A stretch of 32,000 nucleotides of DNA from Trichlorobacter lovleyi SZ (GTDB lineage Bacteria > Desulfobacterota > Desulfuromonadia > Geobacterales > Pseudopelobacteraceae): contig NC_010815.1 in the NCBI RefSeq assembly GCF_000020385.1, positions 45,114-77,113 of the forward strand, read 5' to 3'. Shown here piece by piece: positions 1 through 32,000 of this stretch (positions within the stretch are counted from its first letter, which is position 1; the number at the start of each line of letters is the position of its first letter). The notes beneath the pieces are model-generated. The model was not told the DNA's origin, did not search any database, and was given only the letters and a program-made list of their open reading frames with translations. Position numbers and translations under genes: made by a program.

Positions 1-1
1 C

Positions 2-631
2 GCCGCTCAGCGTGCAGGCCTTTTGGTGCCGGAGTTCCACCTGTCAGCAAACGGACGCTTGTTTGTGATGAAGCGCTTTGACGTGGGCGTTGGTGGCAGT
101 GCATTGGGATTTGAAGATATGTGTGCTCTCCAGGGGGTTGGAACCGCTCAGAAGTACAGGAGCACCTATGAGCGAGTAGCGCGCTCCATTAAGGATTTTG
201 TGTCAGGCGAGTTTCTTCAGGCTGCTCGTGAGCAATTTTTCGCTGCGCTGGTATTGTCGGTGATGGTGCGCAACGGTGATGCCCACCTGAAAAACTTCGG
301 GGTGCTGTATGACACTCCTGGGGCTCCAGTCCGGCTGGCCCCGGTGTATGACGTGGTGACAACCACTGCCTACCTTCCCAAAGATCTGCCTGCGCTCAGC
401 CTTGTCGGAACAAAAAAATGGTGGAATCGTAAACTGTTGGAGCAGTTTGCGTTGGCGCATCTGTCTCTGCCGGTGAAGAAAGTGTCCGAGACTATCGAAA
501 AAATGGGAGAAGCCGTATCAGAAACGCGGAATCTCTTGATCGCATACATTGCTGAACATCCTGAGTATCAGACAATCGGAGAGAGGCAACTTGCGGCGTG
601 GGAAGCGGGAACAGGTGAATTTGTGAAATGA
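2..631 (+). CDS. HipA-family Ser/Thr kinase toxin, C-terminal part (5' end lies outside the window)
   Basis: The frame is open from base 2 (AAQRAGLLVPEFHL...) to the stop at 629-631. It contains the HipA C-terminal catalytic-type stretch VRNGDAHLKNFGVLYD and APVYDVVTT. The track start at 23 is only a TTG inside an open frame. Confidence 0.8.
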   Translation, partial: AAQRAGLLVPEFHLSANGRLFVMKRFDVGVGGSALGFEDMCALQGVGTAQKYRSTYERVARSIKDFVSGEFLQAAREQFFAALVLSVMVRNGDAHLKNFGVLYDTPGAPVRLAPVYDVVTTTAYLPKDLPALSLVGTKKWWNRKLLEQFALAHLSLPVKKVSETIEKMGEAVSETRNLLIAYIAEHPEYQTIGERQLAAWEAGTGEFVK

Positions 632-692
632 GTAATTTTGCTCAGTCATTGAGTAAAGTGGTTTGAATGACAAGCTAGTAACATATATAGCG

Positions 693-738
693 TTAATTAT
701 TATTGACAATATATTGTTATTAAGCAAATAATAATTAA
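693..738. promoter_or_regulatory. Putative hipBA promoter/operator: perfect 12-bp inverted repeat TTAATTATTATT (693-704) / AATAATAATTAA (727-738), enclosing the perfect palindrome ACAATATATTGT (706-717)
   Basis: Repeats verified base by base. TTGACA at 703-708 and AATAAT at 727-732 (18-bp spacer) look like sigma70 -35/-10 elements. The block lies directly upstream of the hipB ATG (743). Confidence 0.6.
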
Positions 739-742
739 CATT

Positions 743-1096
743 ATGGCAGAGAAACGAACCATATCACTGTACCCTGCTTCTGAGAAGGCACTCCGTGAAT
801 TGGGGCAGCGCCTGAAAGATGCGCGTCTTCGGCGGCGTTTCTCAATGGATACCGTTTGCACCAGAGCAGATATTTCACGTCCCACCCTGTACAAGATTGA
901 AAAGGGTGAGCCGTCAGTTGTTTTTGCGGCATACATCCAGGTGTTGCGAGTCCTTGGCTTGCTTGACGACCTGGCCTTGATCGCAAAAGATGACGTACTA
1001 GGCCGTCGGCTCCAGGACGAATCCATGACCCGTCCCAAGCGCGCTCCCAAACGCACCCTTCATGTTTCTGAAGGCAAGGGGGGTGACAATGGCTAA
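743..1096 (+). CDS. hipB: XRE-family helix-turn-helix antitoxin (HipB-like)
   Basis: 117 aa with an XRE-type HTH (LRRRFSMDTVCTRADISRPTLYKIEKGE). Its stop overlaps the hipA start by 8 nt. Confidence 0.8.
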   Translation: MAEKRTISLYPASEKALRELGQRLKDARLRRRFSMDTVCTRADISRPTLYKIEKGEPSVVFAAYIQVLRVLGLLDDLALIAKDDVLGRRLQDESMTRPKRAPKRTLHVSEGKGGDNG

Positions 1097-2333
1097 GCTA
1101 TCGTCTCAGGATCACCTGCAGGTCTATCTTGATGATCCTGCCTTTGGCCCTCTCAACAACATCGGTACACTTACCCGCGGTGATCGTGGCAGTATCCGGT
1201 TTAGTTACAACCGGTTGTGGCTTGATCAGGCTCACGCCTTCCCCCTTGATCCTGAACTGGATCTCTCCGCTGGAGAATTTTACCCACAAGGCTCAAACTT
1301 CGGTGTTTTCATGGACTCTTGCCCGGATCGGTGGGGCAGTGTCCTTATGCAGCGCCGTGAGGATGTTGAAGCAAAACTTGGTGGGCGTTCCCGTCGGGCT
1401 TTGGGTACGTGGGATTATCTTATTGGTGTGCAGGATTGTACCAGGATGGGTGCTCTACGCTTTAAACGGCCTCAGGATGAAGCATTTCTGGCTTCTGAGG
1501 ATTTATCTGCTCCGCCTGTCACCCGTTTGGCTGAGTTACAGCAGATAGCCTTTGAGATAACCAACAAGAAGCTACCAGACCTTGGCCGCTTGCGTGAATG
1601 GCTAAGAGTGCTTGTTGCGCCTGGGGCTTCTCTTGGTGGCGCCAGGCCAAAGGCTAATATTATAGAAAACGATGGCAGCCTCTGGATAGCCAAATTCCCG
1701 GCACGTGATGATTCTGAGGACATCGGCGCTTATGAGAAGCTGATCCATGACCTTGCGCGCGAGAGCGGCATTGATGTTCCTGAATCGCGTCTTGTGAGGG
1801 TAGGGGATGGCTACCATACATTCATGGTGAAGCGATTCGACCGAGAGCTGGACAGCCGACGTTTTTTCTCATCAGCAATGCCGCTGTTGCGCAGAACTGA
1901 CTCTGAAGACGCCAGCTACCTTGAACTGGCTGAGTTTATCGCTAACTACGGTCATATTGATCATATTGAAGACGATCTGGAAGAACTGTTCCGCCGTGTC
2001 GTATTCAACGTTGTTGTGGGCAACAGGGATGACCATCTTCGTAATCACGGATTTATCCGCATTCCGGCCGGGTGGCGGCTGGCGCCGGCATTTGATATCA
2101 ACCCTTCTACCAGTAAGGATGAGCATGTCCTGGCACTGGATGCCTATTCCAGACAACCAGACCTGGATGTAGTGATCTCAACTGCTGATCTCTATCGTCT
2201 CAGTCCTCAAAAAGCGAAGCAGATCATCCAGCAGGTCTGTGATGTTGTGAGTGGCTGGCGGACAAAAGCCAAGCGTATGGGATTATCTGCTCAGGATTGC
2301 CTAGTGCTGGAACAGTGTCTGCTGGTTTCTTGA
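1089..2333 (+). CDS. hipA: Type II toxin HipA-family Ser/Thr kinase (full length)
   Basis: Start refined to ATG 1089 (MAKLSSQDH...), preceded by a GGGGGG Shine-Dalgarno. It has an N-terminal HipA-coupling-type region (PDRWGSVLM) and the C-terminal motif GNRDDHLRNHGF / LAPAFDINPS. Confidence 0.9.
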   Translation: MAKLSSQDHLQVYLDDPAFGPLNNIGTLTRGDRGSIRFSYNRLWLDQAHAFPLDPELDLSAGEFYPQGSNFGVFMDSCPDRWGSVLMQRREDVEAKLGGRSRRALGTWDYLIGVQDCTRMGALRFKRPQDEAFLASEDLSAPPVTRLAELQQIAFEITNKKLPDLGRLREWLRVLVAPGASLGGARPKANIIENDGSLWIAKFPARDDSEDIGAYEKLIHDLARESGIDVPESRLVRVGDGYHTFMVKRFDRELDSRRFFSSAMPLLRRTDSEDASYLELAEFIANYGHIDHIEDDLEELFRRVVFNVVVGNRDDHLRNHGFIRIPAGWRLAPAFDINPSTSKDEHVLALDAYSRQPDLDVVISTADLYRLSPQKAKQIIQQVCDVVSGWRTKAKRMGLSAQDCLVLEQCLLVS

Positions 2334-2352
2334 AGCAGGGTAGGGGAGTCGT

Positions 2353-2607
2353 ATGGTTACAGACAAGCGATTCAGCGACTATGGTGTTTGCGAACTGGCA
2401 AAGATAGAACCATCCCTGAATCAGAAACGTTACTACGGCATCTCAATCCAGCCAGGCCTGTTTGAAATCATCCTGCACCGGCAATGGGGTAGGTTAGGGT
2501 GCCGGCCACGTTCCATGGATGAATATTTTAACAGCATAGAGCTGGCAGTGGCAAAAGCAAACAGCCTGTATGGGGCAAAGACCCGCAAAGGGTACAGAGA
2601 GGTTTAA
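2353..2607 (+). CDS. Small stand-alone WGR-domain protein
   Basis: 84 aa with the pattern NQKRYYGISIQPGLFEIILHRQWGRLG...KTRKGY, typical of short WGR-domain proteins. GGGGAG Shine-Dalgarno; starts 19 nt after the hipA stop. Confidence 0.75.
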   Translation: MVTDKRFSDYGVCELAKIEPSLNQKRYYGISIQPGLFEIILHRQWGRLGCRPRSMDEYFNSIELAVAKANSLYGAKTRKGYREV

Positions 2608-3308
2608 ACAGGTTGGACAGGGGCATCTGCCCATGGTTCATTCCCGCGTAAAATGTTTTCTGTGCCAGGTGTGCTGTAATGAGTAGCATCCAAAGTCCTG
2701 TTGGCCCGTTTATCGTATTTGCCTGCAATACTGGCAAGGCCGTTATTTTTCAAAGCATCTGTGTAATGCCCCACCATATTTGAAAAATCAGACTGTAGTT
2801 TTTCATTTTTCTTGACGAGACCATCAATCTCAACAATGTATGCAGATCTTTTTGCTGCAAAATCTGATTCAAGTTTGGCAACGAGTTTTGCGTAATGCTC
2901 TTCCAGATCAAGTTCTTTGTGGACAATCGCATCGTATTTTTCTTTGGCTGCGGCATACAAGGACTCAGCATCCATACGTAATTTAAAGCAGGTTTTCTCA
3001 TTATCCTTGCGGAATTCTGCAACGCTGGTGTGAGCGTCACACTTAATTTCTTCAGCCCTTTCCCGGGCACGGTTGATTTCATCTTCAGCAATTTCCTTAG
3101 AATTATTTTGGAACCAGAAATACGACCAAATGACGAAGGAAAGGCCTAACGATACAAAGATAATCACAATAATTGTTGGAAAAGCTTTGTTAAAAGAATG
3201 TGCAACAAAATCTAAGGTCGTAGCATCTGGATGTGTAGCCGTTTTATAAATATATGTAGAGAGATAAAGGCCAATAACACCGGTAACGAGTCCTTTAAAA
3301 AATTGCAT
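2604..3308 (-). CDS. Hypothetical membrane-anchored coiled-coil protein (two N-terminal TM helices), third gene of the orphan operon
   Basis: 234 aa. Hydrophobic segments GLVTGVIGLYLSTYIY and FPTIIVIIFVSLGLSFVIWSYFWF are followed by a long charged heptad-like region. GGGAGGA Shine-Dalgarno; the start ATG directly follows the upstream stop (TAAATG at 3306-3311). I recognise no family. Confidence 0.6.
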   Translation of the reverse strand: MQFFKGLVTGVIGLYLSTYIYKTATHPDATTLDFVAHSFNKAFPTIIVIIFVSLGLSFVIWSYFWFQNNSKEIAEDEINRARERAEEIKCDAHTSVAEFRKDNEKTCFKLRMDAESLYAAAKEKYDAIVHKELDLEEHYAKLVAKLESDFAAKRSAYIVEIDGLVKKNEKLQSDFSNMVGHYTDALKNNGLASIAGKYDKRANRTLDATHYSTPGTENILRGNEPWADAPVQPV

Positions 3309-3818
3309 TTAGTTCTGTCCTCCCTTCTCAGCAGTCAGCTCAATAAAACAATTACGTAAATATCCAAAAGTGAAGTTTTTCTTGTGATGAATTCGGATGT
3401 AATCAGCTATCTGACGCCAGCTTAATCCCTGGGATTTGAGGGCGGCGATCTCCTCATAGAATCTGATACGAATCAGTTCCTTTTTGGGAGCTGATTTTAC
3501 TCTTTTCTGAGCCTTTAATCGTTCAATTCTAAGCTGCGTAATTTGAATAGACTCTTTATCATTTAACGACTTTTTTTGCGTGTGAGCTGTCTCAGTCCAA
3601 TGCATTTTGTTTAAAGCCAATATCAGCATTGCATAGTAAAATTCGTGCCGATATTGTTTATCGTATCTATCGCGGTGTTGGTTTGCAAGGTCACCTTGCA
3701 GCCTAATCGCCTCAATTTTGATTGTTTCTCCCTGAGTCGAGAACCAGTCAAAAAGAGATTGCCGTTTTTGCCGGGTAATACCGCTTAAGTTGTCGATATA
3801 CTTTTGAGTGATACTCAT
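3309..3818 (-). CDS. Hypothetical protein with a C-terminal HTH-like segment, second gene of the orphan operon
   Basis: 169 aa. The C-terminal LSWRQIADYIRIHHKKNFTFGYLRNCF resembles a Hin/LuxR-type HTH. Its start overlaps the upstream stop (ATGA at 3815-3818). I recognise no family. Confidence 0.55.
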   Translation of the reverse strand: MSITQKYIDNLSGITRQKRQSLFDWFSTQGETIKIEAIRLQGDLANQHRDRYDKQYRHEFYYAMLILALNKMHWTETAHTQKKSLNDKESIQITQLRIERLKAQKRVKSAPKKELIRIRFYEEIAALKSQGLSWRQIADYIRIHHKKNFTFGYLRNCFIELTAEKGGQN

Positions 3819-4039
3819 GGTTTATCGTGTTTCAATACCTCAGCACATATAGGAGATGACTCAATGACCGCTTTAATGCCATCTGCAAAAATTGTGTCAA
3901 AATTATAGCCGTTATTCTTGATGAACGATAGTACAAATGCAGACACTTTGCGGTTGAGAACTTCTTTTTGTTTCCTTTCTTCGTTGCGCGCTTTTTGCAG
4001 TAGTTTTTCTGCCTTTTCTCTTAACTTTACTGGATCCAT
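3815..4039 (-). CDS. Small highly charged hypothetical protein, first gene of the orphan operon
   Basis: Start refined to ATG 4039 (MDPVKLREKAEKLL...), preceded by AAAGGA. The track's longer 98-aa N-terminus has no Shine-Dalgarno and reads as AT-rich junk. K/E-rich helical N-terminus. Confidence 0.5.
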   Translation of the reverse strand: MDPVKLREKAEKLLQKARNEERKQKEVLNRKVSAFVLSFIKNNGYNFDTIFADGIKAVIESSPICAEVLKHDKP

Positions 4040-4216
4040 TTGATATCCTTTCTTGTGCTTTATTTTGTATAAATTACACGTATAATATACAAAATTCAAA
4101 TGAAATAACATGTACTGTTAAATCAGTATGTTATAAAGTTTAAAAAAAGAAGCCTAAAGCGATATATTAAAGGGTAAAGACAAAATCAAAAGCTTGACAT
4201 CTAAATAAAAACAATC

Positions 4217-4236
4217 TACAGAATAATTATTCTGTA
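4217..4236. promoter_or_regulatory. Perfect 20-bp palindrome TACAGAATAATTATTCTGTA: operator or recombinase core-type site
   Basis: All 10 base pairs verified. It lies in the AT-rich intergenic region between the orphan operon and the recombinase gene. TTGACA at 4194-4199 lies 17 bp upstream. Confidence 0.5.
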
Positions 4237-4483
4237 ACATTGGACCCAACCAAACAAATGGGCGGCGCTTTCAGCCTCTCTCGCCGTTAACCTAGCAGAG
4301 GTTTAAGGCTAATGCTCCAGGCCTTTTGTCGCAAGGCAATAAAAGGAGTGAATGCTGTAGTTCCAGTTGTTATGGGGCTCGGCAAGAGCATACCGCTTTT
4401 GCTCAAAAATAAAGCGTTGGGTTCAAGCATGTTTCCCTGGCTAAGGGGCAAAATAAATTTTAGCCGTCAGAGAGTGGAAAGAT

Positions 4484-5419
4484 ATGAGAGGTTCAGTTGC
4501 ATATCAGGTGCAATCTGTTTACGAGTATGTATCCGAGATCGGAACATCGAAACATGAACAGAAGTCTGTAGCTCGTAGCAATGGTGCAAAAACGTGGCAT
4601 CAGATAGGCAAGCATCTTGGTGTTATGTCCTATTCAACCGGTGATGCCTATCGTGATGTTTGGCGGCAGGTACTTAAATTTGCAAAAGAGCAGTTTGGAA
4701 TAAAAGATATTGAAAAGCTTTCAGGCTCACACCTGAAGGCTTTTTTATTGAAGAAAATAGATGGTGGTGTTGCCCACGCCACTCATGCTCAATATGCAGC
4801 AGCTTGTGAAAAACTTGAAGTTGCATTAAACAGGCTTGCTCAGATCAATAAAACAGAGCATGTGTATGAATTCTCAGCAAGTATAAAAGAAGCCCGCAGT
4901 GAGGCAAGTTCACTGAAACGTTTTGAAGGCTCACGAGCCTATGTAAATCCTGATAGTCTTGTGCAGTCAGTTGATTCAGATATTTTTCAACTAGCAGCCG
5001 CAATCCAGCGAGAAAGCGGAGCAAGGATCAGTGAGGCTAATCATATAAATAAGGAGCAGCTAAGGGGTATTAGAAGAGATATATATAGCGGTAAGGAAAA
5101 GGGTTGGATTCACGTTGAAGGGAAAGGTGGGAAAAAACGCGAAATTGCGGTTTCTCTTACTACATATACTCGGTTACAACAAATTCTTTCTAACGGCAGA
5201 TTTGAATTTGATAAAGACGCGTATCGTAACGCCCTTGAAAAGGCAGCAGAACTGACGGGTCAATCTTATGAAGGCAGTCATGGGCTACGGTGGTCATGGG
5301 CACAGGAGCGGCATGCCATCCTGCAACAACATTGTCTGACCTATGAACAGACACTTTCGCGAATTTCCCAAGAGATGGGGCACGAACGAGGAGATATAAC
5401 GGAGCACTATCTGCGTTAA
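4484..5419 (+). CDS. Tyrosine site-specific recombinase (phage-integrase family, Cre/ResD-like size)
   Basis: 311 aa. Catalytic signature in order: ESGARISEA (Arg), GSHGLRWSWA (His-x-x-Arg), GHERGDITEHYL (His...Tyr). Confidence 0.75.
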   Translation: MRGSVAYQVQSVYEYVSEIGTSKHEQKSVARSNGAKTWHQIGKHLGVMSYSTGDAYRDVWRQVLKFAKEQFGIKDIEKLSGSHLKAFLLKKIDGGVAHATHAQYAAACEKLEVALNRLAQINKTEHVYEFSASIKEARSEASSLKRFEGSRAYVNPDSLVQSVDSDIFQLAAAIQRESGARISEANHINKEQLRGIRRDIYSGKEKGWIHVEGKGGKKREIAVSLTTYTRLQQILSNGRFEFDKDAYRNALEKAAELTGQSYEGSHGLRWSWAQERHAILQQHCLTYEQTLSRISQEMGHERGDITEHYLR

Positions 5420-5436
5420 ACAATCACTTAGTCTGG

Positions 5437-6450
5437 CTACGGCTTAACCGGTATCTGCTGAGTATACCTTGCTTTTCCCCGTTCCTGTACATGGCTGTAT
5501 TTTGCCGCCATGGCAATGCTGGCATGGCGTAGCGTTTCCTGCACAACCTTCACATCCCTGGTGGCTTGATAGAGCAGGGCGCCACAGGTATGCCGTAAGG
5601 CGTGACACCCTCGGCCTTTCTTGGTTATTCCTGCCTTGGCCAACATCGTATCAATCCACTTTGATAGTCCGATCCGGGTAATCCTTCCCCGTACCTTGTC
5701 TCCTTTGGACAGAGAAACAAAGATCGGCTCTCCGTCCTTGTCGGACTGTACTGGCCCGCGCTGGATCAGGTAGTTCTGGATACAGGCAACCGTATCTTCT
5801 CGTGGGTAGATGTAGCCATCCTTCCCTTTGCCATGCACCAGGATCCGGACACCAGAGTCGGTCTCTTCGATGTCCTCCAGATTGGCCCGGCAGATCTCAA
5901 TCCGGCGTAGACCTTCCAGGGTCATCAGTGCTGCCATGGCGCGGTCACGTAGACTTTTGAGCTTGTGGTCGTGGGGGATAGCCTCGAAGAACCGTTCCGT
6001 TTCACCGGCAGTCAGGCACTTGATGATCTCGGCATCAGCTGTCCGCTTGCGGGGAGCCTTAACCCCATTGACTGGGTTGGCCTCCAGTAGCCCCCGTGAG
6101 ACGGCGCCATCATAGAAACGTCTGACCGTGGTCAGTTTCAGGCTGATCGTCGCATGAGCGGCTCCGCTCTGCACCAACTCCTGACGGAACGCCTTGAGGT
6201 GGGTTGTCGTGGCGTGACCCGGATCGATATTGTTTACCCGACACCAGTTCAGCCAGTGATTGAGATGGGAGATGTAGGTCGCAATGGTGTCAGGTCGGGC
6301 ATCGCCGTTGGCCACGTCCAGGGCGAACCATTCGGCAGCTTGGTCGATCAGATCCGGAACATCTGCTGCTACCGGCAGGATTTCATGGACAACTGCCGGA
6401 AGACCGGCTTCAAAATCTTCGATCTGAGGCGTTTTGGGGTTTTGGGCCAT
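5437..6450 (-). CDS. Tyrosine recombinase, XerC/XerD-like (possible TnpI-type resolvase for the adjacent Tn3-family transposase)
   Basis: 337 aa. Motifs LEGLRRIEICRANLEDI (Arg), CHALRHTCGALLY (His-x-x-Arg) and LRHASIAMAAKYSHV (His...Tyr), plus an N-terminal SAM-like domain. Confidence 0.85.
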   Translation of the reverse strand: MAQNPKTPQIEDFEAGLPAVVHEILPVAADVPDLIDQAAEWFALDVANGDARPDTIATYISHLNHWLNWCRVNNIDPGHATTTHLKAFRQELVQSGAAHATISLKLTTVRRFYDGAVSRGLLEANPVNGVKAPRKRTADAEIIKCLTAGETERFFEAIPHDHKLKSLRDRAMAALMTLEGLRRIEICRANLEDIEETDSGVRILVHGKGKDGYIYPREDTVACIQNYLIQRGPVQSDKDGEPIFVSLSKGDKVRGRITRIGLSKWIDTMLAKAGITKKGRGCHALRHTCGALLYQATRDVKVVQETLRHASIAMAAKYSHVQERGKARYTQQIPVKP

Positions 6451-6464
6451 ACCTTAGGTACCCC

Positions 6465-6695
6465 CTAAATTGTGACCTGAAAATGTTTTACGCCGATTTG
6501 AGATAAAAACGAGGCAACTTCGTCCAGAGAGTCAAACTGCAGCGGCTGATCATTTTCAGGTAAGGTGACCGGTCCGGCATAGTCGCCATTTGCATGTTGG
6601 ACGCCAACCCCGTAGCAGTTGCTATGCAGATGTCGGGCGATGATAGTCAGCTCTTCATTGTTTAGAATCAATTTTTGTATTTCGGCACCGGTCAA
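6465..6695 (-). CDS. Small hypothetical protein co-transcribed with the recombinase at 5437..6450
   Basis: 76 aa. TTG start with AGGAGG 9 nt upstream; ends 14 nt before the recombinase ATG. I recognise no family. Confidence 0.4.
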   Translation of the reverse strand: MTGAEIQKLILNNEELTIIARHLHSNCYGVGVQHANGDYAGPVTLPENDQPLQFDSLDEVASFLSQIGVKHFQVTI

Positions 6696-6949
6696 GCTGA
6701 ATTTCCTCCTGTAGGATCTCTTTAGGAGGTTTATACCACACTTTGCTAATTTAGTATATATAAGGGTAATTATGTATATTAAAAAACAAACAAAAAGTGG
6801 TCAATCCACTGTTGTTAACTGTGTGCCATTATCTACTGCCATTCATTCGAAGGCCCAATGACCCGGTAGCTGCATATCTGGCCATCTGTTGATAAGAGCT
6901 AAATCGTGATACTTTGCAGACTCTTTTAAATGATAATGGGGAGTCTGCC

Positions 6950-9874
6950 ATGAAAAAAGTTTGGGATACTGATGAATTGGCTACACATTGGTGCTTAACG
7001 TTTGAAGATCACCACCTTTTAAAAAACAAATTGCTCAAAAACCATCTTGGGTTTTCGATCCAGCTTAAGCATTTTCAGTATAGCGGAAAATTTTTACATA
7101 CCCATTCTGATATCTCAACCCCTCCCCTTGAGCATGTGGCTGAACAGCTCAATGTTTCAGTTTCTGATTTTGAATCATACGATTTCAATAGTCGCACCGG
7201 GCGACGGCATTGCATTGAAATCCTGAACTATCTCGGAATCCAGCGCCTGACCTCGACAGACAAGGACGCTTTTTCTGATTGGCTTCGACAAGAAATTTTC
7301 CACCAAGGGACGACTATTTCTGAGGCCATTGAGTTGGCTTATGATTGGTTCAAAAAACAGAAAGTTGAATACCCCACTGAGGCCGTATTGGAGCGCCTTG
7401 TCCGATCTGCCTTTTATCGCTACGAACAAGAATTTTTCAACCAGATCATCCGTGAACTACGACCTTCAGCTAAAGACAAGATGGATCATTGCCTTGAGAA
7501 TGTTGAAAGAGGTATCGAATTTGGTCGTTTGAAAGCTGATCCAGGCCGCGTCGGTCTGGAGAGTGTCTTGGCTGAAGTTGAAAAACTCCATTTCATACAG
7601 TCTCTTGACCTTCCACAGGGTCTCTTTCAAACCTGTAACATTAAAGCCTTAACGCACTACTATCAACGGGTCAGCAGTGAAAGTGCCTGGAGGGTCAAGG
7701 AACACCCGCCTGAAATCAGATATGCCCTGCTGGGGGTTTTTCTCTTTTTCCGGCAGCGAGAAATCATAGATGGTCTGATTGAACTCTTCATCCAGATTGT
7801 TCACCGCCTCACAGTTAAAGCTGAACGGAAATTGATCAAGGAGTTGCTAAGTGATTTCCGGAAAGTCCATGGAAAGAGCACCCTCCTGTTTAGAATTGCA
7901 GAGGCGGCACTCTTAAATCCTGAGGGGCGGGTGAAGGATGTCGTCTACCCTGTTGCTGGGGAGAATGTGCTGCAAAATCTGCTCAAAGAGTTCAAATCTT
8001 CCGGCCCTGGCTACAGACAGCAGGTTCATAAAATCATTCGTTCCTCTTATGGCAACCATTATCGGCGCATGGTTCCGAAAATCCTTGAAGCTCTTTCCTT
8101 CTGCTCAGGCAATACGCAGCATCGACCTGTGCTGGAAGCGCTGGAATGGATTCAACATAACCGTGACAACTCTCAACGTTTTATCCCGCTGGACGAGGGT
8201 ATTCCGATAGACGGTGTTATTCGCAAGCAAGATCAAGAAGTGGTACTCGAAGAGGATGCTCAAGGTAGAGAGCGAATCAACCGTATCAACTATGAAATCT
8301 GTGTCCTCCAGGCTTTGCGTGACAAACTTCGCTGTAAAGAAATCTGGGTGATGGGCGCTGACAAGTTTCGTAACCCAGACGAGGATCTACCAGCCGACTT
8401 TGAGGACAAACGCGAGGATTATTACCTCGATCTTGGCCATTCGACAGACAGCTCAGAGTTCATCGAGAAAATTCAGGAACGGATGCGCTCGGCTCTTACC
8501 GAGCTTGACGAGGGCATTCCGAGAAATCAGAAGGTTCGGCTTCTCAATAGAGGTAAGAAGAACATATCCATCACGCCTTTCGAAGCCCAAGAAGAACCGC
8601 CAAGCCTTACCGCGTTGAAACGGGAAATCGCTGGTCGGTGGCCAATGACCAGTTTGCTCGATGTGCTCAAAGAAGCGGATTTGCGAGTTGGCTTTACCGA
8701 TCATTTCAAGACTGTTGCTGATCGAGAGATTCTTGATCGGCAAAGTCTGCAACGGCGGTTGTTGCTCTGTCTTTATGGGATGGGAACCAATACTGGTCTA
8801 AAGCGGGTCAGCGGCAACCGTCACGGAATCAGCTATAAGGAGCTGCTGCATGTCAGGCGACGCTACGTTCACAAGGCTGCCCTCCGGAATGCTATCGGCC
8901 AAGTCGCCAATGCCATTTTCAGCATACGCAACGCCGATGTCTGGGGAGAGGGTTCAACTTCTTGTGCTTCCGACTCAAAGAAATTCGGCTCTTGGGATCA
9001 GAACCTGATGACGGAATGGCATATCCGCTACGGTGGTCGCGGAGTCATGATCTACTGGCACGTCGAAAAGAAATCGACCTGCATCTATTCTCAATTGAAG
9101 CGCTGCTCTTCCTCGGAAGTTGCCGCCATGATCGAGGGTGTCTTGCGGCACTGTACAGACATGACGATAGATCGGCAGTATGTTGATAGTCACGGGCAAA
9201 GCGAGGTGGCTTTTGCTTTCTGCCATCTGCTTGGCTTTGATCTCCTGCCGAGATTGAAGGCGATTGCCACACAGAAACTCTACCGTCCTGACGGTGACGC
9301 AACCGAGGCCTTTCCGAACCTGGAAAGGATCATGACCCGCCCGATCAATTGGGAGCTGATCAGCCAGCAGTATGATGAGATGGTCAAGTACGCCACCGCA
9401 CTGAAACAGGGAACCGCCAACCCGGAAGCCATACTACGACGATTTACCCGCAACAATATTCAGCATCCGACCTACCGGGCGCTCTCCGAACTCGGTAAAG
9501 CAGTGAAGACGATATTCTTATGTCGCTATCTCGGCTCGGAAGCCTTGCGGCAGGAAATTAACGAAGGTTTGAATGTCGTTGAGAATTGGAACAGCGCCAA
9601 TTCTTTCATCTTCTACGGTAAGGGCGGCGAAGTCGCCACCAATCGTTTGGAGGACCAGGAGTTGTCAGTCTTGGCCCTGCACCTGCTGCAGATCTGCTTG
9701 GTCTATGTCAATACGCTTATGATTCAGCAGGTTCTGACCGAACCGGCTTGGCATTCGCGGATGAAGCAAGAGGACTACCGTGCTCTGTCGCCACTGATTT
9801 ACAACCACATCAATCCATACGGCATCTTTGAGCTGGATATGGATTTGCGGTTGCCGATTGAGTTAGTTGCTTAG
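6950..9874 (+). CDS. tnpA: Tn3-family DDE transposase
   Basis: Start refined to ATG 6950 ([11 protein letters not shown]...) with GGGGAG 6 nt upstream. 974 aa, typical Tn3-family length. C-terminal DDE region: [53 protein letters not shown]...NEGLN. Confidence 0.9.
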
Positions 9875-9907
9875 CGTAGTTTTTCGTACCGATGGGCTTC
9901 ACTTGCT
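9870..9907. repeat. Tn3-family terminal inverted repeat (right end), overlapping the tnpA stop
   Basis: CTTAGCGTAGTTTTTCGTACCGATGGG... aligns by eye with the inner part of the canonical Tn3 IR read inward-to-outward (CTTAACGTGAGTTTTCGTTCCACTGAG...). The canonical outer GGGG/CCCC end is absent at 38 bp; GGCCC occurs at 9911-9915. No partner IR was found in the window. Confidence 0.55.
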
Positions 9908-10456
9908 TTTGGCCCTGACGGCATTGATGTATTTATAGAGGGTTGGTTTGGAGATGCCCATCATCTGGCAGATTTGTTTTACGGTATGGTTCTCTTCATC
10001 GTAGAGCTTAACTGCCAGGGCCTGTTTGTCGGCAGACAGTGATTTGGGGCGGCCTCCTTTTTTGCCTCTTGCTCGTGCCGCCGCAAGTCCGGCCTGCGTG
10101 CGTTCTCTGATTAGGTTGCGCTCGAACTCGGCCAAAGCGGCAAAGATGTGGAAGATCAACTTCCCGGAACTAGAACGAGTATCGATTGATTCATGCAGAC
10201 TCTTCAGGCCGATATCGCGGGACTCCAGAAGGGAAACCATTTCGATAAGATCTTTCAGGGAACGGCTCAGACGATCCAACCGCCAGACAACCAGAGTATC
10301 GCCTTCTCTGGCGTGACTGAGCGCCGCTGCTAAACCGGGACGCTCAGCTTTTGCTCCGCTGAGCTTGTCTTCATGGATCTGTTGACAGCCCGCTTGCTCC
10401 AGAGCATCTTTTTGTAGAGCTAGCTTTTGATCGTCGGTAGATACCCGAGCATATTC
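9899..10456 (-). pseudogene. Serine recombinase (resolvase/invertase family) lacking its first codons and any start codon
   Basis: Hand translation of the frame upstream of the track ORF gives (E)YARVSTDDQKLALQKDALEQAGCQQIHEDKLSGAKAERPGLAAALSHAREGDTLVVWRLDRLSRS..., with a C-terminal HTH ISKPTLYKYI. There is no ATG/GTG/TTG in frame between 10456 and the internal TTG at 10279. Confidence 0.75.
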
Positions 10457-10923
10457 CCCAGGATCTGCACATCCCCTACATAATCCATCTCTTCTTCCAT
10501 CATATAATATTTGATGGCATCGACACCGTTCTGGCTTGCCGGGAACATGGGGATGCTTTTGGGAATACAGTAGGTCACAATTGCACCACCCGGCTTTCCC
10601 TTCATGTGGGCAATACCATGACGGTTAGGGTAGAGCCGCTCGATGAACGCCTTAGTCCGGGAATCAAGTGTCGAATAAGGAGTGTAACCAGCGATGATCA
10701 GTGCATCGGACTCTTTCACCTTCTCCGTCAACTCGAAACCATCATCCTTTATCACACATTGGCCGGTCTTTCTGCATCCCAGGCAAGCTCTACATGGCTC
10801 TATTGTATAATCTGTCAGCTTGATGAATTCCGTTTCCAGACCAGTCGACTCCAGAGCGAGTTTTAGTGCTCTATCAGTATTACTATTTCGGATTGGAGAA
10901 CCGGATACGCCTAATACCTTCAT
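10420..10923 (-). pseudogene. Iron-sulfur flavoprotein (Isf)-like NADPH-dependent FMN reductase paralogue 1, 3'-truncated
   Basis: Start refined to ATG 10923 (GGAGGAAAGT upstream). MKVLGVSGSP... with the compact Cys motif C-x2-C-x2-C-x5-C (PCRACLGCRKTGQC). It aligns with the paralogue at 29605..30246 up to ...DVQILG, then reads 11 unrelated codons into the resolvase remnant. About 45 C-terminal residues, including the second Cys cluster, are missing. Confidence 0.65.
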
Positions 10924-10946
10924 ACTTTCCTCCACTACTGGGTGTA

Positions 10947-10975
10947 GCACCGGGCCATAGCCGTATGCCCGGTGC
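10947..10975 (-). other. Perfect 9-bp stem-loop (GCACCGGGC ... GCCCGGTGC, 11-nt loop) between the AhpD-like and Isf genes
   Basis: Complementarity verified. It lies 11 nt downstream of the stop at 10986. There is no U-tract, so it is not a classical terminator. Confidence 0.3.
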
Positions 10976-10985
10976 CTGATTTACC

Positions 10986-11441
10986 CTATTTCTTTTCCCA
11001 GGCGAATTTCTCAAACGCTCTATCAATCGGGGTTTCAGCAATATGATTGACGTAGTTGCTGATCACTTTCTGCGAAAGCCCCAGAATGATTTCCAACAAT
11101 TGCCTTTGCCCGTAACCGGCGGCATAAAATGCTTCAACTTCATCTTTTGACAGTTCACCGCGTTTGCGCACTACAGCCAAAGTCGTGTTCTGCAGCACTT
11201 GCAACTTGTCCGTCGGCATCGGCTCTTGGTTGCGAAGTGCCTCAGTCAGTGCCGGGTCCACCTTCATCATTTTGGCAACCCCAGTATGGGCAGGAACGCA
11301 ATAGGTGCAGTTATGTTCGACGTTGATGGTCTGCCAGACAACCGTCAATTCCTCGGCGTTATCCGGCACCATTTTGCGCAGGGTCTCTTCGCCCCCTTTA
11401 CGCTTTGCCGCACGCTGATAGATCTGTTGGAATGTTTGCAT
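10986..11441 (-). CDS. Carboxymuconolactone decarboxylase (AhpD-like) family protein
   Basis: Start refined to ATG 11441 (AGGAG 5 nt upstream). Has the AhpD/CMD-type motif NCTYCVPAH. Confidence 0.65.
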   Translation of the reverse strand: MQTFQQIYQRAAKRKGGEETLRKMVPDNAEELTVVWQTINVEHNCTYCVPAHTGVAKMMKVDPALTEALRNQEPMPTDKLQVLQNTTLAVVRKRGELSKDEVEAFYAAGYGQRQLLEIILGLSQKVISNYVNHIAETPIDRAFEKFAWEKK

Positions 11442-11473
11442 CACTGCTCCTGGTTTTTTTAAAAAATAAAACC

Positions 11474-11749
11474 CTAACCTGCTGCAAAGTGTTTTGTCAG
11501 ACCCATTATTGCATAGGCAGAGTTTTTCCCTGACCCTTCGATCAAACGGCTGAACCAGGCACAAATCCTATCTTCTAGCTTAATCGCAAAGCCCAAGAAG
11601 CCTTCAGTTCTTGCTGTATCCAGAATTGTTACCCAAGGAGCCTCTGAGTAAACTTTACTTGCTGTTTCAGAGTTCTCTGGAACACCTGTCTGGCCAAGTA
11701 GAACCGCCGCCTCAAAGGCAAATAATGAATAGAGTTCCTTGTCTGTCAT
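11474..11749 (-). CDS. Hypothetical protein
   Basis: Start refined to ATG 11749 (GGAGA upstream). 91 aa, sits in the operon between the DoxX-like and AhpD-like genes. I recognise no family. Confidence 0.4.
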   Translation of the reverse strand: MTDKELYSLFAFEAAVLLGQTGVPENSETASKVYSEAPWVTILDTARTEGFLGFAIKLEDRICAWFSRLIEGSGKNSAYAIMGLTKHFAAG

Positions 11750-11806
11750 TTTAGTTTCTCCAATCATTTTTTATATTCCACTAAGAGACGATTTCGCACC
11801 TTTAGG

Positions 11807-12259
11807 TTAAATTTTCCCCAGGACTTCTTTTCCCCTGAGAATGGTCCGTCCTGCATTCCTGTACAGATAGACATTCAGGAAAACCATCAGCAGAGTAAAT
11901 ACGGTCAGCAAAGGGGCCTTCTTCTCAAATGGCAAAACTTCAGCTGGAACCGCTGGGTGCAAATGAACATAGAGGGCGACAAGCATGATCACAGTTACGG
12001 CAAGGTTCCCGCCGTAAAAAATTTTCTTTGCCCAAGAAGGAGTGATTTTCTCCCACAAAAAGAGAAAAGCAAGAAGCGTTAAACCAACGGTAATTTCCCC
12101 CAGTTGCCCACTCCAAAAAGTGAGAGTCGAGAAAGGCAGTCCGCTTCTGTCGATTTGGGTCGTAAAAAATGTTTTAAATGGTTCGAAAAATTTAACCGTA
12201 CCAGGCACAAGCATGATTGCTCCGAGATACCCGGTGATGATCCTTGTTGATTTTGTCAT
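11807..12259 (-). CDS. DoxX-like integral membrane protein
   Basis: Start refined to ATG 12259. About 150 aa with four hydrophobic segments and a DoxX-like N-terminus (ITGYLGAIMLVPGTVKFFEPF). Confidence 0.5.
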   Translation of the reverse strand: MTKSTRIITGYLGAIMLVPGTVKFFEPFKTFFTTQIDRSGLPFSTLTFWSGQLGEITVGLTLLAFLFLWEKITPSWAKKIFYGGNLAVTVIMLVALYVHLHPAVPAEVLPFEKKAPLLTVFTLLMVFLNVYLYRNAGRTILRGKEVLGKI

Positions 12260-12329
12260 GATCTTTTCCCTATTCACGCATGTTGAGTTTATAAAACTGC
12301 AGATGTGCACCCCTGCAATCACGCCCACC

Positions 12330-12396
12330 TTGAACGCTCATTCAAGCTAGCGCCGACACGAGCCCCTGTCAACACTTTTTTGAGTGATCATTCAAG
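12330..12396. promoter_or_regulatory. Divergent promoter region with two 17-bp operator-like boxes, TTGAACGCTCATTCAAG (12330-12346) and TTGAGTGATCATTCAAG (12380-12396)
   Basis: The boxes are 50 bp apart. On the minus strand, -35 TTGACA (12367-12372) and -10 TAGCTT (12344-12349) have a 17-bp spacer, and box 1 overlaps the -10. The region lies between the DoxX operon and the divergent TetR gene. Confidence 0.6.
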
Positions 12397-12457
12397 AAAA
12401 TAGTGTATAGTGTAAAAAAGTTATTGAGATTAGATGATTGAAAGCAGAGGACAACAG

Positions 12458-13030
12458 ATGGCAAGAGCACAATTTGACAGAGAAGAGATAATCGATAAAT
12501 CGATTGGGCTGTTTTGGGAGAACGGATATAGCGCCTCCTCAATGCAGAAGGTGGTGAAAACTACCGGACTTAAGCCTGGCTCGATCTATTTAGCTTTTGG
12601 CAATAAAGAAGGTTTGTTCAGGGAAGCACTGGAGAGCTACGCACGTAAAACGATCGAGGCAATCCATCATTTGATGGCAACTGCACCCAGCATCAGCGCG
12701 GGGATTTGTATGTTCCTCGAACAAAAAGTAGTGGAGTCGACACAAAAAACCTACTGCAGCTGTTTCCTGGTCAAGACCCGTCTTGAACTGGCAGCCGAGG
12801 GAGGCGAACTGCATGAGTTGGCCTCCTCCAAACTGGATAAGATTGAAGAGGTTTTAGAAGGTTATATTGACAAAGAATATGGCAGTGAAGTGAGTAAGCA
12901 GAGGGCCATCAGCCTGATGATGCATATCTTCGGGGTGAGGGTGTATGGCTACCAACAGGGTTCTGCCGACCGAATGCGGCTTGGCTTGAAAGAAGGTTTG
13001 CCCTGGTTGCCATGGGAAACGCTCAATTGA
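12458..13030 (+). CDS. TetR/AcrR-family transcriptional regulator
   Basis: N-terminal TetR HTH (GYSASSMQKVVKTTGLKPGSIYLAFGNKEGLF). ATG 12458 has AGAGGA upstream; an alternative ATG is at 12434. Confidence 0.85.
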   Translation: MARAQFDREEIIDKSIGLFWENGYSASSMQKVVKTTGLKPGSIYLAFGNKEGLFREALESYARKTIEAIHHLMATAPSISAGICMFLEQKVVESTQKTYCSCFLVKTRLELAAEGGELHELASSKLDKIEEVLEGYIDKEYGSEVSKQRAISLMMHIFGVRVYGYQQGSADRMRLGLKEGLPWLPWETLN

Positions 13031-13062
13031 TCTCTTTGTAAATTATCAGCCTTTATCAGCAA

Positions 13063-13094
13063 GGGGCCGTATCATTTACGGCCCCTTCTTTGTT
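13063..13094 (+). terminator. Rho-independent terminator after the TetR gene
   Basis: GGGGCCGT (13063-13070) pairs with ACGGCCCC (13078-13085) and is followed by TTCTTTGTT. Confidence 0.7.
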
Positions 13095-13099
13095 GCAAA

Positions 13100-13435
13100 C
13101 TAAATCAAAAAATAAGCAATCCCCAAACCGGCTGAGGCAGTTACCAGCAAAAGAGTCCAAATCAGCGTGGAACCTTTGCCTCGGACAATCATCTCAGCCA
13201 TCACCACCAGCCCTACTCCACCAACGGCCTTTATCAGTACAAACGAGCTAAAAGGCAGTGTGGCAAACAGATAACATCCCGAGATGAGAATCAGAGCGTA
13301 CCCAACATAAAGAACTTTGTGAGCAAACTTTTTGACACTTTGCTGGTTGGCAAAAGCTGCCGAAAGAAAACTGACGATAACCAGTAGTGCAGAGAAGAAA
13401 TGGGGCGGTTGGTTGATCAGTGCAAATGAGTTCAT
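13100..13435 (-). CDS. Small hypothetical membrane protein (about 4 TM segments)
   Basis: 111 aa, almost entirely hydrophobic segments. I recognise no family. Confidence 0.5.
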   Translation of the reverse strand: MNSFALINQPPHFFSALLVIVSFLSAAFANQQSVKKFAHKVLYVGYALILISGCYLFATLPFSSFVLIKAVGGVGLVVMAEMIVRGKGSTLIWTLLLVTASAGLGIAYFLI

Positions 13436-13519
13436 AGCCTTTTCCTTTACTTTGTTGTGGTTAGCAAATACGAAGTCTCATGGTTTGAACTCAAAATAAG
13501 TCACAAGCCAAGGCTAGTC

Positions 13520-13535
13520 TGTAGCCGCTGTTACA
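13520..13535. promoter_or_regulatory. CRP/FNR-spaced palindrome TGTAGCCGCTGTTACA
   Basis: TGTAG-N6-TTACA (9 of 10 palindromic positions), intergenic. Centre is 92 bp upstream of the ATG at 13435 (minus strand). Confidence 0.45.
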
Positions 13536-13585
13536 ACGAGGGAAAAAGGGGATGATTTTCAAACGGAGGTAATTTTTCTTCCACC

Positions 13586-13601
13586 TGTAGCAGGCACTAC
13601 A
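13586..13601. promoter_or_regulatory. CRP/FNR-spaced palindrome TGTAGCAGGCACTACA
   Basis: Perfect TGTAG-N6-CTACA, intergenic. Centre is 130 bp upstream of the ATG at 13724 (plus strand). Confidence 0.45.
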
Positions 13602-13723
13602 GAAGGATGAGAAAAGAAGCAGTAGGCTGCGTTCATCACCTGAGCCCTGTACGTTTCGTCCGGACGTCACCGGATGATACATACAACCTTTTCGCAGGCG
13701 CTCAAAACTGAAAGGAAAAGACC

Positions 13724-13960
13724 ATGAACGTAAAAGCTGAAATCAAGACTCAGATCGCTGGTGCCCTGGCTGGTGCCGAGTTCCCTATCGCTTCGCCGGA
13801 AGCCTTGCTGAACGCTTTCCCGAATGGCGCTGATACCACCTGTGAGTGTGGTGATGTCAAACTACGCGCCGGTGACGCGGGCAGCGTACTGACCGCATCT
13901 GACTTCCCGTTTGAAAGCGCAGAATCTGTTGCAGACACTATTGTCTCTCGCGCCTTTTAA
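13724..13960 (+). CDS. MTH865-like family small protein (function unknown)
   Basis: 78 aa. The pattern IAGALAGAEFPIASPEALLNAFPNGADTTCECGDVKL...DAGSVLTASDFPFESAESVADTIV matches my recollection of the MTH865 family. AAAGGAAAAG Shine-Dalgarno. Confidence 0.55.
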   Translation: MNVKAEIKTQIAGALAGAEFPIASPEALLNAFPNGADTTCECGDVKLRAGDAGSVLTASDFPFESAESVADTIVSRAF

Positions 13961-13975
13961 GCATTTAAGCAAAAC

Positions 13976-14014
13976 GGGGGACGGGGCATCAGCGCCCGCG
14001 TCCCCCTGTTTTAG
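13976..14014 (+). terminator. Rho-independent terminator after the MTH865-like gene
   Basis: GGGGGACG (13976-13983) pairs with CGTCCCCC (13999-14006) and is followed by TGTTTTAGTATTTT. Confidence 0.75.
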
Positions 14015-14158
14015 TATTTTGCAGGAGGTTAAAACACTAACCAAGAGCCGTCCACGTCACTCCCGGTTAGTGTTTCAACGTCCTGTTAGTGGTATATTTC
14101 AAGCATCGATCCTCATACATACGACGTACCAGCTTATTTCGGGTACTGTGGGCAAAGC

Positions 14159-14785
14159 TTAGTCCTTTAGTCGCAACCCCAGATTTCTTCCAAGGAAACG
14201 CGCTTCCTCGATTTTCCCGACCTGCCTGGAAAGATCAGGGATCATGTCTTCGGTGACCTTGGCATTCGGTCCGAACAGCTTCTTAATTGCGCCAACCTTA
14301 CAGGTTTCACCGTCTCCGCACTTGAAACAACTGGCGGGGCCTTGTGCTGTCACCGTTCCGAGGTGCTGAATCTGGTTGTATTCAAAGAATTTCTCTATGT
14401 TTCTGGCGGGTGCTTCAGGGTTGCGTCCGCCGACCGAAACAACCACCCCTAGTTTTCCTGCGATCTCGTCTCCATCTCGGTGGCGAAACTGGTAGAATCT
14501 CTCCAGAAAACAGTGGCCCAGACCGCCGATCATGTCGAAGTAGTTGGGCGCACCAACAACCAAGGCGTCAGCGGCAACTATCTTTTGCCGTAGTTCTGCC
14601 ATATCGTCTTTAATTACGCAGACGTTATCTTTCACGCATCCCAAACACCCAATGCATGGGCCAATCCGTTTTCCACTCAGGGGAATGAACTCAGTTTCGC
14701 ATTCCGTTGCGCCTAATACTTCCTGGACCAGCCTGTCGGTTGTTTGCCCACGGCGAGGACTTCCCGAGATACCCAGTACTTTCAT
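14159..14785 (-). CDS. Iron-sulfur flavoprotein (Isf)-like NADPH-dependent FMN reductase paralogue 2
   Basis: Start refined to ATG 14785 (MKVLGISGSPRRG...). Has the compact motif PCIGCLGCVKDNVC and a second cluster, SCFKCGDGETC. Confidence 0.75.
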   Translation of the reverse strand: MKVLGISGSPRRGQTTDRLVQEVLGATECETEFIPLSGKRIGPCIGCLGCVKDNVCVIKDDMAELRQKIVAADALVVGAPNYFDMIGGLGHCFLERFYQFRHRDGDEIAGKLGVVVSVGGRNPEAPARNIEKFFEYNQIQHLGTVTAQGPASCFKCGDGETCKVGAIKKLFGPNAKVTEDMIPDLSRQVGKIEEARFLGRNLGLRLKD

Positions 14786-14941
14786 ATTTTTGGCTCCTTC
14801 CACCTTTTCTGCACCTTATTCATAGAACAAACCTTTTTTGCGGGTCTTGATGACCGAGAGCGCTGAAGAGAACGAGTGTTTCACCAGAGCAAAAGAGCAG
14901 AAAGGCTAAATCAATGTAGTGATGCAGCTCTAAAATTAAAA

Positions 14942-15340
14942 CTAATCGGCTAAGGGATCTTCTCCTTCTTCCCAACCCGCCAGATATTTTTCCAGCAAAT
15001 GGAAATCTTCCCCCTTGTGTTCGGTCAGGGTCACATACATCTGATCTTTCGTTACTCCCCAATGCTTATTCATAAGCTCCATGAACCCAAGAGTCAGCTC
15101 TCGGCGCTGCACCATGGTCCTCCCCTGACGGATATCGGCATTGACCACCGCCACCCCTTTTGCCGGATCTTTGACCCGTCCGATAAACAAGTTATGGGTG
15201 CTGTATTCACGGATCGAGATACAGATGTGATCGGTTCCTGTGTCCATCACTTCTGCAAAAAGTTGTTGGACCTCTCCATGGAAAGATATTTTTTCTTCAT
15301 CTTTCAAGTTGCGATTGATCTCAAACTGTAAGTGCGGCAT
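14942..15340 (-). CDS. Tautomerase-superfamily protein (N-terminal Pro-1 type)
   Basis: Start refined to ATG 15340 (AGGAGAAGCC upstream), giving MPHLQFEINRNL..., i.e. Pro immediately after Met as in 4-OT/CHMI-type tautomerases. 132 aa. Confidence 0.5.
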   Translation of the reverse strand: MPHLQFEINRNLKDEEKISFHGEVQQLFAEVMDTGTDHICISIREYSTHNLFIGRVKDPAKGVAVVNADIRQGRTMVQRRELTLGFMELMNKHWGVTKDQMYVTLTEHKGEDFHLLEKYLAGWEEGEDPLAD

Positions 15341-15402
15341 GGCTTCTCCTTTTTCTGTTCTAATCAACGCTTGAACCTGGCGCAACTGGTGCGAATTTCG
15401 GG

Positions 15403-16380
15403 TTAGATGTTAGGTCCCGGATGATTCCTGACTTGTTTGTGGAAAAGATCGGGTTTTGATTTTTGCCAGCTCTTCAGGGCCTCTACCGGGGTTTTGTGGC
15501 CGAGCGCTCGTTGCGGAATGTGCTGGTTATAGAGGTGAGCATACCTGAGCATGGTCGCCTCCAAGTCTGCGGCTGAATCAAACCGCGTGGTCGCCAATAC
15601 GTCGCTGATCCGACCGTTGAAACGCTCCACCATCCCGTTGGTCTGAGGGTGTCGTGGGGGAATGAGGCGGTGCTCAATGTTGTGTTTCAAGCAGGCCTTG
15701 TCAAAGAGGTGGTTCCCCGTGGGCTTGCGTTCACCTGCTGTGCTGAATCGGTCGGTAAAGGCTTTGTCGTTATCGGTCAGCATCTTGTGGATCTTAAAGG
15801 GAGCTTTGGCGACCAAGCGCTCCAGAAAGCCTTTTGCCGCCTGGGCCGATTTGCTTTTGCGCAACTCCAGATACACCCAGCGGCTGGCCCGGTCGATGGC
15901 GACGAACAGGTACCGACGCGAGGTCTCGTCCGGCATTTGCGGCAGATATTTGATATCGACATGAACAAAGCCGGGTTCATAGCTCTTGAAGGTCTTGGGC
16001 TTGGCTTGAGTCTCATCCTCCTTGGGGATAAGATCCGCCAGCCGAGACACACCATGACGACGCAAGAGGCGGTCCAGGGCCGAACGCGAGGCCTCGGGAT
16101 GGATGAATTCGCGGGTGACGACCAGAAGGTCATCCAAGGGCAGCAGCAGGGAACGGCGCAGCTCGATCACCACCGCTTCCTGGGCCTCGTTTAGGGTCGT
16201 GGGGAGCCGGTGCGGCGTATGAGAGTGATCATGTACCTCACTGCGTTTGCGCCACCGCCGTACGGTATCAAGGGAAATGCCCAGCTCCTTGGCCAGCCCT
16301 TTGTCCGTCTTGCTCGATTGTTGAATGTAGCGCCGAATCCTGGGTGTTGTCGTCGCGTTGGCGTGCAACCGAATTGTCAT
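15403..16380 (-). CDS. IS481-family DDE transposase
   Basis: Start refined to ATG 16380 (GGAG upstream). N-terminal HTH plus an integrase-core domain (VHVDIKYL, FVAIDRASRW, MLTDNDKAF, HPQTNGMVERFN). The ORF runs through the IR and stops at TAA (15403-15405) inside the flanking duplication. Confidence 0.9.
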   Translation of the reverse strand: MTIRLHANATTTPRIRRYIQQSSKTDKGLAKELGISLDTVRRWRKRSEVHDHSHTPHRLPTTLNEAQEAVVIELRRSLLLPLDDLLVVTREFIHPEASRSALDRLLRRHGVSRLADLIPKEDETQAKPKTFKSYEPGFVHVDIKYLPQMPDETSRRYLFVAIDRASRWVYLELRKSKSAQAAKGFLERLVAKAPFKIHKMLTDNDKAFTDRFSTAGERKPTGNHLFDKACLKHNIEHRLIPPRHPQTNGMVERFNGRISDVLATTRFDSAADLEATMLRYAHLYNQHIPQRALGHKTPVEALKSWQKSKPDLFHKQVRNHPGPNI

Positions 16381-16483
16381 ATCAGGCTCCTCAGATTTCA
16401 CCGCAGATGATGTCAAAGAGCATATCGCGAGCCAGGAACAATGAAAAGCTTTTCCTGGCGATGGAATCATCCGGGACCTGACA
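15408..16483 (-). mobile_element. IS481-family insertion sequence, intact, with a 6-bp target-site duplication
   Basis: Terminal IRs TGTTAGGTCCCGGATGATTCC (15408-15428) and the reverse complement of GGAATCATCCGGGACCTGACA (16463-16483) match at 20 of 21 positions. Flanking direct repeats GTTAGA at 15402-15407 and 16484-16489. Confidence 0.85.
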
Positions 16484-16495
16484 GTTAGATTTGAT

Positions 16496-17083
16496 TCAAC
16501 ACGCTTGCTTGCGTGAAAATTTCCATGCGACGTTAAAACCGTAGATAACAAAGCAGAGCGACAGCAGTTGCTGTGCAGATAATAACGGTTTGTTTTGGAG
16601 CAGCATCAAAGTAGCCATACAGCCGTTCATCAGCATAAAAAAGAGCCAGCCATAAAGGTTTTTCTTGGCCAGCAGGTAGCTGCCAACCAGAAATCCGAGC
16701 ATGATGCATAATTCCAAAACTTGCGATCCTGCGGTCAGGCCACCGTAATCATACAAGCTATAGCTAATACCAATAGCCAGACAAATACATGTACAAAGAG
16801 AGGCAATTCTGTCGAAGGTTTTATTCGTGCTGTCAGTATGACTAAAAGCGTTGTAAAGGCCGAACAACATGGACGGAACGACACCCGCCTGGATCGATGC
16901 GGCAATCCAGTCATGCTTACCAGCAAGAATTATGAACCACGCGGGAACGCCCAAAATATAGACGAGCCAGCCAGCTATCCATATTTTTCTTTGCCTGTTT
17001 TCACGCTGCCCTTCTGCGACAGCGAAGAAGATTTTATTCAGGAGGTAAAATCCCCCACCCCAAACTTGTAAAGCAAGATCCAT
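16496..17083 (-). CDS. PnuC-like (nicotinamide riboside transporter family) membrane protein
   Basis: 195 aa, multi-TM. The C-terminal pattern LLAKKNLYGWLFFMLMN...LSLCFVIYGFNVAWK resembles PnuC-family sequences. Confidence 0.45.
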   Translation of the reverse strand: MDLALQVWGGGFYLLNKIFFAVAEGQRENRQRKIWIAGWLVYILGVPAWFIILAGKHDWIAASIQAGVVPSMLFGLYNAFSHTDSTNKTFDRIASLCTCICLAIGISYSLYDYGGLTAGSQVLELCIMLGFLVGSYLLAKKNLYGWLFFMLMNGCMATLMLLQNKPLLSAQQLLSLCFVIYGFNVAWKFSRKQAC

Positions 17084-17115
17084 AACTTTCCCGGCCCTTC
17101 TCTGTTTGCATTAAA

Positions 17116-17703
17116 TTAGTCGTTGAGCGCTCTTTCCACCCAATCCAGACGATCCTGACCGAAGAACATCTCATCTCCCACGAACATGGTCGGTGCCCCA
17201 AAAACACCCCGCTCGACAGCTTCGTTGGTGGCATCGATCAGCGCCTTCTTGATTTCTGCTTGTGCTGTCGCTTCGATTATCGGTGCAGCGATAAAACCGG
17301 CCTTTTCCAGAACTTCAGTAATGACTTCCAGATCAGCCATATTCTTTTGGTCGACCCACATCGCTTCGAACATTACCTTGTTGTACTGCTCCAAGTGTTC
17401 AGTTGCTGCGGCCCACATTGCACCGCGCATAATACCGACCGTGTTCACCGGAAAGTGGGGGTTCATGACATAGGGTATTCCGTAGTGCTCAGCATGCCGG
17501 ATAAAATCTTTTTGCAGGTATGCTCTTTTGGACTCCACAAGCATTGGACTTGGATTGTCTATAGCTTTGAAAACCCCGCCGAGCAACATCGGTTTGTAAT
17601 TCAGGGTTGCACCTGCCTTGGTGCAGATCTTTGTCAGTTGAGTCCAGGCCATATAAGCGGTGGGGCTGCCGTAATCGTAATAAAAGTCGACCGTTTTACT
17701 CAT
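17116..17703 (-). CDS. DsbA-family 2-hydroxychromene-2-carboxylate isomerase-like protein
   Basis: The N-terminus VDFYYDYGSPTAYMAW is typical of the HCCA isomerase / DsbA-like thioredoxin-fold family. GGAGGATAGG Shine-Dalgarno. Confidence 0.7.
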   Translation of the reverse strand: MSKTVDFYYDYGSPTAYMAWTQLTKICTKAGATLNYKPMLLGGVFKAIDNPSPMLVESKRAYLQKDFIRHAEHYGIPYVMNPHFPVNTVGIMRGAMWAAATEHLEQYNKVMFEAMWVDQKNMADLEVITEVLEKAGFIAAPIIEATAQAEIKKALIDATNEAVERGVFGAPTMFVGDEMFFGQDRLDWVERALND

Positions 17704-17736
17704 CCTATCCTCCTATCTGAAAAGTAATCATGAAAC

Positions 17737-18471
17737 TTACCAAGGCTCTGAATAAGGCCGGGCATCGATTTCGAAAGTCCAGGCGGTTCGGGGTTGCTGG
17801 TACAGATGCCAGTAAATTTCCGCCAGGTGGTCGGGCTGGATGATTCCGTCTTCACTTTTGGAGGCTACCAAGTCTGGGAATAGCTCTTCTGTTGAACGGT
17901 TTTCGATTAAGCCATCTACCACAACATGGCCGATGTGAATCCCTTGTGGTCCAAGTTCTCTCGCCATACTTTGAGCGAGGGCTCGAAGGGCATGTTTACC
18001 GCCAGCAAAGGCAGCAAAGCCGCTTACTCCGCGTAGACTCGCCGAGGCACCGGTAAAGAGGATTGTGCCGCTCTTTCTCGGCACCATACGCCGGGCGACT
18101 TCCCGGCCAATCAAAAACCCGGCAAAGGCACACATCTCCCAAGATTTCTGATAGACCCGTGCGGTGGTTTCCAAAATTCCAAAGCGCACATTACCGCCGA
18201 CATTGAACACTGCAACCTCGATCGGCCCGATGTCCGACTCCACTTTCTCAACCAGTTCAGCAACCTGCGCCTCGTTTCTGGCATCAGAGTGTAAGCCGTA
18301 GGCTCGTGAGCCAAGAGCCTCAATTTCATCGATGAGGCCTGTCAGATCACCTCGTCGTCTTGTTGCGACGATGGCAAACCCTTCTTTGGCAAAGCGTTTG
18401 GCAATTGCAGAGCCAAGGTGATCACCTGCACCGACGATGAGAGCCACTTTTGGGCCTTTTGTCTTTGTCAT
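17737..18471 (-). CDS. Short-chain dehydrogenase/reductase (SDR) family oxidoreductase
   Basis: Start refined to ATG 18471. Has the Rossmann motif VALIVGAGDHLGSAIAKRF and SDR-like length (244 aa). Confidence 0.8.
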   Translation of the reverse strand: MTKTKGPKVALIVGAGDHLGSAIAKRFAKEGFAIVATRRRGDLTGLIDEIEALGSRAYGLHSDARNEAQVAELVEKVESDIGPIEVAVFNVGGNVRFGILETTARVYQKSWEMCAFAGFLIGREVARRMVPRKSGTILFTGASASLRGVSGFAAFAGGKHALRALAQSMARELGPQGIHIGHVVVDGLIENRSTEELFPDLVASKSEDGIIQPDHLAEIYWHLYQQPRTAWTFEIDARPYSEPW

Positions 18472-18732
18472 TGCAACATCCTTTCCCACCGATAAAGAGT
18501 TTCACCATCCTTGTTTTTGAAGAGGTCTTGTAAAAAGTATCATTGCTTGCGTATTCCGTTGAAATCGGCCAGAAGAACTGACATGAAGGCGGCCGCCGTT
18601 CCGCTGTGAATCCGGCCAGCGTTCCGATGATTTCGGCCAGTGCCGAGAGTGGGTCTCGGGGTGGGGTTTTTATGACGTATCCTGATGACAACAGACACTA
18701 CCACTTGATAAATTACCGAGTGGGAGGAAGTC

Positions 18733-19041
18733 ATGGGCAAGCAGCAACGTTACACCCCGGAATTTCGGTCTGAAGCAGTTAAACTCGTATTAGAGCAAAA
18801 TCTGTCGCTTTCAGTAGCATCCAAGCGACTGGGTATCCCAGAAGGAACGTTGGCCAGCTGGATGGCAGCTGTTAGATCTTCTTCAAAACCATCTGCTCCA
18901 GGGTCACGTTCAACACCTGATCTCTTGGCAGAGAATGCCAGGTTGAGGAAGGAGCTGGCAGAAACCCGCATGGAGCGTGATATCTTAAAAAAGGCAACGG
19001 CGTACTTTGCCAGGGAGTCGCTACCCGGTACGCGTTCATGA
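18733..19041 (+). CDS. IS3-family transposase OrfA (HTH)
   Basis: MGKQQRYTPEFRSEAVKLV... is a typical IS3 OrfA, with a leucine-zipper-like C-terminus. Confidence 0.9.
   Translation: MGKQQRYTPEFRSEAVKLVLEQNLSLSVASKRLGIPEGTLASWMAAVRSSSKPSAPGSRSTPDLLAENARLRKELAETRMERDILKKATAYFARESLPGTRS
18987..18993 (+). other. Programmed -1 ribosomal frameshift heptamer A AAA AAG
   Basis: The heptamer is in the orfA frame (L-K-K codons TTA AAA AAG). The -1 frame is open from here into orfB (hand-checked, no stop up to 19038). Confidence 0.7.
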
Positions 19042-19898
19042 AAAAATGGCGACTCCACTATCCTACTGTAACTATGAGCCGTATGTTTAATGTGTCCCGT
19101 AGCGGCTTTTATGCGTGGTTAAAAAGAAACCCGTCACGGCGGACTCAGGAGGATGAGCGCCTCAAGGTTGCAATCAAGGTAGCGCATACACGTACTCGTG
19201 AGAGTTACAGCGCGAAACGGTTACAACCTGAACTGGCAGCAGATGGCTTTATTGTCGGTCGTGATCGCATCGCTCGCTTACGACGAGAATTGGGATTACG
19301 CTGCCGGCAGAAGCGCAAGTTTAAAGCAACTACGAACTCAAACCACAATCTTCCTGTGGCAGAGAACCTTCTTGATCAAACTTTTACACCAAGCGCACCA
19401 AACGAAGTATGGGTTACCGATATCACCTACATCCCAACAGGAGAAGGCTGGCTTTACCTTGCTGGAGTTAAGGATGTTTTTACACGCGAAATAGTCGGTT
19501 ACGCCATGTCAAAACGAATGACGCAGGAGTTGACAGGCCGGGCTCTCTTTCGAGCGGTACAACAAAAACGACCTGCTGCCGGGTTGATTCATCATTCTGA
19601 TCGCGGCAGTCAATACTGCGCTCACGATTATAGAAAGCTTCTGAAGCAGTTCAAAATGAAGACATCCATGTCACGCAAAGGAAATTGCTATGATAATGCG
19701 CCGATGGAAAGCTTCTGGGGCAGCCTCAAAAACGAACTTGTACATCATTGCCGCTATGAAACCAGAGATGAAGCAAAAGCTTCTATCCAGGAATACATTG
19801 AGATCTTTTATAACCGCCAAAGACGCCATTCCCGTCTTGGATATGTTGCACCGGCAATATTTGCACAGAATTACAACAATCAGCAGCAAGTCGCTTGA
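19038..19898 (+). CDS. IS3-family transposase OrfB (DDE integrase core), probably expressed as an OrfAB fusion
   Basis: VWVTDITYI, HHSDRGSQY and NCYDNAPMESFWGSLK match the DD(35)E motifs of IS3-family transposases. OrfB lies in the -1 frame relative to orfA. Confidence 0.9.
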   Translation: MKKWRLHYPTVTMSRMFNVSRSGFYAWLKRNPSRRTQEDERLKVAIKVAHTRTRESYSAKRLQPELAADGFIVGRDRIARLRRELGLRCRQKRKFKATTNSNHNLPVAENLLDQTFTPSAPNEVWVTDITYIPTGEGWLYLAGVKDVFTREIVGYAMSKRMTQELTGRALFRAVQQKRPAAGLIHHSDRGSQYCAHDYRKLLKQFKMKTSMSRKGNCYDNAPMESFWGSLKNELVHHCRYETRDEAKASIQEYIEIFYNRQRRHSRLGYVAPAIFAQNYNNQQQVA

Positions 19899-19931
19899 GT
19901 TGGGAGTGTCTACTGTTGACAGGACACGTCA

Positions 19932-20693
19932 TTACTCTGTCACGGCTTCGGATTTCCGGTCAAGTGTGGATCGCTTCCGGCGCATCGATTCGCCCTTGAG
20001 TTCGATCTTGTAGGCGTTGTGCACCAGGCGGTCGAGGATGGCGTCGGCCAGGGTTGGATCCTGCATGGCATCGTACCAGGCTTTGATCGGCAGTTGGCTG
20101 GTGACGATGGTGGCTTTGCGGTCGTAGCGTTCCTCGACGATTTCCAGCAGTTCGCGCTGCTCCTCGGTGGTGAGCGGCGAGATGAGCAGGTCGTCGAGGA
20201 CCAGCACCTCGCACTTGCCGATGGGGGCCATGAGTTTGTGGTAGCGGCCGTCGAGCCGGGCGACGGCAATGTCGTGCAGCAGGCGCGGCAGCCGCTGGTA
20301 GAGAACGGTGTGGCCGTCCCGGCAGGCTTTCTGGGCCAGGGCGCAGGCGAGGTAGCTCTTGCCGGCGCCGGTCGGGCCGGTGACGAGGATGTTGTGATGC
20401 TGTCTTACCCACTGGTTTTGGGCCAACGACAGGATCAGGGCGCGGTCCATGCCCCGGCCCTGACGCAGATCGAGGTCTTCGATGGAAGCGGAGAAGCGCA
20501 GTTTGGCCGTCCGGAGCCGGTTCTGCATGCGTCGGTTTTCCAGTTCGGTCATCTGGAAATCCACGATCAAACCGAAACGCTCCTCGAAGGAGAGCGATGC
20601 CATGTCCGGGCGTTGCATCTGGTCGGCAAAGGCCTTGGCCATGCCGGATAGCTTCATGACGGTGAGTTTTTCAATGGTCGGTTGGTTCAGCAT
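19932..20693 (-). CDS. istB: IS21-family helper ATPase IstB
   Basis: Start refined to ATG 20693 (MLNQPTIEKLTVMKLSGMAKAF...). Walker A GPTGAGKSY and Walker B VLVLDD. The track's 429-aa ORF adds a spurious Pro/Arg-rich N-terminus. Confidence 0.9.
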   Translation of the reverse strand: MLNQPTIEKLTVMKLSGMAKAFADQMQRPDMASLSFEERFGLIVDFQMTELENRRMQNRLRTAKLRFSASIEDLDLRQGRGMDRALILSLAQNQWVRQHHNILVTGPTGAGKSYLACALAQKACRDGHTVLYQRLPRLLHDIAVARLDGRYHKLMAPIGKCEVLVLDDLLISPLTTEEQRELLEIVEERYDRKATIVTSQLPIKAWYDAMQDPTLADAILDRLVHNAYKIELKGESMRRKRSTLDRKSEAVTE

Positions 20694-22242
20694 GGGAGAG
20701 CCTTTCGTCGTTGTAGTAATGGGTTCCCCGGAGGTTCTCGTGGGAGACGGGCGGTAATTCCAGTTGGCTGGGTAGCGGCTTCTGGTCGAGGTTGTTCTCC
20801 AGAATCGACTTGATGCTTTTGTAACTGACGCCGCGGATGGCGAGCGCCCGGGCGCAGGCGGCCTCCAGGCGTTCCTTGGAAAAGCGCTTGCCCAGGGATA
20901 TGACCCCCATGCAGGAGCGGAAGCCGTGCTCGGGGTAGGCCTTGCGCGAAAGAATCTGCTCCACGACGGCGGCCGTGGCCGCTCCGCTCTGGGCCGCCCA
21001 GGCGACGATGCGCTGCGGCGTCCACTCGGCATATTCCCGATGCGCCTTGGGCATGTGTTCCGGCAGGGTGCTGTGCTTGCCCTGTAGATACGACCGGGGA
21101 TGGGAAGCCACCCGGTTCCCCCTGTGCAGACATTCGATGGTGGTCGCGGTGGCGCGGATCTCCAACTGCTCCCCCACCAGGCGATGGGGAACGCTGTAAA
21201 AATGGTGGTCCACCTCGACATGGTAATCGATATGGACCCGGGCTTTGCTCCACTGGGAGAGCTGATAGGGGGTCTCGGGCAGCGGCCGCATCGCCGGCCG
21301 GTCGAACTCTTCGAAACGACTGCGGCGACAGCCGGGGAGTTTGCGGAAGGGACGGTTATTGAGCAGCTCCAGGCGTTGCCGGATGGCGGCGTTGGCCTCC
21401 GCCAGGCTGAAGAAGGTGCGCTGGCGAAGCCCGGCCAGAATAAAGCGCTGGGCGATCAGCACGCCCCCTTCGACCTTGGCCTTGTCCTTGGGCCGGCGAA
21501 CGCGGGCGGGGATGACGGCGGTGCCGTAATGGTCGGCACATTCGGCATAGGAGGGATTGAGCTGCGGCTCGTAGCGGCAGGCCTTGGTGACCCCGGAGCG
21601 CAGATTGTCCGGAACCACGCACTGGGGAACGGCCCCAAGATAGCCGAAAGCCCGGATGTGGGAGCCGATCCAGTCGGGCAGGCCCTGGGTCCAGGTCGCC
21701 TCGGCGTAGGTCAGGTTGCTGTTGCCCATGACCCCGACGAAGATCTCGGCTTCCCGGATCTCCCCCGTCGAGGCGTCCACGATGGGCAGGGTCATCCCGC
21801 TGTAGTCGACGAAAAACTTGTCACCGGCACGGTGCTCCTGACGCATGGAACGATCCAGCTTCTTGCGCCATTGCCGATAGAGTTCGCAAAACTGGCTGTA
21901 CTGGTAACCGGAAGGTTCACCCTCTTTGTACTCCTGCCAGAGCAGCATCAGGGTGAGGTGTTTGTGGCTGGTCAGTTCATCGTGCAGAGATTGCCAGTCG
22001 GGCTGGTGCAGCTTGCGGGATGAAGGTGGTTGCGGCGGGGGATAGAGAAGCTTCTCAAGAGCCTCGTCGTCCAAGGCAATCGGCCAGCAAAGGCCGGCGG
22101 CGATGGCGCGGGCAATCGTATCGTTCACGGTACTCTTGCCGACACCGCAGGCTTTGGCCGTATCGCGCCGGCTCCGGTTGCAACCCCAGACCAGGCGCAG
22201 GATCTCACGTATTTTTCGCATGGCAACTCTTTCTCTCGGCAT
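20671..22242 (-). CDS. istA: IS21-family transposase IstA
   Basis: Start refined to ATG 22242 (GAGGAGG 5 nt upstream; MPRERVAMRKIREILRL...). N-terminal HTH plus a DDE core. Overlaps the istB start by 23 nt. Confidence 0.9.
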   Translation of the reverse strand: MPRERVAMRKIREILRLVWGCNRSRRDTAKACGVGKSTVNDTIARAIAAGLCWPIALDDEALEKLLYPPPQPPSSRKLHQPDWQSLHDELTSHKHLTLMLLWQEYKEGEPSGYQYSQFCELYRQWRKKLDRSMRQEHRAGDKFFVDYSGMTLPIVDASTGEIREAEIFVGVMGNSNLTYAEATWTQGLPDWIGSHIRAFGYLGAVPQCVVPDNLRSGVTKACRYEPQLNPSYAECADHYGTAVIPARVRRPKDKAKVEGGVLIAQRFILAGLRQRTFFSLAEANAAIRQRLELLNNRPFRKLPGCRRSRFEEFDRPAMRPLPETPYQLSQWSKARVHIDYHVEVDHHFYSVPHRLVGEQLEIRATATTIECLHRGNRVASHPRSYLQGKHSTLPEHMPKAHREYAEWTPQRIVAWAAQSGAATAAVVEQILSRKAYPEHGFRSCMGVISLGKRFSKERLEAACARALAIRGVSYKSIKSILENNLDQKPLPSQLELPPVSHENLRGTHYYNDERLSHAEPTDH

Positions 22243-22477
22243 CACGCCCTCCTCGGATGGAATCAAGGACGGCAGAATACCCGTGGAGTTACCCCGCGAC
22301 TACACTCTCACATCACATTGGCCGGATTGCTCCGGAATGGTGGACGGAATCGAATCGGAATGCTGGCCGGATTCCCGCCGGAACGGTGGACGCTTTCCCG
22401 TCGGAATCGTGGCCGGATTCGGCCGGAATACGCATTGCTCGTTAAAATAACTCAAATCGATTGTTTTTATAGAAACG

Positions 22478-22492
22478 ATAACTCATGGTTAT
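22478..22492. promoter_or_regulatory. LysR-type T-N11-A palindrome ATAACTCATGGTTAT
   Basis: ATAAC-N5-GTTAT is a perfect inverted repeat, 3 nt upstream of the LysR ATG (22496) in the former LysR/SDR divergent intergenic region. Confidence 0.45.
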
Positions 22493-22495
22493 GGC

Positions 22496-23362
22496 ATGGA
22501 GTTACATCAGCTAAAACAATTTGTCGCGGCTGCAGAGTCTGAAAGCTTTACTCGTGGTGCAGAGCGAGCCTTCGTTTCGCAACCAGCCCTTTCAGCATCG
22601 ATTTCCAAGCTCGAAGACGAAATGGGCACCCAACTCTTCATCCGCAACAAGCGCAGCGTCGTCCTCACCCCTGCGGGCAGAAAACTGCTCAAGCGGGCCA
22701 AACTGATCATTGCTGAATGTGCCCAGGCGAAGGCCGAATTGAAACATCACGAGGTGCAGCGATCATTACGACTGGGCGTGATCAACACGCTTGCCATTGG
22801 CCAGGTGGCAAAGCTGATTGAGCAATATCGGCGAGAAAATCCGGAGGTGTTGCTCGATGTAACTGATGCCAGTCAGGATCAGATTGAAAAATTACAAAAG
22901 GAAGCACGCATCGATTTCGCTTTGACGCGGCTTGTCCAGGGCAAAGAAAAGAAGGGTCGTCAGGAAGTCTTGTTCAGCGAACCATACGTCGTCGCCCTGC
23001 CACTCGGCCACCATCTGAGCGGCCGCAAAGAGGTCAGTTTTTCTGAACTGGCAGAGGAACCGTTCATTGCCCGCACACATTGTGAAAGCCGGGCTCTTAT
23101 TGGGGAGCTGTTGAAAGAAAAAGGGGTACGCCTCAACGTAGTCTACAAAACCAACCAGGACGACAGGGCGATTTCTTTGGTCGAAGTCGGTGTCGGTATC
23201 GCCATCATCCCGCAGCACTATGCCTCAACGTCAATAGCCAAGATCAGCCTAGCAGATCTGAAAGCAGAGCGGCAAATCGGCTTTGAATGGACCGGGGAGT
23301 CGAACAAAGAGGAAATCGAAAAATTTGTCGATTTCTCCAAAACAGTTCCCTGGGCTCATTGA
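22496..23362 (+). CDS. LysR-family transcriptional regulator
   Basis: N-terminal HTH (LKQFVAAAESESFTRGAERAFVSQPALSASISKLEDEMGTQLFIR) and LysR-typical length (288 aa). Confidence 0.9.
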   Translation: MELHQLKQFVAAAESESFTRGAERAFVSQPALSASISKLEDEMGTQLFIRNKRSVVLTPAGRKLLKRAKLIIAECAQAKAELKHHEVQRSLRLGVINTLAIGQVAKLIEQYRRENPEVLLDVTDASQDQIEKLQKEARIDFALTRLVQGKEKKGRQEVLFSEPYVVALPLGHHLSGRKEVSFSELAEEPFIARTHCESRALIGELLKEKGVRLNVVYKTNQDDRAISLVEVGVGIAIIPQHYASTSIAKISLADLKAERQIGFEWTGESNKEEIEKFVDFSKTVPWAH

Positions 23363-23365
23363 GAA

Positions 23366-24028
23366 TCAAAAGTCGATCCCTCGACGGGCCTTCACCTCTG
23401 ACTTGAAGGCATGCTTGATATCTTGCACTTCTGAGACGGTATCAACCAGGTCCCTAAGCGCCTCCCCACCTCCACGACCGGTGACGACCACAGATTGCTC
23501 TTCCGGCCGATTACGCAGAGCGCTAAGCACCATCTCTTCATCTAGATACTCGTAATTGAGCATGTATGTCAGCTCGTCAAGTATCACCAGGTGATAGCTG
23601 GCATCCTGCAATAGCTCTTGCGCATGCGCCCATGTAGTTTTGGCGGCAGCAATATCGCCGTTGCGATCCTGGGTGTCCCAGGTGAAGCCGGTGCCCATTT
23701 GCCAAAAGTAAACCTCGGGGTGCTTTTCACGGATGAAGATCTCTTCGCCGGATTGCTGTTTTCCCTTGATGAACTGCACGATGCCGACTTTAAAACCATA
23801 ACCGAGGCTGCGCATCGCCATGCCAAAGGCAGAGCTGGATTTGCCTTTGCCATTGCCAGTCAGCAGAATGGAAACACCTCGCTTTTCCTCAGCGCGAACG
23901 ATACAGCCGTCGATCTTTTCCTTATGCTTTTTCATGGCCTTGTTGTGTTTGGCAGTTTGTTCGTTAGCCTGTTTGTCTGGTTTTGTCATCTCAAGCTCGT
24001 CTGGTAAAAGTTCAGGGAGTAGAGCCAT
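23366..24028 (-). CDS. cobO: Cob(I)yrinic acid a,c-diamide adenosyltransferase (CobO/BtuR type)
   Basis: LLTGNGKGKSSSAFGMAMRSLGYGFKVGIVQFIKG, GFTWDTQ, VILDELTY and VKHAFKSEVKARRGIDF closely parallel E. coli BtuR as I recall it. The exact start is uncertain. Confidence 0.85.
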   Translation of the reverse strand: MALLPELLPDELEMTKPDKQANEQTAKHNKAMKKHKEKIDGCIVRAEEKRGVSILLTGNGKGKSSSAFGMAMRSLGYGFKVGIVQFIKGKQQSGEEIFIREKHPEVYFWQMGTGFTWDTQDRNGDIAAAKTTWAHAQELLQDASYHLVILDELTYMLNYEYLDEEMVLSALRNRPEEQSVVVTGRGGGEALRDLVDTVSEVQDIKHAFKSEVKARRGIDF

Positions 24029-24060
24029 TATTGACTCTACTCCCGTTATTTTCTGAATAT

Positions 24061-25062
24061 CTATTGAACGGCCCAGGTATCTCCACCAGCCAACAACTGG
24101 TTGATATCCCCCTCTCCGACCATTGCCTTTACCTCATCGATCTGAGTTTCAACCAGTTGATCATAGACTGGAGCCTCAACCTGCCTGATAATCCCCAACG
24201 GGTTGGGCAAACCTTCGTCGATGAAGCTGGACAGCAAAGTCGCAACCGCGGGGCTTTTTGACTTCGCATCGTGAATCATGATCTGCGACGGATCAACCTC
24301 AGCAACAGGTGCAATTTTAGGCGCAAACCCTTCAAGGATAATACACTTCTCCTTATCCTTACCGAAAATCATCGGCTTACCGTGTTCCAGAAAAATGTTG
24401 TTTTCCTCTTGAGTTGTTTTATCCCTGTATTCGCTGTTTGCACCATCATTGAAAATGACGCAGTTCTGCATGATGTGCACCAGCGAAAAGCCTTTGTGCT
24501 CGTAAGCGGCCCTGAGCATCTGTTTGGTTAGGTCCATATTGCGATCGGTTGAACGAGCAATAAATGTCGCTCCCGAACCAGCAGCCAGAGCGATCGGCTC
24601 AACCGGCTCTTCAACCGAACCCCAAGGGGTCGACTTGGTCTTCTTGCCAAACTCCGAGGTCGGTGACAGCTGTCCCTTAGTCAGACCGTAGATGCGGTTA
24701 TCGAGCAGAACCACAACCAGGTCCGGGTTCTTTCGGGCAGTGTGAACAAAATGGTTACCCCCAATACTCATCCCATCGCCGTCCCCGGTGACAACCCAGA
24801 CCGACTGCTTCGGGTTAGCGACTTTCTCGCCAGTCGCGACCGGCAGGGCACGACCATGTATGGTGTGGTAGCCGTAGGTGTTCATATAGTACGGAAAACG
24901 GCTGGAACAGCCGATACCGCTGACGAAGGTGTATTCATGCGGCGGACGACCGATGTCGGCCAGCACACTTTGCACAGCACTGAGAACAGCAAAATCGCCA
25001 CAGCCGGCGCACCACTTGACGGTTTGCGATGAAACAAAATCTTTCTTGGTATATTCAGACAT
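24061..25062 (-). CDS. korB: 2-oxoacid:ferredoxin (acceptor) oxidoreductase, beta subunit (TPP-binding)
   Basis: The N-terminal WCAGCGDFAVL motif and GDGD...GGNH TPP-binding region; lies directly downstream of the alpha subunit. Confidence 0.85.
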   Translation of the reverse strand: MSEYTKKDFVSSQTVKWCAGCGDFAVLSAVQSVLADIGRPPHEYTFVSGIGCSSRFPYYMNTYGYHTIHGRALPVATGEKVANPKQSVWVVTGDGDGMSIGGNHFVHTARKNPDLVVVLLDNRIYGLTKGQLSPTSEFGKKTKSTPWGSVEEPVEPIALAAGSGATFIARSTDRNMDLTKQMLRAAYEHKGFSLVHIMQNCVIFNDGANSEYRDKTTQEENNIFLEHGKPMIFGKDKEKCIILEGFAPKIAPVAEVDPSQIMIHDAKSKSPAVATLLSSFIDEGLPNPLGIIRQVEAPVYDQLVETQIDEVKAMVGEGDINQLLAGGDTWAVQ

Positions 25063-25080
25063 TTCAGACTCTCCAGTCGG

Positions 25081-26934
25081 TTAAATCAGCGTGTCGATGA
25101 CTTCGGCAATCTCGTGCTCTCTAAACGGCAGCCCTTGAACCTTGTTGATCTGTTCGGTATGAACCTCGAACTTGGCCCGGAGCAATTCGTTGAGCTGGCC
25201 AGCATTAATTTCCGTAACAACCACATGCCTAAACTTTTTCAGCACCTCTTCCGTGTTCTTCGGGAACGGATAGATATGGGTGAAGTGCGCCTGCGAAACC
25301 GACTTGCCTTGGGCACGATACTTATCGACCGAGTTTTTAATCGAGCCATAGGTGGAGCCCCAGCCAACGATGAGGACATCACCGCCATCCTGATCACCGT
25401 AGATTTCCAGCTCAGGAATATCATCAGCGATACCGTCAACCTTGGCGGCACGGACATCAACCATCTTCTGGTGGTTGACTGGATCGTGACTGACAGCACC
25501 GGTCAAAAAATCTTTCTCCAGACCACCGATGCGGTTCTGCAGCCCCGGTGTGCCCGGCTTGACCCATTCACGCGCCAGGGTCTTTTCATCCCGCGCATAC
25601 GGGAGATATTCGCTTTCAGCCTCAGTTCTGAACTTGACGTCGATCTGCGGCAGTTCATCCAGGCTAGGAACCCGGAACGGCTCTGAACCTTGGCCAATAT
25701 AGCCATCGGTGAGCAGAATCACCGGGGTCATGTATTTGGTGGCGATGCGTACCGCTTCCAGGGTTTGGTGAAAACAGTCGGACGGCGACTTGGCTGCGAT
25801 GATCGGAATCGGTGCTTCACCGTTGCGACAGTACATCGCCTGCATCAAATCCGCCTGCTCGGTCTTGGTCGGCAGACCGGTCGAAGGACCGCCCCGTTGG
25901 ACATTGACGATCACCAGGGGAATCTCCGAGATCGCCGCCAGCCCCATCGCTTCAGCATTGAGCGCCATCCCAGGTCCGGAGGTGGTGGTCGCTGCCAGTA
26001 CCCCGGCGTGGGCCGCACCAATCGCAGAGCAGATTCCGGCAATCTCATCTTCTGCCTGATGTGACTTTACTCCGAACTGCTTGTACTTGGCGTACTCGTG
26101 GAGGATGTCAGTCGCCGGGGTGATCGGGTAAGTGCCAAGGAACATATCGACACCAGCCAGTTTGGATGCAGTAACCAGAGCAATGGCAGTGGCATCGTTA
26201 CCGGTCAGATTCCGGTAAGTCCCCGCAGGCAGTTCTGCAGGCTTAATCCTGTACCTGTGCTGAGCCATGCCAGTGGAGTTTTCGGCATAAATCATCCCGG
26301 CCTTGATGGCGGTTTCGTTCATCTCGACCAGCTGCGGTTTGCTCTTCCACTTCTCCTTCATCCAGGCGATGTTGTGCTCCGGCGCCAGATCGTACATCCA
26401 GAAGAGGACGCCCAGGGTGAAGAAGTTTTTGCACTTTTCCTTGGCTTTTCGAGGGGCATCGAACGCCTCCAGAGCAGCGACGACTTGCGAAGTCATCGGC
26501 ACCTTTAAGACCTTTTTGCCATCCAGTTCCGGAGCAGCAAATGGATCTTCTGTGTAACCGGCTTTTGTAAGGTTGCTTTCGGTATAGGCATCGATATCGG
26601 TAAGGATAATACCGCCCGGTTTGACGAACTTGCCGTTGACCTTAAGCGCTGCCGGGTTCATGGCAACCAGCACATCCGGAAAATCGCCGGGGCTGTTGAC
26701 CTTGCCATCGCCGAACTGCATCTGGAACCCGCTGACGCCGGAGATAGTTCCGGCTGGTGCGCGGATCTCGGACGGATAATCAGGCAGTGTCGCGACGTCA
26801 TTACCGAAGGCTGCAGACGCCAGGGTGTACTGGTTCCCGGTCAGCTGCATTCCGTCACCCGAATCACCGGTAAACTTGATGACAACTCTGGATAGTTCAG
26901 TCTGACTCATGGTTTCTCTCTCTTCGCTGGTCAT
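25081..26934 (-). CDS. korA: 2-oxoacid:ferredoxin (acceptor) oxidoreductase, alpha subunit
   Basis: IKFTGDSGDGMQLTGNQYT...LPDYPSEIRAPAGTISGVSGFQMQF is typical of the long (~600 aa) alpha subunits. An alternative start is at ATG 26910. Confidence 0.85.
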   Translation of the reverse strand: MTSEERETMSQTELSRVVIKFTGDSGDGMQLTGNQYTLASAAFGNDVATLPDYPSEIRAPAGTISGVSGFQMQFGDGKVNSPGDFPDVLVAMNPAALKVNGKFVKPGGIILTDIDAYTESNLTKAGYTEDPFAAPELDGKKVLKVPMTSQVVAALEAFDAPRKAKEKCKNFFTLGVLFWMYDLAPEHNIAWMKEKWKSKPQLVEMNETAIKAGMIYAENSTGMAQHRYRIKPAELPAGTYRNLTGNDATAIALVTASKLAGVDMFLGTYPITPATDILHEYAKYKQFGVKSHQAEDEIAGICSAIGAAHAGVLAATTTSGPGMALNAEAMGLAAISEIPLVIVNVQRGGPSTGLPTKTEQADLMQAMYCRNGEAPIPIIAAKSPSDCFHQTLEAVRIATKYMTPVILLTDGYIGQGSEPFRVPSLDELPQIDVKFRTEAESEYLPYARDEKTLAREWVKPGTPGLQNRIGGLEKDFLTGAVSHDPVNHQKMVDVRAAKVDGIADDIPELEIYGDQDGGDVLIVGWGSTYGSIKNSVDKYRAQGKSVSQAHFTHIYPFPKNTEEVLKKFRHVVVTEINAGQLNELLRAKFEVHTEQINKVQGLPFREHEIAEVIDTLI

Positions 26935-27024
26935 GCCTTACTCAGGTACGGGGCGGAACCACTCCGGCTCCATCTGAATAAGTTTGTTATTGAGAGAAGC
27001 GTAAACGACATGCAAACAACGATC

Positions 27025-27040
27025 TGTAGCCGTTGTTACA
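27025..27040. promoter_or_regulatory. CRP/FNR-spaced palindrome TGTAGCCGTTGTTACA upstream of korAB
   Basis: 15 of 16 positions are identical to the site at 13520-13535. Intergenic; centre is 98 bp upstream of ATG 26934. Confidence 0.45.
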
Positions 27041-27109
27041 TTTTGAGAGAAAAAAGCAGAAAAAGGATTGAAGCAAGAGAACTTAGATTGGTTCGTTACA
27101 GCAAACTGC

Positions 27110-28207
27110 TTATTTCAGTTGAGCATAAGCCAGTTGAGTACCTTGGATACGTGCCGTAATTTTCGCAAAAGCGGTCGCTCGACTTGTTGCCACATCATCA
27201 CTAAAGGGAGAAAAACCACAATCATCGGTCGTGCCAAGTTGAGCCAAAGGAATGTACTTTGCTGCCAGAAAAACCCGGTCACGTACCGTTTCGACAGATT
27301 CGATCTCTTCGCTTGTGACATCGATCACTCCCACATAGATCCGCTGATTCGGTCGCAGGTTATCAGCAATGATCTGTAAGTATTTCTCGGGATCTTCTTC
27401 GCTGGCCATCTGCACATAGAAGTTGCTGGCACTCAGCGTCAACAGCAGAGGAAGAAGTTCTCCGTAATCAACATCGGCACTGTGAGTAGAATCATGATCC
27501 CCACCAGGGCAAGTGTGAAACCCGATCCGCTGCCGTTCCTCCTCGGTGAAATAAGAGAGAACCTGATTATTCAGATCGATAAATTGCTGCAGGAGCTGTC
27601 TGGATGGATCAAGTTTGACCGCCAGCCGCCCTTCGGTGAAATCGATCTGCACCTGGTAGGCCCCGTTGTCGAAGCAGCTGCGGATATCGGCAACCGCTTC
27701 CTTAATGAGGTCTGCTAAAAACTGCTCCCGTGGGTAATCGGGCAACCCTTCCTCGGGATACAGCAAGCTCATCGCCGAGGCAGAAATCACCGCCTGCTTC
27801 ACCGGTCGAGTGGCAAATTCCCTTGCCCGAGCCAGGTATGAACCAGCATAAGCTGCGTATCTGAACGGTCCCTTAGTCAGTCGAGGCAGCTGACGTGTAT
27901 GGCCGTCAGCGAAGGAGATGATGATTCCATCCGTGGCAAGGTTATCCAACCCATCCAGAGGATAAGTTGCAAAGCTCGACTTGGTCTGTTCACCATCGCT
28001 GACAACTGGAGACCCGGTCGCTTCAAATTCATTTATGGTTTCACTGACGGCTTTGTCGAACAGGATGTCCAATTCTTTGCTCGTCATTTCTCCTTGAGCA
28101 TGTGCGAGCATTGCATCCTGCAACTCTGGTGGGCGCGGAATACTGCCGACTGGCTCTGTAGGAATCCCGACTGAAGCCTGTTTCGTTCTGCCTGATGGAT
28201 TTTTCAT
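27110..28207 (-). CDS. Cobalamin-independent methionine synthase (MetE C-terminal domain-like) family protein
   Basis: 365 aa. VGSIPRP near the N-terminus, HTCPGG...H and DDCGFSPF are typical of the short MetE-like family. No good Shine-Dalgarno at the 28207 start. Confidence 0.7.
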   Translation of the reverse strand: MKNPSGRTKQASVGIPTEPVGSIPRPPELQDAMLAHAQGEMTSKELDILFDKAVSETINEFEATGSPVVSDGEQTKSSFATYPLDGLDNLATDGIIISFADGHTRQLPRLTKGPFRYAAYAGSYLARAREFATRPVKQAVISASAMSLLYPEEGLPDYPREQFLADLIKEAVADIRSCFDNGAYQVQIDFTEGRLAVKLDPSRQLLQQFIDLNNQVLSYFTEEERQRIGFHTCPGGDHDSTHSADVDYGELLPLLLTLSASNFYVQMASEEDPEKYLQIIADNLRPNQRIYVGVIDVTSEEIESVETVRDRVFLAAKYIPLAQLGTTDDCGFSPFSDDVATSRATAFAKITARIQGTQLAYAQLK

Positions 28208-28237
28208 AATTTTTTGTATTGGTGAGCAAATAGATGA

Positions 28238-28528
28238 TCAGGATTCTAGTGTATTTTCTAACTCAAGAGCTGGAGCTTCTGTTCGACGGGCATTGAGAAA
28301 TCCGTAGCTCGACACGCAAAAGGGAACGACAAAGTTCATCCCGACCTTTACCCAGGTCAACGAGGTCGCCGCACCACTGATAATAACGTCGCTCTGATTG
28401 ATGGTTGAGAGGATCAGACCAACAACAATGGCCACCGGGATGCAGGTCTGCAGAGTCACACCTTGAAATAAAAGATCGAATGCCTCTGGCCAGGTTGTCC
28501 ATTCCATTTTGTCATTTGTGCTATTCAT
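28238..28528 (-). CDS. NrtS-like small membrane protein (putative nitrate/nitrite transporter family)
   Basis: 96 aa. The pattern VVGLILSTINQSD...W.K......VPFCVSSYG matches my recollection of NrtS-family proteins. AGGAAG Shine-Dalgarno. Confidence 0.5.
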   Translation of the reverse strand: MNSTNDKMEWTTWPEAFDLLFQGVTLQTCIPVAIVVGLILSTINQSDVIISGAATSLTWVKVGMNFVVPFCVSSYGFLNARRTEAPALELENTLES

Positions 28529-28565
28529 CGTTCTTCCTAAAAGTTTGTTTTAATGCCTAAGGTAA

Positions 28566-29567
28566 CTAACGTCTGCGCTGAAGGCTTGTCAGTTCAGCTT
28601 TGAGTTTGTGATAGTTACCCAAACGCTCATGAGTGATCTCTCCGATCTCGACCGCTCTCAACACCGCACAGCCAGGTTCAACCTGATGGCGACAATCGCT
28701 GAATTTGCATTTTCCGCTTAGCTCTTCAATGTCGCTAAAGGATTCAACAAGATCCTCTTCATCCCCCCAAAGATGCAACTCGCGCATACCGGGGTTGTCG
28801 ATGAGGATTCCACCCTGCGGCAATTGGAACAACTCACGGTGGGTTGTGGTATGCCTGCCTTTGCCGTCTGCCTGACTGACTTCGCCAATCTTCTGCCGCT
28901 GTTCACCGAGCAGCCCATTGAGGATGGTCGATTTTCCAACTCCGGAGGAACCAAGCAATGCCAAGGTCCGGCCCGGTTGCAGATGCGGCAGAAGAAATTC
29001 GAGTTGTCGTGGATCGCGAGCTTCGCACGAATACACAGGAGACTTTGGAGCGATCTCTTTAACCTGCGCTAGACAACGCTGAGGATTTTCACAGAGATCG
29101 GCTTTGTTCAGTACCACCACCGCTTCGGCACCACTACCGCCGACCAATGTCAGGTAGCGTTCAATCCGACGCAGATTGAAATCTCGGTCAAGACCGCTAA
29201 CAACCAATACCAGATCAACATTGGCTGCGATCACCTGCTGCTCAGCCCGTTCTCTTCCCTTGATTTTCCGGCGACCCGGCAAATTGCGGGCAAAGGAGCT
29301 CTTGCGCTCCAGAATGGCATGGATCATTCCACGCCCGTCCGGTTGTGGCTGAACCATCACCCAGTCGCCTACCACAGGTAAGTCGGCGCGTGTCCCTGCA
29401 CCGTGGCGCATTCTGCCGGTAAAGCGAACTGTTAATTCCCCTTCTGCACAAAGGACACGGAAGAAATTCTTCTCTCCACGGATGATCCGCGCTGGCAAAT
29501 AACCTTTCTGCTGCAGCATGGATTGCTCGGCAAAAAACGGGCTCCAGCCCCAGTCATCGAGATTCAT
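28566..29567 (-). CDS. rsgA: Ribosome small-subunit-dependent GTPase A
   Basis: Circularly permuted GTPase motifs: VLNKADL (G4), GSSGVGKSTILNGL (G1), GRHTTT, DNPGMREL. Has the C-terminal zinc-finger cysteines CKFSDCRHQVEPGCAV. Confidence 0.9.
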   Translation of the reverse strand: MNLDDWGWSPFFAEQSMLQQKGYLPARIIRGEKNFFRVLCAEGELTVRFTGRMRHGAGTRADLPVVGDWVMVQPQPDGRGMIHAILERKSSFARNLPGRRKIKGRERAEQQVIAANVDLVLVVSGLDRDFNLRRIERYLTLVGGSGAEAVVVLNKADLCENPQRCLAQVKEIAPKSPVYSCEARDPRQLEFLLPHLQPGRTLALLGSSGVGKSTILNGLLGEQRQKIGEVSQADGKGRHTTTHRELFQLPQGGILIDNPGMRELHLWGDEEDLVESFSDIEELSGKCKFSDCRHQVEPGCAVLRAVEIGEITHERLGNYHKLKAELTSLQRRR

Positions 29568-29604
29568 GGTCGCTTGCAGCGAAAATCGTTAAACTTCGTC
29601 AGCG

Positions 29605-30246
29605 TCAACCCCCTGTAGCCAATCTCTCGGCTATTTCTTTCCCGAGGTTCTGACCTTGCTGCCAGATCTCAACTTGTTCCTCAACCTTGCAGAACTTGTC
29701 AGGAGTAACTTCTATGTCTTCGCCAAAAACCCAGGGTAAAGAACTCATCGGGCAACTTTCCCCATAACCACAGATCAAGCATTCAGTAGTACCAGTAACT
29801 TTAAGCTGACCGAGCACTTCCATGCCTTCCATAGATAGGGCTAGACCGAGTTGTTCGCTTCCCTGATCCAATCCGGGGACTCCGCGACCGATGCCGGTGA
29901 CGACCGTCACAGCCAGTTTCCCCCGATTGAGTCCATCCCTATGGCGCAGTGAAAAGAGCCTTTCGAGGAACGCCTTGGTAAAACCATCGATGGTTCCGTA
30001 AGGGGGATATCCACCGACCACTATCGCACCTGCCTGTCTTACTTTTTCTCCAATTTCAGGGAAATCATCTTTTACCTTACAGACATTATCCTTGACACAG
30101 GCCATACAGGCGATACAGGGCTGGACCCTCTTTTGAGACAGTTTGATAAATTCAGTTTCCAGTCCTGTACTTTTTAAAATGGCCTGGACGAGCCGATCGG
30201 TATTTGAGTTTTTGACCGGACTTCCTGAAATTCCAATGACCTTCAT
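29605..30246 (-). CDS. Iron-sulfur flavoprotein (Isf)-like NADPH-dependent FMN reductase paralogue 3 (full length)
   Basis: MKVIGISGSPVKNSNTDR..., PCIACMACVKDNVC (C-x2-C-x2-C-x5-C) and a second cluster ECLICGYGESC. GGGAGA Shine-Dalgarno. Confidence 0.75.
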   Translation of the reverse strand: MKVIGISGSPVKNSNTDRLVQAILKSTGLETEFIKLSQKRVQPCIACMACVKDNVCKVKDDFPEIGEKVRQAGAIVVGGYPPYGTIDGFTKAFLERLFSLRHRDGLNRGKLAVTVVTGIGRGVPGLDQGSEQLGLALSMEGMEVLGQLKVTGTTECLICGYGESCPMSSLPWVFGEDIEVTPDKFCKVEEQVEIWQQGQNLGKEIAERLATGG

Positions 30247-30321
30247 TCACATTCTCCCTTGTAAAAGTTAGCGGGTTCCCCCTCAAGCCGTCCGGTGCTT
30301 ATACACGAACGAGGAAACAGG

Positions 30322-30343
30322 TTTTGTAGCCAATGCTACAAAA
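30322..30343. promoter_or_regulatory. Perfect palindrome TTTTGTAGC-CAAT-GCTACAAAA (core TGTAG-N6-CTACA, 30325-30340) upstream of Isf paralogue 3
   Basis: The 9-bp arms were verified. Centre is 86.5 bp upstream of ATG 30246 and 38 bp downstream of the Crp/Fnr-family gene stop. Confidence 0.5.
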
Positions 30344-30380
30344 TTCATTTTTTGTCTTGGGGTAGCCGTAAGAAGATAGA

Positions 30381-31094
30381 TCAAGCCGCAGCTCGTGCGA
30401 CGAAGATATACTTGCCTTGGCTTTTCACTTTGCCGAGGTCCTTAAGCTTTTTCAAAGCCCTGGTGATACTGACCCGATGTGCGCCAACCAGAAATCCAAT
30501 CTCTTCATGGGTTAATGGAAAGGCGATACTCCAGCCACCTGACTCAGGGGTGCCGACCTGTTCGGCGACATTGACCAGGACCTTGTAGAGCCGCTCTTCA
30601 ATGCTTGGCTCAGAGAGGGCTCCCAGTTTTCCGGTCAAGTAATCGATTCGCTTCGAAAGGTTACGAATAACGGCCAGGCCGACCTGTGGGTGAGCTTCAA
30701 CAAGTTTTTCAAAGGTCGAACGATCGACACCACAGATCAAGGTGGGTGTCAGGGCAGAGGCATAAACCGGGTAATCGCTCTCTTCGATAAGGACACTTTC
30801 GCCCAACAGGTCACCAGCTTTGCGGATATCGAGGGTTAACTCTCGCCCCTCTTCGTCAACCTTCCAGATCTTTACCGAGCCCATCTTGATCAAATACATC
30901 GATTCGGCAGGCTCACCTTGGCTGAAGATGACGTCTTCAGCAGCGCACTTCTTACGTGCCAGATCGGCGCTTATGGTGTCCCATGCTTCAGGGGGCGCAC
31001 CTTCGAACAACCAAACATGACCAAAACATTTGGGGTGTAATTCGGCACCAGGTCCGGCAATTTGTTCGCACAAACAGCTGCTCTCACTCATCAT
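30381..31094 (-). CDS. Crp/Fnr-family transcriptional regulator with FNR-like cysteines
   Basis: Has a cNMP-binding-type beta-roll and a C-terminal HTH (HEEIGFLVGAHRVSITRALKKL). Cys7, Cys9 and Cys23 sit in an N-terminal extension, and Cys121 sits at a position analogous to E. coli FNR Cys122. Confidence 0.8.
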   Translation of the reverse strand: MMSESSCLCEQIAGPGAELHPKCFGHVWLFEGAPPEAWDTISADLARKKCAAEDVIFSQGEPAESMYLIKMGSVKIWKVDEEGRELTLDIRKAGDLLGESVLIEESDYPVYASALTPTLICGVDRSTFEKLVEAHPQVGLAVIRNLSKRIDYLTGKLGALSEPSIEERLYKVLVNVAEQVGTPESGGWSIAFPLTHEEIGFLVGAHRVSITRALKKLKDLGKVKSQGKYIFVARAAA

Positions 31095-31777
31095 TCTGTT
31101 CCTTCATAGTTGGTGATTTGTTCCTTCAACTCGATAAGGCTCGTTACAGTAATATTGGGCTCAATCCCCCAAGGATCAAAAATCGCCTCTGGAGAACGCT
31201 GCACCCAGGCAGCTTTCATCCCCGCCGAAATAGAACCGATGACATCAAAGGGATTACTGGAAATCAGCCAGGCAGTGCCACCGATCGATTCGGATTGCCT
31301 CAGGAAATGACTATAGACAGCTGGACTTGGCTTAAAGGTTTTGATGTCATCGACGCTGACAACGCCAAAAAACAGCTCTCGTATCCCAGCATTGCTCAAC
31401 AAAACTTCCAATGCGTCTGCCGCACCATTCGAAAACGCGAAGAGCCGAAAACCAGTTTCTTTCAATTGAGCCAGTCCTTCCTTGGCGTCAGCAAAAGCAG
31501 GCAAGACACGATAGATACCCATCAACTCCTTCTTTTGCCCATCGCTGAAATCGACACCATAAAAGGCGCAGGTATAATCGAGAGCCTGACTGGTACAGAC
31601 AGCAAAGGTTTCGTAATTCTGCATCAAACCTTTGCGAAACGAATACTCCAGCTGCTTATCTCTCCAGGTATTCGAAAACGCCTTTGCCCTATCACCGACC
31701 AGCCCTTCCAATGCCGTCAAGACACCGTGGGTGTTGATCAATGTTCCATAAACATCAAATGCGAGCGTGATTGCCAT
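31091..31777 (-). CDS. HAD-superfamily hydrolase (type II haloacid dehalogenase-like)
   Basis: Start refined to ATG 31777 (GGAGGTAAAGCAA upstream). Motif I AFDVYGTL, then FSNG and SSNPFDV. Its stop overlaps the regulator start (ATGA at 31091-31094). Confidence 0.75.
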   Translation of the reverse strand: MAITLAFDVYGTLINTHGVLTALEGLVGDRAKAFSNTWRDKQLEYSFRKGLMQNYETFAVCTSQALDYTCAFYGVDFSDGQKKELMGIYRVLPAFADAKEGLAQLKETGFRLFAFSNGAADALEVLLSNAGIRELFFGVVSVDDIKTFKPSPAVYSHFLRQSESIGGTAWLISSNPFDVIGSISAGMKAAWVQRSPEAIFDPWGIEPNITVTSLIELKEQITNYEGTE

Positions 31778-31819
31778 TTGCTTTACCTCCCGTTTGGGTG
31801 GCTCGTGGGAAAGCCCAAC

Positions 31820-31886
31820 CTGAATGCTCATTCAAGCTATCAGCAGCACGAGTGCCTGTCAATAGTATTTTGATTGATCGCTCAAG
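31820..31886. promoter_or_regulatory. Second copy of the two-box promoter/operator block: CTGAATGCTCATTCAAG (31820-31836) and TTGATTGATCGCTCAAG (31870-31886)
   Basis: In an ungapped alignment of 31811-31890 with 12321-12400, I count 61 of 80 identical positions. The -35 TTGACA (31857-31862) and -10 TAGCTT (31834-31839) on the minus strand are conserved. Confidence 0.6.
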
Positions 31887-31953
31887 ATGATGAAAAAGTG
31901 ATATGCCGGGGGGGACTAACTTATTCAGCAAAGCAAGCTTTGTAGAGAGGAAA

Positions 31954-32000
31954 ATGGGTGGCAGTGTCAATTATATGGAGACACAGGATCGGCTGTTTGA
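31954..32000 (+). CDS. 5' end of a divergently transcribed gene (possibly a second TetR-like regulator); truncated by the window
   Basis: ATG 31954 has AGAGGAAA upstream and the frame is open to the window end (MGGSVNYMETQDRLF...). The call rests on position only, by analogy with the 12330-12458 arrangement. Confidence 0.25.
   Translation, partial: MGGSVNYMETQDRLF

Follow-up and report, generated by a model that had tools for sequence, protein, structure and literature searches.

Site-specific recombinases with dedicated helper proteins decide whether plasmids and genomic islands are stably inherited, and they are a source of genome-engineering tools. In Tn4651 the tyrosine recombinase TnpS is paired with a divergently encoded helper, TnpT, that is without homologues elsewhere, and at rst two inverted-repeat pairs and both promoters lie between tnpS and tnpT (PMC7157771). 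In IS110, a conserved structured bridge RNA is reported to be encoded just 5' of the recombinase gene (PMC11208160, PMC11208158).

The locus described here lies in a 32-kb window, the whole stretch of DNA that was analyzed, and consists of three minus-strand genes, A, B, and C, and a plus-strand gene for a tyrosine recombinase of 311 amino acids, Rec311 (4484-5419). We lean slightly toward the view that the segment 2604-5419 is a widespread, undescribed two-component site-specific recombination module with A-B-C as its helper arm, serving multimer or cointegrate resolution and stability. Judging from the sequences, the core of the module would be Rec311 together with the divergently encoded HTH protein B. 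In it a compact Cre-like enzyme is combined with a helper whose family, numbering over 500 sequence clusters, is unstudied.

By analogy, the module appears to be organized like TnpS/TnpT-rst without being homologous to it. In both cases a tyrosine recombinase is accompanied by a divergent helper of an otherwise uncharacterized family, and inverted repeats and promoters lie between the two genes, although the repeats of the module, which are conserved in position, are only candidate sites. No homology was detectable between TnpS and Rec311 (BLASTP E = 6.5), which have only the general superfamily fold in common, and alignment of TnpT from pWW0 with the B profile gave an hhalign probability of 0.1%. 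TnpT matches KfrA_N with an E value of 2.6e-26 and is composed of this DNA-binding domain and a long coiled coil, whereas in the module these two functions are divided between separate genes, B for a predicted DNA binder and C for a coiled-coil protein; KfrA_N was found neither in B nor in 59 members of the B family. The Tn4651 group are Tn3-family transposons, whereas the module lies outside any such transposon in 17 of 18 loci. Finally, the intergenic region is 180 nt long in Tn4651 and 445 nt between B and Rec311, where the module adds a structured leader RNA, and a membrane protein is often attached to the module.

Three Coupled Genes in an AT-rich Segment

Three minus-strand reading frames had been reported in a first-pass annotation of the window, and all three were found: gene A at 3815-4039 (74 amino acids), gene B at 3309-3818 (169 amino acids), and gene C at 2604-3308 (234 amino acids), each as an open reading frame with its translation. 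The coupled junctions that had been described, an ATGA overlap of A and B at 3815-3818 and a TAAATG joining B and C at 3306-3311, are likewise both present in the sequence. A good Shine-Dalgarno sequence had been claimed for each. One precedes A (AAAGGA) and C (GGGAGGA) but not B, where the 13 nt before the ATG (ACGATAAACC) are without one, so that B depends on the ATGA overlap. A longer frame of 98 amino acids, starting from 4111, is likewise open for gene A. Homologues of A begin at the residues MD..KLREKAEKLL, which supports the start at 4039. The three are real genes, as each has homologues and products of 74, 169, and 234 amino acids are called by gene callers in other assemblies.

The GC content of A, B, and C is 0.378, 0.398, and 0.403, respectively, compared with 0.49 for the WGR gene, 0.517 for hipA, and 0.562 for the integrase at 5437-6450. 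The trio is therefore AT-rich relative to its surroundings, as had been noticed, but the segment does not end at 4111. Low GC extends further, over the intergenic stretch (0.24 to 0.43) and the gene for the recombinase (0.435), which makes 2604-5419 the compositional unit.

A, B, and C all fell below the curated thresholds of Pfam, NCBIfam, PHROGs, and PADLOC, in agreement with the earlier failure to place them in a family. A nucleotide search against plasmid and E. coli collections gave nothing matching 2400-4500, and in a search of 1-12000 against these collections the only matches were Tn3 and resolvase fragments. The description of the trio as co-transcribed, uncharacterized cargo of mobile DNA was upheld.

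Rec311 and Its Predicted Fold

Rec311 matches the Pfam family Phage_int_SAM_1 above its cutoff and Phage_integrase below its cutoff, gives a weak match to XerC, and has more than 839 homologues. Residues Arg-181, Lys-214, His-266, Arg-269, His-300, and Tyr-309 (R181, K214, H266, R269, H300, and Y309), which make up the full R-K-H-R-H-Y set, are invariant in 21 aligned family members. In the AlphaFold2 model (pLDDT 91) and its Foldseek matches the protein comprises a core-binding SAM-like domain and a catalytic domain and is devoid of an arm-binding domain. The best Foldseek matches were Cre, XerH, and IntI, with E values from 5e-8 to 4e-6, of which Cre-loxP gave 5e-8. By its catalytic residues and this predicted two-domain fold, Rec311 is a member of the tyrosine recombinase superfamily, and it is the conserved core enzyme of the module.

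The recombinases of phage P1 Cre-loxP and XerH-difH, which provide the best folds (E = 5e-8 to 1e-7, TM about 0.57), are also two-domain proteins that do without an arm-binding domain and have a full active site. However, their identity to Rec311 is 15-18%, and Rec311 comes with a helper gene of its own and with a leader RNA, while its site is only a candidate. Rec311 also carries 45 extra residues at the N terminus, which are basic and strongly conserved, and its chain stops two residues past the catalytic tyrosine. In Cre and Xer a C-terminal helix beyond the catalytic tyrosine holds the tetramer together. Since Rec311 ends without a helix of this type, its mode of action may differ from that of Cre and Xer.

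B Is the Divergent Partner of Rec311

The operon had been termed an orphan. In the sense of being without relatives this is contradicted by the 536 representative clusters of the B family. The AlphaFold2 model of B (pLDDT 84) is all-helical and shows an N-terminal helical domain and three terminal helices. The latter correspond to the C-terminal HTH segment (GLSWRQIADYI...). B was also aligned with its family (alignment A1). The window protein matched HTH_38 with an E value of 0.012, and family members matched HTH_32 with an E value of 2.5e-6. The proposed C-terminal HTH is thus retained with weak support, but as a transposase/homeodomain type and not as the LuxR type that had been suggested. 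The earlier reading of B as a DNA binder is kept as a prediction.

The AlphaFold2 model of B gave no fold match below an E value of 1 in the PDB or BFVD, and the B profile gave no match to PDB sequences. No match was obtained by tblastn against the plasmid collection, and no relative was found with a B pattern in the viral contig collection. A scan of species-representative genomes returned a single locus only. An ECF sigma/anti-sigma pair was considered for B-C and rejected, since Sigma70_r2 and Sigma70_r4 were found neither in B nor in 59 family members (E <= 0.01) and B is without a PDB fold match.

Among 19 independent loci with sufficient flanking sequence, B adjoins Rec311 divergently in 18, and the orientation is the same in all 18. 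This linkage spans recombinase identities from 87% down to 33%, and the pair is kept even in loci that have no C-like gene (L092, L024, and L028). The recombinase had been regarded as mere neighborhood of the trio; it is instead the invariant, divergent partner of B.

Palindromes and a Promoter between the Divergent Genes

The first intergenic palindrome, IR-1 (ATTTTGTATAA-N12-ATATACAAAAT), is located at 4062-4095, 23-56 nt upstream of the A start. One copy is present in the 32-kb window, where 0 are expected by chance, and no second copy was found there; such a single copy is as expected of a resolution site. A palindrome occupies the position of IR-1 in 12 other loci too, with differing sequences. 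Two roles come into question for IR-1, that of operator for the A-B-C promoter and that of candidate crossover site, and its geometry is similar to that of dif and lox, with arms of 9-15 bp around a center that in IR-1 is AT-rich. A second inverted repeat, ATAACATG-N14-TATGTTAT at 4105-4134, is specific to the window lineage. IR-2 is reduced in this lineage to the half-site GCCTAAAGCG at 4152-4161, whereas in most other loci the palindrome is complete (CGCTTTAGG..CCTAAAGCG) and lies some 45 nt 5' of the recombinase -35. A further palindrome, IR-3, lies over the recombinase -35. IR-1 (before B), IR-2, and IR-3 are conserved in position across loci while their sequences change.

A sigma-70-type promoter for the recombinase gene is found on the plus strand at 4194-4222, with the -35 hexamer TTGACA at 4194-4199, a 17-nt spacer, and the -10 hexamer TACAGA at 4217-4222. 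TTGACA is kept in 12 of 14 aligned loci and is followed 17 nt downstream by a TAnnnT box, for example TATAAT in L013. The -10 and the predicted start site are overlapped by a perfect 20-bp palindrome, TACAGAATAATTATTCTGTA, at 4217-4236.

In the proposed resolution module, Rec311 would recombine two copies of an intergenic site once the replicon had dimerized or become part of a cointegrate, with the effect that plasmids and integrated elements would stay monomeric and be inherited stably. B would bind the palindromes as an architectural helper, as a repressor of both divergent promoters, or as both, in the way that TnpT serves TnpS at rst. Several observations count against this model. No recombination product has been observed, ten contigs of the same lineage being collinear. 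In the window lineage IR-2 amounts to no more than a half-site, and the crossover site is only a candidate. The early end of Rec311 after the catalytic tyrosine weighs on the same side.

The same collinearity bears on another use of the spacer, in which Rec311 would be a DNA invertase flipping the promoter-bearing intergenic segment for phase variation of A-B-C or of the recombinase. The divergent genes do flank a palindrome-rich, promoter-bearing spacer. Moreover, some simple tyrosine recombinases are invertases, among them FimB/FimE and the Cre-like enzymes that switch hsdS by inversion. However, no inversions or rearrangements were found among the ten assemblies of the window lineage, which come from different samples; a single orientation was seen in 10 of 10 of these and in 18 of 18 loci. 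Furthermore, the palindromes are single sites and not separated inverted copies bracketing a segment. Inversion therefore seems very improbable to us.

A Structured Leader RNA Precedes the Recombinase Gene

The most interesting part of the module is a structured 5' leader RNA of the recombinase gene (4230-4472, plus strand), which is ~240 nt long and ends 11 nt before the start codon. Its structure was derived by per-clade folding, sub-region covariation tests, and a covariance model, R1. The helices are P1 (4240-4253), P2 (4263-4286), P3 (4314-4349), P4 (4354-4383), P6 (4382-4402), and, on the plus strand at 4439-4465, P7 with the conserved loop GGGGCAAAATAAAT; a single-stranded block, AAAGCGTTGGGTTCAAG, occupies 4411-4427 of the plus strand. 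P7 has a covariation score of 0.399 compared with 0.207 in shuffles (0/500), with compensatory changes in 6 of 7 pairs. For P2, a sequence-only alignment gives 98.3% pairing (0/500), with three of the five pairs compensatory. G-U pairs occur on the recombinase-sense strand only. The leader is 93% identical to that of L034, as against 73% for the remaining intergenic region.

RNAalifold applied to the whole leader on a MAFFT alignment of 12 loci recovered two short helices and no more. Indels break this alignment, and so folding by clade and tests of sub-regions were needed. As a single sequence, the window leader folds modestly better than shuffles (z = -2.3). A candidate pseudoknot helix, GCCUUC/GAAGGC, is present in several loci and is not significant per sequence. 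An 18-nt leader motif gave 55 matches in viral contigs, all of them chance and 0 adjoining a recombinase. A search of Rfam (4227 covariance models) gave nothing in 4040-4500 at E <= 1; the three matches elsewhere in 2300-7000 were microRNA/snoRNA noise. This conserved multi-hairpin RNA before a tyrosine recombinase accordingly has no counterpart in Rfam, and a role in controlling or assisting recombination, if it has one, would mean a new layer in a class of enzymes that is already very well studied.

Within the proposed resolution module, the leader RNA would set the level of recombinase translation. Regulation in cis is compatible with the position of P7, which directly adjoins the ribosome-binding site. 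A more far-reaching proposal, which we consider improbable, is that the leader represents a new structured RNA class dedicated to a Cre-like tyrosine recombinase family, either as a ligand- or protein-sensing switch or as an RNA that forms a subunit or scaffold in the complex of recombinase and B. If it were a switch, recombination would be licensed only in a certain cell state. In the bolder version, that of a subunit or scaffold, the RNA would compensate for the C-terminal tail that the enzyme lacks. In either version A, B, C, and the RNA would constitute an as yet undescribed type of recombination machine, tethered to the membrane.

The position of the leader invites comparison with IS110, in which the structured RNA is also encoded directly 5' of the recombinase gene, and with it the reading that the leader is a working partner of Rec311, either scaffold or guide, like the bridge RNAs. 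The RNA has its own conserved promoter, is conserved as strongly as the protein, and lies directly upstream of the recombinase. Rec311 itself has the basic, conserved N-terminal 45 residues and is without the usual C-terminal tail. The two systems nevertheless differ in enzyme class (DEDD/serine in IS110, tyrosine here), and the module has no transposon ends. A literature search found no tyrosine recombinase known to use RNA. Guide-like, locus-specific complementarity of the leader loops to the intergenic DNA sites was sought and not found. The loops and the single-stranded blocks are invariant, which is the opposite of a programmable guide, and the cis-regulatory placement of P7 also counts against an RNA partner. 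A bridge-like role is thus highly unlikely.

Genes A and C Are Probable Variable Accessories

The product of gene A is K/E-rich and helical. Its homologues were found only in L012, L014, L015, L023, and L034, the closest clade, and A is missing from most loci. Gene C has a strong TM segment at about residues 43-66 (mean hydropathy 2.4). The N-terminal hydrophobic stretch 1-21 is weaker (hydropathy about 1.0) but stronger in homologues, so that of the two N-terminal TM helices originally assigned to C the first is less secure than the second. Beyond its membrane anchor, C is a long K/E-rich helical region, probably a coiled coil. C-like proteins, of the pattern TM-x-[FY]F[IV]A[NHS]xF-TM-coiled-coil, follow B in 9 of 18 loci, and C is thus a frequent but replaceable third gene, for which unrelated genes stand in at roughly half of the loci. 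When the third genes of other loci were scanned against Pfam, no family was found. C diverges fast, with 21-27% identity where B has 44-60%. In the proposed module, A and C would be lineage-variable accessories, swapped for different genes in other lineages, the membrane-anchored coiled coil and the small helical protein probably binding B or the synaptic complex.

The trio had been put forward as a self-contained unit. In a gene-neighborhood search its conservation as a syntenic unit largely failed, with A confined to the closest clade and C exchanged as above. This result weighs on the reading that A-B-C is an autonomous defense, superinfection-exclusion, or three-component addiction system, in which C would be a membrane effector, B its regulator, and the recombinase a frequent neighbor. 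Such a reading would account for neighborhoods rich in TA and restriction genes, for the membrane anchor and fast divergence of C, and for A, B, and C being without an assigned known function. However, the linkage of B to the recombinase persists at recombinase identities as low as 33% and also where a C-like gene is lacking, A is missing from most loci, and the conserved intergenic elements are common to both arms. B has no relatives in viral contigs, and a toxin or nuclease domain is absent. PADLOC-DB 2.0 models gave no match for A or B, and for C matched only the coiled-coil tail of ZorA (E = 0.0023, 14.6 bits), which is coiled-coil noise. Neither defense nor addiction has direct support, and we regard either as improbable. 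A type II or three-component TA system in particular is not supported, as no toxin or antitoxin family rose above noise in Pfam, NCBIfam, or PHROGs and the trio is not a conserved set.

Plasmids, Islands, and Neighboring Genes

The source contig carries RepA_C and ParA. On the complete plasmid paDPRO the B-C pair of the module is followed directly by parA, and the module is also found on a contig of 7.4 kb that encodes a rolling-circle Rep. Toxin-antitoxin pairs adjoin it in most loci. Such surroundings, typical of stability regions on plasmids or islands, speak for the resolution module. In plasmid stability regions such as RK2/RP4 parCBA-parDE and cer-XerCD, multimer resolution is joined to partition and TA genes; the RK2 resolvase is a serine recombinase, and cer uses the host XerCD with ArgR and PepA. 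The module resembles these stability regions in lying on plasmids beside ParA and TA genes, with a single site per replicon, here a candidate, between divergent operons. It differs from them in its B-like helper, its membrane coiled-coil partner, and its structured leader. The fallback offered in the first-pass annotation, accessory functions in plasmid or ICE maintenance, comes close to the reading favored by the evidence.

Some loci are chromosomal-looking or lie beside other integrases, which counts to some extent against the resolution module and would suit integration/excision. In that reading the locus would be the cassette of a small integrative element, with Rec311 as its integrase, B as a directionality factor or repressor, and the third gene and the TA and defense genes as cargo. 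Consistent with this, L021 is in a 121-kb MAG contig, L024 adjoins an HTH_17 protein and a 510-aa integrase, and L013 adjoins a 464-aa integrase. The gene after B varies, and the block is a compositional island. Rec311, however, is without the arm-binding domain and has Cre and XerH as its best folds, and the module also occurs on replicating plasmids (paDPRO and the Rep-encoding contig). Neither flanking direct repeats nor second half-sites turned up in the window. In addition, the flanks of L034 are the same as those of the window, so that no insertion boundary can be defined. Taken together, we judge an integrative cassette to be unlikely.

Of 18 loci, 17 lack a Tn3 transposase. The tnpA of the window lies 1.5 kb away from the module, with two further genes in between, and is accompanied by a serine resolvase of its own. 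No Tn3 terminal repeats were found around 6600-14500, which leaves the transposon boundary undefined.

The neighbors of the module across loci include hipBA (twice), MmeI, RES-Xre, SMODS, BrnTA, HigBA, Fic, and type I and III R-M systems. That defense or TA genes are so often adjacent counts to some extent against the resolution module, as a defense function would predict this too. It also calls for caution in annotation: small unknown genes amid defense and TA genes can be maintenance machinery of mobile elements and not defense. Distant relatives of the recombinase are found on small non-mobilizable plasmids.

Genes A, B, and C

Three consecutive minus-strand open reading frames, reported as such in the first-pass annotation, are present: A (4039-3815, 74 aa, with an alternative 98-aa reading that starts at 4111), B (3818-3309, 169 aa), and C (3308-2604, 234 aa). 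The coupled junctions described for them were both found in the sequence: A and B overlap at ATGA, and B meets C at TAAATG. Of the Shine-Dalgarno sequences ascribed to them, purine-rich motifs were seen before A and C but none before B, and so translation of B probably depends on the ATGA overlap with A. The 84-aa WGR-domain gene at 2353-2607 (+) converges on C, and the stop codons share 4 nt, an arrangement also kept in the relative L034.

None of the three proteins reached a curated threshold in Pfam, NCBIfam, PHROGs, or PADLOC, in keeping with the earlier statement that they could not be placed in families. Weak HTH_38 and HTH_23 matches cover residues 114-145 of B, and weak matches to HTH_38 or HTH_32, which are transposase/homeodomain-type helix-turn-helix families, were found in 10 of 59 B-family members. 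The AlphaFold2 model of B (pLDDT 84) is all-helical, with three helices forming a C-terminal unit; no match to B was found by fold in the PDB or BFVD, nor by profile in the PDB. The sole family-search matches to C were coiled-coil noise. Of the two N-terminal transmembrane helices claimed for C, one stands as a strong segment (residues 43-66), but the other hydrophobic stretch, at the N terminus, is weaker.

A Recombinase and B as the Putative Module Core

Homologues of B were found at 37-86% identity, and a word-indexed search returned just two homologues of C. Wherever the flanking sequence suffices, B adjoins a divergent gene for a homologue, ∼311 aa long, of the 4484-5419 (+) product, a tyrosine recombinase that we call Rec311 (loci L011, L012, L013, L015, L016, L018-L021, L023, L024, L026, L028, L029, L031, and L034); the sole exception is an Aliarcobacter plasmid (recombinase 38% identical). 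The linkage extends to a distant B-family member (profile E 8e-19) whose recombinase is just 33% identical and whose 7.4-kb contig encodes a rolling-circle Rep. A is confined to the clade with recombinase identity of at least 68%. In 9 of 18 lineages the gene after B encodes a C-like protein, in which two hydrophobic segments flank the motif [FY]F[IV]A[NHS]xF and lead into a long helical region rich in charge. The third gene is otherwise a soluble 301-371-aa family in three loci and unrelated proteins elsewhere; a Pfam scan of these replacements gave no match. Members of the soluble family (L011 8136-9041, L020 2300-3253, and L021 4595-5680) have a K/E-rich helical tail.

Because B is linked to the recombinase, C is swapped in other loci, and A is clade-limited, these sequence comparisons point to recombinase plus B as the module core, with C frequent yet replaceable and A a lineage-specific extra. 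The trio most likely makes up the variable helper arm of an uncharacterized recombinase-helper-leader module. The original observation was largely right, but the trio is not self-contained and the unit is 2604-5419 rather than 2604-4111. The AT-rich segment had been given that same shorter extent: GC is indeed lower across A, B, and C (0.38-0.40) than leftward (0.49-0.52) or in the integrase at 5437-6450 (0.56), but the low-GC block continues through the spacer and the recombinase gene (0.435) to 5419.

An exhaustive profile search placed 536 representative clusters in the B family. Clustered at 90% identity, the recombinase family exceeds 839 clusters; in some sources members are named "phage integrase N-terminal domain-containing protein," and more distant relatives lie on small non-mobilizable plasmids.

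Rec311 has weak XerC and Phage_integrase matches, and residues Arg-181, Lys-214, His-266, Arg-269, His-300, and Tyr-309 are invariant among 21 family members. The best structural matches to its confident AlphaFold2 model (pLDDT 91) were Cre-loxP complexes (E 5e-8), XerH-difH, and the integron integrase, which makes Rec311 a recombinase of the simple kind that lacks an arm-binding domain. Both termini are unusual among Cre/Xer-like enzymes. The basic N-terminal 45 residues are strongly conserved in the family (MRGSxxxQVQ..SKHxAKExAR..TWH), and the C terminus lies two residues past the nucleophilic tyrosine (..EHYLR/K stop); in Cre and Xer a further helix past that tyrosine region contacts the neighboring subunit.

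Palindromes and Promoter in the Spacer

The spacers of 14 loci between the B operon and the recombinase were aligned, and each was scanned for palindromes. The layout is common to the loci, with IR-1, IR-2, and IR-3 in order from the B side. IR-1 lies 25-55 nt ahead of the first B-operon gene and has 9-15-bp arms around an AT-rich center, for example TCTGTGCGCCATAAT/ATTACGGCGCACAGA in L021. The window copy, ATTTTGTATAA-N12-ATATACAAAAT (4062-4095), is the only one in 32 kb, where none is expected by chance. IR-2, CGCTTTAGG..CCTAAAGCG with a variable center, is still recognizable in the most distant locus and is reduced to a half-site in the window lineage (4152-4161). IR-3 overlaps the conserved TTGACA of a promoter directed toward the recombinase (4194-4199 in the window), followed after 17 nt by a hexamer that resembles a −10 box, TATAAT in L013 and TACAGA in the window. 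At 4217-4236 a perfect palindrome of 20 bp, TACAGAATAATTATTCTGTA, overlaps the −10 and start site of this promoter; its absence from the 88%-identical relative L034 makes it specific to the window lineage.

A Structured Leader RNA

The promoter lies ∼250 nt from the recombinase start, and the transcript would open with a structured leader of ∼240 nt (4230-4472, +) that has its own promoter. The leader is conserved in 15 lineages, with compensatory changes in several of its helices. Between the window and L034 the leader is 93% identical, compared with 73% for the rest of the spacer, 77% for A, and 83% for B. Per-clade RNAalifold and per-segment folding gave the same hairpin series in both clades. 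P1 has an invariant CCC within its loop and stems UUGG/CCAA, CAGG/CCUG, CGGG/CCCG, or AGG/CCU; P2 has stems CGGUG/CACCG, CGGCG/CGCCG, CAGUG/CACUG, or CGUUGG/CCAGCG. A two-tier hairpin (P3), a hairpin (P4), an optional hairpin (P5), and P6 follow, then an invariant single-stranded block AAAAAGCGUUGGGUUCAAG and the terminal hairpin P7, which has at least seven arm variants and a nearly constant loop, GGGGYAnAYAAAU.

In the sequence-only alignment 98.3% of P2 cells are paired, a value matched by 0 of 500 shuffles and with slid controls at or below 63%; three of five pairs show both-side changes. In the model-fitted alignment the P7 covariation score is 0.399 versus 0.207 shuffled (0 of 500), with slid controls at or below 0.201 and both-side changes in six of seven pairs. 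The G-U pairs of the leader fall on the recombinase-sense strand, which favors an RNA over a DNA palindrome. A covariance model built from the 3′ 72 nt recovered L028 (E 3e-4), a locus outside the training set; among the loci searched, the three most distant gave no match. No Rfam family matched the leader, a candidate pseudoknot was not significant, and no locus-specific complementarity to the DNA palindromes was found. In most loci 7-33 nt separate the end of P7 from the start codon; in L011 and L021 a small ORF intervenes (6757-6999, 80 aa, and ∼6860-7000, respectively), and the leader there heads a two-gene operon.

Proposed Function and Known Systems

The module is found in maintenance-type surroundings of plasmids or islands (Rep, ParA, and toxin-antitoxin pairs); in paDPRO, parA directly follows B and C. 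These contexts, a simple Cre/Xer-type enzyme, and a single site per locus fit a role in resolution or stability, in which B would bind DNA and serve as helper and regulator. Less probable than resolution or stability are integration/excision, inversion, or a mechanism assisted by the leader RNA. The neighborhood is the sole support for the defense or addiction function originally proposed for A-B-C. The leader RNA and the unusual Rec311 termini are the parts most deserving of experiment.

Among described systems, the TnpS/TnpT-rst resolvase of Tn4651-group transposons has the most similar layout: a tyrosine recombinase and a divergent helper flank a site that holds two inverted-repeat pairs and the promoters (PMC7157771). 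No homology was detected between Rec311 and pWW0 TnpS (E 6.5) or between the B profile and pWW0 TnpT (probability 0.1%). TnpT of Tn4651 has been described as without homologues (PMC7157771); that of pWW0 (L091 14464-15462) is a KfrA_N DNA-binding domain (Pfam, 2.6e-26) fused to a long coiled coil, a loose parallel to the separate B plus C. The module is not a Tn3 component, as no Tn3 transposase lies near it in 17 of 18 loci.

Replicon and Neighboring Genes

An 86-kb Trichlorobacter lovleyi contig encodes an identical B protein, as do several metagenome assemblies, always in the same gene order: RepA_C, ParA, HU, an MmeI-type restriction enzyme, two hipBA pairs, WGR, C-B-A, the 311-aa gene, a 337-aa integrase, a 76-aa gene, a Tn3-family transposase, and a resolvase. 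This replicon is most likely a plasmid. Nucleotide searches of plasmid and E. coli collections returned nothing resembling the locus. Four short-read contigs from different samples (L007-L010) end inside A or just before the 24%-GC spacer (window 3880-4035), probably reflecting strain variation or low AT-rich coverage rather than rearrangement.

Leftward of the WGR gene are two hipBA-like pairs, one at 743-2333 and the other beyond the window edge. Between the module and the Tn3-family transposase sits another integrase, of ordinary XerC/XerD-like type (337 aa; Phage_integrase E 1e-21; GC 0.56; 5437-6695 (−) including the upstream 76-aa ORF), a pair missing from every other module-carrying locus. 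Terminal inverted repeats of the Tn3-family transposon were not found within 6600-14500. Breaks in several same-lineage metagenome contigs fall at 6731-6886, suggesting that a repeat boundary lies at this point. Within 6700-9874 (+) the transposase ORF opens at TTG 6914; gene callers elsewhere give 974 aa.
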